Source: a virus
Virus record (IMG/VR): IMGVR_UViG_3300028027_000057
Span: 11,089 to 75,088 of that record
Strand: one strand, 5' to 3'
DNA length: 64,000 nucleotides
Shown: positions 1-64,000 of the stretch, piece after piece
Layout: each line of letters begins with the position of its first letter
Numbering within the stretch: the stretch's first letter is position 1
The notes under the pieces: model-generated
What the model was told of the DNA's origin: nothing
The model's input: the letters and a program-made list of their open reading frames with translations, nothing else
Database searches by the model: none
Made by a program: the position numbers and the translations under genes

Positions 1-2
1 AT

Positions 3-260
3 CAATACGAGGATATTGCAGTTAAGCTAGAAGATAACTTCTCTGAGATGTTAGCTGCGATTGAAAAACGAGTACAGGAAGTAATAGACTCAGTACTCCG
101 TAGAGGAGACGCGACTGATCTCAGGAAGAAAGTAGGGCTATACTTGAAAGAGAATGATAACGAGCTAAACCAATTCGTATTTCCTACAGTATTAGGTAAA
201 CATGAAGTAGTAGTTAAAATGATTATGAGAGAGATCAAACCACACGCAAATCACATATAG
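3..260 (+). CDS. hypothetical protein, 5' end probably outside the window
   Basis: Frame is open from position 3 to TAG at 260; the next gene's RBS follows directly. Confidence 0.55.
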   Translation, partial: QYEDIAVKLEDNFSEMLAAIEKRVQEVIDSVLRRGDATDLRKKVGLYLKENDNELNQFVFPTVLGKHEVVVKMIMREIKPHANHI

Positions 261-268
261 GAGTTACA

Positions 269-463
269 ATGGAATTAATCATGACGATAGCAATACTCTG
301 TCAGGTATCAGCTGGAAAGGAAGTACCATTGTTAGGTTACCTACATAACAAGATAGATAAGGATCAATTACAATGTCAGCAATCATATATCCATTGTGTC
401 AATACTAAGTCAACAACCAAACCAGAGTCATTAGAACGATGTATCCTAGAGAGAAAGATATAA
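269..463 (+). CDS. hypothetical protein, possibly exported, Cys-containing
   Basis: AGGAG RBS; hydrophobic N-terminus; four Cys. Confidence 0.6.
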   Translation: MELIMTIAILCQVSAGKEVPLLGYLHNKIDKDQLQCQQSYIHCVNTKSTTKPESLERCILERKI

Positions 464-480
464 TATAAATACGGCAGTTT

Positions 481-533
481 GGTAGAGTCATTGGAAACTA
501 TCTGACAGCCCGGAAAGACGGGCATTTTTTTTT
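481..533 (+). ncRNA. GARAGA-loop structured element copy 1, possibly doubling as intrinsic terminator
   Basis: GGTAG/CTATC stem, TGAC-A, GCCCG-GAAAGA-CGGGC hairpin (508-523), T9 tract (525-533). Confidence 0.6.
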
Positions 534-534
534 C

Positions 535-563
535 TTGACAACATTATAAACTTAATGTATACT
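535..563 (+). promoter_or_regulatory. sigma70-type promoter
   Basis: TTGACA-17 nt-TATACT, upstream of the AGGAG RBS of gene 581. Confidence 0.85.
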
Positions 564-580
564 TCTTTCAAGGAGAACAT

Positions 581-1234
581 ATGAGTTCAAAGCATAGAAA
601 ATCAATTCACTTTACATCAGACTGGCACATAGGACACGCAAACTCTATTAACTTTGACGATAGACCATTTAAAGACCTAGATCATATGCACAGAGTTTTG
701 ATTAATAACTACAATGCACAAGTTCCAGTAGATGGACTTTGTTATTTCCTAGGAGATATTGGACTTTCTTCCAGTGAAACAGTAGAAAAAGTATTGTCTA
801 AGCTCAATGGAACTAAAGTTCTAGTATTAGGGAACCACGATAAGAAGTTTAATGCTATGTACCAACTAGGGTTTGACGTTGTGTTGAACGGAGCTACCAT
901 TTACATCTCCGGAGAACGAGTAACAATGACACACTGTCCTTTACGTGGAGTGTTCCGTGAAAACACAGAACATATGAATAGTGCTTACTCTTCAAAGGAT
1001 TTTGCAGAAGGACTTAAAGATGAGAACTGGCACGGTGAGCATAAGCAGATTGCTTTTTCTTGTGAAGACGAGGGGCAATTTCACCTTCACGGACATATCC
1101 ACTCTGGACCAGCGAATACTAAAAAACGAATAGATGGTCGCCAATTGGACGTAGGTGCTCCGGGTAATAAATATCGTCCACTCAGTATATCAGAAATAGA
1201 ATCTTGGATCGCAACTACTAAACAAGGGGAATAA
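581..1234 (+). CDS. calcineurin-like metallophosphoesterase
   Basis: Motifs SDWHIGH, LGD, GNHD, H, HGHIH. Confidence 0.9.
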   Translation: MSSKHRKSIHFTSDWHIGHANSINFDDRPFKDLDHMHRVLINNYNAQVPVDGLCYFLGDIGLSSSETVEKVLSKLNGTKVLVLGNHDKKFNAMYQLGFDVVLNGATIYISGERVTMTHCPLRGVFRENTEHMNSAYSSKDFAEGLKDENWHGEHKQIAFSCEDEGQFHLHGHIHSGPANTKKRIDGRQLDVGAPGNKYRPLSISEIESWIATTKQGE

Positions 1235-1390
1235 ATGAACATCGAAAGCAACGTCAACCTACTACTAGATCAATTAGATAAAGCAGTAGAAGAAGAAGAT
1301 ACAGTAACAGTCTTTAAAATCGGACAAGCTATTGAAGCATTGCTAGAACAATTAACTACAGACACAATCCAAGTCAGGACTTTACAATGA
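1235..1390 (+). CDS. small hypothetical protein (51 aa, not in ORF track)
   Basis: MNIESNVNLL...VRTLQ; abuts the upstream stop and has an ATGA overlap with 1387. Confidence 0.6.
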   Translation: MNIESNVNLLLDQLDKAVEEEDTVTVFKIGQAIEALLEQLTTDTIQVRTLQ

Positions 1391-1653
1391 GCGAAGCAGA
1401 GCTAGAAATAGCCCGCAACCTAGGAGCTAGTAGCTTTCTAGTGTATAGTTTTATAAAGAACTTCCCCGATGGTTCAGCTACTGATATAGAAGTCAGTACT
1501 GGACTATCGAGAGGATGCATAGATCAGACTTTAAAAAAACTAAGCGACACTAATATTCTCAACAAGAGAAAGAGTAACTATGGTAGTCCTAGAGTTTATT
1601 TATACACAACAAATAAAGGCTTGACAAACGATGAGCAAACGAACTATAATTAA
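1387..1653 (+). CDS. winged helix-turn-helix DNA-binding protein
   Basis: SATDIEVSTGLSRGCIDQTLKKL...RVYLY fits a wHTH pattern. Confidence 0.7.
   Translation: MSEAELEIARNLGASSFLVYSFIKNFPDGSATDIEVSTGLSRGCIDQTLKKLSDTNILNKRKSNYGSPRVYLYTTNKGLTNDEQTNYN
1621..1650 (+). promoter_or_regulatory. sigma70-type promoter within coding sequence
   Basis: TTGACA-18 nt-TATAAT. Confidence 0.65.
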
Positions 1654-1771
1654 AGTACCAGCTCCTAAGATCAGGAGACCAGTGGCTAATAAGCCTAACG
1701 TAACAATGAAGTCTAAGAAAGACTATAGAAGGAAACCAAAACATGCGAACGATGACGGAAAAGATGCGTAG
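1631..1771 (+). CDS. 46-aa basic peptide with ArfA-like motif (not in ORF track)
   Basis: MSKRTIIKVPAPKIRRPVANKPNVTMKSKKDYRRKPKHANDDGKDA fills the gap between 1653 and 1743. Confidence 0.55.
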   Translation: MSKRTIIKVPAPKIRRPVANKPNVTMKSKKDYRRKPKHANDDGKDA

Positions 1772-2018
1772 GAGTCGTTCCTATAAAAAGAACAAAGAAG
1801 TAACATTCTCTCTGAACTTTACAAAGTACGGAGAGTATAAGTGTGAGTGTTGCAGCAGAGCCCCTCTTTATAGAAATAAGTCAGGAGAGTCACACTCTTT
1901 TGCAAACACCGCGACTGTAGACCATATCTTAGATTTATCTAAAGGTGGATCAAACGACATTAGTAATTTGCGAGTTCTTTGTTTTGAATGCAACAATGAC
2001 AAATCGAATAAGGTATAA
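1743..2018 (+). CDS. HNH endonuclease
   Basis: CECC...TVDHILDLSKGGSNDISNLRVLCFECNNDK. Confidence 0.9.
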   Translation: MRTMTEKMRRSRSYKKNKEVTFSLNFTKYGEYKCECCSRAPLYRNKSGESHSFANTATVDHILDLSKGGSNDISNLRVLCFECNNDKSNKV

Positions 2019-2741
2019 ATGAGATTACTTAATTTATTATTAGCAACGACTATCTTCTTTCTTTTAATAAATATTAAAGTATCTCAAACTCCAGTCAGAG
2101 AAAAGGTATTCATCCCTTATGTAGAAAGTCTATGTGTTGCTCTAAAAGAAAGAGGACATTCCTGTAGATTAATAGAAACAGTATCTATTAGAAAAGCAGT
2201 GCTATCTAAGAAACTAGCAGGGCTTTATCACCCACTAGCACACGACATACTAATCAGTACTGAAGTGTGGGATAGGTCAAGCGATGAAGTAAGAGAGCAG
2301 TTAGTATATCATGAACTAGGTCACGCGCTAGGGTTAGACCATATAGAGTATGGAATTATGCAGTCCGGTGGATTTATTAACGATACATTTTATAAAAGAT
2401 ACAGAGATATGTTTATTGAAGAAATGCTAGGAGAACTAGCATTAACACCTAAGGAGAAGCTAGTGACAAAAGCAGATGTGCTAAATAACAAACATGCTGT
2501 AGTGCGATTTACTGCAACATGGTGTCCTCCTTGTAAAGCTCTAGCTCCAATCTTTGATGAAGTCGCGGCTGCAAATCCAGACGTTGTAACGTATGTTATA
2601 GACGTAGATCAGAACATGGACCTAGCTAGGGATATGGGAGTCAGAGGATTGCCGACGATGATTCAAATCAAGGATAATGCAGTGTCGACATCTCTTGTTG
2701 GCTTGCAGTCTAAAACTGAAGTAGAGAAGCTATTCAAATGA
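2019..2741 (+). CDS. matrixin-like zinc metallopeptidase with N-terminal hydrophobic segment, fused to thioredoxin
   Basis: HELGHALGLDH followed by a Met-turn (GIM); WCPPC and cis-Pro region GLPT; internal RBS and GTG at 2463. Confidence 0.85.
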   Translation: MRLLNLLLATTIFFLLINIKVSQTPVREKVFIPYVESLCVALKERGHSCRLIETVSIRKAVLSKKLAGLYHPLAHDILISTEVWDRSSDEVREQLVYHELGHALGLDHIEYGIMQSGGFINDTFYKRYRDMFIEEMLGELALTPKEKLVTKADVLNNKHAVVRFTATWCPPCKALAPIFDEVAAANPDVVTYVIDVDQNMDLARDMGVRGLPTMIQIKDNAVSTSLVGLQSKTEVEKLFK

Positions 2742-2893
2742 AAACAGAACGCCAGATGTACGAAGAATACCTAGACGCACAATACAAACGACTGAACGAA
2801 TTAATTGAAGAAAGAGCTAAGGTTGAGAAAGATATTGACAATGTAACGACATTAATGTTAAAGTGTCCTTATGTTGTACCACAAGACGATTAA
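2738..2893 (+). CDS. small coiled-coil protein (51 aa, not in ORF track)
   Basis: ATGA coupling to the upstream gene; MKTERQMYEEYLD... Confidence 0.55.
   Translation: MKTERQMYEEYLDAQYKRLNELIEERAKVEKDIDNVTTLMLKCPYVVPQDD
2835..2864 (+). promoter_or_regulatory. possible sigma70 promoter
   Basis: TTGACA-18 nt-TAAAGT with extended -10 TG. Confidence 0.45.
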
Positions 2894-3056
2894 TTCATTC
2901 TTTGTTTCTATTGTTCGGATCAAGTATCAGAACGATAATTATGTTAAATGTCATCTAAGATATTTTAACAAAGGGTCTAACCGACTTATAACAGAAGAAC
3001 GTAATGTTAAAATTATGAAGTCTGCTATGAAACACTGGGAAGTATATGACAATTAG
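2871..3056 (+). CDS. hypothetical protein
   Basis: Overlaps both neighbours in operon fashion. Confidence 0.55.
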   Translation: MLYHKTINSFFVSIVRIKYQNDNYVKCHLRYFNKGSNRLITEERNVKIMKSAMKHWEVYDN

Positions 3057-4095
3057 ATTATCACATTCAGCTCGCGGTAAACACGATCACTGTGCAATGA
3101 TGTACAAGCTACACTATCAAGACAAGATTCGCCCTTTAGGTTCTACCTCTGCCCTGCTATTCGGGTCAGCCGTAGATAAAGCGTGCGAAGATTATATGCT
3201 AAACAGGAATCAGCTTAGAGCTAGACAAATATTTAAAGACGAATGGAAAAAAGTCCAAGAAGGATTTGAGGAAGAAAATGGAACAATTAGCCCGGTCGAC
3301 TATCATTCTAATGACTTTGATGCTGAGTTGCTCCTTCAACCCGATAACGAACTTATTCTTAAAGATACAGTATATAAGACAGTATCCGATCTTTTCAAAG
3401 CCGGAGAAGAAAAAGAACGAATAAGATATTGTAACTGGGTTAGCATGTACCGCAAAGGAACGATGCTTGTAAACAAGTTCATAGAGTGGGTTGACCACAA
3501 CGTAGAAGAAGTACTCGGTGCTCAAGTTGCGATCGAGCTAGAAGATGAGGACGGAAACCAAGTAACAGGATTTGCCGACTTTGTAATTAAAATCCATGGA
3601 TACGATAAACCTATTCTAGTAGACTTAAAAACCGCAGGCAGATACTACGAACGCGGGTCGGTCAAAGAGTCAGAGCAGCTTGCCTTATACTTCCTATATC
3701 TAAAGAATACTAAGTATCCAGATATGGAGAGGGCTGCCTTTCTAGTATTGAATAAGATGATTAAGAAGAACCGCACTAAGACCTGTAAGAAGTGTGGAAC
3801 TGTTACAACAGGACGAGAGAAGACTTGTGCAGTCGGGACTGGCAAAAGCCGATGTCACGGAGAGTTCGATGAAGTAATAGACCCAGAGGTTAATCTTCAG
3901 TATATTCATGACGAGATTCCTCAGGACTTTATCGACGCGACAATCGAAAAGTTTAACCTAACACTAGAGGGAATTAAGTCAGGCGAGTTCCAAAAGAACC
4001 TAGCTGGATGCGATAGATATTACGGAAGAGAATGTCCATATAAGAAATACTGTGAGTCTGGTTGTATGACCGGACTTTATAAAAAGGAAGCATAA
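3046..4095 (+). CDS. PD-(D/E)xK Cas4/AddB-like exonuclease
   Basis: N-terminal Cys, GFAD...VDLKT, QLALY, C-terminal CDRYYGRECPYKKYC Fe-S ligands. Confidence 0.85.
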   Translation: MTIRLSHSARGKHDHCAMMYKLHYQDKIRPLGSTSALLFGSAVDKACEDYMLNRNQLRARQIFKDEWKKVQEGFEEENGTISPVDYHSNDFDAELLLQPDNELILKDTVYKTVSDLFKAGEEKERIRYCNWVSMYRKGTMLVNKFIEWVDHNVEEVLGAQVAIELEDEDGNQVTGFADFVIKIHGYDKPILVDLKTAGRYYERGSVKESEQLALYFLYLKNTKYPDMERAAFLVLNKMIKKNRTKTCKKCGTVTTGREKTCAVGTGKSRCHGEFDEVIDPEVNLQYIHDEIPQDFIDATIEKFNLTLEGIKSGEFQKNLAGCDRYYGRECPYKKYCESGCMTGLYKKEA

Positions 4096-4421
4096 TGAGT
4101 GAGAAATTAATTAGAGACAAGATTCCAACCTTAGCTTTACTAGAAGGCAGGACTTTAAGTATTAGAAGCGCAAAGCGAGATGAGATAGAATTTCTATTTA
4201 AGACTAAAATTATAGAAGAAGCCACGGAAGTGTTCAATGCTTCTAATCGTAATGATCTAGTAGAAGAACTTGCAGATTTACAGCAGGTCATTAAAGATAT
4301 GATAACTCAACTTAATTTAGGCGAACATACTACAACTACTGTACGACTAGCTAAAGAGCAAGCTAGAGGATCGTTCAGTCAGTCTATAGTGTTAATAACA
4401 AAGGAAGAAGTCAATGGCTAA
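4095..4421 (+). CDS. MazG-like nucleoside triphosphate pyrophosphohydrolase
   Basis: KLIRDKIP...KIIEEATEV...EELADL...RGSF. Confidence 0.8.
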   Translation: MSEKLIRDKIPTLALLEGRTLSIRSAKRDEIEFLFKTKIIEEATEVFNASNRNDLVEELADLQQVIKDMITQLNLGEHTTTTVRLAKEQARGSFSQSIVLITKEEVNG

Positions 4422-4662
4422 GAAAATGAACGTACAGTCTCAAGATGATTTCGAGGCCGAATTGAAAGGAGAGCCTGAGAATTTCGATGCAGTTGCTATA
4501 TCCATTATCAAATATAGTAACCATCAGTATAAGGTTGTCAGTATTCCTATTGATTCCAAGACTTTGAAAGTTGGAGAACTAGAAGTGCTACACGAGGTCA
4601 CTAACCGACCAGAGGCAGTAGAGCAGTTTAAAATTGCCGTTGTAAGAAATCAGATAATTTAG
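4414..4662 (+). CDS. hypothetical protein
   Basis: RBS and overlap with the upstream gene. Confidence 0.65.
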   Translation: MAKKMNVQSQDDFEAELKGEPENFDAVAISIIKYSNHQYKVVSIPIDSKTLKVGELEVLHEVTNRPEAVEQFKIAVVRNQII

Positions 4663-4663
4663 C

Positions 4664-4692
4664 TTGACAACCTAGACTATTTTAAGTAATAT
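4664..4692 (+). promoter_or_regulatory. sigma70-type promoter
   Basis: Intergenic TTGACA-17 nt-TAATAT before an AGGAG RBS. Confidence 0.75.
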
Positions 4693-4709
4693 ATAAAAAA
4701 GGAGATCAC

Positions 4710-5249
4710 ATGATCAAATCAGACACGATCCAAAAAGTAGCAGCAGCTCTAGTTAAAGCCCAGAGCGAAATGGGAAATGCAAGCAAAGGCTCAGCCAACC
4801 CATTCTTCAAATCTAAATATGCCGATCTTAATGCAATTAGAGAAGCTTGTCTTCCTTCGTTGTTCGCAAATGGATTGTCAGTAATGCAACCGACTGTTGT
4901 ATTAGATGGTAAGAGTTATATTGAAACTTTGATTATTCATGAATCAGGTGAATACATCGGCGGTCATACAGAGATCGTATACGCTAAACAGAATGATGCT
5001 CAAAACTTTGGAGCAGGTACAACTTACGCTAGACGTTTTGGATTACAAGCATTACTTTGTATTGGCGCTGAGGATTCTGATGGTGAAGAAGCAGTTGGTA
5101 GGAACACAAAACCAAACGTGACTAAACCAACTGTGACAACAGTTACAGTATCTGCTGCAACAGAAACAGCTCCTACCACTAAAAAAGGGTTCGGAGTTAA
5201 GACAGAGACAACTAAAGTAGCAACCCCAACAACAGACGAATGGTCGTAG
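4710..5249 (+). CDS. ERF-family single-strand annealing protein
   Basis: NPFFKSKYADL...HESGE...GAGTTYARRFGL...EDSDG. Confidence 0.9.
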   Translation: MIKSDTIQKVAAALVKAQSEMGNASKGSANPFFKSKYADLNAIREACLPSLFANGLSVMQPTVVLDGKSYIETLIIHESGEYIGGHTEIVYAKQNDAQNFGAGTTYARRFGLQALLCIGAEDSDGEEAVGRNTKPNVTKPTVTTVTVSAATETAPTTKKGFGVKTETTKVATPTTDEWS

Positions 5250-5267
5250 TAACGACTAGGAGCTAAT

Positions 5268-5702
5268 ATGAATGAAGAAACAGAAGTATCGAATGAAGAA
5301 GCTAAGGTCGAAATTGACACTAGACAAATCGAATTAGATATGGTAGCTGCGGCTGAAGCTAGAGCACAAGACCCTAGTGAAATGGCAGCAATGATGTTTC
5401 AAATGTATGTGCCGCATTTTAAAGCTGGACTAGCTAAGCTATCAACCAGAGGATTACGCCGTGTTCTACAAAACGCAGTATTGTATCCATTAGAACAGGA
5501 CGAGATTAAAACATCTAGTGAGTTTGAGAAACAGATGGTTCAACTAGTATCATCATTACTAGAAGCCAAGTTTATCATGATTATGGATACATACAAGAAT
5601 AATGCAGAACAACTATATGAAGCATCACAAACTGAGCTAACAGTAGATGAGACTGCAGGTATTCAAGAGTTAATCAACAACGAGGAGAAAGCAAATGGCT
5701 AA
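5268..5702 (+). CDS. hypothetical acidic protein
   Basis: AGGAG RBS; 144 aa ORF. Confidence 0.7.
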   Translation: MNEETEVSNEEAKVEIDTRQIELDMVAAAEARAQDPSEMAAMMFQMYVPHFKAGLAKLSTRGLRRVLQNAVLYPLEQDEIKTSSEFEKQMVQLVSSLLEAKFIMIMDTYKNNAEQLYEASQTELTVDETAGIQELINNEEKANG

Positions 5703-5976
5703 ATGGAATCGTCAGCAAATTGGTAAGATCGTAAAGAAGTCAGAAGACAAACTCCGTTACCCCGGCGTTAAAGAATTCTCACTTAAGATCGAGCAAGATA
5801 TTACACTCAAGGCAGGAACTTATCTTAATCTAGAAAACAAGGCATATAAGCTTGCCAGTCTAGAAGCATCTAAAGATAAAATGTCTGGAGAGAATTACGA
5901 GAAAGCTATCGAGCGTATTCAAAAGATGCCTGACTTTGTTTTCTTTGAAGTAATTAAATTAGATAAAGAATCATAG
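5695..5976 (+). CDS. hypothetical protein (SSB candidate by position only)
   Basis: GGAG RBS; lies between ERF and primase-helicase. Confidence 0.6.
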   Translation: MAKWNRQQIGKIVKKSEDKLRYPGVKEFSLKIEQDITLKAGTYLNLENKAYKLASLEASKDKMSGENYEKAIERIQKMPDFVFFEVIKLDKES

Positions 5977-6040
5977 TCCTCCTCCTTCTATGATTACATG
6001 GTGTGAATAACACCTGACAGCCGGGAAAGACCGGCATTTT
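5969..6040 (+). ncRNA. GARAGA-loop structured element copy 2, preceded by a hairpin with an anti-SD-like loop
   Basis: AATCATAG-TCCTCCTCCTT-CTATGATT; GGTGT/ACACC stem; TGAC-A; GCCGG-GAAAGA-CCGGC (6020-6035); ATTTT. Confidence 0.6.
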
Positions 6041-6053
6041 CAATAGGACATTC

Positions 6054-6257
6054 ATGACAAGACAAGAAGCTAATCGCAAGATTCTAGAACTATTAACCAA
6101 AGAAGTAGAAGCACATCCTGACCTACGATTCAATCAGATTATTGTAAACAAGAATCTAACAAAAACAGAATCAGGATCATACTATCAACAAACACACAAT
6201 ACTGTTGACTACTACGAAGAACCTGTGGTAACATTGCAACGGGCGACGAAGGAGTAA
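6054..6257 (+). CDS. hypothetical protein
   Basis: AGGA RBS; HPDLRFNQI motif of a type common in small phage proteins. Confidence 0.65.
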   Translation: MTRQEANRKILELLTKEVEAHPDLRFNQIIVNKNLTKTESGSYYQQTHNTVDYYEEPVVTLQRATKE

Positions 6258-6260
6258 GAC

Positions 6261-8204
6261 ATGAATAAGGGGGAAACATTGTTTGTAAATCTAAGATCGG
6301 GTTTGAATTCAAAACCACAGCTAATCAGTATAAAAGAAGACATTAATAAATATATCACATCTAGAGATAAAGACTGGTATGTATCGCTCTATAAATACAA
6401 CGAGACACATAAAGCAATCCTCGATGCTAAAGGCACTCTAGCTGGCGTTAAAGACACTCAGACTAACACCCTATACTTTGACTTCGACTCCAAGGATAGC
6501 CTCGATAAAGCCCAAACAGACGCTATTGAAGTGGCAAATCGTCTAGTGACCCGTGGCTTTGAAGAGGACGAGATTGGATGTTACTTTACCGGAGGCAAAG
6601 GCTTCAGTGTAGAAGTAGAGATGAACGAGTATGTCAACCCAGACAAGTTTAAAGCTATTGTATTTGACGTAGCCGGTGATCTTCCTACGTTCGATCAAGT
6701 AGTGAATGACCCGAATCGTATTGTCCGTGTAGAGAATACTAAACATCAGAACTCAGGACTATACAAGATTCCCTTGACCCCAGATGAACTAGTAAATTTA
6801 AGTATTGCAGAGATTAAACTATTAGCCAAGAATCCTAGAGCTAATCGCCTATTAAAAGTCGCCAAGGTTCCACAGAATATCAAGGATGTAGAACCTATGA
6901 AAGAGAAGACTGTAGAGCAGATTGGACGTGAGCTAACATTCGATATCTCTAGTATTGATATGAAGTCTAGACCTAAGGGAATTGATGAAGCCCGCTTTCT
7001 TTTACTTCACGGATTCTTTCGTGGTGGAGAACGCAACCATTCTATGCTTTGTCTAGCCTCTACGTTACATAACTTGAATTATCCACTAGAAGTAACTCGT
7101 GGTATGCTTAATGGCTCAGCCGAGCTACAAGCAAGTCGCACTGGTGACGATATGTTTCCAGAAAGAGAAGTAGACCTTATCATTAATCAAGTATATGGTC
7201 CAAATTGGAAGGGCGGACAGTTCACAACGCGCGACCCTAACAATTGGCTTGCACAATACTGTAAGAAGATGGGACTTAACGTCAAGGAAGAAGAAGGTCC
7301 GGCAACTTTAGACGGAATTAGTGCAGGTTTCACACATTATCTCATGAATATCGAGAAGAATACTGTAAAAACTGGTATTGACGAGCTAGACAAGGCTATG
7401 CCTATCACAGTCGGTTCAAATATTGGGGTTGTAGCAGCAGCCGGCGCTGGTAAAACAGCTCTAGCATTGAAAATCCTACGTTACAACAGCGAAAAAGGTA
7501 TCCCGACAGTATTTGCTTCCCTAGATATGCACAGAAACCGTCTATTCGAGAAGGTTATCTATAATATTACTGGACTTAGCAGAGAAGACGTATACGCTAA
7601 GTTCAAAGAAGGCAAGGGCAAAGAACTTACTGACCTAGTTAAGAAGCATTACGGTAACGTATGGTTCTACGATCGCAGCGCGGCAACTGTAGAGGACGTT
7701 CGTAATTATGTTCTACAAGTTGAGCAGACTTCTGGACAAAAAGTCAAGATGGTTATGTTCGATTACTTCGAGCGTATTAGTAGTGCGGTTTCGGACGACA
7801 CAGCTTCTAGTAAAATCGTTGCGGGTCAGATTCAGGACTTAGTAAATGACCTAGACGTTGCCGCAATCACTCTAGTTCAGCCAAACAAGTTCAGTCTCGG
7901 TGGAGGCCCCGACACCGAAATCAAATCATACACTGCGATCAAAGGATCAAGCTTCTTGTATCAATCATTCCGAGGAATTATTAGTCTCAGTCGCCCGTTT
8001 TACACGCCGGAGACAAAAGAGATTGATAAGTATATGGTAATTAATATCCTTAAGAACGATTTAGGTGCTCAAGATAGATTCGAGATGGGTTGGGTTGGTA
8101 AAACTGGTGAAATCTACACGTTAGAAGATCACGAGCGGACTGAACTTAAAGAGCTTATGAAGCTTAAGAACGCAACAAAAGAATCCAAGGATGGATGGGA
8201 ATAA
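6261..8204 (+). CDS. AEP primase / PriCT / SF4 (DnaB-like) helicase fusion
   Basis: YFDFD and TGGKGF primase motifs; GGERNHS; Walker A AAAGAGKT; SLDM; Walker B FDYFE. Confidence 0.85.
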   Translation: MNKGETLFVNLRSGLNSKPQLISIKEDINKYITSRDKDWYVSLYKYNETHKAILDAKGTLAGVKDTQTNTLYFDFDSKDSLDKAQTDAIEVANRLVTRGFEEDEIGCYFTGGKGFSVEVEMNEYVNPDKFKAIVFDVAGDLPTFDQVVNDPNRIVRVENTKHQNSGLYKIPLTPDELVNLSIAEIKLLAKNPRANRLLKVAKVPQNIKDVEPMKEKTVEQIGRELTFDISSIDMKSRPKGIDEARFLLLHGFFRGGERNHSMLCLASTLHNLNYPLEVTRGMLNGSAELQASRTGDDMFPEREVDLIINQVYGPNWKGGQFTTRDPNNWLAQYCKKMGLNVKEEEGPATLDGISAGFTHYLMNIEKNTVKTGIDELDKAMPITVGSNIGVVAAAGAGKTALALKILRYNSEKGIPTVFASLDMHRNRLFEKVIYNITGLSREDVYAKFKEGKGKELTDLVKKHYGNVWFYDRSAATVEDVRNYVLQVEQTSGQKVKMVMFDYFERISSAVSDDTASSKIVAGQIQDLVNDLDVAAITLVQPNKFSLGGGPDTEIKSYTAIKGSSFLYQSFRGIISLSRPFYTPETKEIDKYMVINILKNDLGAQDRFEMGWVGKTGEIYTLEDHERTELKELMKLKNATKESKDGWE

Positions 8205-8212
8205 ATCATATT

Positions 8213-8318
8213 ACCCGGTGCTTTTCACCTAAGGCAGTATAGTTAACGCGACCGTGTAGCGAAGAGTGTGTACAGCTCAAGCCGGTGACCTGTGGGGGAG
8301 AGACCCCACTCCTTTTTT
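8213..8318 (+). ncRNA. GARAGA-loop structured element copy 3 with multibranch 5' domain
   Basis: CCGG/CCGG closing stem around three hairpins; TGAC-CT; GTGGGG-GAGAGA-CCCCAC (8292-8309); T6 tract. Confidence 0.55.
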
Positions 8319-8319
8319 C

Positions 8320-8348
8320 TTGACAACCCCGCCATATTTCTGTATACT
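8320..8348 (+). promoter_or_regulatory. sigma70-type promoter
   Basis: Intergenic TTGACA-17 nt-TATACT. Confidence 0.85.
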
Positions 8349-8365
8349 ACATTCAGGAGAATTAT

Positions 8366-8524
8366 ATGAATAAACTAATTGAATATCAAGGCGACATGTA
8401 CACCCCAGAAGAACTAGCAAAGAAGCTTGGAGTTTCAGACTTCGAGATCATCGCAAATGAAATGAAAGATTCTTGGTTCGGTCATGCCATGGCTAAACTA
8501 GAAGAGCTTGACGAGGAAGAGTAA
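8366..8524 (+). CDS. small hypothetical protein (52 aa, not in ORF track)
   Basis: AGGAG RBS after the promoter; MNKLIEYQGDMYTPEELAKKLGV... Confidence 0.65.
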   Translation: MNKLIEYQGDMYTPEELAKKLGVSDFEIIANEMKDSWFGHAMAKLEELDEEE

Positions 8525-8649
8525 TGAGTAACTACATATACCTATTAGAATTTCGTAGGTATATAGCAGAGTGTGTCTACTTTGAAAGACCGATTGAATT
8601 CGACATAGCAAAGCATCTATTGTATAGATATAGAGGAATAAATGTATAG
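8524..8649 (+). CDS. small hypothetical protein (41 aa, not in ORF track)
   Basis: TAATG coupling; overlaps the polymerase start. Confidence 0.4.
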   Translation: MSNYIYLLEFRRYIAECVYFERPIEFDIAKHLLYRYRGINV

Positions 8650-10936
8650 CTCAAAACTCATATATGGCAAGAATCCTTTAGAACGTATTGTATCAATCGA
8701 AGTGTCAGACGACACCGCTACTCTGTTCAGAGAGCTAGAGGATGGCTCACTTGACATTAAAAAAGTATCCAATAGATTCTGGATTCTAGCAACTCGTCCT
8801 TTTGGATCGGGCTGGAATAAACTAGAAGGCGAACAAGCTTATAAATTCGGTAAGCAGTATACTAAATTCACAGACTTCCTAAACGACAAGAAAGCACTAC
8901 CATACAAAGAAATCTATAGTATTGGAAATACAGTCGAAGCTCTACAAATCAAAGATGGCTACACATACTACAAAGGTCTACGTCATGACCAAGTATCTAT
9001 CCTATCTTTCGATATCGAGACAACAGGACTAGAACACAACGCTGAGTCTAAAGTCATTCTAATATCTAATACATTCCGCAAGCTTGGAAAAGTAACTCGC
9101 CGGCTATTTTCTTGTGACGATTATACCAACTGTGCTGAGATGATTGACGATTGGGCTGACTGGGTTAGAGACATGGACCCTAGTATTATGTGTGGACATA
9201 ACGTCTACGCTTACGATTTGCCCTATCTTAATTTTTGTCACACTCGTTATTCAGAAAAAGGAATAAAGCTAGGTAGACTAGACAAGGAAGTATTCTTCAA
9301 CAAATGGGAATCTAAATATAGAGTAGACGGAAGTCGCGAGCTTCATTATCATAAAGCACAAGTATACGGAAGAGAACTAGTAGATACTATGTTTCTAGCC
9401 TATAAGTATGACTCCGTAGAGAAGAAATATGAATCATACGGATTGAAGCCTATTATCGCAATCGAGAACTTAGAAAAGCCCGGGCGAGTATTTTACGATG
9501 CTTCACAAATCAGAGTCAATTATAAAGACCCAGAAGAGTTTGCTAAGATCAAGGCTTATGCTGAGGACGATGCAGACGATGCCCTAGCTCTATACGATCT
9601 AATGGTGCCAGCTCAATTCTACTTAACTCAGTCTATTCCTAAGCCATTCCAGCTTGTTATTGAATCAGCGACAGGTTCACAGATCAATTCGCTTCTAGTA
9701 AGAGCATATCTACAGGACAAACAATCCGTAGCTAAAGCTAATGACTTGTCGGAAGAAACTGTAGAAGGCGGGATCAGTTTTGCAGTGCCGGGGATTTACA
9801 AGAACGTATACAAGATCGATATCAAATCATGCTATCCATCTCAGATTCTACGATTTAAGCTATACGACGAAGCCAAGGACCCACAGGCATATTACTATAA
9901 GTTAGTGGAACATTTTACATTACAACGGTTTGAGTACAAAGAAAAACATAGGACAACCAATGACATTTTCTACAAGAACCTTGATGCTATGGCTAAAATC
10001 TTCATCAACTCAAGCTACGGCGTTGCAAACACTAGCGGTCTTAATTATAATTCTGCGAATGTTGCCAGAAAGATTACCTCAGAATCTCGTTCCATTATTG
10101 ATATGTCTTTGCGCTGGGCTTCTGGGCTTAATTACAATGATTGGGCTACGCGCTTTTATGAGGCGACTGGTGAAAAGGAAGAAGACCGCGTCTATCTCTC
10201 GCTCCCAGAAACAGAACTACCAACAATATATCAACACGACTTCATCATCGGACCGAGCGATACAGATTCTATCTCATTCTGCAAAAGAGACATGTCGCCC
10301 TTCTCACCACAAGAGCTAAAAACCCTGCTAGACGAGGTTAATGAGCAGTCCCCTGACAAAGTACTATGGGAAGACGACGGCTACTATAAAACGATTATAG
10401 CGCTCAAAGCTAAGAACTATGTTCTATACGATGGTAAGAAACTTAAGATCAAGGGTAGTGCGCTCAAAGGCTCAACTCGTCCTGAAGCGATTAAAGAATT
10501 CATCAAGAAGACGATCGACACTATGGTGTATACTGAAAACGTAGAAGATATTCACCCATCCCTACAATCTGTGTATTCTCAGTATGTTCAGGAAGCAATG
10601 AACGTAGAAAACATTAAGCGCTGGTCGGCAAGGAAAACTCTGTCTAGTACGATGTTAGAATCACAGCGGGCGAATGAGACGAAAGTAATCGACGCTATTA
10701 AAGGATCGGACTATAGAGAAGGTGATCGTTTCTTCGTCTATAAGAAGCCAGATGAAACTCTATGTCTAGCTGAGAACTTTGACGGAGTGTACGACAAGTC
10801 GCATTTGCTGAAGAATATCTGGAATACAATTGAGATATTTGACATGGTATTGCCAGTTAAAACTCTATTCACTAACTTCAGTCTCAAAAAGAATTATAAA
10901 TTGCTTGACAAACCAAATGAACCTAAAGTAGGATAG
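8642..10936 (+). CDS. family B DNA polymerase with 3'-5' exonuclease
   Basis: ExoI FDIET, ExoII GHN..YDLPY, ExoIII YAEDD; polymerase motifs DIKSCYPS, KIFINSSYG, SDTDS. Confidence 0.95.
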   Translation: MYSSKLIYGKNPLERIVSIEVSDDTATLFRELEDGSLDIKKVSNRFWILATRPFGSGWNKLEGEQAYKFGKQYTKFTDFLNDKKALPYKEIYSIGNTVEALQIKDGYTYYKGLRHDQVSILSFDIETTGLEHNAESKVILISNTFRKLGKVTRRLFSCDDYTNCAEMIDDWADWVRDMDPSIMCGHNVYAYDLPYLNFCHTRYSEKGIKLGRLDKEVFFNKWESKYRVDGSRELHYHKAQVYGRELVDTMFLAYKYDSVEKKYESYGLKPIIAIENLEKPGRVFYDASQIRVNYKDPEEFAKIKAYAEDDADDALALYDLMVPAQFYLTQSIPKPFQLVIESATGSQINSLLVRAYLQDKQSVAKANDLSEETVEGGISFAVPGIYKNVYKIDIKSCYPSQILRFKLYDEAKDPQAYYYKLVEHFTLQRFEYKEKHRTTNDIFYKNLDAMAKIFINSSYGVANTSGLNYNSANVARKITSESRSIIDMSLRWASGLNYNDWATRFYEATGEKEEDRVYLSLPETELPTIYQHDFIIGPSDTDSISFCKRDMSPFSPQELKTLLDEVNEQSPDKVLWEDDGYYKTIIALKAKNYVLYDGKKLKIKGSALKGSTRPEAIKEFIKKTIDTMVYTENVEDIHPSLQSVYSQYVQEAMNVENIKRWSARKTLSSTMLESQRANETKVIDAIKGSDYREGDRFFVYKKPDETLCLAENFDGVYDKSHLLKNIWNTIEIFDMVLPVKTLFTNFSLKKNYKLLDKPNEPKVG
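10905..10934 (+). promoter_or_regulatory. possible sigma70 promoter in the polymerase 3' end
   Basis: TTGACA-18 nt-TAGGAT. Confidence 0.5.
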
Positions 10937-10940
10937 CTAA

Positions 10941-11090
10941 ATGAAAAAGAAACTAGAATATACATTAGTAGGCTATGCATTAACATCTATTAACCTAGTA
11001 TTAATAGGAACCAAATATAATTCAATCGGACTATTATTTGGACTAGCTGCGATTGTCTTCTTTGTCAAAGCAATCAGGATAAAAGAATGA
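10941..11090 (+). CDS. small membrane protein (49 aa, not in ORF track)
   Basis: Two hydrophobic segments. Confidence 0.55.
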   Translation: MKKKLEYTLVGYALTSINLVLIGTKYNSIGLLFGLAAIVFFVKAIRIKE

Positions 11091-11197
11091 GTGAATATGA
11101 GAAATGGCGAATAGTATTATCTATCTTTCAAATTATAGTGACTCTCGGCTCTCCTTTTGTTTTGATATATGTGAATAATAAACTGAATAAGGAATAA
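11087..11197 (+). CDS. small membrane protein (36 aa, not in ORF track)
   Basis: ATGA coupling; IVLSIFQIIVTLGSPFVLIYV transmembrane segment. Confidence 0.55.
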   Translation: MSEYEKWRIVLSIFQIIVTLGSPFVLIYVNNKLNKE

Positions 11198-11199
11198 CA

Positions 11200-12180
11200 A
11201 TGGGTCACCTAGTTTTAAAAGCAAAAACTCATCTAGACAATTTAGAAGTTGGTGGCAAGATTGAAGAATCAGATTTCTCAACCCTTACTGAGAAAGGTAA
11301 TTTTTGTCAGTTTGAATATGTAGAGGACGAAGATGTTGCCCATGGTGAGATTGCTAAGCCGGGAATCTTTAGCCTAGCTAAAACTATGGCTGGACTTAAA
11401 CTAGAAAAGACTGAGTTCACAAAAGACGACGTACTTAAAGACTTCGTAAATACTAAAGAAGTAACAGACAAGATCGAGAAGTTCTTTGCTGCAATTCCTA
11501 AGTATGAGAAATACGGAATCTTTGCAAAACGCGGGGCGCTCCTGTTTGGACCTCCCGGCACTGGAAAGACTACAATCATTGCGGAGACTTGCCGTAAACA
11601 TCAGACAGATGGGGACACATTCGTGTTACTATGGCATACTGACAAGATTGAAGCTGGTGACGTTAAAGACTTCATTAAGCATCTTCAGTATGAGGGTGTC
11701 ACAAAGATGATTTTAGTGGCAGAGGATATCGGAGGAATTGAGATCGATCAAGCCCGAATTCGCTCCGAGTCAGCACTATTGAGTCTACTCGATAACCAAG
11801 AATCAACCTTTAAGTTCCCCACCTATATTCTAGCTACAACAAACTACCCTGAGAACTTCATGGGTAACTTGACTAATAGACCTAATCGATTTGACGATAA
11901 GATCAGAGTAGGCTATCCTAAAGGCACAGCTAGAGCACAGCTACTTAAATTCTACGATAAAGAGAATTTACTTGACGAAGAGGCACTAACTCTGATAGCA
12001 TCTAAAAAGTGCGATGAGTTTAGTCCTGCTCATTTAAGAGAAGTGATTATTCGCAGTGCGATCTATGATCAAAACCCGGCTGAAACTATTAAGGCTATGA
12101 TCAAAGAAATCGCAGATTATGCACAAGCCTTCCAAGAGAAGGGAAATCAAAGATACGGACTTGTAACCTTCGAGGATTAA
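11200..12180 (+). CDS. AAA+ ATPase
   Basis: RGALLFGPPGTGKT; Walker B VAEDI; ATTN; RPNRFD second region of homology. Confidence 0.92.
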   Translation: MGHLVLKAKTHLDNLEVGGKIEESDFSTLTEKGNFCQFEYVEDEDVAHGEIAKPGIFSLAKTMAGLKLEKTEFTKDDVLKDFVNTKEVTDKIEKFFAAIPKYEKYGIFAKRGALLFGPPGTGKTTIIAETCRKHQTDGDTFVLLWHTDKIEAGDVKDFIKHLQYEGVTKMILVAEDIGGIEIDQARIRSESALLSLLDNQESTFKFPTYILATTNYPENFMGNLTNRPNRFDDKIRVGYPKGTARAQLLKFYDKENLLDEEALTLIASKKCDEFSPAHLREVIIRSAIYDQNPAETIKAMIKEIADYAQAFQEKGNQRYGLVTFED

Positions 12181-12458
12181 TGTTTAACTGTCGTGTTTGC
12201 AACAATTCCAAGTTAGAGCTTTCTGAAATGAAAAAAGAACGTAGATTGGTAGAAAGCAAAAGAGGAATCTGTAAGGCCTGCGCGACTGAATACGAGAAGC
12301 TAAGACTGGCTAGATCAAAAGCTGATTATCAACCAGAAAAGCACCTAACTTGTAATGATTGTGATAGAGTTTTTAGTAATCGAAATACTGGACCTAATCG
12401 AATTTTATTAAGGGTTCATTGTCCATTTTGTAAAAGCGAAGAAATAGAGAGGTATTAA
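12180..12458 (+). CDS. zinc-finger protein
   Basis: Four CxxC pairs. Confidence 0.7.
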   Translation: MFNCRVCNNSKLELSEMKKERRLVESKRGICKACATEYEKLRLARSKADYQPEKHLTCNDCDRVFSNRNTGPNRILLRVHCPFCKSEEIERY

Positions 12459-12577
12459 TGGCTACTATATTAACAATTATCTGCATAAAAGCAGAAAAAC
12501 AATTCCTGATACCGCCCGCAGTTTTTGTAGGATTTGCCCTAGATTTTATTATTATATATCAATTACTAAAGAAGTAA
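12458..12577 (+). CDS. small hydrophobic protein (39 aa, not in ORF track)
   Basis: TAATG coupling; hydrophobic. Confidence 0.45.
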   Translation: MATILTIICIKAEKQFLIPPAVFVGFALDFIIIYQLLKK

Positions 12578-12579
12578 AT

Positions 12580-12834
12580 ATGAGTAAAGTCCTAGATTTT
12601 AAGATTCACAAGAAGATTAAATATCTAGAAAAAGATATCAAGAATAAACGCGAGATAGCCTTAGCTTTAAAAACATCAATTAAAAGCTTGACAACATACG
12701 ATAACTATAGTAGTATCAATCGTATTGTATATGACTTACATGTATTGTATTCAGATATTAAACGAGAGCAACATAAGAATCTCGAAACATTAGAAAGGTT
12801 AAAGCATGAAAAAGAATCCATGGTTGAAGACTGA
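12580..12834 (+). CDS. hypothetical protein
   Basis: Operon continuity. Confidence 0.6.
   Translation: MSKVLDFKIHKKIKYLEKDIKNKREIALALKTSIKSLTTYDNYSSINRIVYDLHVLYSDIKREQHKNLETLERLKHEKESMVED
12688..12716 (+). promoter_or_regulatory. sigma70-type promoter within coding sequence
   Basis: TTGACA-17 nt-TAGTAT. Confidence 0.55.
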
Positions 12835-13597
12835 GATATCGTTTGTGTTAAAACAACATAAGAAAGGCTTATCGCGTAAACAAATCGCTAAGTTATTTAA
12901 TGAGAGATATGACACTAATCGTAGCCAAGATTCAATTAAACATTGTATCGACACTCACGGATTAGATATTGAAAAAGATATAAAACGCGTTTTGATTATT
13001 GATATTGAGACAAGGAGTCTCGTAGTCAAAACATGGGGACTGTTTGACCAGAATATAGGACTTAATCAGGTCGTAGAAGATGGCGGAATACTGAGCTGGT
13101 CGGCTAAATGGATCGGGGAAGACACAGTTCTATACAAAGACGTTAAGGGTGATAAGTCAAAAGAGAAAGAGTTACTAGCTCCACTCTGGAAGTTAATGGA
13201 CGACGCTGATATTTTAATTGGTCAAAATTCTAACTCATTCGATATTAAAAAACTTAATGCTAAATTTCTAGAATATAACCTAGGTTGCCCTAGTGAGTAT
13301 AAGAAAATCGATACATTGAGAATGGCTAGAAAGCATTACGGGTTCCTCAGTAATAAACTAGAATATTTATCCAAGAAATTATGTACTATTAAAAAGCTAG
13401 CTCATAGTAAATTCCCGGGGTTCTCTTTATGGGATCAGTGTGAGAAAGGTAATAAAGAAGCTTGGAAAGAAATGAAGATATATAACATGGCAGACGTTTC
13501 AGCAACGGAAGAACTATTTTTAAAGCTATCAGAATTTGATAAAACAGTCCCAACAACTGACGCTTTGCGGGCATACAAAGCCGCTAAAAAGAAGTAA
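12806..13597 (+). CDS. RNase H-fold (DEDD) 3'-5' exonuclease with N-terminal HTH-like domain
   Basis: IDIET, GQNSNSFDIKKL, YNMADV. Confidence 0.85.
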   Translation: MKKNPWLKTEISFVLKQHKKGLSRKQIAKLFNERYDTNRSQDSIKHCIDTHGLDIEKDIKRVLIIDIETRSLVVKTWGLFDQNIGLNQVVEDGGILSWSAKWIGEDTVLYKDVKGDKSKEKELLAPLWKLMDDADILIGQNSNSFDIKKLNAKFLEYNLGCPSEYKKIDTLRMARKHYGFLSNKLEYLSKKLCTIKKLAHSKFPGFSLWDQCEKGNKEAWKEMKIYNMADVSATEELFLKLSEFDKTVPTTDALRAYKAAKKK

Positions 13598-13600
13598 CCT

Positions 13601-13939
13601 ATGTCTAGTATTGTAATCAATGTTAAAGGTCGGGACTGGACCTTTATACTAATGACCGATAAGCGATTTGATAAGGTACATAATAGTAGCGGTGAATCTG
13701 CCGCTGTTGCTATGACAATGACTACTACATACGAATGTCACTTCCGTAAGTCAGACTGGGACCTCGTTGCAATTAGACACGAATTACTGCATGTGTTATA
13801 TAACATGGGACTTAGTAGTTCAGCCGAGTTGACCCCAGAACAAGTTCAAGAAGTATGTGCAGAAATTGTTGCACATCACACGCCAGATATAGTATTATGG
13901 ACAGATAGGATTTGTGAAAGATTTTTAGGGAGGGAATAG
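13601..13939 (+). CDS. HEXXH zincin-like protein
   Basis: IRHELLHVL plus a downstream Glu (QEVCA). Confidence 0.65.
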   Translation: MSSIVINVKGRDWTFILMTDKRFDKVHNSSGESAAVAMTMTTTYECHFRKSDWDLVAIRHELLHVLYNMGLSSSAELTPEQVQEVCAEIVAHHTPDIVLWTDRICERFLGRE

Positions 13940-14617
13940 ATGTCAATTATATGTTTAGCTGGAAAAGCTGGAAGCGGCAAAGATACATTCGCTGATGTTT
14001 TAGTCAAAAACTACAACTATACTAGAATCGCATTAGCTGATCCATTACGTGAACTTTGTTCAAAAGTATTCCGTATAGATTACAATAGCTTCTTAGATCA
14101 AGATAAGAAAGATAATTCTATTCCGGGAGGAAGAGTTATTCTAGATTTCCATCATATTGATAAGATACGAGAATACATTCTTAAGGAATGGGATTATGAA
14201 TTAACCAATGATCAACGTGACAACATCGAGGAATGGCATGGAGAAGAATTTAGAACGCCGAGGGATATTCTCAGATGTGTTGGTACTAGGCTACTGCGTG
14301 AGCACGTTAGTGATACTATCTGGCTTGACTTGGCTATGTCTACGATACGAAAAACCGGAGGAAAGATTATTGTAACAGATTGTCGGTTTGAAAATGAACG
14401 AGAAATGTTTGCTAAATGTGGAGCACTCTTAGTATTAATTAAACGCAATGATGATGGTGACTCAACTCAACATGAGTTCAATCTAGGATCAGAAGACTCA
14501 TATGATGTTATATTTGATAACGCCGGCACGCTAAACGAGTTTCAGTCTAATGTCAATATGTGGTATAAGCTTAGGTCAAATGACCTAGAATTTTACAAGG
14601 TGTTTAAATATGAATAA
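13940..14617 (+). CDS. deoxynucleoside monophosphate kinase
   Basis: GKAGSGKDT, ADPLR, TPRDILRCVGT, TDCRFENE. Confidence 0.9.
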   Translation: MSIICLAGKAGSGKDTFADVLVKNYNYTRIALADPLRELCSKVFRIDYNSFLDQDKKDNSIPGGRVILDFHHIDKIREYILKEWDYELTNDQRDNIEEWHGEEFRTPRDILRCVGTRLLREHVSDTIWLDLAMSTIRKTGGKIIVTDCRFENEREMFAKCGALLVLIKRNDDGDSTQHEFNLGSEDSYDVIFDNAGTLNEFQSNVNMWYKLRSNDLEFYKVFKYE

Positions 14618-14753
14618 TTATAGTAATAATCTAAACGAACAGCTAGATAGGCTTATCGCACTAGGAACTGACTTGATAGTGAACGGAGAGTGCCCTTTCT
14701 GTGCCGTGCCTTGCAATGCCCCACATTGTCCATATACAAAGGAAGAGAAATGA
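14610..14753 (+). CDS. Cys-rich microprotein (47 aa, not in ORF track)
   Basis: ...ECPFCAVPCNAPHCPY; ATGA-coupled to the dUTPase start. Confidence 0.55.
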   Translation: MNNYSNNLNEQLDRLIALGTDLIVNGECPFCAVPCNAPHCPYTKEEK

Positions 14754-15172
14754 AAGTTAAAATAATGCCATTAGATTACGCACATATTCCTTCATACGCT
14801 AAAGAAGGGGATGCAGGATTAGACCTAACTGCAATATCAAAAGAAGAAAATGGTCTTTATGTAGAATATGGAACTGGTTTAGCTATTGAAATACCGGAGG
14901 GTTATGTCGGATTACTTTACCCTCGCAGCTCTATATCTAAGTATCATTTGGTGCTGGCAAACTCTGTAGGAGTTATTGATTCTAATTATCGTGGAGAAAT
15001 CAAGCTGAGATTCAAGAAAACCGTTGACAACCTATACGAAAATCTATATAATGTTGGAGACAGGGTAGGTCAATTGATAATTATGCCTTATCCTAGTATT
15101 GAGTTAGAAGTAGTTACCGAGCTAAGTGATACAACCCGCGGACAATCAGGTTTTGGTTCGTCCGGTAAATAG
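14750..15172 (+). CDS. dut: trimeric dUTPase (start revised to 14750)
   Basis: AGLDL, PRSS, GVIDSNYRGE, GDRVGQL, RGQSGFGSSG. Confidence 0.95.
   Translation: MKVKIMPLDYAHIPSYAKEGDAGLDLTAISKEENGLYVEYGTGLAIEIPEGYVGLLYPRSSISKYHLVLANSVGVIDSNYRGEIKLRFKKTVDNLYENLYNVGDRVGQLIIMPYPSIELEVVTELSDTTRGQSGFGSSGK
15024..15052 (+). promoter_or_regulatory. perfect sigma70 consensus inside the dUTPase gene
   Basis: TTGACA-17 nt-TATAAT. Confidence 0.7.
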
Positions 15173-15178
15173 GAGTAT

Positions 15179-15451
15179 ATGGCAAGACCTTCAGATCGAG
15201 AATACGAACTTAAGCGTCAAATCAAAGAACTAAAGGAACAAAACCATAGATTAGAAGACGAGATCAAGAAACTAAAGAAAGGGTTAGAAAAGCTAGAAGT
15301 TAAAGACCCAGACACTAAAAAGAAGCCCGGAAAGGTTATAGTTAAGCCTTGTCCAGACTGCGGAAAAGAAATAAGAGTAACAGATTTACCACATGCCAAG
15401 ATGGAATTATGTAGCGCAGGGTGTGGATTTAGACAAGTGAGGAACAAATGA
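15179..15451 (+). CDS. coiled-coil plus zinc-ribbon protein
   Basis: AGGAG RBS; heptad repeats; CPDC...CSAGC. Confidence 0.7.
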   Translation: MARPSDREYELKRQIKELKEQNHRLEDEIKKLKKGLEKLEVKDPDTKKKPGKVIVKPCPDCGKEIRVTDLPHAKMELCSAGCGFRQVRNK

Positions 15452-15648
15452 AAACTGGAATAATTGTATTTATATTAATAATGATGGTTGTATTTGCAAC
15501 CGCTACTGTAATATCAATAGCTGCATCATATGCACGATGGTGTCATTATTCCTTTGGAGAACCTACTGGACTAATAATTTTTATGGCTCCATTTATATTA
15601 GTTATTTCAGTAGTGTTTGGAATAGTTACGGAAAAAATGGATAAATAA
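15448..15648 (+). CDS. two-TM membrane protein
   Basis: Two hydrophobic helices; coupled on both sides. Confidence 0.65.
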   Translation: MKTGIIVFILIMMVVFATATVISIAASYARWCHYSFGEPTGLIIFMAPFILVISVVFGIVTEKMDK

Positions 15649-16106
15649 TGGCTGAGTTCGATGAAAATAAATCAAGTAGGGTAGTTGCCAAGAAAGCTAA
15701 GGGCAAACAAACGCTATCTACATTTATCAAAGGCTTACTACGACGTGGCTCATTCCACTGGAGAGCACGTACAGAGGCTATGACTGCTGCCAGAGTTGAG
15801 CGTGGGAAGTACAAGTGTGCTACCTGCGAAGACTTATTTGGACCAAAAGAAGTCGCACTAGACCATATCCAACCAGTGGTAGACCCTAAGGCTGGATTTA
15901 CAACGTGGGATGATTATATCGCTCGGTTGTTTTGTGCAGCAGAAGGGTTCCAAGTGATCTGCAATTCATGTCATGACGCAAAGACCCTGATAGAAGATCA
16001 GATGCGAGAACATTACAAAGCAGAGAAAGAGAACGCACCGGACTTTACATCAGACAAGAAATATACAAAGAAGAAAAAGCTTGACAAACAAGCAAAGGTA
16101 GAGTAA
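15648..16106 (+). CDS. HNH-family nuclease
   Basis: YKCATC, LDHIQPV, QVICNSCHDAKT. Confidence 0.8.
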   Translation: MAEFDENKSSRVVAKKAKGKQTLSTFIKGLLRRGSFHWRARTEAMTAARVERGKYKCATCEDLFGPKEVALDHIQPVVDPKAGFTTWDDYIARLFCAAEGFQVICNSCHDAKTLIEDQMREHYKAEKENAPDFTSDKKYTKKKKLDKQAKVE

Positions 16107-16107
16107 C

Positions 16108-16368
16108 ATGGAAATACTAGCAGCGGTTATCGGAGCAATTGGCGGACTATTTTTATTCAGTCAAGTTGCAAAATATAACACAAACAAGAAACAAGCAGAG
16201 TTAGAAAGTGCCGTGAAGGAAATTAAAGCCAGAGCGGACGATTTAACTAAAGCTAACGCTGTTAAAGACAAAGAAACACAGGATAAGATTAATGCTATCA
16301 CTGATGAACAAACTAAAGCTATTGACGTTAACGACCTTGTTAATTGGTTTAACGACCGCAAACACTAA
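16108..16368 (+). CDS. N-terminal TM plus coiled coil protein (i-spanin-like)
   Basis: TM residues 3-18 followed by a coiled coil. Confidence 0.55.
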   Translation: MEILAAVIGAIGGLFLFSQVAKYNTNKKQAELESAVKEIKARADDLTKANAVKDKETQDKINAITDEQTKAIDVNDLVNWFNDRKH

Positions 16369-16693
16369 GGCAGAAGATGCTATTTATCTCCAAAAAGACA
16401 AGCCGGCTCCTTTTACTGGAATACTTTTCCCTGAGCAACAAGCTAGACAACTTCGCAACGATCTCCTTGAGGCAAGCAAGGTCTCTTTACAACTCGAGAA
16501 TGAGAGATTCAAGATCACAAATCTACACTCTATTATTCAACTCAAAGATCAAGAAATTGAACTATATGCGAAACAAAATCAACGACTAGTCAAACAAGAA
16601 CAAACGTCACAAACAATGCAGTATGTCTGGTTCGGACTAGGAATTCTAGCGACTGGCGCTGCGGTATATGGCGCGGGGGCTTTGTCTAGATAA
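16304..16693 (+). CDS. signal peptide, coiled coil and C-terminal TM protein (spanin-partner candidate; start probably 16304)
   Basis: MNKLKLLTLTTLLIGLTTANTKA signal peptide; APFTGIL motif; C-terminal hydrophobic helix; overlaps the previous gene out of frame. Confidence 0.55.
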   Translation: MNKLKLLTLTTLLIGLTTANTKAEDAIYLQKDKPAPFTGILFPEQQARQLRNDLLEASKVSLQLENERFKITNLHSIIQLKDQEIELYAKQNQRLVKQEQTSQTMQYVWFGLGILATGAAVYGAGALSR

Positions 16694-17370
16694 TGAAAAT
16701 CCTCCCATCTCAGCTAACATACGAACAGCTTATGTCTGTCCTAGGCGGGGATGATAGCGATGCAGACGAGCAAGTACTAGAGTCCTACAATGATGTGGTG
16801 CCTTTCCTAACAAATTACAATATAACTCCCGGTGATACTCCCGTATCTAAAAAACTCCTATATAAGCTATATCAAACCTATTCTACTGAACCTATGGACA
16901 AGCTAGCCTTTGCTAGACAAGTAGGAGAGTTTGTAGAACCTAAAGGAATGTTCTATTATCTAAACATGGATAATTTTGCAATATCTAAACACATATATAT
17001 GGGACAAAATAAAATAGACAAGACAAAAAGCCTGACCTACCAAACCCATTATAATTGGTTCATTAAAGAAATAAATATGCAGCGCGGGTTAAAATGGCTA
17101 GAGGGATTTGTATTATTCTACATATACAAAGACTTCTGTAAATCACGTAGAGTTAATCCAAAGCTAGGTTATAATAGCTTCCATAGATTCCTAAAGCTTC
17201 ATTTTCAATTTAGACGAAAGAATGAGAACCGCAGCTTGTGGTTTAGAGTTGACGATAATATTTTTAATTTATTAACAGAACTAGAGAAGGATGTTTTACG
17301 TGACGCAAGAAAAAAAGAAACGGGGCGGAGTAAGAAAGAAGTCAAGCGGGACAGCGAAAAAACCACGTAG
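16693..17370 (+). CDS. hypothetical DNA-binding protein with two winged-helix-like repeats
   Basis: LYKLYQTY...FARQV and LFYIYKDFC...FHRFL resemble D5-primase C-terminal winged helices. Confidence 0.55.
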   Translation: MKILPSQLTYEQLMSVLGGDDSDADEQVLESYNDVVPFLTNYNITPGDTPVSKKLLYKLYQTYSTEPMDKLAFARQVGEFVEPKGMFYYLNMDNFAISKHIYMGQNKIDKTKSLTYQTHYNWFIKEINMQRGLKWLEGFVLFYIYKDFCKSRRVNPKLGYNSFHRFLKLHFQFRRKNENRSLWFRVDDNIFNLLTELEKDVLRDARKKETGRSKKEVKRDSEKTT

Positions 17371-17713
17371 ATCGGATTTTGACTATCCCTATCTAGAACC
17401 ATCCGTTGCGCTATTAAAACGCAGAGACGAGGTTATAGACGTTGCTAGCTATGCAAACCAGTTAACTCCAGACGAGAAAGCATGGATGAATCAATTCATG
17501 AAAGAGTATAATGATGCAGACACAGCAACTGCGGTATTTCATACTGACGCTAAAACTCGTAAGATTTGTAATGATAGGAATAATGCTAGAAACCGTTGTT
17601 GGTATACTGAAGAAGCTGCGGCGAATAGATTGAATTTAGTGGAGTCGGACTATGAAATGGAACGATTAATTTATTCTACTGACCCATCAACTTCCGAAGA
17701 CGAGCCATCTTAG
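17291..17713 (+). CDS. hypothetical protein, last gene of the + arm
   Basis: AGAAGG RBS; overlaps 16693 and the convergent gene 17676. Confidence 0.65.
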   Translation: MFYVTQEKKKRGGVRKKSSGTAKKPRRSDFDYPYLEPSVALLKRRDEVIDVASYANQLTPDEKAWMNQFMKEYNDADTATAVFHTDAKTRKICNDRNNARNRCWYTEEAAANRLNLVESDYEMERLIYSTDPSTSEDEPS

Positions 17714-18515
17714 CAGGGGATTTATTATATGATTTACGCGCTTTGTCTTCTACTAATAACTGTTTCTCTTCTTCTGCTGACTCTCCAACGTCGTCGGCCT
17801 CAGAAAGTCCGGGTACGGCGGCAGAGGCATCCTGTGACAACAAAGCAGCGGCGACACCTAAGACGGGCATACCCTTTAAAAGACGAGGAAGGTTAGCCTG
17901 AGCTACTGTAGCCCCTCGTTTTAATCCATGGTGACCTTTAAGTAATAATTCTTTTAGGTCATTAATGTCTGCAGATTTTACTAGTTCTCTCATCTTTTTA
18001 GGATCAAGAATTCTTCCCATATCATCAACTAGATCAGTTGACAAACTCTTAAGTTTCTTATTAGTTTTAGGTCCGGGTAATAATTCGTCAGTATCTCCAT
18101 AATCTTTATTAGCAAAATCTCTAGCATGGAGGTTTTCATGTAATACAGTAGACGCAAAATCCTCAGTTGTTCCTTTAGGGTTTAAAGTTATCTTACCTCT
18201 AGAAGGATCGAACACTCCAAAGTCTTTCATACTAGGATCAATCTGTATAATCTTTTTAACGTCGGGAGTGAATTGATTAGTTAGTTCATGAGCAAAATCA
18301 GTCATCTGGGCACTAGAACTTCCTTTATTAGGAATCTTACCTTTAAACTGTTCCAATGCTGCACTACCTAGTGCTTGTTCTTGTAGGTTATTAGCACGAT
18401 ATGAATCATCAATAAAGTTACCTGATCTCTTCATATAAGGATCAAGATCGAATTCGCCTTTCTCTGCGTTCTTACGAATAGCGTCTAGAATGAGTTTTCT
18501 TTGTGCTTCGTCCAC
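17676..18515 (-). CDS. HEXXH metallopeptidase-like protein with shared C-terminal domain (putative virion cargo)
   Basis: GVFDPSRGKITLN...VLHENLH; C-terminus paralogous to 54911..55405. Confidence 0.7.
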   Translation of the reverse strand: MDEAQRKLILDAIRKNAEKGEFDLDPYMKRSGNFIDDSYRANNLQEQALGSAALEQFKGKIPNKGSSSAQMTDFAHELTNQFTPDVKKIIQIDPSMKDFGVFDPSRGKITLNPKGTTEDFASTVLHENLHARDFANKDYGDTDELLPGPKTNKKLKSLSTDLVDDMGRILDPKKMRELVKSADINDLKELLLKGHHGLKRGATVAQANLPRLLKGMPVLGVAAALLSQDASAAVPGLSEADDVGESAEEEKQLLVEDKARKSYNKSPAKMARLRKLMGQ

Positions 18516-18916
18516 TATTCAGCCTTAGGGGGTTCAATATTGTCATTGATAGACCCGAGTTTGTCGATAAGTGATTTAAAGATTGGACTACCATTAATTG
18601 TATTTAGATTTTCAAGAAGACTTGCCATTTCTACAACAGCGATAAGACCAGAACATATTTTAGAGATTGGGAGGAATCCATCTAGCATATACGTTTCAGC
18701 TAGGAATCCTAATAGTATTGCTGCGTTATAGACAAAGCATTTTGTTACAGTGCGTCTTAATCCAGCCGAAGTAATCTGCTGGCCCTTCTTTTTTGCTGCC
18801 CAGATTCCTGTAATCAGGTCAAAGAATATAAGTAAACCAGTTACTAATATAACAGCTTTAATAGGAGCAAATACAGCAAGTGTTGAAACTACAATACCAA
18901 CTAACCAGTCTTTCAT
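18515..18916 (-). CDS. holin (phage holin 4/TcdE-like)
   Basis: DLITGIWAA...ITSAGLRRTVTK...EMASLLENL; three hydrophobic segments. Confidence 0.8.
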   Translation of the reverse strand: MKDWLVGIVVSTLAVFAPIKAVILVTGLLIFFDLITGIWAAKKKGQQITSAGLRRTVTKCFVYNAAILLGFLAETYMLDGFLPISKICSGLIAVVEMASLLENLNTINGSPIFKSLIDKLGSINDNIEPPKAE

Positions 18917-18925
18917 TACATTCCC

Positions 18926-20965
18926 TTATTCCTCTTCGTCTTTTAAGTCATCGGCATTTATAAATAGTTTAGCATTTGGATTTTGCATAATTGTAAAGAT
19001 AGCGGCATTCTTTTTAGGAGAGTTACCACTTGCGATTGCTTCGGTTAAAGCTTTGCCCATGGAACTTAAACCCGGCGTTGTTTCTAGCTGAGAAGCCAAG
19101 TTTTTGAGATATTGTTCTGGAGCTTTAAATATTTTACGTGAAACATCAACACCAGATGTAATCTGAGGTGCTAATGATTTAGAAAGTTTACCAGCGTGAT
19201 AAGCAATAGAAGTAGGAGCTTTACCGATAACCCATTCCTTAATGTCAGGAACAAGTGATCTACCTTGAGTAGTAGCACGAGAAGAACTACGTAACACTGA
19301 ATCATCCGACGCGCTTAATACGAGTTTACGGACTTGTTCAGCATCTGGTATAACTTTCTGTATATTAGGATTTTCAGCGGCACGGCTAACTTCTTTCTTC
19401 TGGAAATCACCTAGAGCTTCCATGAACTTAACAAACGAAGTCCTAGAGGGCTGAGACGCAGCGTCATCGCGCTGAACGTTCTTAATCATGTCATCAATAC
19501 TTCCATATAACTTATTCTCAGCATCATTCAACTTGCCGTAGAACTTATTAGTAACTTCTACAGGGCGGTCTCTTGAAACAACTTGCTCAAGTACATTACG
19601 GAAGTTCTCAAATCTTTCAGCAGCAAACCTGTATTCAGGCACTTCTTTCTTCAACGATTGTGAAATACTAGAACGAAAACGCATAAGCTCTGAAAGAGTA
19701 GAAGCATCTTGTGGGGTTTTATTTGTAGCAGATTTGAATACACCAATACTAGCATCAATATCATCAATAAGAGTTTTAAGCTCTAGTGGGTTTAATTGTT
19801 GTTGTCTATTTAGTATTTTATCATACGCAGCGGCGCTTCGTCTAGAAGTTCCTAGCTCTGGAATAGTCTCAGCAAGTTCGGCAATACGAGCCCCAGCTGC
19901 TTCAATGTCAGGACTGATATTTACAAGTCTACCTGACTCAGTAGCTGTTTTTAAACTATTTCCAACTTCCTGACCTAATTTACCGTCGGCTTCTCCTAAC
20001 TGACCAAGGACAGAGTTAACTGCCTTTTCATCCCTTAACGCAAATGCCTCAGGTCCAGCTTTAATATCTTGAGCATGAGAACGGGGATGAATTCCTAGTT
20101 CCTGTCCATACTCTTTATATGCTTTTGCAATTTGACGTAATCTAGGCTGACTTTCATCAGTAAAAGCGCCTGAAATTTTATTACCTACAGATTCAATTTT
20201 TTTACTAACACTAGGAATAGCTATATCTGAAACAGCTTGAACGCCTAACATAGCAGGCAATCCGAAAGCCATACCACCGGCAACATCTGCAGCAACGCCC
20301 ATTGGATTAGCGTTCTCACCAATTAACTGTTCTTTAGAAGTAGCAGCTAATTCTGGTATCATAAGAGGAAGAGATTGTGCGTATGATTTTCCACCACGAG
20401 CTAATAATTCTAAGGCAGCTTTTGACTTCCCAGAATCTTTAGCAATGTCAGTAATTGATTTAATATTCTTAGCACCAGTTCCGACCCCAAGAGTAGAACC
20501 TAATATCGAACCGCCAGTCATACCACCGGCTAATTGACCGGCTATGTTAGCAACAGGAGAACGAGCTTCTGACTCTTCCTGTGCTTTTTCTGAAGCTTGT
20601 TGATAGCCTCTATACTTCTGTAGAAATGATTCTTCAGGAACTTGAAAGCCCTGTTCTTTAAGTTGAGCATCGACTGCGGCAGGACCAATCCCGAGTTTAC
20701 CTAAACCAGTTTCAATTCCAGCTCCAATCATACCACCAAGCTCATCCATAGTTCCCATAGATAAACCTTGAGCAGCCCCAACAGAAAAGTCTTCAGCTGT
20801 TTCTAAAGCTGGAGATACCATTTCAGAAGCAGATTGTCCCATACGTTGTAAAAACGAAGGACGTTCTTCTATTGGTGCGGCAGAACTTGAAGCGGCTGCT
20901 TCAAACTCGTCGTCAAAAGTAGATTGAGGTGCTTCATCGAATTCGTCATCAAATGAATTGGCCAT
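18926..20965 (-). CDS. internal virion / DNA ejection protein
   Basis: Acidic FDDEF repeats, GAAQGLSMGTMDEL motif, Gly/Ala-rich hydrophobic segments; podovirus ejection-gene position. Confidence 0.7.
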   Translation of the reverse strand: MANSFDDEFDEAPQSTFDDEFEAAASSSAAPIEERPSFLQRMGQSASEMVSPALETAEDFSVGAAQGLSMGTMDELGGMIGAGIETGLGKLGIGPAAVDAQLKEQGFQVPEESFLQKYRGYQQASEKAQEESEARSPVANIAGQLAGGMTGGSILGSTLGVGTGAKNIKSITDIAKDSGKSKAALELLARGGKSYAQSLPLMIPELAATSKEQLIGENANPMGVAADVAGGMAFGLPAMLGVQAVSDIAIPSVSKKIESVGNKISGAFTDESQPRLRQIAKAYKEYGQELGIHPRSHAQDIKAGPEAFALRDEKAVNSVLGQLGEADGKLGQEVGNSLKTATESGRLVNISPDIEAAGARIAELAETIPELGTSRRSAAAYDKILNRQQQLNPLELKTLIDDIDASIGVFKSATNKTPQDASTLSELMRFRSSISQSLKKEVPEYRFAAERFENFRNVLEQVVSRDRPVEVTNKFYGKLNDAENKLYGSIDDMIKNVQRDDAASQPSRTSFVKFMEALGDFQKKEVSRAAENPNIQKVIPDAEQVRKLVLSASDDSVLRSSSRATTQGRSLVPDIKEWVIGKAPTSIAYHAGKLSKSLAPQITSGVDVSRKIFKAPEQYLKNLASQLETTPGLSSMGKALTEAIASGNSPKKNAAIFTIMQNPNAKLFINADDLKDEEE

Positions 20966-22758
20966 TATTTTACAATCTCGTATTTAGTTTTATCAATATT
21001 AGCAGCACTAGAAGCAGGCATGTCTTTAGTAAGGCCGTCTTTAATTCTGCGAACTTTTACAATTTCAGTTGTTAATCCCTGTGATTTTTGCGAGTTAGCT
21101 ATCCCCACGTCGACATCTCCATATATTGCTCGATTTAATATTTCAGGATCATATCCTTTTTCTTTACCAGCATTAACGGCATTTACCTTAGTTTTTTTAA
21201 ATCTATTTTCTTGCGCTTTAGCTCCAGCTCGCATTATTTCCATAAATGAATCTCTAGTGTCCTGATCTAATAGATCGCCACCAGTAATCTGTTTTGTTCC
21301 AGATTTAATTTTGCCCCAAAGAGACATTGCTCCCTTTGATAACTGAACCTCACCCTCTCTAACTGTAGAAGATGGGTCTAATCCACTAATGAAAGAATAT
21401 AGTAAACTCACATCTTTAGCCCCGGGTGTTACGCCATTTTTTGCATCAGACATAATAGTATCTAGAGCTGAAATATTAGCTTGAGTCTTAGTAAAATCAT
21501 CGTAATTTTTTTGTAGAGATTTATTATAGGTATCAATATGTTTATTTAATCCCTGTGTACTTTTATTATCGCTTAAAAATTCTCTTTGTAAGTTAGCAGC
21601 TTCTTTTCTAGCTTTTCCAGCTTCGATTGTGCTAAGTAAATTACCAATATTAACGCCTGAATTTTTTAAAGCCTGAGCAGACATAACCTGTCCGGGCTTA
21701 ATAAGACCAGCTTTAGCAGCTAATTCAGCAGTAAGTTTAGATACTTCAGAGTTAGGATCGCGCATTTTAGCGTCATCACTTAGTTCTTCTTGAGCAGCTT
21801 TTAACTTCTGTTCAGAACTCTTTGTTTCCATCAAACCTTTAATATCAGATACTGGTTTTCCAGCTGTCTTCTCTAAAGCGTCTACTCCACTATAATCAGC
21901 CTTAACTTGTGATCCAGCGCCAAGACTAGCAATAGCTGCACCAGCTTGATTTCCTGATCTTAGTAAATGATTATAGAAATCATTCTGATTAGATGATTGT
22001 TGTGCTTCTCTCATAAGAGAAGAATAATCAGGTTGCTCAGATACAGGAGCTATCTCTTCTGTAGGTTCCTGTGGAAGCCCAGCCATTCCTTTATCAAATG
22101 TATTTTCTAGAGCTTTAAAGTCTAAACTGTCAGATTTAGGAGCTGCAATAGCAGAAGATGCCGCGCGTTTTACCGGAGTAATCATATCGGGCGCAGTAGG
22201 AGGAACTTCTTGTTTAGCGTTTGGCGCAAATGGAATTTGAGGAGATTCTTCTCCGCCCATCATACCATAGCCAAGTCCACCAAGACCTAGTGCAGCGGCA
22301 ACGCCTTTCAATCTAGGGTCCATTCTATCTATATTTACAGAACCCTGTAACTTAGAAGCTGTATCGGCTAAACTAGCAGGAGCAGCTTGGGAAGCTTTTA
22401 TTCCATCAGGAGCAGGGACTTTATACTGAGCAGCTGGGGCATCATCATATGATAGACCAAGATTGGCATTATTGATATTACGTTCAGCATCAACGTAAGG
22501 AGCATTCAAAGCTCCCTTTTGTAGTTCTGCTGTTTTAGTAGCAGTTGCAATATCATCAGACGCACTTTGTAATGCATCTAGATTCTTACCGCTTCCCATA
22601 GGAACAGCAGCATCAGCAGCTTCTCTTTGTAAATTAGCCATAGTGGCAGCTTCTGAAACTTCCTCTCCGGTCGTACCTGCTTTTTTTCCTAAAGCCTCTA
22701 AAACTTCATCAGTTGATTTACCCATTTTCTGAGCTAGAATCTGTAATATATTTGCCAT
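20965..22758 (-). CDS. internal virion / DNA ejection protein
   Basis: LDPSSTVREGE motif typical of ejection proteins; helical and Ala-rich. Confidence 0.65.
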   Translation of the reverse strand: MANILQILAQKMGKSTDEVLEALGKKAGTTGEEVSEAATMANLQREAADAAVPMGSGKNLDALQSASDDIATATKTAELQKGALNAPYVDAERNINNANLGLSYDDAPAAQYKVPAPDGIKASQAAPASLADTASKLQGSVNIDRMDPRLKGVAAALGLGGLGYGMMGGEESPQIPFAPNAKQEVPPTAPDMITPVKRAASSAIAAPKSDSLDFKALENTFDKGMAGLPQEPTEEIAPVSEQPDYSSLMREAQQSSNQNDFYNHLLRSGNQAGAAIASLGAGSQVKADYSGVDALEKTAGKPVSDIKGLMETKSSEQKLKAAQEELSDDAKMRDPNSEVSKLTAELAAKAGLIKPGQVMSAQALKNSGVNIGNLLSTIEAGKARKEAANLQREFLSDNKSTQGLNKHIDTYNKSLQKNYDDFTKTQANISALDTIMSDAKNGVTPGAKDVSLLYSFISGLDPSSTVREGEVQLSKGAMSLWGKIKSGTKQITGGDLLDQDTRDSFMEIMRAGAKAQENRFKKTKVNAVNAGKEKGYDPEILNRAIYGDVDVGIANSQKSQGLTTEIVKVRRIKDGLTKDMPASSAANIDKTKYEIVK

Positions 22759-22761
22759 GTA

Positions 22762-23142
22762 CTACCTGCCTAGGTATTTTTTCATTGTTGCAGCAATTGC
22801 TTTTTTCTTCATTTCTAAATCTACTAGATTTTGTTCAGAACTTTGTACCGCTTTTTGTGCAGCCGGTTGCATATCTTCATCTGGATCATATACGTCATTT
22901 AATTCGTCAAGTTTCATTTCGCCAGAATCATCAATCTCGTGCTCAACTTCTGGTTCATCCATCTCATGACTAACTGCTTTCTTAATCCCAGCTTTAATTT
23001 GAGCTGGAACAGAATAAGGCTTCTCTGGATTTTCAACGCTATATTTTAAATCATCGTCAATATCCTCACCTTGTACTTCTGCTGCGCTAACAGAATTAGG
23101 ACGACTTAACATTTCTAAGAATTTCTTTTTATCAATAGCCAT
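22762..23142 (-). CDS. hypothetical acidic protein with basic termini
   Basis: Operon continuity. Confidence 0.6.
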   Translation of the reverse strand: MAIDKKKFLEMLSRPNSVSAAEVQGEDIDDDLKYSVENPEKPYSVPAQIKAGIKKAVSHEMDEPEVEHEIDDSGEMKLDELNDVYDPDEDMQPAAQKAVQSSEQNLVDLEMKKKAIAATMKKYLGR

Positions 23143-23143
23143 A

Positions 23144-24142
23144 TTATGCCTTTTTTAATCCCTTAAGTGCTTCAGTTAGTTTATCATTATCTTGTTTTTG
23201 TCCATATGCAGCAACTCCCGATCCAACTGCTGATCCCATTGCTCCATAAGAAGCAGCCGTATTCTGAGCTTGTTGTCCGTAGTAATTAGCTTGTCCTGTC
23301 AGAGCATTAGCTTTGGCAGAAGCTAATCCTAGCTTATCTTGGAAGTAATCACGCTGAGCTTGACTTTGTCTCTGAGTTTCAGCGTTTTTCATTGCATTAT
23401 TAGCATCGGCAATACGTTGTTGTTCTTGTAGATTAGATTGTTGAGCTGAGTTTAAAGCACCAACATTCTGTCTTTGTCTTTCAATTGAATTCTGAGCAAG
23501 GAACTTATTGCGTTCATCTTTAGCTCTAGCAATTTCAGAAGCTTGGTTGTAATCAGTATTTCTCATTTCACCAGCCATACGACCATACTGTTCAATAGCA
23601 TTTCTACGAGCACTACTAGCATTAGCCATAAGTGAATCGCTTTGCTGAGAAGCTAGTTCTGCTGCTTGTTGTCCAGCACCAAGCTGAGCTATAAGAGATG
23701 CACCTGATCCGCCCATACCTTGAGCTTGCATCTGTTGTAGTATTTGTTGACGTTTAGCTTCAGCGTCGCGCTGTGTAGCTTGTCTAACTTGATTTAAAGC
23801 GGCTCTATCTTCTGCTCCCATCCCGACTTTACCGAGATTACCTAAAAGACCTAGGGCTTTCATTTGTGCTGTTTTAGAATCAGGAGAAAGGATTAGATTA
23901 CCCATCTCAGATTCAGCCACATTAATCTCTTCTTCAAGGTCTGGAGTGTATATACCAGCTTTCTGAAATTCTTGTAAGATTAGAGCTTTAGATAAATCAG
24001 GAGGAGTGCCGGCTTTCTCTAGCTCAGCCATCGCTTGTTTCATTGCTTTTTTCTGAGACTCTTTATCTCCCTTAGCCATGTAGTTACCTACAAGACCTCC
24101 AACTATCGGGGCAGCAACAGCTGCGGCGGCTAACCAAGGCAT
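23144..24142 (-). CDS. DNA pilot/ejection protein (P22 gp7-like position and composition)
   Basis: MPWLAAAAVAAPIVGGLVG N-terminus; Gln/Ala-rich coiled coil; GSAVGSGVAAY C-terminus. Confidence 0.7.
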   Translation of the reverse strand: MPWLAAAAVAAPIVGGLVGNYMAKGDKESQKKAMKQAMAELEKAGTPPDLSKALILQEFQKAGIYTPDLEEEINVAESEMGNLILSPDSKTAQMKALGLLGNLGKVGMGAEDRAALNQVRQATQRDAEAKRQQILQQMQAQGMGGSGASLIAQLGAGQQAAELASQQSDSLMANASSARRNAIEQYGRMAGEMRNTDYNQASEIARAKDERNKFLAQNSIERQRQNVGALNSAQQSNLQEQQRIADANNAMKNAETQRQSQAQRDYFQDKLGLASAKANALTGQANYYGQQAQNTAASYGAMGSAVGSGVAAYGQKQDNDKLTEALKGLKKA

Positions 24143-24534
24143 ATATTCTCCTGTCTAAATACTATATAAGTTGTTATTTTATCGTCCTTTGTGATAGTTC
24201 CAATCGAAGAAAGGAACTTTATAGCTTTTTTATTGCTAGAATGTATATAAGCCATGAATATATCAGGCATAAGTCTTTTTAAATCTGCAATAAACAAAGC
24301 TTTTCCTGCTTTATTCCTAAATTCAGGCTTAATAAAGAACCCGGCTAATCTGATAATAAGATCATCTCGGTTAATTGCAATATAGCCATATTCAGTATTA
24401 TGGAGTTCTAAGTCTTTAATCCCATTCCAAGAATCTTCTACACATTGCTCAACCGACCAATTACTATTTCCATGATATATAGAAACAAATTCATTATCCA
24501 GTGAGTATAAGTTAAGAAGGTCTAGTTTTGTCAC
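24130..24534 (-). CDS. GNAT-fold protein in the ejection module
   Basis: FFIKPEFRNK and NKKAIKFL motifs; position matches T7 gp13 / P22 gp14. Confidence 0.65.
   Translation of the reverse strand: MTKLDLLNLYSLDNEFVSIYHGNSNWSVEQCVEDSWNGIKDLELHNTEYGYIAINRDDLIIRLAGFFIKPEFRNKAGKALFIADLKRLMPDIFMAYIHSSNKKAIKFLSSIGTITKDDKITTYIVFRQENICLG
24169..24176 (-). promoter_or_regulatory. TAACAACT putative late promoter
   Basis: About 27 nt upstream of start 24142. Confidence 0.6.
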
Positions 24535-27074
24535 TAGTTACCTTGTTCTCTTTTAATCGCGGCATTATAATACCTAAGAAGTTCATTCATCATTATGCCT
24601 CCCTCTACTTTACCTTTGTTTCCAATTGCACTAGTAGCAGCTATCTGAGGCTGACTCAACATTTGATTAAGGATATCTTGACTAGATTTATTAGCAAATG
24701 ACCCAATTTGGACTCTTTGACCAGTTGCATTGTCTAAAGTGCCCAATTCCCAAGGCTGCCAGTTCCCCGTCTTTCCGCCGTATAGAGCAGTAGAAACTGA
24801 CTTACTTACATTAGTAATACCTTTTCCAACTTCATTACCAACGTTCTTATATAGGTTCTTAACTGCATCTGCTCCAGATAACTTAGCAAAAGCTTGATCC
24901 AAACGTCCAGTTTGAGTGAGGTCTCTCAACCCTCCAGCCATGTTCATTCCCTCTTTAGTAAGTTCTCCGAGTCCTTTCGCTTTAAGGTCTTGATATCCAG
25001 TTAATAGTTTTCCAATTTGCTGCCCAGCGGCGCTATTACCAATCTTATTATTCATTAATGCTTTTAATATAGCGTTTTCGCCTTGTAATCCCATATTCAT
25101 TGCCCCAGATACAGCTTGAACTCCCCCTTCTGCCATTCTAGCAGTAGAGTCTCCACCAGTTAAAAGGTCGCCACCAAGAGCCCCTCCGACTATATAATTT
25201 GGGTCTGTCAAATTACTAAGAGCAGTCCCTGCTGTTTGTGATATCCCACCGATAGTTTGTTGTAAAGGATTTAGCCCAAGTTGCTGCAATTTAGCGACAT
25301 AAGCTGGGTCTTTCATTTTCTCGGCTTCAGTTTTAGCAATATAATCTTTTAAACTAGCAACGTCGAAGCTATTCTTACCAGCTTGAAACTGATCTTGTCC
25401 AGCTCCAAACTCTACATCCGGTCCAACTTTCCCAGAGAGTCTATCCATTGCAGATATGATGCCTTCCTGTCCGCCTGTAGCAGCCGCACGACGGTCAATA
25501 CCTTGAGCCGCTATACTCTTAAGTCTTTCACCTAAAAGAGCGTTAGGATCAAGCCCAGCGGCTTGAGCGCGTTGTACAAGTCCACCTTGTCCAACTAGAT
25601 CGTCTGCCTCTTGAGGAGAAAGGTATCCAGAATCCATCGCACTTTGTAATGCAACACCCATACGAGTCGTAGGGTCCATACCGGCAACTCTAGGATCAGT
25701 TCCAGATAACATACCTTGTAATGATTCAAAGTCTTTTTGTCTTCCAGTTTCAGAACCTTGTAATGCTCTCACCTGTTCGTCAACTTGACTGGAAATGACT
25801 CCACGTTTATCTGCAATTTGCTTTTGAGTCTCTTGACCAAACTGTTTAGCCTTTCCGACTAAGTCTTGAGCCTGTGCGCCAGCTAATTTATTAGCCGAGG
25901 AAACACTCTGCTCTGAACCACGAACTGATTTAGCTGCTTTTGATAGGAGAGATGTTTTATCTTGTCCTAAAATAGCTTCATCTAATCCACGTTGACCCTG
26001 AGTATAGTCCCGACCACCGACAAATTGCTTCAATAATTCTTGACGACCTCCAGTAGATCGAGCTAATCCACCGAGTTGTTCAGTTTGTTGTGCTTTTCCT
26101 AGGAGAGTTTGGAAATCACCAAGCTCTTTAGGTCCAGTATATGCCCCACTTTGGAGAGTAGTAAAGTCTTTGATCTCTGATTCAGTCGGAGCATTCTCAG
26201 CCATGAGCCTTTCAGTTTCAGACTTCATATACTGAGATTTCTCAGCACTAGTCATCTCGCCATACTGAGTTTCAAGCTTAGCTAAGTTGTCTGCTGCTTG
26301 TTTTTGAGAGTAAGCAGACGCTGCTTGTAACGCTGCCTCTACTCCACCCAATGATTGAATAGAAGCATTGTATGCTCTACCGGCTCCGTAGTTTGCCATA
26401 TTGTTTATTACAGCAGAATCTATCCTGCTTCCAGCGCCCATGCCGTCAAAACTAAAGTTCCAATACCCAGCGTTAGGGTCTGTTTTTCTTTGTTCTAGAA
26501 TATCAGCAACTCGTTTTTGTTCAGCGGCATTTAACCCAGCTAGGTTAGCTCTATCCGAGGCTAATTTATCCTGTACCAATTTCAGTTGTGCAGCTTGTTG
26601 TGCTTTCTGTTTATCAGCTTCAGCTTGTTGAGCAGTTTTATTCTGCTCATACTGAGACTGTAATCCACCGCTTACTTTAAATTTAGATTCATCTGGTTTA
26701 TATGTAGAAGCATCAAATCTACCTAAAACGCTAGCTCTTTTTGCAGCATTAGCTTGGGTATCTACTCTAGCTTTATCTGCGTCAGTTTGAAATGTAGCTT
26801 GAGATTGTCTAACGCCGGACTGTAGATTCTGTCCAGCTTGAGTTACTCCACCAGCAACTGACTGTCCAAGTTGATTACCTTGGTTAGCTTGCATAATACG
26901 ATTAAGATTAGTGAAGCCAGTCCCTTTCTTTTGGGGCTGTTTTTGTTGAACTTGATTAAGTGGGATAGTAGTATTGACTCCAGCCGGAGGAGTTGACTGA
27001 ACTGAAACAGGTCCAACTGGTTCAACTGGACCGGTTACTACTTTTTTCTTTTCATCTTCTGGGAGTAATGACAT
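24534..27074 (-). CDS. large internal virion/ejection protein candidate
   Basis: 846 aa, Gln/Ala/Gly-rich and helical; lies between tail and pilot genes. Confidence 0.6.
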   Translation of the reverse strand: MSLLPEDEKKKVVTGPVEPVGPVSVQSTPPAGVNTTIPLNQVQQKQPQKKGTGFTNLNRIMQANQGNQLGQSVAGGVTQAGQNLQSGVRQSQATFQTDADKARVDTQANAAKRASVLGRFDASTYKPDESKFKVSGGLQSQYEQNKTAQQAEADKQKAQQAAQLKLVQDKLASDRANLAGLNAAEQKRVADILEQRKTDPNAGYWNFSFDGMGAGSRIDSAVINNMANYGAGRAYNASIQSLGGVEAALQAASAYSQKQAADNLAKLETQYGEMTSAEKSQYMKSETERLMAENAPTESEIKDFTTLQSGAYTGPKELGDFQTLLGKAQQTEQLGGLARSTGGRQELLKQFVGGRDYTQGQRGLDEAILGQDKTSLLSKAAKSVRGSEQSVSSANKLAGAQAQDLVGKAKQFGQETQKQIADKRGVISSQVDEQVRALQGSETGRQKDFESLQGMLSGTDPRVAGMDPTTRMGVALQSAMDSGYLSPQEADDLVGQGGLVQRAQAAGLDPNALLGERLKSIAAQGIDRRAAATGGQEGIISAMDRLSGKVGPDVEFGAGQDQFQAGKNSFDVASLKDYIAKTEAEKMKDPAYVAKLQQLGLNPLQQTIGGISQTAGTALSNLTDPNYIVGGALGGDLLTGGDSTARMAEGGVQAVSGAMNMGLQGENAILKALMNNKIGNSAAGQQIGKLLTGYQDLKAKGLGELTKEGMNMAGGLRDLTQTGRLDQAFAKLSGADAVKNLYKNVGNEVGKGITNVSKSVSTALYGGKTGNWQPWELGTLDNATGQRVQIGSFANKSSQDILNQMLSQPQIAATSAIGNKGKVEGGIMMNELLRYYNAAIKREQGN

Positions 27075-27093
27075 TTGTACCTCTAGTACGAAT

Positions 27094-27101
27094 AGTTGTT
27101 A
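27094..27101 (-). promoter_or_regulatory. TAACAACT putative late promoter
   Basis: Uses the TAA stop of gene 27099; 20 nt upstream of start 27074. Confidence 0.7.
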
Positions 27102-27515
27102 ACCTAAGTATGCAACTATTCTAATCCTATATCTTTGATTTGCTTGTAACCCTGTAATATTATTAATAACAAGAGATGTATTATTCTGCGTAAAGCTAAC
27201 AAACGGCTGTCCCGTAGGATAAATCGCTGTATTTACTTGATTAGCAGCGTAAATTACCTGACATCCAATAACTTGTCCCTGTTTGTCCAAGTTAAAGCTT
27301 GTAGTTGAAGTCGGGTTTCCAGAAGCATCTACTGTAATATCTAAGTCCTTAACCGAACAATAGACATTATCTCGAAGTCCTAATCTACCCGCAACGGCAA
27401 AGTACAAAGCATTAAACCCATCGTTGATAGGAAATGCAAGCTGTTCAACAAGTTGTTTATTATCATCGTTAAAGTCGCTAGTAATAATACGTTTGTATGT
27501 TGCTAATTTAGTCAT
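27099..27515 (-). CDS. small tail-associated structural protein
   Basis: Follows the nozzle gene; beta-rich C-terminal half. Confidence 0.55.
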   Translation of the reverse strand: MTKLATYKRIITSDFNDDNKQLVEQLAFPINDGFNALYFAVAGRLGLRDNVYCSVKDLDITVDASGNPTSTTSFNLDKQGQVIGCQVIYAANQVNTAIYPTGQPFVSFTQNNTSLVINNITGLQANQRYRIRIVAYLG

Positions 27516-30500
27516 TATCTGTAACCTCTAGTAGACTGACCAATCTCGCCGGTCAAAGTACATCCAGTTATCTTAAAATCTTCTCTAGCGATCTTATGTG
27601 AAAAACGAATTAACATATAACGACATCTTTGACATTGTCTTGGTATATAAGTACGGAACGGAGCCGAGTTGCCCATCCCACCAAAGAACCCTGTTCCAAA
27701 GTTGCTATGTCCAAAAATACCATTACCTTCTAAAGTGAATGTAACTGGTATAAATTCTGGCAATAAATCTGTTGCAAATGATAAAGTCCCGCCGCTAAAT
27801 GTTCTTGTTTCAAACATCATAGTAGCTTCTCTAAGATGCTTTAACATCAAAGGATCGCCCATTGTAACAGGAGAATAAGTAATGATTGATTCAAATGCTT
27901 TAAATATAGTAATCCCGCCAACCAAATACTGGAGAGATAAGTTTAAAGTAACTTGTTTTGTAATAGTATTGATAGCAGTAATTACAGTTTCTTGTGTAGT
28001 ATTATTATCAATAATCTTATAGTTATTAAATGAAACCCCAGTATCGCTATTCAATGTTACACAAACATAGTTATAACAAGCTTTAATATCTTCAAAGTTT
28101 GTATCTAATGTCTGGAAGTTACCAGCAGTTCCCGCTACCTTAACTGTAGTTGGAATAGAGAATGTATTAGCATCAATAACAGTAACCAAATGAGTTCCAT
28201 TAATTGAAGGAACTGAGTTACTACTATCTATCAATATAACACGATTAGTTAATAACCCATGTCCAACAGAGGTTATAATAGTAACAGGAGCATCAGTATT
28301 TGCACTAATAACCCCAGTCTTATTACCAATCTTACTAGCGAACTGAGTATATGTCACCCCAGTATCAGAATCTAGCTTAGTAGCAAGACCTTCTAACTGA
28401 ACCCTGGGACTTGCTCCTGTAACTAACTGAAGTGTTGCTAGATAGTTAGTGTAAGTAACACCGCTGTCACTATCTAGTTTGTTCAATAGGGTATTAAATT
28501 GATCAGTTGTAATCGTTTGATCTTGAATTAAACAATCCCCAACCGCTAAACCAGTAACGCTAGCTAGTAATAGCTTATTACCGATTAATTTATTTGGTGA
28601 GATCACAGAAGTAATTTCTCTATCTGCGTAATCCAATCTACTAAATGTTTTTCTTTCTTGTTCAATATAAGGAACATCAGTAGCAGCTAGATATAGTTTA
28701 TCATCCGAAGGGTTGATAGTTCCAGCGTTGTGTGCTAAGTCTAATGTAGTCCAGCTATTAGTAAGAGTTGAGTATCTATACGCAATAGTTGCGGTTTCAT
28801 CAGACTCTACACTAACTGTGTATGCTGTATACGAATTATCGGACTCATATCCAATACCCCATGTTGCAGTTTTAAAACTAGGGTAGTTAGATGATTGAGT
28901 TCTTAATATAATATTATCAATACTTCTAGAGATAATTGAAGCCCCGCCTTCTGTCAAACTTTGAATCCCTTGAGTTGTCCAAGCATAGATTACATTGTTA
29001 CAAACAGTGGCGCTATCTGGAGCCAGAAGGTTAAATGAAATATCAAATAACTCAAGCTGGAAAGGAGCAACCTCACCAGAAATACGATATAGACCATCTT
29101 CTTTAAATACAAAAAGAGAGTTACGTAATGTAATAACACGAAGGATTGCTTTATCAGCTGACCCTACATCGAAATAATTAACTAGAGGAACAGCTTCAGG
29201 TTGTTGAAATTTAGAGTAATATACTCTATTTATCTTTTCTTCATTCTCTGAAAATACAGAATTAGCCGATTTAATAAAAGAACCAGCAGTTCCAGCTGTT
29301 GCAATATAAGCATGGTCTAGGGTAAATGTATTAAGCCCAGTGACGGTTACTTGTTGTAATCCATCAATAACTGGAAAAGTATTACTAGCGGTAATTACAA
29401 TCAGATCACCCGAAGTTAATCCGTGTGCAGCTGAAGTAGTTACACTTGGAGTTAATCCAGTACCAGTTGAAGAGATATATGTTTCAGGTCCAATATCTGG
29501 GTTAAATGAAATACCAGTGGCATCATTATTTCCCACAACATAGAACTTCTCAGTAGCTTCTAAGCTTCTTGATTCAAGAGACATTTTGCCCGGAACGTCA
29601 AAAGTAGAAGAGATATAATAAGCATAGATCGTCTCTTCTGGGTTCTTATTGATAACTCGAACAAAACTTCTAGCGGTTTCATCGACCGCGCGAGAAGGAG
29701 AAACCAGAGGAGAAAGCAATACTTCTAATGCCCCAAGCTGAGTTGTAGATACTAGAAATCCAGCATTAACTACGTTTTCAGAAGCAGCAGTACATCTACC
29801 AAATTGTTTATTAGTGACAGTCAGAGTTGCAACATTAGCTGCAACTAAGAAATCTCCAGTTATCTCTAATTGAGCTTGTATTAAAGCTGCCATTTGAGTT
29901 GGAGTTTCAGTCCCAGCTACAATAACTTTAAGCGCAGCGTACCCAGAAAAAGCAGGATCAGTGGATGTTCCAGAACTAAACCAAACGTAATATCTACGTT
30001 GATCGTTTGTTGAATTGATTTTAAATGAATCAGAAACCCCAGAGCTTAAATAACTAGCTCCAGCAACTGCTGTTACTGAAGTTATCTGTGGTCTAACTGC
30101 TTCTCCTACACCAGATATTGTTGTAGTAAAAGGAGTGAATCCACTAGTTTGAGCCGAAGCAGGAGTTACATACCCCACGTTTAAATTTTGGATTGTAAGT
30201 TTTGCAGTTGCTCTAGTTATAATGAAATCTCGAATATATGTAACGATCTTATTATATGTAGCAATTGCAACTTCCGTTGCAGTATTAGCAGTAGTAACAG
30301 CAACTTGAATTCCAGTTCTACCAGCAATAGCCGGATCAACACTAGCTCCAGTATTATACCATACGTAATAGTCAACGTCTGTTGAGCTGATAAACCAGTA
30401 CTTGCCGCCCAGAGTAGTTCCAGCAATAGCCGTAACTTCTACTGTTTGTTGAGCACCTAGAATAAACTTATATATGTTATCTACTGTGCCATTTGTAATA

Positions 30501-32476
30501 GTTACAGTTGGAATAATACTATTATTATAATCAGCAATCATTTGAGTAACGCCGAGTAAGTTCAAGTCCATACGTTGTCTAGTTCTAGTATTGGCATAGA
30601 ACACGCTATTACGGTATCTGGTAACGTCTTTAGCGAAAGGGGGCTGCTCATTAGCCGCGAGAATTCCTTCTCCGGTTGAAGCATTTGTGTATAGATTAGC
30701 CCCACGGAAAGCATCCGGGGTAATGTCTTCAAAAACTATAAAGCCGCTAGAAGTTTCAGCAGTTGTAGGATAAGCTTCGTATACTAACTGCAATTCATCG
30801 GATGGAAATACATCGTCAAAAGTAGAAGCGCCGGTAGCCTGTGCTACAGAAGACCTATATACTTGGAAGAAGTAACTGCTATTAATTCCTTCTGGAATTG
30901 TAATAGTAAGTTCAGTTGTAACCGTTGTTGTAATATCTAAATCTGAAACCGCAACTTGGTCAGCCACTGAAATAACAGCGGGCAACTCACTAGAAAGCGC
31001 TAGAATAATGTCAGAAACATATGTCTGCATAGCCACTAGATCATCATTGGTAGCAGGGATAGAAGGAACGTCAGGGGCTGTAATTGCTCTATATGTATTA
31101 GAATTAATAGTAGCAGATGCTAAAGTAACTCCGCCAACTGCGCTAGTATTAAATGTAACCCATGCGCCAGCTGTAGGGTCTATAGTTACTACTTCCTGAG
31201 CACCGTCTAATGTACCAGAAGCAGCGGCAATACCTTCTTGAGTAGTCGAGGTAGTAATAACACTAGCTGGACTTAAAGTATTTACAGTTCCAGCAATAAC
31301 TTGATTTAGATTACCGTCACTAGATGGGAATGTTAAAGTCAATCCAGTTCCAGAAGTTACAGAACCAGTTACTACAACATTTGACATACCAGCAACTAAA
31401 CGTAATGCGGTTTGGATTGTAGTATCGACTGCGTTCCAAGCGATATCAGCAGTTTCATTTGCTCCGTATTTTAATCTAAAGTTACCAGATGAAGGAGTGA
31501 CTGAGAAGGAAACTTTTTGTATTTCACTCTGAGCAACAGGACTAAATCCAGCCAAGAATACTTTAGAACCCGGGATGAAATAGTTCCTAGCATCTCCAGC
31601 ACTAAAGTTTATAGTACAAATCCCACTACTTATAGTAGAACTAGAGATATTAAGAGGAGCAGTAACCGCTTGATTTGCGTATAAAATGTCGTTATCTAAT
31701 TTTGTAGATAAAGCAATCATACTAGATTGAATTTGTGTAGCAGATGCAGTTAAGTTAACTCCCAGCGTTTCTAGGTAGTTCTTATTATCTATTCTAGCTG
31801 TCGTAAGTGGGCTATTTGCAAACCCATCAAGTACACCTAATACTCGCATATAATCTTGAGCAAGTAGATCGATCATTGGATTACTGATAACTAGACGTTG
31901 AGAAGGTGAGCCCGGGATTAGATTATTATTCAAATCTTTATAAGCCCAAACAACTCTATAAGCAACAGCTGAATCTTGTGGGAACCATGCTGACTGTGAA
32001 TTAACAGTATATACTACTTTACCAGTTAGATCAACTGCTTTAATAGCTCCAGCTGGAACAATAAAGTCTGGGCTAGTAGTAAAGTCATTAGCGCTTTTAG
32101 CTGAGATTTTCTTAATACCCTGTGATGTTGTAAAATATAAATTACCGTTAGATTCAACGAACTTCATACGAAGTCCCTCTACGGTCTCCGCAAAAGCTCC
32201 AGAAAAGCTTTGAAACTTGCCGCTACCATCTGAATCAAATTGAATAGTTTCGCCAAAATGACGCAAAATTCGATTACGATATGTAGTGAGTTGTTTTACT
32301 CTATCGCTAATAGTAGGGAGTTGATCACCGTATAATTTAATACCACGACGCTGTTCAATCATATTATCCCTACGGATAATTACATTGGACGCCTGTATAA
32401 GAGCACCATCTGGGCGATCTAGTTCGTTGCTTGACGTTTGAAGTCCGGAAGCTTTTAATATAACTGTGCTGGACAT
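27515..32476 (-). CDS. tail nozzle / tubular protein B-like (P22 gp10/T7 gp12-like) with inserted repeated domains
   Basis: N-terminal GALIQASNV..IEQRRG; RVYYSKFQQPEAVP; LFVFKEDGLYRISG beta-propeller motifs; internal repeats. Confidence 0.7.
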   Translation of the reverse strand: MSSTVILKASGLQTSSNELDRPDGALIQASNVIIRRDNMIEQRRGIKLYGDQLPTISDRVKQLTTYRNRILRHFGETIQFDSDGSGKFQSFSGAFAETVEGLRMKFVESNGNLYFTTSQGIKKISAKSANDFTTSPDFIVPAGAIKAVDLTGKVVYTVNSQSAWFPQDSAVAYRVVWAYKDLNNNLIPGSPSQRLVISNPMIDLLAQDYMRVLGVLDGFANSPLTTARIDNKNYLETLGVNLTASATQIQSSMIALSTKLDNDILYANQAVTAPLNISSSTISSGICTINFSAGDARNYFIPGSKVFLAGFSPVAQSEIQKVSFSVTPSSGNFRLKYGANETADIAWNAVDTTIQTALRLVAGMSNVVVTGSVTSGTGLTLTFPSSDGNLNQVIAGTVNTLSPASVITTSTTQEGIAAASGTLDGAQEVVTIDPTAGAWVTFNTSAVGGVTLASATINSNTYRAITAPDVPSIPATNDDLVAMQTYVSDIILALSSELPAVISVADQVAVSDLDITTTVTTELTITIPEGINSSYFFQVYRSSVAQATGASTFDDVFPSDELQLVYEAYPTTAETSSGFIVFEDITPDAFRGANLYTNASTGEGILAANEQPPFAKDVTRYRNSVFYANTRTRQRMDLNLLGVTQMIADYNNSIIPTVTITNGTVDNIYKFILGAQQTVEVTAIAGTTLGGKYWFISSTDVDYYVWYNTGASVDPAIAGRTGIQVAVTTANTATEVAIATYNKIVTYIRDFIITRATAKLTIQNLNVGYVTPASAQTSGFTPFTTTISGVGEAVRPQITSVTAVAGASYLSSGVSDSFKINSTNDQRRYYVWFSSGTSTDPAFSGYAALKVIVAGTETPTQMAALIQAQLEITGDFLVAANVATLTVTNKQFGRCTAASENVVNAGFLVSTTQLGALEVLLSPLVSPSRAVDETARSFVRVINKNPEETIYAYYISSTFDVPGKMSLESRSLEATEKFYVVGNNDATGISFNPDIGPETYISSTGTGLTPSVTTSAAHGLTSGDLIVITASNTFPVIDGLQQVTVTGLNTFTLDHAYIATAGTAGSFIKSANSVFSENEEKINRVYYSKFQQPEAVPLVNYFDVGSADKAILRVITLRNSLFVFKEDGLYRISGEVAPFQLELFDISFNLLAPDSATVCNNVIYAWTTQGIQSLTEGGASIISRSIDNIILRTQSSNYPSFKTATWGIGYESDNSYTAYTVSVESDETATIAYRYSTLTNSWTTLDLAHNAGTINPSDDKLYLAATDVPYIEQERKTFSRLDYADREITSVISPNKLIGNKLLLASVTGLAVGDCLIQDQTITTDQFNTLLNKLDSDSGVTYTNYLATLQLVTGASPRVQLEGLATKLDSDTGVTYTQFASKIGNKTGVISANTDAPVTIITSVGHGLLTNRVILIDSSNSVPSINGTHLVTVIDANTFSIPTTVKVAGTAGNFQTLDTNFEDIKACYNYVCVTLNSDTGVSFNNYKIIDNNTTQETVITAINTITKQVTLNLSLQYLVGGITIFKAFESIITYSPVTMGDPLMLKHLREATMMFETRTFSGGTLSFATDLLPEFIPVTFTLEGNGIFGHSNFGTGFFGGMGNSAPFRTYIPRQCQRCRYMLIRFSHKIAREDFKITGCTLTGEIGQSTRGYR

Positions 32477-32491
32477 TTAAATCCTTTATTA

Positions 32492-33697
32492 TTAACCGCG
32501 GCGACCAAATCGAATACGAGAAGATCGAAGTAATCCAGTCCTGTTTAGAACCTTCATTGGAGAACCTTCAACTCGACTATCTAGAATGGTAGCCTGTTTG
32601 CTTTCTAAATTAGCAATCTTAGTGTTTGCCGCTTGAAGTCCTTCTTTATCACCCAAAGACTCTAGAATTCTAGCACAAGTTCTTTCTGCTAGAAGATTAT
32701 GTAAGTCAGTTGGAACTTGAGGGACAATACATTCATATTGAGAACAAATATAATCACCAACAACAAAGTCGGAAGGTAATTGAGATTCTGCTAAAGTTAT
32801 AGAAGTCGGACTGACTGAGTTTGAAGCAAGTAATACATCAAATGCCAATGTAGAATGTCCGCCATCTGTTTGTAAAAGATCAACAAGTCCACCAGCCACA
32901 ATACCAGAAGGCATTGTTGTAGTATTAATAGTGATAGAAGCTTGAATAGCAAATCCAGCTACATTTGACGTAGAGAATACTAATCCTCTAGTTGAATATG
33001 CAACTGAGACAATATTATTAGACACACTAGATGCTAGATTATGATCAGTTAATGTACCAATATAAGAAGATAGATTAGCAGCAGTTGCAGCACTATTAGC
33101 ACCTATTGCAAAGTCAATACCAGCAGTTGTAACATGAGTTCCAATTACAATGGTATTACCAGAAGCAATCGTTGTATTATCTACTACAATTGTCTTAGTG
33201 AATGATGTACAAATTGCAGCTTGATCATCGGTAACCAAAGAGTTAGGACGCAAGTAATAAGAGAATACTAGATTCCCCGTTGCATTTTGTGTAACTTCTG
33301 GAGTAATAACTAAGGTATTATTCTGTAAGTAATAGTGAATAGGAATCGGCGTTGTATTTGAATTGACTTCAAAGAACGATCTATCATCTGGATTGATCCT
33401 AGACATCTGAACTAATTGTCCACTAAGGTCTCTATAAAACACATCACGCAACTTCATACCGATCGCTCGATTTGGAATTGGATATCGCGACTGCTTAGGA
33501 ATCATAGGAACGTTCTGAGAGAACACTAAGTATTCTTCATGATATTGCAATATACTAGGAACCTGTTCTAGGAACATTTCCTCATTAGCAAATGCTAAAA
33601 TATCATTGTCAGCGAACGTAACTTGGGCTATAGGAATAGCCATTTTACGTTTAACCGCTTCAATTAATGAATTTGAAGTATAGTAAGGCTTGGCCAT
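32492..33697 (-). CDS. head-tail adaptor / tubular protein A-like
   Basis: N-terminal LIEAVKRK..ILAFANEE; YPIPNRAIG; C-terminal PTDLHNLLAER; position before the nozzle gene. Confidence 0.65.
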   Translation of the reverse strand: MAKPYYTSNSLIEAVKRKMAIPIAQVTFADNDILAFANEEMFLEQVPSILQYHEEYLVFSQNVPMIPKQSRYPIPNRAIGMKLRDVFYRDLSGQLVQMSRINPDDRSFFEVNSNTTPIPIHYYLQNNTLVITPEVTQNATGNLVFSYYLRPNSLVTDDQAAICTSFTKTIVVDNTTIASGNTIVIGTHVTTAGIDFAIGANSAATAANLSSYIGTLTDHNLASSVSNNIVSVAYSTRGLVFSTSNVAGFAIQASITINTTTMPSGIVAGGLVDLLQTDGGHSTLAFDVLLASNSVSPTSITLAESQLPSDFVVGDYICSQYECIVPQVPTDLHNLLAERTCARILESLGDKEGLQAANTKIANLESKQATILDSRVEGSPMKVLNRTGLLRSSRIRFGRRG

Positions 33698-33710
33698 TAT
33701 AAGCTCCTAA

Positions 33711-34103
33711 TTAAGCTTGTAGGCTCTTTTTCTTTTCCATAAGTTTCTTGATAAGATCATCGATTTCTTCTTCTGATTCACACTCAGCAAGCATATCTTC
33801 TGATCCGCCTGACTCATGTTCATCATATTCTTCATCGTCACTTTCTGAATCTTCATGGGCTTGAGACTCTTCGTCGTCGCTAAACCTACCAAAAGGAGAG
33901 CTTTCGTCTTCTTCTTTAACGATCTCTTCTGCTTTCTTAAGTCCTTCTTTCAATCCAGACTTAGAGTCTGAAGCTACTGTGACTTTTTTTAAGCCAGAAA
34001 GGTGACCTTTAAGCATATCAGAAGCCATCCCGTTAGCCTCTTTAAGGGCTTTCATCTTAGCTTTTTGCTCCAAGGGGCTCATTTTTTTACTTTTCCCAAA
34101 CAT
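33711..34103 (-). CDS. hypothetical protein, basic N-terminus and acidic C-terminus
   Basis: AAAGGA RBS; downstream of a TAACAACT site. Confidence 0.7.
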   Translation of the reverse strand: MFGKSKKMSPLEQKAKMKALKEANGMASDMLKGHLSGLKKVTVASDSKSGLKEGLKKAEEIVKEEDESSPFGRFSDDEESQAHEDSESDDEEYDEHESGGSEDMLAECESEEEIDDLIKKLMEKKKSLQA

Positions 34104-34127
34104 AATACATCCTTTTTTTCTATAAAT

Positions 34128-34135
34128 AGTTGTTA
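34128..34135 (-). promoter_or_regulatory. TAACAACT putative late promoter
   Basis: Overlaps the stop of 34133; 25 nt upstream of start 34103. Confidence 0.7.
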
Positions 34136-36727
34136 AATACTAAGCGTGGTTGCTCTAAATCTAATTAATCCACTAACAAAACCTGAATAATTTGCCGAAG
34201 TATATCTGACTTGACCCCCTGTTGTGATCGACAATGTTACCCCAGATTCATCCCCAACTGCACTAATTGTCATATCAAAAGACCCTGCCTTATTGATTCC
34301 AACTAGTTCAAATGTTTCAAATAACCCTAAAGTAGCGTCAATTTCAACGCTTACAAGGGCACTAAATGACCTAACTGTGGTATTACTGAATGCAAACCCA
34401 GTAATGCTGGCAGCGGCTACTTGGTTATTAGCTACAGCAAAGCTAGTCTCTTCAATGTCTCCAGCAGAACCTACAGCCACTCCAGCCAATAACTCAGCTA
34501 CAGTTATTTTTTTTCTAGCAGAAGTTGAAACGTCCCAAATCAAAAGCTCATCGGCGTTGTCAGGGGTAGCGGCTAAAGCAGTGGTGCCTGTAATGTCCAC
34601 AGATAAGCTACGAGTAGCAGTGATGTCTCCACCGCCAGCTAAACCAGAGTCTGCGGCAGTGCTAATTGATACAGTAGAGTGATCTACGTGATCATTTGCT
34701 GCGTAGTTAAGTAAAGAGTCATGGTCTACTCCAGCAGGCAATACTGTTGCTGAAATAGAAGGAGTTCCATCTAAGTAAGAAAAATCAATAGACGAACTGT
34801 CGACAAGTATAGTCCCTACAGCATCCTGAGCTGCTTCATCAAAATCAGTAACTTGAGAAGCTGGAATTGCGATAGATGTGTTACTAGCAGCGGTTAAACG
34901 ACCTTTAGAATCAACAGTAAATGTTCCAACTTGAGTTGCAGACCCGTAACCAGTAGGAGTTACAGCAGTATTTGCAAGCGTTGTAACAAATGAACCTGTT
35001 CCAGAACCAGTGACATCTCCTGTTAGAGTTATCGTTTGGTCGCCAGTATTTGTTCCCGATAATGAACTAACTGGAGCTGGGATACCAGTGATACCACCCC
35101 AAGCTACAGAGGACGCGGCTCCAGCTGAATAAACAGCGTACCCACCAGCATTATCTAAGTTTGTGTCGTCTTTAACAAAGTACATAAGACTAGTATCTGT
35201 CTGTAATACGGTGTCGCCATTTTGAACAGTTGCAGTAGTAAGAGCGAATCTAGCAGTTTGATCGGCAACAATAACTAAACGTTCAAGTGCCGCAGGAGGG
35301 ATTTGATTAACTGGGATTAATGAGTTTGCATCTAAAGAAGCAACGCCATTAGCACTACCCTTAGCAGTGGTAAGAATCCTAGAGTTAATATCTGTTTGTA
35401 ATCCCGAAACTGTAGTATCAACTTGAGACTTAGTGTAGTAACGAATGTCTCCTCTAGCGTCAGTATGGTATTGTAAATGATCGTCAGCAGAAAGTCCAGA
35501 CAATAATCCGTGAGAAGAAGCTTCCCCTGCTGGAGTATATAACTGAGTTCCTCTGAAATCTACGTACTCAGCTCCAGTGTCTGTTGAACGGACTCTAGAT
35601 TTTGTAGCGTTAGTGTAGCCAGTAGCTGTTTGGAAGATTACGCTACCCATTGGGACGAATTCTGCAAATGGCATTCCGCTAAGAGTAGAAATTTCTAAGT
35701 TAGCATTAGTTCTAGCAGCAGAAGAAGTGGTATATGAAGCAGTACCTTGAATAGCAACAATTGGATTGTCAATATCATTAGTTGCAAATAAATGCACTAA
35801 TACGAAGTCAAGAGAAGGAACTTCAGTTAATTGCCAAGCTCCTCCAGTGAATTCGTTGAAAGCAAGTCTTCCATTTGCCCCAGTATATCCAGCTGTCCCA
35901 CTGTAAATAACAGGGTAAGCATCGGCAGCTTTCTTGCGCCAAAGGGTTCCACTTCGGTAAAGGATTGGGATTTGTGATTGAGCTAGGGATTGATGAAGAA
36001 TGTCTTCGTCTCTAATAGACCCAGAATCTGCTGTGAACTGAGCGTTGGAATTTACATCCCCTGTACCATCTACGCTAAAGCCTAATAGGGCTAATCCTGA
36101 CAGGTATCTTGCGCCAAAAACAGTGTGGAGGTAAGCGTGAGTTACTCCATCCATTGTTATGCCGTGTCTCTCGTCTGCGAAATAAGTGTGAGAGCTAATA
36201 CTTGCATTCCAGTATACAATTGCTACAAAAGCAAATTGTTCTATGATTGCAGAGCTAAATACAGTAGTGCTTTCTAAAACTCCAGACTGGTTATAATAAA
36301 TGTAGTGATTTCCACTAGTATTTGGAATTACTAAAGTTTGAGCAGCTGATACAGTATATTTTGCACTCTTTACATAAAAATCAAAAGAAGTTACAGCTGG
36401 TTGAATTGTGAAAGTTCTAGTTCCATCCACAAATGAGATTTGAGAATCTGCTCTGTTCAAGAAGCCTGTCGGCTCATTCATATCAGATAGTGAAGTAGCC
36501 ACTAAAGCAGCATCATCTATACCTTGAGTAGCACTATCCTGAGCAGCAGTAATCTGATCCTGAACTGAGCTTGAAACACCAGAAAGATAATCTAGCTCTA
36601 CATCAGATACCGCACTAGAGACAATATCTCCACTAGAATCAATTACTGGGACCGTAGATGCAGTTTGTGCAGGAAGGTTAATCCCACCCTGTAACTTTAC
36701 CTTGCTCTTAAACTTCTGGTCAGCCAT
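34133..36727 (-). CDS. modular fibre protein
   Basis: TVDSKGRLTAAS, GVASLDANSLIP and HGLLSGLSADDHLQY fibre modules; C-terminal domain paralogous to 43156. Confidence 0.75.
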   Translation of the reverse strand: MADQKFKSKVKLQGGINLPAQTASTVPVIDSSGDIVSSAVSDVELDYLSGVSSSVQDQITAAQDSATQGIDDAALVATSLSDMNEPTGFLNRADSQISFVDGTRTFTIQPAVTSFDFYVKSAKYTVSAAQTLVIPNTSGNHYIYYNQSGVLESTTVFSSAIIEQFAFVAIVYWNASISSHTYFADERHGITMDGVTHAYLHTVFGARYLSGLALLGFSVDGTGDVNSNAQFTADSGSIRDEDILHQSLAQSQIPILYRSGTLWRKKAADAYPVIYSGTAGYTGANGRLAFNEFTGGAWQLTEVPSLDFVLVHLFATNDIDNPIVAIQGTASYTTSSAARTNANLEISTLSGMPFAEFVPMGSVIFQTATGYTNATKSRVRSTDTGAEYVDFRGTQLYTPAGEASSHGLLSGLSADDHLQYHTDARGDIRYYTKSQVDTTVSGLQTDINSRILTTAKGSANGVASLDANSLIPVNQIPPAALERLVIVADQTARFALTTATVQNGDTVLQTDTSLMYFVKDDTNLDNAGGYAVYSAGAASSVAWGGITGIPAPVSSLSGTNTGDQTITLTGDVTGSGTGSFVTTLANTAVTPTGYGSATQVGTFTVDSKGRLTAASNTSIAIPASQVTDFDEAAQDAVGTILVDSSSIDFSYLDGTPSISATVLPAGVDHDSLLNYAANDHVDHSTVSISTAADSGLAGGGDITATRSLSVDITGTTALAATPDNADELLIWDVSTSARKKITVAELLAGVAVGSAGDIEETSFAVANNQVAAASITGFAFSNTTVRSFSALVSVEIDATLGLFETFELVGINKAGSFDMTISAVGDESGVTLSITTGGQVRYTSANYSGFVSGLIRFRATTLSI

Positions 36728-36736
36728 TTATTTCTC

Positions 36737-37426
36737 CTATGAAATAATTATTTTTCCGTTAAATCGTAAATCTGGAGTTTGTTCGACTATAATTGTTATG
36801 TCGCCTAATATATTTAATTCGATCGGGGCTTCTATTTCTTCAAAAAGACCCAAAACTTCTTCGTATATCTGAACTGTAGGATTTGCACCCTTAAGATGAT
36901 CATCAGCTAATACGGTGATCTGATATTGTCCAGAATCTGACACCCAATCAGTAGATAGAAAGCTAGCTACGTGAGGAGGGGTTGCGCTTCCTGTTATTTG
37001 GAAGTCTATTTCGCCGGTGAGTTCGTTAGCCGAGATATCTACGCTACCATTCGTTGATATAAACGAAATAACAGAGGCTCCATCTATCACACCGTCTGGA
37101 GTGGAGAAGAATATACTCGCAGCATCAAAACTACTAGCTAGTAATCTGAAATGTAGCCCGTTTACTGGGTTAAACACTAGACATACTACTTCGAGTTGAT
37201 CGTATCCGTAGACATCGATCAACTCATTAACGTTGCCGGTCAAATCAGACAATGTAACCCAAGTTGTTTGGTTTACAATTCTAGCTCTAACGCGAACTAC
37301 GTTAGCTGGACCAGCGCCTGCGGTGATAAAGCGAACTTTACCCTCGTCTTTAATCGTTCCAATCCCAAGAGACCCGGGTACTGTAACTGTTAGGTCTAAA
37401 CCATATACTAAATCAGTATCGGACAT
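36737..37426 (-). CDS. structural/fibre-associated protein
   Basis: HLKGANPTVQIYE beta module; position. Confidence 0.55.
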   Translation of the reverse strand: MSDTDLVYGLDLTVTVPGSLGIGTIKDEGKVRFITAGAGPANVVRVRARIVNQTTWVTLSDLTGNVNELIDVYGYDQLEVVCLVFNPVNGLHFRLLASSFDAASIFFSTPDGVIDGASVISFISTNGSVDISANELTGEIDFQITGSATPPHVASFLSTDWVSDSGQYQITVLADDHLKGANPTVQIYEEVLGLFEEIEAPIELNILGDITIIVEQTPDLRFNGKIIIS

Positions 37427-37436
37427 GTAAATCCTA

Positions 37437-37853
37437 TTATTTTAAACGTCTAGAAATCTTATATTTCAATACTTCTAACTCATCTGCAATGCCAGCTATT
37501 AAATTCTTCGTTCCCTCAGAAGCATCGCTCTTACAAAGCTGATTACACAGCTTACAAGCTTCTTCAGCTTGGGAAAGAAGGAACGCATAGTATTCCTTAT
37601 TCTCTTTTACTCCACAACAAGGAGCAGAAGCTAGCTTTTGACACACAGCAGACATTACTGACTGTAATTTAAGCTGTTCTTCTTGACCTAACCCGATCAT
37701 TCGCTCTGAAATAGAGTCGAAATAACCTTCAGCTTGTCCATATACTGAGCCGAAGAACTCGTGATCTTGAAAGAATACGGTTCTAGCACACATAAGGTGA
37801 GCAGAGTGACTAAACATTTGCATTGCTCTGAATAACACTACTAATTGTAACAT
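37437..37853 (-). CDS. Dps/ferritin-like protein
   Basis: H..H...FFQDHEFF..VY......DSISERMIGLG Dps signature. Confidence 0.8.
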   Translation of the reverse strand: MLQLVVLFRAMQMFSHSAHLMCARTVFFQDHEFFGSVYGQAEGYFDSISERMIGLGQEEQLKLQSVMSAVCQKLASAPCCGVKENKEYYAFLLSQAEEACKLCNQLCKSDASEGTKNLIAGIADELEVLKYKISRRLK

Positions 37854-37867
37854 AAAACTCCTATTAT

Positions 37868-38353
37868 TTAAATAACTTTAAGTCTTGCTGCGTCTCTTTC
37901 TGCTTTAAATTCGACAGATAGAGCTTCCCCACGTTCCATAGCTCTGATTACAATATAATCCGTAGCAGCTAGATAAGCTAAAGCGGCAACTGACTCGGCT
38001 TCTGCCGCAAGTTGCGCTGTAATATCTTCTATCTCTACAGTATATTGAGCTGGGCTAACTAAAACAGTCTGAGTTTCATACACAGCTGGCGAAATAACGC
38101 CGTCTGGATCGATTTCATACACAGCAGGGTCAACTTCGTCTCCGTATGAGTCGAAAGTAGCTTCAGATACTAAAACTTGAACAGGCCCGCGAACCTCTTC
38201 AGAGATAAGTACTTCCTGTGAAGAGAAGATATCCTTATGACCGAATGTTCCCATGCCTTCGTGGGAAGCAAGCCAAGCTTGAGCCTCCTCCATAGTTGGG
38301 AAAGAGGCTTGGTTAGTTACTTGTGATTCTTTGATGATGCTTATTCGTATCAT
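37868..38353 (-). CDS. tail fibre assembly/chaperone-like protein
   Basis: C-terminal YLAATDYIVIRAMERG...ERDAAR; directly follows the long fibre gene. Confidence 0.6.
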   Translation of the reverse strand: MIRISIIKESQVTNQASFPTMEEAQAWLASHEGMGTFGHKDIFSSQEVLISEEVRGPVQVLVSEATFDSYGDEVDPAVYEIDPDGVISPAVYETQTVLVSPAQYTVEIEDITAQLAAEAESVAALAYLAATDYIVIRAMERGEALSVEFKAERDAARLKVI

Positions 38354-38354
38354 A

Positions 38355-41300
38355 TTAGTTTATCCCTGAAATTTTAGCGATTGAAAAGTAGTTGTGTATT
38401 CCTGAGCTAGCAAATAGAGTAGTTGCTGATCCTCTAGGTTGATAGGTGGCAATTGACACAGTATCGCCTTTATTTAGATAAATAGTATCTGATACAGTTA
38501 CGCCAAAGTTTGTAGTAATTGCTTGAGTTACAGTTCTAGTATTTGTAGTAACATTTCCATTTTTATAAATGTTAAGCTCTACTCCAGAAGTTGCAGCCCA
38601 AGCTACTGATGTATAAAGTACACCAGCGTCCACTTTATAGTATCCAGACACCGGGCAAGTAAATACACCAGTTGCAGAATTTAGAGCATTATGAGTATCA
38701 AATGTTTTAGTTGCATCCCAAGTAACTACAGTAGCTGTATTATTTGGAATACTCTGCCCACTAGTCTGCACAGCTCTAGCAGCAACTCTGTCAATTCCAA
38801 GCCCAGTGAGAGCAGGATTCTTGCTTGCGTTTACTACGAGGTAGCCTGAAGTTTGCGATGTAATATCTTCAAATAAAAAGGCGTGAGATACAGTTGTAGT
38901 TTGTGAAATATTGCCAGCGTCTATATACAAAATACCAGTACTTTCGTTATAAGTGTTATATTTAACACCAATATCATCAGTCGTTCCAGCAACCCAGAAA
39001 TCTAAATTCCCTGCCGTTACTTTTCCTGTACTCTTGTATAAATTCCTGCTAATCCCTTTCAATCCCTTTCCAATCTGTATTGCAATAGCCGCTGGCTGAG
39101 CATCTGTACTAGCAGCGTTATAAGCTCTAGTATAAATCAATATCCCATTTGCATTCATATTAGCTGTAGTTTGAGCAGGTGCTTGCAAAACCGTAGTTTG
39201 TGTACGAGTATTAGTATTAGCTGCGTATCTAAAAGTAATGAAAGTTCCTACTGGAGCATTTGCCAAAGTAGAAAGTGTATACTGAGTATCTGGTGCCCAA
39301 GTTAAAGCAGCCGTGTCTGTGCTGAAGGTTTCGGGAGCTGTGAGGATGGTATCAGAAGCTGCTGTTGCTAGGACTGAAACTACCTGTCTAGAACTGCTTC
39401 CTGCTCCACTTGAGTTAGATACATAAAAAGTAGACCCAGCACTTATAATACCAGCGTATGAACAACTTGCTCCTCCAGTAACTGCTCCATTCTCAAATTG
39501 ACGAGCAACATCTACTCCGTCCAAGAAGATAGTAGCTTGTACTTGAGTTACTCCAACTTGAAGCATTGCACTAATAGTATAGTTACCAGTTTTTAATGCT
39601 GTATATACCCCAGTACTTGAGTTATAAGAAAAGATACCATTAGCAGTATTCCTATTTAAAGCTCCAGTAACTGTTGCACTTGTTCCAACCGTTTGAGTTA
39701 TGTCCATAAAACTATGCTGACTAACTGGCTGAGGCACGTTAACAAAAGGAGTAACATTGACCCCTGTTACGTTAGGCTTGCCTACTTTTGAGATTGTGAA
39801 GCGAGTATCCGAACCTGTATTTCCACTGGGACTAGATACCTTGGCACTTATTACATCCCCTACAGTTAAGTACCCTGACCAACTAGCTGTAGCCTGTTTT
39901 AAAACAACCGATGCCGTATTCAGTTGCTGATTGTCATAGGCTAAATAAGTACTACCATTAAGCATGATTTGAGCTGTTGTTTCCGTAACATTCGCTGAAG
40001 ATTCTTCAGTATAGCTTACGTTATAAATCCCACTCGCCTTAGCAATAAACTGCCCACCAAGCGTAGCACTATCAATGTACTCAATATCCGTTCCAATATT
40101 CTGTATAGTACTGGCAAATCTACGTGTTGTAGTAGCAGATGAACCAAAGCCATTAGCACCAGATAAGCGCACACAGCTATCGCTTTCGCTAAACTGGGGA
40201 AGGGTGTTAGAGACTGACACTTGGATTTCTTGCTCTTGGAATGAGAGATTGAGGATATTGCTTGCATTAGCAGTCGGATTTACAGGAGAACTTAGTGCTA
40301 CACGAATAACATCACCAACATTAACAAACCCTGTCCAAGATGGATTGTATGTGTCATTAGTTCCTGTTGAAAATTCACCGGATAGAATTTCAGATGCAGC
40401 AGGAGTTACATTCAATACTGCTTGATTTTTTGTAATCGACATAAATGCAGTAGACGTAAAATAAAGCGTAGAACTTACAGAAAGCAAGCCTGCCTTTGTC
40501 ATTGTTACATACGTACCATTTGTTGCATTGTTTGTTACAGTGAAGGCATCTCCACGAATCTTAGCTTGCGTGTCAAACTTAATGATAAAGGTATCTGTTG
40601 AACCCCTAGAACTAGCACCTTCAAAGCGTAGCTCAGAAGTTGGGATAGTGATCTTGCTGTTTGTGTTTACGGATACTTGTTTTAGTGAGCCTTCTTTTAC
40701 AATTGTAATTATAGCAGCAGATGATGTATTGTTTAAATTCAATAATCTTATTTTCTGTCCAACATCTAAAAATTCTGAAAAACTAACAACTCCACCTGCT
40801 CCTGTAGAGGGGTATATAGTTGTATAACTTCTTACTACTCCATCTACTTGTAATTGAATAGATGGACTTGCATTTCCTGCCGGAACTGCGTGTGCATGAG
40901 CTGTGTACACTCCAGATTTCTGTATTGTAAATTCTCCAGTAGCTCCATTGTAAGAAATAGCTGATCCTATAAACTTATTGGTAGTAGTAAATAAGAAGTT
41001 AGCAGCAGCTAGAGTAGTACCAGCAGACATGTTAATACTAGTATCAGCTTCCTGCACTAACCCACTCTGGGTTAGGGGAATGGCAACAGAGGAAGAGGCT
41101 GATAGACCAGCACAGGGAACGGATGCGAAGAATGCTCCTGTTTCAGAAGCTAATAATATTACATCTCCATTTTGTTTAATTAATGGATTAATAGCATTTG
41201 TGGAATCATCTAAGCTTATTGATAAATAATTAACAGATGGTTCTATCAGTATTACTGCTTGTTTTTGAGTGTTACCTGTTCCAGCAGAACGTACCCATTT

Positions 41301-43139
41301 TCCAACAGGCTGAATACTTGGAATAATACCAGAACCAGCAGATGTATATCCATTTGGAAGAGAAAATCTGGCTTGTACTGAAGTAGGGGTTCCTGAAGTA
41401 AATTTACCTCTTATTTCTACATTTTCTCCCACCTGTCTCCATTCAAATTCAATAGCACTTGGAGTACCGAATCCTTGAATTGTGGGAGTATACCCCTGCC
41501 AAGCGGTAAGGTTAGGCACTGTAACAGAAGTCTCCAAAAGACTTACATTAGCAAGCTCAATAACAACGTCATCTACATACGACTCAGGAAGACCAGCTTC
41601 TTGAAGTGCAGTAACTGTGTATGATAAACTGGCACAATTTGTTGGAATTACAAAGCTAAACGTCTTGCGATCAGGAAGTGCTGAGAACTTAGCCGTAATA
41701 GTGGCTGAAGCCGTAGCAGCTTGTGAGATTACAATAGTATTTGCAGCTGTATTGATTGAGCTAATTACTGTGGCAGTTGGAATACCAGCACCAGTAATAG
41801 TCATGCCCACTTTAAGCAAGTTAATATCTACGTTAGAGAAGCCAGAAATAGTCGTAGTAGCGTTTGTAACGGCTGTAGCAACTTGGTACTGGCTCGTTGA
41901 GATTGAGCTAGAAGCCATGATTACAGCAGAGTTTGTTTCGTCTGTAACTAGGAGAGTCAAGTTGCCTGAAGTGGCAGAAGAGCGCACTTGAAGCGACATT
42001 GCCATCAAGTCACCACGGTATTTTCTGTCAACAGCAATTACTTGCTTGAATGACTGAGAAGAAGCAGCTTGGTGAATCAGACGAGCAGACTGAGTTCCAT
42101 CAATTGGATTGGAAGTAGTAAGCGCAAGCCCAGTCTGGGTGAAGTTAGCTAAGATAGCTGAGTCAAAAGTCTGAGTTAAGAGCGCGTTTATGTTAGCAAC
42201 GCCGCCGCCTGAACCAACTGACACCAAAACAGCGTCAACAACTTGATACATAGCTTTAGTATCAGTAGCAAATACCATCTGACCATTACCAGCAGGAGGG
42301 GTAAATGATGCAGCATAGGTTACTAAGTTAGCAAGAGTGTCTTGTTTAACGTCAGAACGACTTGGAGTAACAATAGAAGGAGAGTTTAATACTGGAGAAG
42401 TGAGAGTCTTGGATGACAATGTTTGAGAATCAGTCGTTCCTACGATAGCACCAGACACTCCGTGAGCTGATGTAGCCCCTGTGTGTGCTCCTAGAGCAGA
42501 TGTGGTAGCCCGTGTGTCAATATCTGATTGTAGCTCGTTTAAAGCGGCTTGGACTTCAGTAGCAGCTAGGTTGCCTGAAGGGATAGAAGAGATAGCAGAG
42601 GCATCATGTGCATCAATTGTATCTGTAATGTGAGCGCCGAGATCATTATAAGTGTTTTCGATCTCAACTTGGTGTTCAGCAAGCGCGGCTTGAACTTCCG
42701 TTGCAGCTAATCCAGAGATAGCAGATACTGAAATAGCAGAAGCATCGTGAGCATCTACTGTATCGTTAATATGGTCAGACAATCCAGTTGCGGTAGCTTT
42801 AGAATTTAGCTGATCTTGAACGTTTGAAGTTACTGTAGAGATATATTGGAATTCTGTGTTAGAAACAGAGCCATCTGCGAGCTTAGAAGCGTCAATTGCA
42901 GCAGCTGCTTTAATGTCAGCGTTCTCGATATTTGTGATTGTATTAGAATCAGCGTCTATTGTCTTATTTGTAAGGGTGGCGCTGTGAGATTCAGTAACTA
43001 CCGGGGAAACAGATGTACCATTATGGTAACCTAGCTTGCCTGTAGAGTCAATAACCTCTAATTCCCCTTTAGCGTCTGCCGTAGAAGAAGTCTTAGGAAC
43101 GATTTTAAGCCCGAGTAAGAATTTTTTGATACCAAACAT
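38355..43139 (-). CDS. long tail fibre / receptor-binding protein with several C1q/TNF-like beta domains
   Basis: TLTNKT and HDASAIS repeats; repeated TG.FT...SG.Y motifs; C-terminal C1q-like domain. Confidence 0.8.
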   Translation of the reverse strand: MFGIKKFLLGLKIVPKTSSTADAKGELEVIDSTGKLGYHNGTSVSPVVTESHSATLTNKTIDADSNTITNIENADIKAAAAIDASKLADGSVSNTEFQYISTVTSNVQDQLNSKATATGLSDHINDTVDAHDASAISVSAISGLAATEVQAALAEHQVEIENTYNDLGAHITDTIDAHDASAISSIPSGNLAATEVQAALNELQSDIDTRATTSALGAHTGATSAHGVSGAIVGTTDSQTLSSKTLTSPVLNSPSIVTPSRSDVKQDTLANLVTYAASFTPPAGNGQMVFATDTKAMYQVVDAVLVSVGSGGGVANINALLTQTFDSAILANFTQTGLALTTSNPIDGTQSARLIHQAASSQSFKQVIAVDRKYRGDLMAMSLQVRSSATSGNLTLLVTDETNSAVIMASSSISTSQYQVATAVTNATTTISGFSNVDINLLKVGMTITGAGIPTATVISSINTAANTIVISQAATASATITAKFSALPDRKTFSFVIPTNCASLSYTVTALQEAGLPESYVDDVVIELANVSLLETSVTVPNLTAWQGYTPTIQGFGTPSAIEFEWRQVGENVEIRGKFTSGTPTSVQARFSLPNGYTSAGSGIIPSIQPVGKWVRSAGTGNTQKQAVILIEPSVNYLSISLDDSTNAINPLIKQNGDVILLASETGAFFASVPCAGLSASSSVAIPLTQSGLVQEADTSINMSAGTTLAAANFLFTTTNKFIGSAISYNGATGEFTIQKSGVYTAHAHAVPAGNASPSIQLQVDGVVRSYTTIYPSTGAGGVVSFSEFLDVGQKIRLLNLNNTSSAAIITIVKEGSLKQVSVNTNSKITIPTSELRFEGASSRGSTDTFIIKFDTQAKIRGDAFTVTNNATNGTYVTMTKAGLLSVSSTLYFTSTAFMSITKNQAVLNVTPAASEILSGEFSTGTNDTYNPSWTGFVNVGDVIRVALSSPVNPTANASNILNLSFQEQEIQVSVSNTLPQFSESDSCVRLSGANGFGSSATTTRRFASTIQNIGTDIEYIDSATLGGQFIAKASGIYNVSYTEESSANVTETTAQIMLNGSTYLAYDNQQLNTASVVLKQATASWSGYLTVGDVISAKVSSPSGNTGSDTRFTISKVGKPNVTGVNVTPFVNVPQPVSQHSFMDITQTVGTSATVTGALNRNTANGIFSYNSSTGVYTALKTGNYTISAMLQVGVTQVQATIFLDGVDVARQFENGAVTGGASCSYAGIISAGSTFYVSNSSGAGSSSRQVVSVLATAASDTILTAPETFSTDTAALTWAPDTQYTLSTLANAPVGTFITFRYAANTNTRTQTTVLQAPAQTTANMNANGILIYTRAYNAASTDAQPAAIAIQIGKGLKGISRNLYKSTGKVTAGNLDFWVAGTTDDIGVKYNTYNESTGILYIDAGNISQTTTVSHAFLFEDITSQTSGYLVVNASKNPALTGLGIDRVAARAVQTSGQSIPNNTATVVTWDATKTFDTHNALNSATGVFTCPVSGYYKVDAGVLYTSVAWAATSGVELNIYKNGNVTTNTRTVTQAITTNFGVTVSDTIYLNKGDTVSIATYQPRGSATTLFASSGIHNYFSIAKISGIN

Positions 43140-43155
43140 TATTTATTCCTTGTAA

Positions 43156-43656
43156 TTAATCATTTAAAATTGAAATAGCTCTATAAGAAACAATTCCATC
43201 ATGGTTGATTCCAGTTAGTGGACTTGTAGAGAATTGAATCTGGCCTAAGTCAGTGATACTGAAAGTAATTTGCCCTTCGCCTTGAAAAACGCGGACAATT
43301 TCCCATTTCTGAGTAGGAGGGTTAGATGCATTATAATTGATTTCTAATGTCCCAGCTTCTGTCAGTTCCTGACCATCTGAAGGTCCAGAATTGGCAGTTT
43401 TACGATAAACAGTGTAGTAAATAGTAGCGGCTCTAACGTCGGCACTTGGAAAACTTAGGTTATTTAAGTCCACGTTGGTAGCTGAGTTATTTGCGTCGAT
43501 ATCTTGTGCTTGTGGGGGAACATCATAAGTGGCGGAAACCGAGTTTATAGCGTCAGCTAGAGCCTCAATTGACTCGATTATAGCTGGTGCCCAGTTCGGA
43601 CTTGAACCAGATGTAGGGAGGACAATAGTCGTTCCCTTAATTGTGATTTTAGACAT
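43156..43656 (-). CDS. structural protein, fibre-docking candidate
   Basis: AGGAG RBS; paralogous to the C-terminus of 34133. Confidence 0.65.
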   Translation of the reverse strand: MSKITIKGTTIVLPTSGSSPNWAPAIIESIEALADAINSVSATYDVPPQAQDIDANNSATNVDLNNLSFPSADVRAATIYYTVYRKTANSGPSDGQELTEAGTLEINYNASNPPTQKWEIVRVFQGEGQITFSITDLGQIQFSTSPLTGINHDGIVSYRAISILND

Positions 43657-43685
43657 CTATTCTCCTGAGGGATGAATCTGCATAT

Positions 43686-43693
43686 AGTTGTTA
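43686..43693 (-). promoter_or_regulatory. TAACAACT putative late promoter
   Basis: Intergenic, just downstream of the capsid terminator; 30 nt upstream of start 43656. Confidence 0.75.
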
Positions 43694-43702
43694 ATCTCTG
43701 CT

Positions 43703-43736
43703 AAAATAAAAAAGCCCCACCAGAACGGCAGGGCTT
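43703..43736 (-). terminator. intrinsic terminator after the major capsid gene
   Basis: AAGCCCTGCC-GTTCT-GGTGGGGCTT followed by a T-rich tract on the - strand. Confidence 0.85.
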
Positions 43737-43758
43737 CTTATTGTACTACTAGGAGGGA

Positions 43759-45000
43759 TTAAGCGTTATTAACTACACCAGTCAAGAGAACGTTTTTACC
43801 CGGAGCCATACAGAATAGGGCTTGATCGGTATAAAGACGTAACTCATAAGCAGCTGAGTTTTCAAGATCGCGGAAGAACTCGTCTCCGTAACCCGGACGT
43901 TTAAAGCTGATATCAGAAGAACCAACTCTCATGAACTCTTCCATAGAAAGAGCATAAGCGTAGCCTTCTTTGATATAGATAGAAGGGATAATCTCAAGTT
44001 CGCCATTCTGAGAATGGAATTTTAGAGACTTAGCACCGTTCTGAAGCTGAGTTGCAGAGTAAGACTGATCGAACATACGAAGAGCAGCTTGATCTTGAAG
44101 AAGATCAGACCATCCACGAGGGTTAACGAAAACAGTAAGCTTAGAATCCAAGCCTTTTTCTACAGCGCGTGAAGCAGCTTTAGAAAGCTTAGCGAAAGAT
44201 AAAGCACCAGCAACTGAATAACTGTTAGCTTTCCATAGGTTATATGTACCAGCATTGATGTTAAATAGAGTAGCTGTATTTTCTAGAATCTTGTGGATAC
44301 CAGCAAATTCATTACCGAAAGCACCTTTGTGATAGATAATATCGCCAGTAGTAACACCAGCAACTTGAGCTGAAGCTGTTACAGTAACTGTACGAGCGTC
44401 CATATCAACAGAAGCAATTGTAAACTCACCACGACTTACTGTACCAGCAGAGTCACGAACTTCAATTGGCATACCTTCGCCACCAGCCCAAATTCCAGGA
44501 GCCCATTCAGCTGTAGCAATAGTAATTACTTGACCAACAGCAGCTGAAGCAACAGCGCCGTAGCCTTTTTGGCCGTAAAGAAGGTGGATTTCAAGTTTTT
44601 TAGACATTGAACGAAGCATGTTAGCAACAATATACTTTGTAGCATCCATGAAAGCGTTTTTTCCGCCAACAGAACGAGAAGCAGCAGTATAACCAAGAAG
44701 CGAACGCATAACCATAGGGTTACCACGAACTTGAGCATCTTTAATTACACCAGCAACAGGTGGGTTCAAGTTGAAAGCATCATCATCAGAAGAAGCGAAA
44801 GTAACACCGTGCTCCATACCAAGAATTACTGGTTGGTGAAACAGGTTTCCGCCTTGTTTCTCTTTACCAATGAACTTAATCATGTTAACGAGTTTAAGAC
44901 CTTCTGGGATAAGCTCTTGAAGTTTATCTGCATAGACTTCTTTGAAGAAACCATTGAGGTTACCAACGGTATCAGTTGAAAATTTATTTGCACTAGACAT
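43759..45000 (-). CDS. major capsid protein
   Basis: 413 aa; follows scaffold and small genes; LNGFFKEVY N-terminus; strong codon bias; followed by a terminator. Confidence 0.85.
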   Translation of the reverse strand: MSSANKFSTDTVGNLNGFFKEVYADKLQELIPEGLKLVNMIKFIGKEKQGGNLFHQPVILGMEHGVTFASSDDDAFNLNPPVAGVIKDAQVRGNPMVMRSLLGYTAASRSVGGKNAFMDATKYIVANMLRSMSKKLEIHLLYGQKGYGAVASAAVGQVITIATAEWAPGIWAGGEGMPIEVRDSAGTVSRGEFTIASVDMDARTVTVTASAQVAGVTTGDIIYHKGAFGNEFAGIHKILENTATLFNINAGTYNLWKANSYSVAGALSFAKLSKAASRAVEKGLDSKLTVFVNPRGWSDLLQDQAALRMFDQSYSATQLQNGAKSLKFHSQNGELEIIPSIYIKEGYAYALSMEEFMRVGSSDISFKRPGYGDEFFRDLENSAAYELRLYTDQALFCMAPGKNVLLTGVVNNA

Positions 45001-45023
45001 TTGTTATTCCTTTTTTTATTTAA

Positions 45024-45362
45024 TTATTCTTGTACTTTGTACTTAGCGATAACACACAGATCAGTCTGTGATGTACCATCGATTTGTACAGAGATTTTGT
45101 TTGCAACTGCAAGCGAAGGAGCGCCTTCCAAAGGAACGATAGCTCCTGTAGAACGAACCAATACCTGAACAGAATGACACTTTGCAATTGGCTCACCAAT
45201 GTCAAGTGTAATTACTGTATCGGCGATTGTACCGTTAGCAATTGAAACGATTGATGGGGCGTCAGATGTAGCTGCTACTGCATTACACTCAACGACAATT
45301 TCTTGAACAGAAAGCTGCTTACCTAATACAGGAGAGCTTTTTGCTTGATACGAAATAGACAT
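45024..45362 (-). CDS. capsid decoration/cement protein candidate
   Basis: Small beta-rich protein directly upstream of the capsid gene; AAGGA RBS. Confidence 0.55.
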   Translation of the reverse strand: MSISYQAKSSPVLGKQLSVQEIVVECNAVAATSDAPSIVSIANGTIADTVITLDIGEPIAKCHSVQVLVRSTGAIVPLEGAPSLAVANKISVQIDGTSQTDLCVIAKYKVQE

Positions 45363-45509
45363 ATTAATTCCTTTTTTGTTGTTTTTTTATTGACAATCTA
45401 CTATCTTGTCGCTTACCCTGTTTCGGTACTGCTTAATTCTCAGTTGGTTTACTTTGAATTTGAGCCGATCTACATCATTCCAGCTAAATACACATGATTT
45501 ATCAACATC

Positions 45510-45517
45510 AGTTGTTA
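45510..45517 (-). promoter_or_regulatory. TAACAACT putative late promoter for the capsid operon
   Basis: Intergenic; followed by a ~147-nt leader. Confidence 0.7.
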
Positions 45518-45526
45518 AAATACACC

Positions 45527-45883
45527 CTACTCTTTAGTATTTTTATACTTTTCCAACAAATTTCGACCTTTTGCGGCTAATCTAGCTGCATCTTCTGCAT
45601 TTTGAGGCACAGGTTCACCCCATGCTGCAGCAGAAAGAGCTAATCTAGTGGGTTCTCCCTTGTCGTCTTTCATTGGACCAGATGGATTAGTAAAGAATCG
45701 GGTCAAGAATGATCCTTTCCTTCTCATTTTCTCTGGAGTATCAGCAGCTCCGGTAACTCCGGGCTTTAGATTAGAGCCAGTGGCTTTATTATACTTGGAC
45801 CGACCGGAAGCAGTTAAGCCTCCGGCAGGGTCTTTGTCTTTTTTATTCATCACAACTGATTTTAATTTTTTAAACTTGCTCAC
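45527..45883 (-). CDS. basic phage protein (resembles DUF6321-type proteins)
   Basis: KDPAGGLTASGRSKYN...NLKP...RRKGSFLTRF...TRLALSAAAW. Confidence 0.6.
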   Translation of the reverse strand: MSKFKKLKSVVMNKKDKDPAGGLTASGRSKYNKATGSNLKPGVTGAADTPEKMRRKGSFLTRFFTNPSGPMKDDKGEPTRLALSAAAWGEPVPQNAEDAARLAAKGRNLLEKYKNTKE

Positions 45884-46810
45884 TTATACTCCGAAAAAGT
45901 CACGCATTGTTTGTTTTTTGTCAACCTTAGGCTCTTCTTTCTTCTGTTGTGCAGTATCTCTTAGACCAGCTTTAACTGGGATTGGAGGTTTAGCCCCGCC
46001 AGCAATTCTTTTCTTTCTCAACTTGTCAAGAGTTCCCTTACCTACGATCTGTTCGATCACTTCAGCAGGCATTACTTGGAACATATCCTGAATGTCCTTA
46101 TGAATATCGTCACGAACAATACCAATTACGTCAGAAGGTTGAACGTCAATACCGTTTTCCACTGCTAACATCATGTATTCAGTCATTTTCTTAACAACAT
46201 ACGGAGACTTAGGTAGGTCAGACGATTCGATTGCCTGAGAAAGCAATTGGTCATAACGTTCAAACTCACGTTCTTCCAATCTAGTAAGCTCTCTAGCTTC
46301 ATTTTCAGACTTCTCGCGCTCTCTTTCAGCTTTTAACTCTTCGAGTTCACGTTGCATCTCTTCTTTTTCGATCTGTTCTGGAGACTTTTGTGACTGTTCG
46401 ATCTCTTCTTGTAGGATTTCAGCGGCAAAACGTTTAATGTCCATGCCAATAGCTGGATTTTGCAATGCTTTTCTTGGATTTGTACGCAATTCTTGAATAA
46501 AAGCACCCACTTCACGCTCTAACTGGCTATATTCGTTAGCCTTATGATCAGCAAGCATGGCTTTTTGACGTTGTTTAGTCATCCACTCGCGTTGTTTATC
46601 ATCGACTTCAAAATCTAGGTCTTCTTCAATTTCTTTTCCATTGAATTTAAGCTGTAGTTTTTTGTACTTCTTGATTTCAGCCGGGGTGAGGGACTCTTCT
46701 TCCCCTTCTTCTCCGCCTTCTAAATTAGCTGATTCGGCTGGAATATTAGAAATCCCACCGCCTTCTCCGCCTTCACTTGATTCATTCATTAACCTATAAC
46801 GTGTAAACAT
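45884..46810 (-). CDS. capsid scaffolding protein (start probably 46810)
   Basis: AAGGA RBS before MFTRYRLMNE; acidic N-terminus, LKFNGKEIE motif, coiled coil, C-terminal MRDFFGV. Confidence 0.75.
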   Translation of the reverse strand: MFTRYRLMNESSEGGEGGGISNIPAESANLEGGEEGEEESLTPAEIKKYKKLQLKFNGKEIEEDLDFEVDDKQREWMTKQRQKAMLADHKANEYSQLEREVGAFIQELRTNPRKALQNPAIGMDIKRFAAEILQEEIEQSQKSPEQIEKEEMQRELEELKAEREREKSENEARELTRLEEREFERYDQLLSQAIESSDLPKSPYVVKKMTEYMMLAVENGIDVQPSDVIGIVRDDIHKDIQDMFQVMPAEVIEQIVGKGTLDKLRKKRIAGGAKPPIPVKAGLRDTAQQKKEEPKVDKKQTMRDFFGV

Positions 46811-46875
46811 ATATTTCCTTTGTCCCGCTTGTGTAGGGATTAAGTTAACCATCCATTATTGGGTAGGTTTCTATA

Positions 46876-46883
46876 AGTTGTTA
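46876..46883 (-). promoter_or_regulatory. TAACAACT putative late promoter
   Basis: Intergenic, upstream of the scaffold gene. Confidence 0.7.
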
Positions 46884-46890
46884 TTTTTTA

Positions 46891-47076
46891 TTAATCGACT
46901 GGAGACTCAGGGACATCATCAGACCAGCCCCAATGACCGGCTGGTTTCTTCTTTTTCTTTTTAAAATGCTCAACTTGACGTAGGCGTTTTTCAGCTGCTT
47001 CTTTTGTCGTAGCTGTGCCCAAGTTCTTACCTTTTTTAGATAAGACCTTGTATAGTTTCCCAAATTTGCGGACCAT
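46891..47076 (-). CDS. small basic protein
   Basis: Strong AGGAGG RBS; GKNLGTATTKEAAEKRLRQVEHFK motif. Confidence 0.7.
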   Translation of the reverse strand: MVRKFGKLYKVLSKKGKNLGTATTKEAAEKRLRQVEHFKKKKKKPAGHWGWSDDVPESPVD

Positions 47077-47215
47077 ACTTAATTCCTCCTGCTATAACCC
47101 AGCTACTAGCTAGTATAATAGTTATAATTTTCATTCTTTTGTATTTTGTACGCATGGTTAAGAATTTACCCGCGTGATCTTCTTTTTTTTTAGGATTTCT
47201 AAGTCTAATTTTCAC
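47036..47215 (-). CDS. small membrane protein (59 aa, not in ORF track)
   Basis: GTG start; IITIILASSWVIAGGI TM segment; fills the gap. Confidence 0.4.
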   Translation of the reverse strand: MKIRLRNPKKKEDHAGKFLTMRTKYKRMKIITIILASSWVIAGGIKYGPQIWETIQGLI

Positions 47216-47242
47216 TTAATACCTTATGAACATATAAATCGC

Positions 47243-47791
47243 CTATTCGTCCAATTTCGTAATATCAAGGAATTCAACATCCTGTCTCAATCTCACAACA
47301 CTATCGTATATACCCAAGTGATTTACGTATATCTTTTTAGCAAATTTTGAACTCTGTCTTGTACAAGTGGTCTTTATTGCTAGAGTAAGGTCCCCGTCTA
47401 TTGAGATGCTTGGAGGGAAGTCTGAAGCAGTAACAGCACACTTAAAAGAGCCGTCTGGTAGAATTGTGCCTGCTTTTGACACTACGAATGTCTCAGCCCA
47501 GTTAGAGTCAGTGGCAACCGTGTATATGTCAAAGGTGTGATTAGCTGATTGCATAACCTCAGTGTCTTTTTCTACATATGATTTTATATGAATCCCATCA
47601 AAATTGTCTTGTGCAAACTTTGCCCACACTTGTAGCTGGTAATCTTTGGATATACTGGCAATATGTGACTGAGTAAATAGCACTGAATTATAATCACAGT
47701 TTAAAGTAATTACAAGTTTTCTACCCATTCTTAGCTTAAGAGGCTGAGTGTACTTGTTGTTAAGAGTGGACTTAATTCTTCTTGTTGCCAT
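47243..47791 (-). CDS. hypothetical structural protein
   Basis: TAATG-coupled within the fibre cluster. Confidence 0.6.
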   Translation of the reverse strand: MATRRIKSTLNNKYTQPLKLRMGRKLVITLNCDYNSVLFTQSHIASISKDYQLQVWAKFAQDNFDGIHIKSYVEKDTEVMQSANHTFDIYTVATDSNWAETFVVSKAGTILPDGSFKCAVTASDFPPSISIDGDLTLAIKTTCTRQSSKFAKKIYVNHLGIYDSVVRLRQDVEFLDITKLDE

Positions 47792-48408
47792 TATAATATC
47801 TTCTTTAAATAAAATATCGAGCCAATACGAATACTAACCGCTGCCGTTGTCTCAGACCTAATTTGAACAGCAATTGTGCCTTCAGTTGTTAAAGTCACAA
47901 CTCCATTACCATTTACAATAAAGTTTGTATTCGCAGTCTGAGCTGCTGCGGAACTAAAATTTGTAGTAGAGTTTAGCTGGTCATACTGGTAGTTTTTGGC
48001 AGTTCCCTCGGTGGCTTGTGTAACCATCCATTTTCCAAACGTATCACTAAGCGTTGCAGTCTCTGCCCCAACTCGCAAACCTATACCAGCAGCTGCTGAC
48101 GTAGATTGGCATATCGCAAAGCAGTTAAACATGTAAGTTCCAGTGGTCAACGTCCCTGAAGTAAGTTCTGTCACGCTTGAGTATGTTACTGTATTTTTAG
48201 TTTGATTAGCCGTTCCAATTCTATAAGAGTATTCAACTCCAATAGAACCCCAGTCAGTAGTTAACGGTCCTGTTTTTAAAAATAATGAGTCTCCATTAGT
48301 GTTTATAGACAGCGATCCAATAGAAGCATCCACTCCAGAAACAGCAGGAGATGCGTCTACCTCAATGATCTCTATCTCATTAATCGTAATGGAACCCAAA
48401 TTAGCCAT
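47791..48408 (-). CDS. short fibre/spike protein
   Basis: N-terminus paralogous to 48408; beta-rich C-terminal domain. Confidence 0.65.
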   Translation of the reverse strand: MANLGSITINEIEIIEVDASPAVSGVDASIGSLSINTNGDSLFLKTGPLTTDWGSIGVEYSYRIGTANQTKNTVTYSSVTELTSGTLTTGTYMFNCFAICQSTSAAAGIGLRVGAETATLSDTFGKWMVTQATEGTAKNYQYDQLNSTTNFSSAAAQTANTNFIVNGNGVVTLTTEGTIAVQIRSETTAAVSIRIGSIFYLKKIL

Positions 48409-50228
48409 TATCTCATCCTATTAACTACAATTTTCCAAGTTATGTCACAAGAAGCAACGCCTGTTACTCTAATGTCAACAGATGATCCATTGACAATAGC
48501 AGCTATGTTGGCAGGACTTAGTGCGGCGTCTTCTGACGTATAGTCTGATTGTACTGTTGGAAGCGATACAGTTCCAGCATTATTTTTAATTCTTAAAGTT
48601 CTTTCGTAAGCAACTGATTCATTGCTTCCATTTGTTCTAATTCCAGTCACGACAACTTTAACTAGTTCAACTGAGTTTGAAGCAGTGGCTACAGAAGCCA
48701 GTACAGCATTTACTGCGCCAGAAGTTGTAGAGCTATTTGCACTAATATTGTATTTTACATTGTTTTCTTGTAAATGCAATAAGCTGTCTGGAGCATTGCT
48801 ACCGATACCGAGTCTTGTATTTGCTTCGTCAAAAGCAGAACTAGCACCTAGCTTGATTTTGCCTTTTGTTGCATTGCTTGTAGAACTAAGAGACAAGTCA
48901 TTAGCAGAAGCACTTCCACCCACTAAACTTTGTCCACCAGAACGTCCTGCTAACAGAGCGTACTGAGCATGGTCATCGTCTGACAAACCAGAGATAGAGC
49001 CGTGATCCAAGCCAGCCTGAAGAACGTCAGCAGTTAGCAAGTTAGACACGCCATCGTAACTAAGATTTACGGTAGCTGTATCAGAAATAGCAGCCCCCAT
49101 AGCGTCTTGAGCTGCCTCATTAAAGTTTGAAACCTGTGAAGCAGTGATATTGATAGAAGTGTTTGAAGCAGAGGTTATTTGGCCCTGAGCGTTAACAGCA
49201 AAAGAAGAAACCTGAGAAGCAGAGCCGTATGTAGACGCTGTAACACCACTGGCAGAGATAGCAATCGAAGGATTTCCTGAGACTCCATCTCCATTACTAA
49301 CAGTGATTCCAGTTCCTGAAGCAATTGATCTTGCTGCAAAAGTGTCAGCAGCAGTCTGAACTACAATACCATTGCTGTTGAAAGCGGCAAGTGCAGTTAA
49401 CGTTGCATCCACTGGTTGTTTCTCAGAATCTAGTTCGTTAATAGCAGCCTGTACTGTTACAGACGACAAGCTACCAGCTGGTGTGTTAGAAACTTGAGCA
49501 GCAGAGTAATCTCCACTCTGAGCAGAAATAACACCAGAGCGACCAAAGACAGAAGTAACAGCTGAAGGAGAGATTTCAATGTAAGTAGAGCCTGACCATC
49601 TGTATGTTTTATTATTGTCTATTGCAACGTAAATTACGCCATTTTCTCCAGTAACTGGAAATGAAGCCAAATCACTAAATTCTAAAACATCGTCCACAAA
49701 ACTAGGCAACTGAGCAGCAGGAACTTTCCCTGTTGCGTCCAAAGTAGCTAATCCAGATGGCTGAGCTTTTTGTGCTGAAATTCTAGCGTCAGCAGCGGCG
49801 CTGAAGTCAGTAACTTGAGAAGCAGCGATTGCAATACTAACGTTAGAAGCAGCAGTCAATCTACCTTTCGCGTCAACCGTAATACTTGGCACTGATCCTG
49901 CCAATCCGTAAGCTCCAGCAGTGACTGTAGTATCAATCAAGTCAGAGCTTATCTTATTTAAAGCATCGTCATAACTCATGCTAATATTTGATGAGTTCGC
50001 TACGATTCCACCAACTACATCTTGAATGTCTTCGGCAGTTACTGTAGAAATAATTGACCAAGCTGTGTCAGCTGAGCCACTTTTTACATACAAAAGCCCA
50101 GATGAACCAGAATCAAATAGTGCCAGTGAACCAATAGGAGCAGCTACTCCTAGAATCGCCGATGGATCAGAATCCACCTCTAAAATTTGCTTGTTATTGA
50201 CCGTTAATAGTCCCGTTATGTTAGCCAT
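48408..50228 (-). CDS. modular fibre protein
   Basis: TVDAKGRLTAAS, LATLDATGKVP, FPVTGENGVIYVA, VTSVFGRSG, GDGVSGNPSI and HGSISGLSDDDHAQY modules. Confidence 0.75.
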   Translation of the reverse strand: MANITGLLTVNNKQILEVDSDPSAILGVAAPIGSLALFDSGSSGLLYVKSGSADTAWSIISTVTAEDIQDVVGGIVANSSNISMSYDDALNKISSDLIDTTVTAGAYGLAGSVPSITVDAKGRLTAASNVSIAIAASQVTDFSAAADARISAQKAQPSGLATLDATGKVPAAQLPSFVDDVLEFSDLASFPVTGENGVIYVAIDNNKTYRWSGSTYIEISPSAVTSVFGRSGVISAQSGDYSAAQVSNTPAGSLSSVTVQAAINELDSEKQPVDATLTALAAFNSNGIVVQTAADTFAARSIASGTGITVSNGDGVSGNPSIAISASGVTASTYGSASQVSSFAVNAQGQITSASNTSINITASQVSNFNEAAQDAMGAAISDTATVNLSYDGVSNLLTADVLQAGLDHGSISGLSDDDHAQYALLAGRSGGQSLVGGSASANDLSLSSTSNATKGKIKLGASSAFDEANTRLGIGSNAPDSLLHLQENNVKYNISANSSTTSGAVNAVLASVATASNSVELVKVVVTGIRTNGSNESVAYERTLRIKNNAGTVSLPTVQSDYTSEDAALSPANIAAIVNGSSVDIRVTGVASCDITWKIVVNRMR

Positions 50229-50229
50229 T

Positions 50230-50679
50230 TCATTCCCCCGAATGTTGTTCTATTTGTATAGACCCTTTCCACTTTGTTAAATTATTACTTAAACCCTTGA
50301 CTTGCATTTTAATCTGAGAACCTTCTGCCAAAAATCTAACAGAGAATCCCCTCTCTTGTACATCAGTAAAATCAGATTGTTGAATTGTAAGACCTGATAC
50401 CAAGCTATTTTCTTTATAAAACATGGCTGTCTTTTTAAATCCAGCATATTTTCCAGTGTCCAATTCTTTTGCTATAACAGAGAACGTAAGCATAACTGCG
50501 CTATCCTCTACTGGACTATACGTATGGACTGTATTCCAATCATTGGAAGAGAATTGATTAGAGATTAGAACAAATCTTTGCAAAAACTCATTCAATCCAT
50601 CTACAATTTCATCAGCAAATTCTAAGCTCTGTAGCTTTTGTCTAAACCGCTGTCTTGCTCCATCAGATATATTAGACAT
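50230..50679 (-). CDS. structural protein, fibre-docking candidate
   Basis: Paralogous to the C-terminal domain of 48408. Confidence 0.6.
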   Translation of the reverse strand: MSNISDGARQRFRQKLQSLEFADEIVDGLNEFLQRFVLISNQFSSNDWNTVHTYSPVEDSAVMLTFSVIAKELDTGKYAGFKKTAMFYKENSLVSGLTIQQSDFTDVQERGFSVRFLAEGSQIKMQVKGLSNNLTKWKGSIQIEQHSGE

Positions 50680-51770
50680 TATTCTCCTAGAGTTATACCA
50701 ACAGTTCCAACCCTAGCCTCACCAGATGCCATAATAGTAATTTTTACTACGTAGTGTGTTAAGTCTAATATAGATGAGGCGTTTACAGGAGAAATCTGAT
50801 AGTACCCATTTACGTCCGGTAAGATTCCAGACTCAGTAATACCAATAGAATTTCCATTCTTGTCATAAATAGTGTAACTTGCTGCACCTAAAACCCCATC
50901 GCTAATCATTTCTGAATCTTTGGTACACCATAGAGTTCCCTGAAGCTCATTTGAAGAGCTAATAGAGAATATGGCACGAGACTCGTACTGATGTCCTGCC
51001 GCAGAGTGCATAATTGGCAAGTTATAAGTTAAGTTAACACCGTCAACAAGTATAGTTACTTTTGCAGCATAAAAATTATTGTCTAAGTCTAAAATAGAAG
51101 CAACAGGTAAGATTTCAAAGAACCCTTCAGCGTCTGGAGCTATCCCAGATTCTGCCATCCCCGGAACTAAGCTGCCATTTCTGTCATAGATAACATAAGA
51201 AGCTAGTCCTAATCTTAGTGGATTAGTAATTACGCCCTCACTGTCCGTTACCCAAAAAGTAGCAATTAATTGATTCAAGTCGTCTATATTAAATAGTCCA
51301 CTGATTGAAGCGTTTAATGCACCAGTAACTCCCGGGCTTATTTGACTAAGGGTTACAATATTATTTTCTCTGTTTCCAACAGCATCTACTGCCCTAACTC
51401 CAACGTAATAAGTGTCAGCGGTCTGCAACAATGTACCATCTCCTAGAGAAAATACACTAGCTTGTAATTGGGTAGTAACCATGGATATGTTTACAGCATT
51501 GAATATACCAGAGGGTGTACCTGCCTTGACATATACTTCATATCTGATACTTCCAGACAAATCTGTAGCAGCTGCCCACTGAGCTTGTAATTGTCCCAAA
51601 GACCCAAGAGTTAGAAACCCAATTCCAGAAAACACTGGAGGAGTAGTATCTAGAATACAAGCCTGAGAGGTCGATTGAACCGTCCCCCCAGTGACCAAGT
51701 GATTTCCAAAAACGGTTCCGAGGGAAGTACCTTGTGAGATAGTTCCACCAGAAAAAAGTAAATTAGACAT
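50679..51770 (-). CDS. FN3/Ig-like domain structural protein
   Basis: DTTPPVFSG...YYVGVRAVDAVGN, then two tandem repeats (ASY.IYD.NG...ESGI.PD..G). Confidence 0.7.
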   Translation of the reverse strand: MSNLLFSGGTISQGTSLGTVFGNHLVTGGTVQSTSQACILDTTPPVFSGIGFLTLGSLGQLQAQWAAATDLSGSIRYEVYVKAGTPSGIFNAVNISMVTTQLQASVFSLGDGTLLQTADTYYVGVRAVDAVGNRENNIVTLSQISPGVTGALNASISGLFNIDDLNQLIATFWVTDSEGVITNPLRLGLASYVIYDRNGSLVPGMAESGIAPDAEGFFEILPVASILDLDNNFYAAKVTILVDGVNLTYNLPIMHSAAGHQYESRAIFSISSSNELQGTLWCTKDSEMISDGVLGAASYTIYDKNGNSIGITESGILPDVNGYYQISPVNASSILDLTHYVVKITIMASGEARVGTVGITLGE

Positions 51771-54100
51771 TAACTATCCTTTATACTTGGACGCACATCC
51801 ACTCCCGGAGGACTTGTGAAGTTATAACGCACTAACGTACCGACAACATTTGGAATTGTACCAAGACTTAACCAAGTTACCCCACCATCTGTGGAATATT
51901 GAAAATTGCTTGGATTTGATGTAATACTTTGACTGATAAGTAAAGTACCACTTAAGTCATATGCTCTAAATCTTAAACTAGTAGGAACTGAAGTAGCATA
52001 CGCAGACTTCAATCTAAATCCAACTCTAGTAGGAACTAGTGTAGATGAGTCATCATAGCTATATTCCCAATTGTCAGACAACTCTTCATTTGCTTCATAT
52101 ACTACAGACAAACCAGCAACTTGAACTGGAGACGATTTCCCAGTAGTCTGGACGTTAAATGTTATTTTAAACTGAATTTGCCCTGTAACAGAAAGCCCTG
52201 ACAAGTCTTGATAATGATCAACGTACGTCCATCCTCCTGAGATCGATCCAAATCCTGAAGTTCTGTAGAAAACATCAAGAGTACCAGATGTTTGTACTAA
52301 TTCTTCAAGAACAGTAAGGTTTTTAATCTGACCGTTAGGAATAGAAATTACTTTAGATACGATATAAGAATAATCGGTCAAGCAATCAGATCGCAAATCA
52401 AGAGCAATAAGACCACGTTGACCTACTGTGGCAGCTGGTCCCATTACAATTTGCCATCCAGCTTGATTTGTAAAATTAGTAGGAGCTGCTGCAAACTCTA
52501 GCTGAGCATTAGCAGTAGGTACTATACCTTCGTAGTAAGAAACTCCCATCTGACCATAAATGGCATTAATTACGTTATTTTGCACTTTCTTGTTTACAAC
52601 TTTAAGAGTATTGTAAATAAACAAAGCTTGGTCTAAAGAGTCTGACCAACTAGCATGAGTAGCAGTTGGAGCAATAATTTGGTTTGGAGTTCCTAATAAA
52701 TTGGAAGTTGTTAAACTAGCCCAAGTAATTCCACCCTTAACCAACTCAGACATTAATCCTAAATACAAGTTTGTAGTAGTTGCAAGGAAAATACAAGAGT
52801 TTCCATTCAAAAGACTCCCATTAATAGGAGCATTGGTTGGAATTGCTTTGTTTTCGCAGTCAGTAACTAGCACAATACCAGCAAGAGCTGGCAAAATACC
52901 AGTTTTAAAAAGCCACTGAGACGGACTTTCTCCAAACGCTCTTCCAATATCAACAGTACCAACGGTTGTTGTGTTGATAGAAGCACCAGCAGAAGTCAAC
53001 GACACTTCAAAGTCATTTAAACTAGCATTACGAACATAGTAAACAGTGTTTAGTGCCAATCCACCCGGAGCAATACCTGCTGTAAAAATAATAGGATCAT
53101 TTGCTTGAAACGGATGAGCTGCGTACTGAACCTTACCCGGAGAAGCCAAGGTAATGTTAATAGAAGACGCAATACTATAAGTAGGGGCTACTGTAATATC
53201 TCTAATATAAAAAGAATGAGACGCTGCTAAACCACTATGAGTGTACATGCGATTAGATGCTGTATCAATTACTGCTCCAAGAGCAGCGATTTCTGATTTA
53301 GACATGTGAAGAATAGCTGAACCAGCAACACCAGTTGTAACAATAGATGGTCCACCAAATGTTAAAGATACTTCAAAGTCATCAGCTAAAGGATTTCTTA
53401 CAAAATAAACAGTGTTTAAAAGCAATCCAGTTGGAACTGTTCCAGAAGTAAATAATACTTGATCGTTTGCAGCAAAAGGGTGTGCCACATATTGTACTTT
53501 TCCGGGAGATGCAACAGTTACAGTCACTGCGGCTGCTGTTTGAACTGGAGCCTCGCAAAGCTTATATACGGCTTTCTGATTGTTCCCACTGGCGAAAGGT
53601 AAGGTAGGAGGAGATATTTGAGAAAAGTCTGATTTTGCAATGCTGTTAATTAAAAATGTTCCGCCGTGAGAAGCTGGACCTACTGATGCGGCAGTAATTA
53701 GATATATCTTCCATCCAGTTAAGCCAACATCTGATACCTTTAAACTTCTTACAACATGCAATGTAGTGAGTGGGTTATTTGGAATACTTACGTTAATACG
53801 ACCAACATAAGAATGAGTTCCAGTAGCGAAGTCAAAATCATAAAGGAAAATAGGGGCAAAAGCAGCGCCTGCTGCAATCGCTCCAACAATGAATACTCTA
53901 TTGTTTTCTGAAGCAAATAAAGTAGAACCCATAACGGCTCCACCAGTGTCTGTTTGAAAATCCATAAATTTAGTAAGAGGTGGGCCAAGTACTTGCTTAC
54001 TGTCTACAGTCTTTTGAGTAACTCGACCTGCAATAGTGGTCTTGTTCTGATCGTAGACCGTCACAACATTGCTTAATAAATCTAAATTCTTATAACCCAT
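51770..54100 (-). CDS. large structural protein with a duplicated beta domain
   Basis: Two ASPGKVQY.AHPF.AND...LNTVY.VRN...DFEVSLT repeats. Confidence 0.7.
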   Translation of the reverse strand: MGYKNLDLLSNVVTVYDQNKTTIAGRVTQKTVDSKQVLGPPLTKFMDFQTDTGGAVMGSTLFASENNRVFIVGAIAAGAAFAPIFLYDFDFATGTHSYVGRINVSIPNNPLTTLHVVRSLKVSDVGLTGWKIYLITAASVGPASHGGTFLINSIAKSDFSQISPPTLPFASGNNQKAVYKLCEAPVQTAAAVTVTVASPGKVQYVAHPFAANDQVLFTSGTVPTGLLLNTVYFVRNPLADDFEVSLTFGGPSIVTTGVAGSAILHMSKSEIAALGAVIDTASNRMYTHSGLAASHSFYIRDITVAPTYSIASSINITLASPGKVQYAAHPFQANDPIIFTAGIAPGGLALNTVYYVRNASLNDFEVSLTSAGASINTTTVGTVDIGRAFGESPSQWLFKTGILPALAGIVLVTDCENKAIPTNAPINGSLLNGNSCIFLATTTNLYLGLMSELVKGGITWASLTTSNLLGTPNQIIAPTATHASWSDSLDQALFIYNTLKVVNKKVQNNVINAIYGQMGVSYYEGIVPTANAQLEFAAAPTNFTNQAGWQIVMGPAATVGQRGLIALDLRSDCLTDYSYIVSKVISIPNGQIKNLTVLEELVQTSGTLDVFYRTSGFGSISGGWTYVDHYQDLSGLSVTGQIQFKITFNVQTTGKSSPVQVAGLSVVYEANEELSDNWEYSYDDSSTLVPTRVGFRLKSAYATSVPTSLRFRAYDLSGTLLISQSITSNPSNFQYSTDGGVTWLSLGTIPNVVGTLVRYNFTSPPGVDVRPSIKDS

Positions 54101-54110
54101 TTTATCTCCC

Positions 54111-54911
54111 TTAGATAATGACCCAGTTTATGGAGTCCCTTCTATATTTATTTCCAATTAATGTATATGCGATTACTTTTCTAGCAGTTATCCCAGAAAA
54201 GGTGTTACTAGTGTAATCTATTTGTGTAACTCTTTGATTTTTAGTTCCAAAATCTGCATATGTTATAGTTTGAATCCTATCATGAGTTGTTAATATTTGT
54301 TGTCTTAAGTTATTTACATAGCCAAATTGGGTTCCGGTAGGAGTTCCATCGATTGTTCCAACATTTAGAACACTTAAGTCGTCTAATTTAGTATCAATAC
54401 TAGCTAAAGTTGTCTCAGTTGCGAATCCTGTAATAGGATTTGTGACTGAAACATTGATATCTGCTGCCCTTAGCTGAGCATCCGTCAAAGGCTGAGATAA
54501 TCCCGTGTCAACCGGTACTCTTCCAAGGATAGGAGACGGCAATTTAGAGTCAAGAGACGATAATGAAGCGTTCCCAACGTCTTGTTTTGATTCAGTAGCG
54601 GCTCCAGTAGGTAGAGCCTGTGGTCCACCAATGGCAGCTTCAATATCATTCAATACTGAAGTCTGAGCTTGTAGTTCAGCTAACGCGGCGGCGTCTTTAA
54701 CTGCTAAATTTCTAGCAGCATCGACCGTGGCAGTAGTTCCAGTGACCCCATCGCCAATAGAAACGCTATCTGTAACTGAGTCTAACTGCACATCTATGTC
54801 AGCATTAACAATCGTAGCTTCAGCGTCGGTCCGAATCCGACCATTAGCTTCGTCAAATGCCCCTTGGAGTACTTGATTTCCGTCTAACCTTGATGGAGGA
54901 GGTGCTGCCAT
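54111..54911 (-). CDS. fibre-like structural protein
   Basis: LPTGAATESKQ, LTDAQLRA and ATETTLASI repeats seen in phage fibres. Confidence 0.65.
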   Translation of the reverse strand: MAAPPPSRLDGNQVLQGAFDEANGRIRTDAEATIVNADIDVQLDSVTDSVSIGDGVTGTTATVDAARNLAVKDAAALAELQAQTSVLNDIEAAIGGPQALPTGAATESKQDVGNASLSSLDSKLPSPILGRVPVDTGLSQPLTDAQLRAADINVSVTNPITGFATETTLASIDTKLDDLSVLNVGTIDGTPTGTQFGYVNNLRQQILTTHDRIQTITYADFGTKNQRVTQIDYTSNTFSGITARKVIAYTLIGNKYRRDSINWVII

Positions 54912-55405
54912 TATTTGTTACCTTTCATCATTGCTTGTAATTTAGCCATTCTAGCTGGCGATTCTTTATATGCTTTACGGGCTTTATCTTCAGCTAGCAT
55001 CATTCTTTCTTCTTCTGGGTTACCGGATTCTGCTGGTTTAATTGCTTCATATGCTTGTCCAATAACTGGAATATCACCAGCTGCTTCTTCAGATGCCATA
55101 GCTGGATCGCCTGACATTAGCCCGTAAGCAGTTCCTAGTAATGGAACAGCTCCCATCATCTTCTTTTTAAGAATTCCAAACTTAGGCGAGGAATCACTAG
55201 CAATCTTCATTGCCCCACCGGCATTTAACTTCTGAAGATCATCGCCCATCTCAGCGATTAGCTGATCCTTCTTCTTATTAAGCATGTCACGCATCATTTG
55301 ACGCTGATTAATAGTAGCACCAGCCTTACTCATCTCTAAATCTTTCTCGTGATAAAGCTCGTTGATTCTATTTAATTCTTCTTGTAGCCTTTTTCTGTCG
55401 CTCAC
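54911..55405 (-). CDS. coiled-coil protein with shared C-terminal domain (putative virion cargo)
   Basis: C-terminus paralogous to 17676..18515. Confidence 0.7.
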   Translation of the reverse strand: MSDRKRLQEELNRINELYHEKDLEMSKAGATINQRQMMRDMLNKKKDQLIAEMGDDLQKLNAGGAMKIASDSSPKFGILKKKMMGAVPLLGTAYGLMSGDPAMASEEAAGDIPVIGQAYEAIKPAESGNPEEERMMLAEDKARKAYKESPARMAKLQAMMKGNK

Positions 55406-55406
55406 T

Positions 55407-55976
55407 TTATTCCCTTTCTTCTAATTTCTTTTTAATATTAGCCTTAGCCTCTCCTACCGTCTTTCCGCCGTATAAACCCTTGTTACCATTGATAGTACCT
55501 CTCGATAATATCTTACGGATAAGCTCTTCATCTGAAGCTTCTATTAGTTTTCTACCACCAGTAGGTCCTAAATTATGCATAGCATAAGCATCTTCCACAT
55601 TAGCTGGATTAGTTTGGGCTAAATACTTCTTCATTAGATCAGCTTGAGTATTCATGTCAGATAAGCTACTAGAGCTTCCCGGCAAAAGATGTTCGGCAGT
55701 TGTAGGTTGGAATTGAAATAATCCACGGGCTGATCCGCCCTGTAAAGGTTTGTCAAATTTACCATGTTGAGACTCTATTTTCCCAATCTTTTCAATATCT
55801 TCGGTGCTTAATCCAGAATCCTGAGCTACTTCAGAATAAACGTCATCAGGAGTCTTCTCCACGTATGTCGCTTTTCTTCCTTCCAACATTTTCTTCAGGC
55901 TTTTCATGTTTATACTCACCCCTAAGGAGCTTGTTGAGATTAATAAAGTTACGACGAGGAGGCAAATCTTTTTCAT
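55407..55976 (-). CDS. SLT-like lytic transglycosylase
   Basis: IGKIESQHG (catalytic Glu), ARGLFQF, YAMHNLG. Confidence 0.85.
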   Translation of the reverse strand: MKKICLLVVTLLISTSSLGVSINMKSLKKMLEGRKATYVEKTPDDVYSEVAQDSGLSTEDIEKIGKIESQHGKFDKPLQGGSARGLFQFQPTTAEHLLPGSSSSLSDMNTQADLMKKYLAQTNPANVEDAYAMHNLGPTGGRKLIEASDEELIRKILSRGTINGNKGLYGGKTVGEAKANIKKKLEERE

Positions 55977-56139
55977 TCTTTCTCCCTAAATAATTATAGC
56001 CTATCAATGAAGATGGACCAGAGGGTTCAATACCACTAGTTGTTATTTCATTGGCTTCAGGGGAAATAAATTCAGTCGGCTGCTCAATTTCTTGAACTTC
56101 CGACCGCTTTCCGAATAAATCTAATAACCTAGACCACAT
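55846..56139 (-). CDS. hypothetical protein
   Basis: Starts 1 nt after the stop of 56141; long overlap with the SLT gene lowers confidence. Confidence 0.45.
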   Translation of the reverse strand: MWSRLLDLFGKRSEVQEIEQPTEFISPEANEITTSGIEPSGPSSLIGYNYLGRKNEKDLPPRRNFINLNKLLRGEYKHEKPEENVGRKKSDIRGEDS

Positions 56140-56140
56140 A

Positions 56141-56344
56141 TTACTTGTATTTTTTCATTATTTCTTCGTATCTTTTGCGTTTTCGCTCTTTAATATCTTC
56201 TAAATCGTCCACTTCTTCCTCTGCTGCCGGTTCCCGCTTAACAGGTTCGTCAGGAGTCAGGGCGTGGAACATATCATTTATCGGATTAGTATCGAGTTTC
56301 TTCTCGTCTTTCTTTAAAAGTTTCTTGATCTTATTAAACTTCAT
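56141..56344 (-). CDS. small charged protein
   Basis: Directly after the portal gene; MKFNKIKKLL N-terminus. Confidence 0.65.
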   Translation of the reverse strand: MKFNKIKKLLKKDEKKLDTNPINDMFHALTPDEPVKREPAAEEEVDDLEDIKERKRKRYEEIMKKYK

Positions 56345-56345
56345 A

Positions 56346-58367
56346 TTACTTAGCCCTAGGTTCTAATGCTGGGTTTGGTAGTAGTTCAGCTGGGACCGAT
56401 GGTTGTCCCGGTAATTGATTTTGTGGAGTTGCTTGAACTCCTGCCTGACTAGAATCCATTGGACCCGGAGGCAAGTTACCTTGAGACTCACCCTGTCCAG
56501 CCTGAACTGGACCCGGAGGTAGTTCCCCGCCAGCCGGAGCTGGGGTATTAGGTTGGAGTGGTTGTTCCCCAATGATCTGAAGTAGATCAGGACGAACTTG
56601 ACTCAACATATCAATATGCTCTTGAATATGATCATGTACCTTTTTAGTAAGGTCTGGGTTTCTACGTAACTCTGGATCAGAGATTACTGAACGGTGTTCT
56701 TTAATATGAAGAGCATGTAAATCTAGCGTATCAGCGAATACATCCTTCCCTTCCATAAGCCACTCGTTCTCAGATTGAATCAACATAAGATCAGACATTT
56801 GACCTTCAATAATAGAATCTAATGAACCAGTTTCGAGAATCATCATATAATCACGGGCGTCTTTTAATAGACCTTGTTGTGCTAAGTTATTAGCAATCTC
56901 AAGTTTCCCGGCAGTAGTCCGAGCCAACGGATTTCCTACGTCTACAATAACTCGTTTAATATCACCAATCATATCTCCAGTAAATTCTTTAAGCAATGGC
57001 TTCTTGTTTTTACCAGTCAATGTAATTAGCTTAGGTGTTGTAGCATAATCCTTTAGAATATCTAAAAGCGTTGTTCCGATCTTTTCAAGGAAAGCAACAT
57101 AGTTTCTTTGAAGAGGAGACTGGAATTGTAATGACATAGACTGAACTAGTGCCAATGCGTTACCTGATCTTAAGCTAGCTTCAGGAGCACCACGAGTTAC
57201 CGAACTTACTCCAACCTGAGCATCAGCCGCAGCTGAGAGCATTTCCAAGAACTTGAAAGTTTCAGGACTAGAGTTAGTTAACTGAAGGGCTTCCGGCTTT
57301 GCGTTACCTTCTACGATATTTAATCCGCCTTCTAATTGGGCAGTACTAATATCAGCCCCACGAGGAACCCAAAGGTTCTGTACGTTGAATGCGTTTTGGT
57401 TTGTCATTACAGCAGAATACAAAGAGTTCAATGCTTCTTGAATAGGAAACACATCGTACATATCAGTATAACCATATGGAGTTCCCATAATGTTATTTGG
57501 ACATAGTCTGAATACTGGAATAGATCGATAAGGCATAGGACAATCTAACAATACAATATCAGCAGAAAGGAATAACAAATATCTACCATCCGGCATAGCT
57601 TCGGTCTTCTTATGAAAAAACTCGTATATAGATATGTCGTCAGTGTCATCATTGGAGAATAGAGATAGTCTATGATTGTTCCAGCCATTTTTTGTTTCCA
57701 TCTTCATAATGTCTTCAGCTTGATCTGGATACTTTGCAATTAGATTATATCTATTTACAAACGAACGAGTCATAACCCATTCGTGACTATGCCAGTTTTC
57801 CTTAGTCCCGTCGACCACAACATCAAGTGGACTTAGAAGACTGAACTCTAGCTCACCTTCGTATTCTCTTTCATTTGTATCAGTATTGACATCGTGGATT
57901 TCTCCAGCCATTGCGTTCCATTCCATCTTAACATAAGAAGAACCAAGAACGATAGCCATCTCAGCGGCATCACAAACAACTTCTTCAAGTCCTTTTTGAC
58001 GCATATAATAATCTAGAATACCATTAGCTAGGTATGTCTGAGATAAAGATTTATAATCTGAGTTTACAGCCCGAGCTTCTAAAGTCGGACGGTTAGCAGT
58101 AATCATAGCGTGAATGTGTCGTGCTAAGTTACGGAATAAGTTAACTGGCAAACGAACAAGCTCTCCCTGTTCCCCAGTAAACGAAATCTCATGGGAGTTA
58201 ATTCGACTATCGAAGTTCCCATAATAGTAACGAAACATATCTTGTAGCTTAAATAAATACTGGTTACTTTCAAGAATGTTAAAGAACGTTCTACCCTTGT
58301 GAAGAAGGGCAGACGCTGTATCTTCGGACTTTCTAGCTGCAAAGTATTTTAGTGAATCATCGCTCAT
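56346..58367 (-). CDS. portal protein
   Basis: 673 aa near TerL; P22/T7-like features (GTPYGYT, QEALN, GVSSVTRG, SGNALAL); Pro/Gln-rich tail. Confidence 0.85.
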   Translation of the reverse strand: MSDDSLKYFAARKSEDTASALLHKGRTFFNILESNQYLFKLQDMFRYYYGNFDSRINSHEISFTGEQGELVRLPVNLFRNLARHIHAMITANRPTLEARAVNSDYKSLSQTYLANGILDYYMRQKGLEEVVCDAAEMAIVLGSSYVKMEWNAMAGEIHDVNTDTNEREYEGELEFSLLSPLDVVVDGTKENWHSHEWVMTRSFVNRYNLIAKYPDQAEDIMKMETKNGWNNHRLSLFSNDDTDDISIYEFFHKKTEAMPDGRYLLFLSADIVLLDCPMPYRSIPVFRLCPNNIMGTPYGYTDMYDVFPIQEALNSLYSAVMTNQNAFNVQNLWVPRGADISTAQLEGGLNIVEGNAKPEALQLTNSSPETFKFLEMLSAAADAQVGVSSVTRGAPEASLRSGNALALVQSMSLQFQSPLQRNYVAFLEKIGTTLLDILKDYATTPKLITLTGKNKKPLLKEFTGDMIGDIKRVIVDVGNPLARTTAGKLEIANNLAQQGLLKDARDYMMILETGSLDSIIEGQMSDLMLIQSENEWLMEGKDVFADTLDLHALHIKEHRSVISDPELRRNPDLTKKVHDHIQEHIDMLSQVRPDLLQIIGEQPLQPNTPAPAGGELPPGPVQAGQGESQGNLPPGPMDSSQAGVQATPQNQLPGQPSVPAELLPNPALEPRAK

Positions 58368-58376
58368 TTTATATCC

Positions 58377-59114
58377 TTAGAATTTAGAAAGAACTCTTTT
58401 AACTTCAGAAACCGGAACAAGGTAGTTATCCTTTTCTTCTTCAGAACTACCGGCAAATAGAACACCGATAATATTCCCGTACTTATTCACAACTGGAGAA
58501 CCTGAGTTACCCGGGTATGTAGTAGCAGTTGTTGCATATGATACATAAGATCGGATACATGCGAACTCCATACCATATAGGAATTGTTCCATTGAATTAA
58601 GCTCGTAGATTTGACCTTTACATTGTGTTCTAATTTTAACATTATCAAGTAGTTTAACGGTTGAATAACCAACGTATTCACCTTGTTGAACTGATAACTG
58701 TCTTAATCCCGGATGACCAACAACGTAATGGAAGTCTCCTTTTTTTGGACTATCGCCGATATCAAGAGGGCTGAATTTTTTATCACCTTGTACTAGACAT
58801 AGGTCATGTTTATCGTCTTTATAGATAACACGTTTAAAGATTGGTTCACCCAAGTCTTGCTTAACTGCAACCCAGCCATTAACCGCAACTTCACAAACAT
58901 GTTTATTAGTCATAATAAACTCTTCACCTGAAGCAGCTCTAACAGCAAACCCGGTTCCTCCACCACGAAGACTAGGAGCAAGGACCTGTACTACAGACTC
59001 TCCAACTTCCCATCTAAGGTATGAATTATGTAGTTGTGATTGATTAAATGAAATATTTCCAATCATAAAAATAGCAACGGCTGCGAACCCTAATCTCTTA
59101 AAATACTTTAGCAT
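58377..59114 (-). CDS. trypsin-like serine protease with N-terminal signal/anchor
   Basis: GTGF, TNKHV, DLCL, PGNSGSPV catalytic triad motifs. Confidence 0.9.
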   Translation of the reverse strand: MLKYFKRLGFAAVAIFMIGNISFNQSQLHNSYLRWEVGESVVQVLAPSLRGGGTGFAVRAASGEEFIMTNKHVCEVAVNGWVAVKQDLGEPIFKRVIYKDDKHDLCLVQGDKKFSPLDIGDSPKKGDFHYVVGHPGLRQLSVQQGEYVGYSTVKLLDNVKIRTQCKGQIYELNSMEQFLYGMEFACIRSYVSYATTATTYPGNSGSPVVNKYGNIIGVLFAGSSEEEKDNYLVPVSEVKRVLSKF

Positions 59115-59139
59115 TTGTTTCCCTTTTGTTTCTATTTCT

Positions 59140-59147
59140 AGTTGTTA
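59140..59147 (-). promoter_or_regulatory. TAACAACT putative late promoter
   Basis: Intergenic; 26 nt upstream of start 59114. Confidence 0.75.
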
Positions 59148-59149
59148 AA

Positions 59150-60631
59150 TTAACGTTTAGACTTAGGTCTTGTTCCAAATATAGACCTGTACACTTCTTG
59201 TGGTGTAGTCTTGGCAAACGTCCCTCTATTCTCAACGTGTAAATCTCTGGTGTTATAACCATATGAAGCGGGGTAAGGATTCTTATTATAGTTTACAGCC
59301 CGGGTAAAATAAAGCAGGGCATCAACGGCATCGTAATGTCCATCATCTGGTGATCGATCAAACTCATCTTTAGACGATCGGTCCTTCCATTTACAGTGTT
59401 TTATATGTCGTATAAGAGTCTCACATTTAGGATCAATTACTATTTTCTTATTAGCCAACATAACACGTAGCTTATTAATATGAGCAAGCTTATCGTGCTT
59501 AGTGGCTAGCGAAAAGTCAACTGCATGATCAGGATTATTCTTCTTGGCATATATACTAATCTCTTGTATTACAAAGGGGTTAATATCAGACACTCTAGCA
59601 TCGGGCTTCATTAGCTCGTTGGTTAAATAGTTTGTCCAAAGTAATGATTCTTTATCCTGTATCTCTTTAGTAAATACAGGGAGATGAATCTCTTTCCCGT
59701 TCTTTACAATCTCATCTTGAATAATAATCTTATCACCGCGGAAATCGTAATAGCCGAAAAGAATAACAGTTAAATCTTTAAACCCAATATCCATAGATAC
59801 ATAGCGACTACAGAACGGAGGAATAGGATACTCTCTTACTATCTCAGCAATCAACTCGTCATCTACTTCCGGTAGAACTGACAATGTTTCATCTTTAATC
59901 ATTTCACATAGATACTCTCTACGGAACTGAGAATTTAGAACGCCGCCTTTAAATTTAGAGATGATGTTATCTATCTGTTCTTTTTTAAGAAGCGGGTTAT
60001 CATATACTGTTTTCTTTGTAAGTAACTTATTCTGTTCTGCAATTTCAACGAACTGGACAAAGTCATGATCCGGATCGGGACTTGGAGTAGAGGCAATAAT
60101 AACACGCCCGCCGGTATGGGTAGTGGTCGGCACTAATACTGACATAACGTTATAGTATAGATTGGAACAGAATCCACCCTCGTCTACTAATACTAAATCT
60201 GACTTCTGTCCTCGTAGTCTTTCTGCTGAGTTACCATCTGACCCAGCTAACTGAATCTGACTTCCATTCTTAAAGATATATACAAAACTAGAAGCAATGT
60301 ATTCAGGTCGTAGGTCTTCTGGGAAGTCTTCAAATATCTGACGAAAGATCGGCTCAAAGATTGTCTTAGCATGTAGCTTAGTATCTGTTAGAATCTTAAC
60401 AATAACGTTAGACTTAGCTAGACATTCTGTCGCAGCAATAATCCCAAAGTTAAAGGACTTACCTGACTGTCGAGCTAACAACCACACAAGGATGCTGTTA
60501 TCTGGAGAACTCTTATAAATGTTATACATTTCTTGCTGACCAGAGTGCATCATGAACTGAAGCATACCACGACGTATAAGCTCATGCTTAACTGCTAACT
60601 TAGAAATGGCGGGTTTTGCTGCTTCAACCAT
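59150..60631 (-). CDS. terL: terminase large subunit
   Basis: ARQSGKS, LRG...LVDEG, ASTP, FRREYLC, SMDIG nuclease motif, HYDAVDALLY. Confidence 0.93.
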   Translation of the reverse strand: MVEAAKPAISKLAVKHELIRRGMLQFMMHSGQQEMYNIYKSSPDNSILVWLLARQSGKSFNFGIIAATECLAKSNVIVKILTDTKLHAKTIFEPIFRQIFEDFPEDLRPEYIASSFVYIFKNGSQIQLAGSDGNSAERLRGQKSDLVLVDEGGFCSNLYYNVMSVLVPTTTHTGGRVIIASTPSPDPDHDFVQFVEIAEQNKLLTKKTVYDNPLLKKEQIDNIISKFKGGVLNSQFRREYLCEMIKDETLSVLPEVDDELIAEIVREYPIPPFCSRYVSMDIGFKDLTVILFGYYDFRGDKIIIQDEIVKNGKEIHLPVFTKEIQDKESLLWTNYLTNELMKPDARVSDINPFVIQEISIYAKKNNPDHAVDFSLATKHDKLAHINKLRVMLANKKIVIDPKCETLIRHIKHCKWKDRSSKDEFDRSPDDGHYDAVDALLYFTRAVNYNKNPYPASYGYNTRDLHVENRGTFAKTTPQEVYRSIFGTRPKSKR

Positions 60632-61071
60632 TAGCTATTTCCCATAGCCTTCATCGCGGCAATCAAATCTTCATTACTTAGATTACTGATAGTGTTCTCT
60701 TCTTTCTCTGGTTTCTTAGAGCGCAATGTAACCAATATCTTAGAGTATATCTCAGTCTTCTTTGTTTCTTCTAAAGTCAATTCACGCTGCATAGACATGT
60801 TATTAAGTAGAGCAAGCTGCACTAAACAAATAGACTCTTCATCCGGAATAGCAGCATCAAGACTAGAAGCAGGAGCCAATGCCTTGAGTTTAGTATTCTC
60901 AATGGTTAGAGTTTCACACTGCCGGGAGAGTTCTTCCAGCTTTTTACGTAACTCATTAATGTTCTTTGTTTGAGATATAATCGTAGCTTGTTGAGCTTTT
61001 ATATAGCCCTTGGACTCCGACTCAGTTTCTGTGTATTGTTCAGCTAGTTTATCGATCGAGTCATTAGCCAT
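60631..61071 (-). CDS. terminase small subunit candidate
   Basis: Coupled upstream of TerL; coiled coil; C-terminal LSNEDL. Confidence 0.55.
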   Translation of the reverse strand: MANDSIDKLAEQYTETESESKGYIKAQQATIISQTKNINELRKKLEELSRQCETLTIENTKLKALAPASSLDAAIPDEESICLVQLALLNNMSMQRELTLEETKKTEIYSKILVTLRSKKPEKEENTISNLSNEDLIAAMKAMGNS

Positions 61072-61074
61072 ATA

Positions 61075-61377
61075 TTATCTCCTAAATGCAGCAGCTAGTT
61101 TAGCTAATCCAGCATCACTAGCGATTGTATTAAATTTAGCTTCCATTGCATCTTGTTTAGCCATAAGCTTCTCTAGCTCAGGATTAATATCTGGAATGCC
61201 AACTGGTTCTAGTTTCTTTCTAAAGTAACAGATGATGTCAAACGCAATAAAGCCGACTAGACATAGCCCGGCGATGATAACTGCATTTGTGTGGAAATTG
61301 ATGAATGAGAGGATAGCGGCAATAGTAAACAAAACGAGGTACAATGCCCTCACCAATTTACTGTAGGTTAGAGGCAT
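61075..61377 (-). CDS. two-TM membrane protein (holin/antiholin candidate)
   Basis: Two TM helices; adjacent to the endolysin. Confidence 0.55.
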   Translation of the reverse strand: MPLTYSKLVRALYLVLFTIAAILSFINFHTNAVIIAGLCLVGFIAFDIICYFRKKLEPVGIPDINPELEKLMAKQDAMEAKFNTIASDAGLAKLAAAFRR

Positions 61378-61469
61378 AAAAACTCGCTTGTTAAAATATG
61401 AGATGTTCCGTTAACTGCTTTATATATTATGTCACTAGACACTTTCAGAATTGTACTGATCTCGAAAGT

Positions 61470-61477
61470 AGTTGTTA
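61470..61477 (-). promoter_or_regulatory. TAACAACT putative late promoter
   Basis: Overlaps the endolysin stop codon. Confidence 0.7.
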
Positions 61478-61978
61478 ATATTTCCATCGTCTAAATCCTT
61501 TTCTAGTATCTAAGTGTAGGAAGTTCTTAGCTAATCCTATACTATCGAATGATTTAGCACATATAGCTTCAATCCCTTCCATCTTACCATCTAAGGGAAC
61601 CACGTCCGCGGCGTTACCTAACTCATGCTGACTAGCCTTAGCTACAACGGTATTTACCCCAGAAGCTCTAAGGAATGCCTGATACTTCTGACATCTAAAA
61701 GCCGAGGTTACAACTAGGGGTTGCCCTATCTCTTTCCGGACATCTCCAAGCTTAGCTACTAAGTTCTTAGATATCCGTTGTTTCTTACAATCAGGGAAGT
61801 GACAATGACAAGAGAACTCTTTTGTACTGAAGTACTTAGATATGGAGATGTTCTCCCCTTTCTCCCAGACATAATAATCTGGATTACTACTCGGAGAAGG
61901 TTGACTCGTAGAGCTGCTTTTTGACTCTCCAATACCCGAGATCAACAGGGATACAATTTGCTTTGCAGTCTTTAACAT
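61475..61978 (-). CDS. peptidase M15A-family endolysin
   Basis: EFSCHC, VTSAFRC, SQHELGNAAD, FLHLDTR. Confidence 0.88.
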   Translation of the reverse strand: MLKTAKQIVSLLISGIGESKSSSTSQPSPSSNPDYYVWEKGENISISKYFSTKEFSCHCHFPDCKKQRISKNLVAKLGDVRKEIGQPLVVTSAFRCQKYQAFLRASGVNTVVAKASQHELGNAADVVPLDGKMEGIEAICAKSFDSIGLAKNFLHLDTRKGFRRWKY

Positions 61979-62174
61979 ATAGTTCTAAGTCCTCTATTAG
62001 TATTAATCTAAATTCGCGTATAGCATCTAATGTCTCACTAAACCGACTCTCGCAATAGTCTAGGTCAGCTTCTCCTGACATTTCCTCATCCTCAATACAT
62101 CTCTGCCAATAGGAGAGTTCCTCTACCAAATTACCAAACATCTCTATTCTAAGATTTCGATCCGGAGTCTGCAT
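61887..62174 (-). CDS. hypothetical protein
   Basis: Operon continuity. Confidence 0.55.
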   Translation of the reverse strand: MQTPDRNLRIEMFGNLVEELSYWQRCIEDEEMSGEADLDYCESRFSETLDAIREFRLILIEDLELYVKDCKANCIPVDLGYWRVKKQLYESTFSE

Positions 62175-62355
62175 GTCTCTTCTCTTTTATTTTGTTTTTA
62201 ACCTTACACTTATGACAAGTAGGACACTTCCGCCCATTCCAAAGCTTACCCTCAGCGTTCACAAATCGTTTATTAGTGCCGTCAAAAGACCCGACATGCT
62301 TACGCACCTCAATCTTCCCGCACCCTCTACATGTACTTAAATCACTATCTTCCAT
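62149..62355 (-). CDS. zinc-finger protein
   Basis: CRGC...WNGRKCPTC. Confidence 0.7.
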   Translation of the reverse strand: MEDSDLSTCRGCGKIEVRKHVGSFDGTNKRFVNAEGKLWNGRKCPTCHKCKVKNKIKEKRHADSGSKS

Positions 62356-62379
62356 AATTACCCTATGTTTCTATAATAG

Positions 62380-62387
62380 AGTTGTTA
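62380..62387 (-). promoter_or_regulatory. TAACAACT putative late promoter
   Basis: Intergenic; 25 nt upstream of start 62355. Confidence 0.75.
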
Positions 62388-62424
62388 AATATCTATATCC
62401 AGCGAAGCTTCCGTTTCTTATAGC

Positions 62425-62943
62425 CTATCTTATCGTCAATCCCTTTGTCTCCTTCTTCAACAAATATTCCCTAGTTAGGGAATTTGTGGCAAACACCGGT
62501 AGACAATACTGATTCCCCGATCCATAGTAAACCATGACGAATTCCTGAGCTTCCGCCGTGGTCTTAAATCGACCCACTACCTTATCCGAATCACCCCTAG
62601 CAGTCACCAACCTAACCTCCATACAAGAGAAGTCAGGGGCTACCACAACCCTAGGCTTATACTTCAATGCTCCACGACCCGGGGGTAGCAATTCTCTCCA
62701 TCCCTTATTAATATACTGATCTCTATAGTACTCACAATGAAGCTTCAATGTTTCTATATCCGGTGTAACCGAAACTATCACTAGTTCCAGAGCGCCTGCC
62801 CGGGGCTTATCATTCCACTGTTCATACAATCTAGCTAAACTCTGTCCCATTGAGGTTGTATAGTTAATATAGAAACATCGAGTCGCACTATCCTCGACCA
62901 CAAATACTGCACATCTAGGTAGCCCAAGAAAGGTATTAATCAT
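62425..62943 (-). CDS. hypothetical protein, possibly degenerate GIY-YIG-like
   Basis: AVFVVE...FYINYTT weakly resembles GIY-YIG. Confidence 0.5.
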   Translation of the reverse strand: MINTFLGLPRCAVFVVEDSATRCFYINYTTSMGQSLARLYEQWNDKPRAGALELVIVSVTPDIETLKLHCEYYRDQYINKGWRELLPPGRGALKYKPRVVVAPDFSCMEVRLVTARGDSDKVVGRFKTTAEAQEFVMVYYGSGNQYCLPVFATNSLTREYLLKKETKGLTIR

Positions 62944-63158
62944 TACGATTCCCCCATCTTGTTACCCTGTTGTTTAGTGATCCCAACTGACCTAATCTTA
63001 CGTCTTAGAAGCTTCCTATTGCGCTTATTAATAAACCCATCCACCATTTCAGGGTAATGAACAGCCCAAGTCCTACCAGTAACCGTATGCTCAAGCTTGT
63101 CTACAGACTCACTGGCGATTATAGCATCCTCGTATTTTTTACCTAAAGTGCGTTTCAT
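62943..63158 (-). CDS. hypothetical protein
   Basis: AAGGA RBS; TAATG-coupled to the next gene. Confidence 0.55.
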   Translation of the reverse strand: MKRTLGKKYEDAIIASESVDKLEHTVTGRTWAVHYPEMVDGFINKRNRKLLRRKIRSVGITKQQGNKMGES

Positions 63159-63162
63159 GTTT

Positions 63163-63681
63163 CTATTCCTTAAATTTGTTACTCTTTTTAAGATTATCTA
63201 CATGCCACATTGGCTGCAAATTAGTATAGTGACTTACCTTTAAAAACTCATCTCTATTTGTTAAATCGACACTACTTAGGGGTATAATATGATCAATAGA
63301 CCAGTGTCCAACTTTAATACCGTAATTGTCCCAAGTCATACCCTCTATGAACTGAGCTTCTAAGTACAGTCTAAGTTCATCTCCTGTACAGCCTAAATCT
63401 TTAACTGCTGACCCTGACTTATACCTACCCCTAAGAGCTTTACTTGTTCTAATTCTTAAATTAGCCTTTAATTTACGGACTGGTCCCATATCAGGCTTCT
63501 CTTTCCTCTCAATCTTCTTAGACCGACTGGCTGCCTCAGTCCTGACCCTTTTCAAGGCTTCGACGAATGGTTTGAAAGCACGCTTACAGCCAGCCCGCTG
63601 AAGCTTATTATACCTAGCCTGACAAACCTTACAAGTCTTTTCCCCATCTAGCTTCTCATGACCTCGTCTGCATTTTCTCAA
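63163..63681 (-). CDS. HNH-type homing endonuclease-like protein
   Basis: CRRGH...CKVC; LGCT...GMTWDNYG; IDHIIPL; HYTNLQPMW..DNLKK. Confidence 0.8.
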   Translation of the reverse strand: MRKCRRGHEKLDGEKTCKVCQARYNKLQRAGCKRAFKPFVEALKRVRTEAASRSKKIERKEKPDMGPVRKLKANLRIRTSKALRGRYKSGSAVKDLGCTGDELRLYLEAQFIEGMTWDNYGIKVGHWSIDHIIPLSSVDLTNRDEFLKVSHYTNLQPMWHVDNLKKSNKFKE

Positions 63682-63716
63682 AACTATCCCTTTATTACAT
63701 AATCAATGCTATCTAC

Positions 63717-63724
63717 AGTTGTTA
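63717..63724 (-). promoter_or_regulatory. TAACAACT putative late promoter
   Basis: Intergenic; 36 nt upstream of start 63681. Confidence 0.7.
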
Positions 63725-64000
63725 ATCTTGTCACATTGTATTACTATGTTTTTTTGATTGCACAGCTCTAGATATGTTAACCACTTAGAAAGCCCTTTTT
63801 ACCCATGTTTCTATATTCACCCACCACTTAACATACTATAATCACATACACCTTGTCAACCCTAATCTCTGTCCTTATATATGTATCTTTTTCACCCCCT
63901 CCAAAACTAAGCCACTCCGACTCCAAAAACAACCCCACCCCACTACCCATCTACCCCTTCTAGTTATAACAAAACACCATCTAAAAGAGATTTATACCCC

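Follow-up and report, generated by a model that had tools for sequence, protein, structure and literature searches.

Two hairpins in the early arm of a phage genome belong to a widespread, uncatalogued phage RNA motif

The early arm of the phage studied here contains two short hairpins, copies 1 and 2, that belong to an RNA hairpin motif widespread among phages and absent from Rfam 15. The motif exists as a conserved structure, with a broad distribution among phages and a recurrent placement in front of tRNAs, small RNAs and genes. The original prediction, made on a 64,000-nt stretch of a viral genome (the window; positions 11,089 to 75,088 of IMG/VR record IMGVR_UViG_3300028027_000057), had described three copies of one element. 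That element is not private to this phage: two of the copies fall within a pan-phage family, whereas the family model does not recognize the third.

All three hairpins sit on the plus strand of the window at the predicted positions, 508–523, 6020–6035 and 8292–8309. The family motif at copy 1 (502–524) consists of CUGACA (502–507), a GCCCG/CGGGC stem (508–512/519–523) closing a GAAAGA loop (513–518), and a 3′ A at 524. The hairpin has a folding energy of −9.5 kcal/mol and is followed, after the A, by a T9 run (525–533) that gives copy 1 the shape of an intrinsic terminator. Copy 2 (6014–6036) is built in the same way, with CUGACA (6014–6019), a GCCGG/CCGGC stem (6020–6024/6031–6035), the loop GAAAGA (6025–6030) and A6036, followed by UUUUC. 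The two copies share a 28-nt core, CTGACAGCC.GGAAAGAC.GGCATTTT, and differ solely in one compensatory pair, C-G versus G-C. Within the window, the pattern TGAC-N1–3-N5-GARAGA occurs four times against 0.96 expected, a count reached by none of 100 shuffles. The hairpins had been placed in the three largest non-coding gaps of the early arm, which is not strictly so: a simple ORF map gives the arm further gaps of 185, 121 and 109 nt, which small ORFs may fill.

Copy 3 (8286–8318) is a look-alike. It consists of UGACC-U, a 6-bp stem (8292–8297/8304–8309), the loop GAGAGA (8298–8303), UCC (8310–8312) and a U6 run (8313–8318), and its hairpin has a folding energy of −11.3 kcal/mol. We built a covariance model, R1, without the window's copies and from strict instances, which makes it narrow; it scored copy 1 at 45.3 bits (E = 9e-12), copy 2 at 43.6 bits (E = 3e-11) and copy 3 at 0.4 bits. 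Copies 1 and 2 both have the CUGACA flank abutting the stem, a paired 5-bp stem and the GAAAGA loop, and copy 3 departs from the family in its 6-bp stem, extra U, UGACC 5′ flank, GAGAGA loop and UCC tail. None of the 17 viral matches to copy 3's exact pattern forms the stem, and its loop was met once elsewhere, at a single locus (L471) in a search with the loop left free. We read copy 3 as a terminator-promoter cassette of the ordinary kind, similar to the motif but outside the family.

Searches of viral contigs revealed which parts of the motif are fixed. The exact 24-mer pattern allowed four S/S stem combinations, yet the stem was complementary in all of the at least 116 matches listed. With the stem left free and its first base not G, 25 of 116 matches were fully paired, in 12 different stems, where chance would give about 0.7% per match; the commonest stem is GCCSG, and almost any paired 5-bp sequence is tolerated. 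The alignment behind the model was pre-filtered for pairing, so that its 100% pairing arises by construction. A hairpin-only search yielded at least 120 matches in 89 non-redundant contexts. Among the contexts listed, the 5′ flank N-U-G-R-C-A was strongly kept (U in 76/89, G, R and C in 85/89 each, A in 76/89), and the stem was followed by A in 66/89 and then by a G-poor stretch with G at only 1, 2 and 3 of 89 over the next three positions. The commonest 3′ triplet among them was ACC (18/89), replaced by AUU in AT-rich members. When the loop was left free, GAAAGA still occupied 50 of 63 contexts, and six more carried related loops: GAACAGA in two, and GAATAGA, GAAGAGA, GAGAGA and GAAAGTA in one each.

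Conservation does not extend beyond these elements. Positions −40 to −1 showed neither positional conservation nor a boxA-like sequence in 169 contexts, and the family conserves neither a second helix nor a pseudoknot nor any pairing between the flanks. Predicted hairpins do abut both members upstream, GGUAG...CUAUC at 481–502 before copy 1 and GGUGU-GAAUA-ACACC at 6000–6014 before copy 2. The proposed variable 5′ stem therefore stands as a local fold at these two sites and falls as part of the motif, because no general upstream hairpin was found in the same 169 contexts. The core of the original prediction, a conserved and structured sense-strand RNA-type motif that keeps its loop and 5′ linker and covaries in its stem, was borne out. 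Letter-exact conservation with a covarying stem is otherwise seen in ribozyme cores and in the binding sites of universal machines.

The distribution of the family is broad. Viral contigs gave at least 116 matches to the exact 24-mer, which fall into about 45 unrelated flank clusters with a locus GC content of 0.37–0.66; a pattern with 15 fixed bases, used for calibration, was matched only 17 times in the same collection. The hosts of motif-bearing phages range from Proteus and Stenotrophomonas to Bacteroides, Clostridia, Planctomycetes and Patescibacteria. Among the bacterial species genomes searched, the exact 24-mer also occurs in 30, spread over many phyla, and 2 of 5426 E. coli genomes carry the motif. 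Such rarity in bacterial chromosomes would be surprising for a motif read by a universal host factor. Part of the identity between phages could be due to horizontal spread and not to selection. Some carriers are cultured phages, which opens the motif to direct tests.

The setting of the hairpins in this phage is that of terminators. All three qualify in a terminator scan as GC-rich hairpins with a U-rich tract within 2 nt, 3′ of a co-oriented gene, and they are the best three of the 13 terminator-like sites in window positions 1–20000, a total not above that in shuffles (mean 12.0). The U tract is A+U9 at copy 1, a weak A+UUUUC at copy 2 and UCC+U6 at copy 3. Copies 1 and 3 lead through their T tracts into sigma-70-type promoters of the form TTGACA-17-TATACT, each with 11 of 12 consensus matches, which supports the proposed terminator-promoter cassettes. 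The first promoter (535–563, plus strand) precedes the gene at 581–1234; the second (8320–8348, plus strand) precedes the genes from 8366 on, small ORFs and then DNA polymerase B. The TTTTTTCTTGACAAC at the copy 1 promoter recurs at 8313–8327, and both cassettes share TTTTTTCTTGACAAC...GTATACT. Copy 1 may thus double as a factor-independent terminator ahead of the promoter at which transcription restarts, and copy 2 may terminate weakly within its transcript.

We consider it distinctly improbable that all three hairpins are plain intrinsic terminators with no other role, copies 1 and 2 resembling each other through shared ancestry within the genome. Their GC-rich stems (5–6 bp), T runs, intergenic and co-oriented positions and top rank agree with such a role, as do the strong restart promoters after copies 1 and 3 and the identical layout of copy 3, which is no family member. 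Against it, the exact 24-mer was matched at no fewer than 116 viral loci whose flanks are unrelated, and a T tract is found in only 21 of 169 contexts, so termination fails as the family's common denominator. The original prediction had reasoned that homologs with free loop and linker would make these plain terminators. The opposite was found, with the loop and 5′ flank, which termination does not require, being the most conserved parts. Stenotrophomonas phage BUCT708 carries six model matches within one 680-nt non-coding stretch, beside a separate canonical terminator. In two relatives of our phage (L006 and L007), the copy 2 orthologs keep the core untouched even though their T run is broken (AUCAUUUC).

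The placement of the motif points to a role in the transcript. It often lies 3–8 nt before tRNA genes or 17–35 nt before start codons, and precedes tRNAs, tRNA look-alikes, small RNAs and the ribosome-binding sites of genes, with one copy before each of several tRNAs. For tRNAs called by ARAGORN, the motif ended 3–6 nt before the first base in every adjacent case among the matches listed, and all 20 tRNA or tmRNA calls within 400 nt lay on the motif strand. Start codons with a Shine-Dalgarno match stood mostly 17–35 nt after the stem. No protein gene consistently co-occurs with the motif, and the downstream genes are diverse. In temperate phages, it follows a cro-like gene (BUCT708), lies in a nin-like region (BS-TP2) or follows a Q-like antiterminator gene (phiEt88).

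This placement, in turn, recalls antitermination. The boxB of the lambda nut site is an N-binding hairpin with a 5-bp GC stem and a pentaloop, present in one nut site per operon. By analogy, the purine loop could recruit either a Nus-type host complex or a small RNA-binding protein of the phage, and RNA polymerase modified in this way (antitermination or anti-Rho) would read on through untranslated units such as tRNAs and small RNAs. The shape fits, a 5-bp GC-rich stem with an all-purine, GNRA-like loop that would act in cis on early phage transcripts, and in BUCT708, BS-TP2 and phiEt88 the motif sits where lambda has nut sites or terminators suppressed by N or Q. The motif also precedes untranslated RNA units. 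Nevertheless, it has a hexaloop in place of the boxB pentaloop and a fixed UGRCA flank that directly abuts the stem, and neither a boxA-like nor any other conserved upstream sequence was found in 169 contexts or before copies 1–3. Up to six copies occur in 600 nt, often one per tRNA, and the carriers are phages of very different kinds whose hosts span many bacterial phyla. A Pfam scan of 67 ORFs gave no candidate N-type arginine-rich antiterminator, although such proteins are small and poorly modelled, and we know of no N-like protein for a hairpin with a GAAAGA loop. A boxB-like function is, on balance, unlikely, and identity with a lambda-type nut site was rejected for want of the boxA-like sequence a few bases upstream.

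Relatives of the phage illustrate how the sequence around a conserved core can change. In those with 90–91% primase identity, different tRNA-like modules follow immediately on a copy 2 core that has not changed, in keeping with the boundary reading given below. L006 and L007 have an identical core and also keep the upstream hairpin with one loop change; in a further relative (L010) the loop is GAATAGA. A TTTCAAT repeat flanks the inserts that distinguish L006, L007 and the window exactly behind copy 2. These inserts would suit a mainly DNA-level function, in which the motif is a recombination point for swapping tRNA, small-RNA and gene cassettes. Several groups of loci agree with this, sharing their upstream flank and differing downstream (the tRNAs of L014, L050 and L097) or the reverse (the L049/L070 group). 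Four contigs of a Methylobacter MAG end or diverge at the motif, and copies 1 and 3 lie within repeated promoter cassettes. The promoter-early stem-loop (PeSL) cassettes of T4-type phages, lineage-specific repeats of a terminator-like stem-loop and an early promoter at module borders, offer a precedent, and the stem-loop and promoter repeats at copies 1 and 3 resemble them; unlike PeSLs, the motif core is common to unrelated phages and mostly lacks a promoter. We nonetheless regard a junction function as quite unlikely. The at least 12 different stems with pairing kept argue for selection on a folded strand rather than on a fixed DNA word, and the co-orientation with all 20 tRNA calls and the fixed spacing to the next unit for a role at the transcript level. 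Junction behaviour may itself follow from conservation.

The association with tRNAs also raises the question of cleavage. The hairpin could be a mimic of the tRNA acceptor-end micro-helix cut by RNase P at CUGACA|G, or a very small self-cleaving RNA. It has acceptor-like features, since the most frequent stem opens with a G-C pair and has an A after it, with ACC as the commonest triplet; it keeps close company with tRNAs and tRNA look-alikes, and it is conserved whatever the host phylum, as a universal enzyme or a self-contained RNA would predict. RNase P, however, normally reads the acceptor/T-stem stack, which is far longer than 5 bp, and AT-rich members have AUU in place of ACC. The lack of a conserved second helix, pseudoknot or flank pairing leaves no plausible catalytic fold. 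We judge cleavage of either kind very improbable.

Database comparisons agree with the prediction that the element belongs to no named family. Rfam covariance models gave no match at gathering score in the window, and even with E relaxed to 10 none fell on the motif. Twenty motif-bearing loci gave no match at E up to 0.1 to any Rfam family, including ribozymes (hammerhead, twister, pistol and hatchet), riboswitches and phage RNA families, and the motif sequence was absent from the literature searched. Theta ribozymes are close in setting. They are HDV-like elements at phage tRNA 3′ ends, folded as a nested double pseudoknot whose catalytic C follows P4 (PMC10879173). Both are small phage RNA elements bordering tRNA genes, and theta ribozymes are proposed there to shape tRNA ends; the motif differs in lying 5′ of tRNAs and in consisting of one hairpin for which no partner strands are conserved. 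The nine searchable supplementary files of that paper (PMC10879173) do not contain the 8-mer GGAAAGAC. An HDV-like identity was rejected on these differences, on the lack of an HDV-type match in Rfam and on stems ending in G, U or A, which leave no C after the hairpin.

The reading that we favor, tentatively and at slightly less than even odds, is that the hairpin is an RNA punctuation signal, a transcribed boundary element between RNA units that is read by a conserved factor. It would be transcribed in the sense direction within polycistronic early RNAs and would mark the 5′ border of the next unit, whether tRNA, tRNA look-alike, small RNA or the ribosome-binding site of a gene. The hairpin would fold on its own; its loop and flanks would be read by a factor shared among widely differing hosts or very frequent among phages; and RNA ends made at the border would be fixed or protected. 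For example, the hairpin could cap the upstream RNA within a few bases of where RNase P cuts the tRNA that follows. In this AT-rich phage, the U runs after the hairpins would add termination at copy 1 and, weakly, at copy 2. Further points weigh on this boundary model. A protective or insulating hairpin would not of itself call for an invariant loop and flank, so the mechanism does not explain their conservation. The promoter 3′ of copies 1 and 3 means that the main transcript of the next gene would not carry the hairpin, which counts against it.

For the window itself, two early-arm "terminators" are family members and the third is not. More broadly, and more doubtfully, the motif might be a host-independent punctuation mark of tailed phages, about 26 nt long, that sets the 5′ ends of tRNAs, tRNA mimics, small RNAs and mRNAs in long transcripts. 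Its reader would then be a universal machine (RNase P, RNA polymerase with Nus factors, or the ribosome) or a very widespread small phage protein. If so, it would be a cis-acting signal of a new class, for RNA processing or antitermination, and would offer a portable tag with which RNA units could be cut or insulated in many bacteria. The motif bears on how phages carve functional RNAs from long transcripts in any host, and on how tRNA and small-RNA cassettes move between phages.

The virus record comprises 75,088 nt, of which the window represents bases 11089–75088, with a G+C content of 39%. The early arm lies on the + strand up to ~17,600, and the late arm on the − strand beyond. A Pfam scan of the window identified a family B DNA polymerase, an ERF recombinase, two HNH-type genes, a P22-like portal and large terminase, and a 647-aa protein with a DnaB-like helicase domain (6261–8204), which we named primase-helicase. 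The upstream 11 kb (G000:C1:1-11088, locus L510) carries further + strand early genes that encode, by the same scan, a Mom-family protein, a class II ribonucleotide reductase-like protein, a pyrimidine-dimer glycosylase, an ATP-grasp protein, and a metallophosphoesterase. None of the 67 ORFs scanned with Pfam in the window and these 11 kb was recognized as an RNA polymerase gene, so transcription presumably depends on the host polymerase, as strong TTGACA-17-TATACT promoters also support. The window's strongest canonical terminator, a 14-bp stem on the − strand at 43709–43739, sits in the late arm directly downstream of a 413-aa gene (43759–45000), and its tail, UAUUUU, has four T in the first five bases. 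GenBank phages gave no near-identity match to window positions 1–9000, and a tRNA search returned zero hits in the window and zero in loci from relatives of the phage (L006–L010).

Three hairpins punctuate the + strand of the early arm. Copy 1 (508–523) reads GCCCG-GAAAGA-CGGGC, has a folding energy of −9.5 kcal/mol, and is followed by an A and nine U; copy 2 (6020–6035) reads GCCGG-GAAAGA-CCGGC; and copy 3 (8292–8309) reads GUGGGG-GAGAGA-CCCCAC, in the layout UGACCU, 6-bp stem, GAGAGA, UCC. All three are present exactly where the original prediction had placed them, and its search pattern occurs four times in the window versus 0.96 expected. Of the 13 terminator-like sites within the first 20 kb, a total that shows no excess over shuffles (mean 12.0), they rank as the best three. 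Copies 1 and 2 share the same 28 nt (CUGACAGCC.GGAAAGAC.GGCAUUUU) save for one pair altered on both sides. In copies 1 and 3, a T tract is followed by a near-identical promoter cassette at 535–563 and 8320–8348, respectively. The two restart promoters (525–563 and 8313–8348) belong to one repeated cassette, TTTTTTCTTGACAAC...GTATACT...AGGAGAA, and (G)CTTGACAAC-like promoters occur elsewhere on the + arm at 4664, 12688, 15024, and 16081, as well as 154 nt upstream of the window start.

Copies 1 and 2 represent a genuine RNA motif that is both widespread and uncatalogued. Its 24-mer, CTGACAGCCSGGAAAGACSGGCAT, is present at a minimum of 116 loci in the viral collection, and among the matches listed the flanks are unrelated, falling into ~45 clusters with a locus G+C of 0.37–0.66. 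The pattern allows four combinations at its S positions, two of them complementary, and in 116 of 116 listed matches the combination is a complementary one. Among bacterial genomes, 30 records contain the 24-mer, including those of Proteus, Morganella, Stenotrophomonas, Microbulbifer, Methylobacter, Planctomycetes, Bacteroidota, Ignavibacteria, Clostridia, Gastranaerophilales, and Patescibacteria; the motif is scarce in E. coli (2/5426 genomes). As a calibration, a pattern with 15 fixed bases matched only 17 viral loci, so that chance alone would be expected to yield next to no matches to a 16-mer or 24-mer. A match in an archaeal Halorubrum tailed virus was not counted, as its stem pairs at three of five positions and the flanking U is replaced by C.

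The conserved parts were defined by searches that left the stem, the flanks, or the loop free in turn. With the stem free and its first base other than G, all five pairs form in 25 of 116 listed matches, using 12 different stems (CCUCG, ACUCG, CCACG, AUCUG, UCCCC, UUCCG, and others), where the chance of full stem pairing is ~0.7% per match. With the flanks free, the hairpin alone (GCCGGGAAAGACCGGC) gave at least 120 matches in 89 non-redundant contexts. Among the 89 contexts listed, the 5′ flank N-U-G-R-C-A has U in 76, G in 85, A or G in 71 and 14, C in 85, and A in 76, and the 3′ flank begins with A in 66 and then avoids G, which is present in 1, 2, and 3 of 89 at the next three positions. 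With the loop free, GAAAGA is found in 50 of 63 contexts, and six more hold close variants (GAACAGA twice; GAATAGA, GAAGAGA, GAGAGA, and GAAAGTA once each). Positions −40 to −1 have zero positional signal across 169 non-redundant contexts. A general upstream hairpin was rejected, since the 30 nt upstream show no more structure than other stretches do; the variable 5′ stem that the original prediction had included is a local trait of copies 1 and 2, absent as a family feature. A closing helix between the flanks, visible by eye in one tRNA-Pro group and in one further locus (L046), is not general: its duplex energy equals that of a shuffled-partner control, and no position pair exceeds this control. 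Nothing beyond hairpin and flanks is thus conserved, which defines a free-standing ~26-nt hairpin with fixed single-stranded flanks. The alignment of motif instances and its pairing counts were drawn from pairing-filtered instances, so that 100% pairing follows from the way they were selected; independent evidence for pairing comes from the complementarity of the S positions together with the stem-free search.

We built a covariance model from 58 motif instances, excluding the window's copies. Copies 1 and 2 score 45.3 and 43.6 bits in the 75-kb genome, the rest of which stays at or below 9.5 bits, whereas copy 3 scores 0.4 bits. The proposed three-copy element is accordingly retained for copies 1 and 2 and dropped for copy 3. 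Training on strict instances makes this model a narrow one. Copy 3 was also considered as the founder of a subfamily and rejected, as its exact layout gave 17 viral pattern matches of which none (0/17) can form the stem. Copy 3 and the family have UGAC and a purine hexaloop in common, a likeness unlikely to be pure chance. We file copy 3 as a look-alike intrinsic terminator outside the family definition set by this narrow model; it is possibly a distant derivative of the family.

The motif belongs to no named family, in line with the original prediction. Nowhere in the window does an Rfam 15 match reach gathering score, and at E up to 10 the region 400–8400 yields two chance-level matches, both off the motif. 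In the relatives and 20 motif loci, Rfam detected tRNAs, one HEARO RNA, and one D12-methyl RNA, and nothing on the motif. The motif's 14- and 16-mers were not found in the literature searched, nor was anything relevant on ribozymes or stem-loops that precede tRNAs in phages. In a catalogue of ~10,000 viral candidate RNAs (PMC10690425), the motif was not found in six supplementary files, which form part of the resource, and it may be present there unnamed. A sigma-70 promoter reading (CTGACA plus a 17-nt spacer) was rejected, given that C predominates at the first base and the second position lacks a −10-like A.

The motif often lies close to tRNAs. In the 45 cluster representatives, 20 tRNAs or tmRNAs were called no farther than 400 nt from the motif, all of them on the motif strand, and wherever a listed motif adjoins an ARAGORN-called tRNA, it ends 3–6 nt ahead of the first base of that tRNA; some arrays contain several tRNAs, each preceded by its own motif. 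An RNase P micro-helix substrate or mini-ribozyme would suit such a site, and we regard it as very doubtful. The theta-ribozyme report (PMC10879173) places HDV-like theta ribozymes at the 3′ ends of phage tRNAs and describes a double pseudoknot with a catalytic C as required, whereas the motif lies ahead of tRNAs and is a single hairpin. A theta/HDV-like ribozyme was rejected because there are no conserved partner strands and many motif stems leave no C past the hairpin; GGAAAGAC is absent from the nine searchable supplementary files of that report.

A crude classifier assigned a tRNA-like start just downstream of the motif to 31 of 169 contexts, a Shine-Dalgarno match with start codon, mostly 17–35 nt past the stem, to 37, and a T tract to only 21. 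That the hairpins are plain intrinsic terminators, as the rank of the window's copies and the U run of copy 1 might suggest, is improbable. Elsewhere the motif directly follows a stop codon, precedes unannotated structured segments, or lies 46 nt past a HEARO RNA (IscB omega-RNA family; 107.5 bits) on L130, a Methylobacter MAG contig. Two contigs of this MAG, L132 and L151, start one base into the motif, and in L155 and L130 it lies ~110 nt from one end of the contig, the upstream flank of L155 being different; because the four share sequence downstream, the motif stands at the edge of a repeat. The strand of flanking genes, scored by ORFs (n = 57; 23 same, 7 opposite, 27 mixed), was too noisy to use.

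Among GenBank phages, a 32-nt query found matches in 46 records, of which 24 belong to Ralstonia phages. Counting model matches at E up to 1, Ralstonia phage GP4 has two, one of them 25 nt ahead of an HNH gene; Bacteroides phage BS-TP2 has two in a nin-like region; and Erwinia phage phiEt88 has one, between an upstream Q-like antiterminator gene and a downstream tRNA-Phe. A boxB-like site, bound by a protein for antitermination, could account for such neighbors; we judge it unlikely. Ralstonia phage Adzire (MT740725.1) has four matches, three inside one 540-nt intergenic region; one base past the first begins a ~170-nt segment with a perfect 10-bp long-range stem, CCACAGGUGG...CCACCUGUGG, likely an unannotated structured RNA (L511:2990-3350). 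All six matches in Stenotrophomonas phage BUCT708 (vB_SmeS_BUCT708, OM816834.1) fall within a 680-nt non-coding stretch past a cro-like gene. This stretch (L536:1990-2700) lacks annotated genes, and structured segments and a single canonical terminator are interspersed among its matches, an arrangement suggestive of a non-coding RNA array with several units.

The window's primase-helicase has counterparts of 76–91% identity in five viral contigs. Relatives L006 and L007 keep the core of copy 2 intact with an interrupted T run (AUCAUUUC), and in L010 the loop is GAATAGA, while stem and flanks are retained. Directly behind copy 2, L006 (2684–2790) and L007 (2643–2778) carry two different tRNA-like modules of ~100–125 nt, each with an acceptor-like stem, a T-arm-like GGUUCGA(U/G)UCC, and a terminal UCC plus U run; neither drew a tRNA call from ARAGORN or Rfam. 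A TTTCAAT repeat flanks both modules, and the window represents the empty site. Elsewhere, groups of contigs have one motif flank in common and the other different. These one-sided flanks and the modules make the motif also a mosaic junction. A recombination linker acting at the DNA level would predict such junctions, and we hold it distinctly unlikely; the stems keep their pairing and the orientation is sense, and the junction behavior may be a simple consequence of motif conservation. The primase-helicase match in L007 (3001–5911) spans 2911 nt, compared with 1941 nt for both L006 and the window, which implies a ~970-nt insertion within the gene, predicted to be an intron, intein, or homing-endonuclease gene.

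The motif is a folded, sense-oriented element with invariant loop and flanks, standing a short, fixed number of nucleotides ahead of the following RNA unit in phages of very different hosts. We tentatively favor, at somewhat short of an even chance, a hairpin that marks the boundary of RNA units and is read by a putative conserved factor, fixing or protecting RNA ends made at the border. With the hairpin 5–9 nt ahead of a tRNA, only a very short 3′ tail would remain on the upstream RNA after RNase P cleavage, which, from established knowledge of those enzymes, should shield this RNA from 3′ exonucleases. Such protection does not in itself account for a loop and flank that are invariant. In this AT-rich phage, U runs after the hairpin would add termination: copy 1, behind which the restart promoter lies, would be one such site, and copy 2 would be a weak internal site between the recombination and replication modules. 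The interpretation given in the original prediction is supported in part, and the observation beneath it is confirmed in part. The rival readings are not all mutually exclusive, and because cultured phages carry the motif, its role is directly testable.
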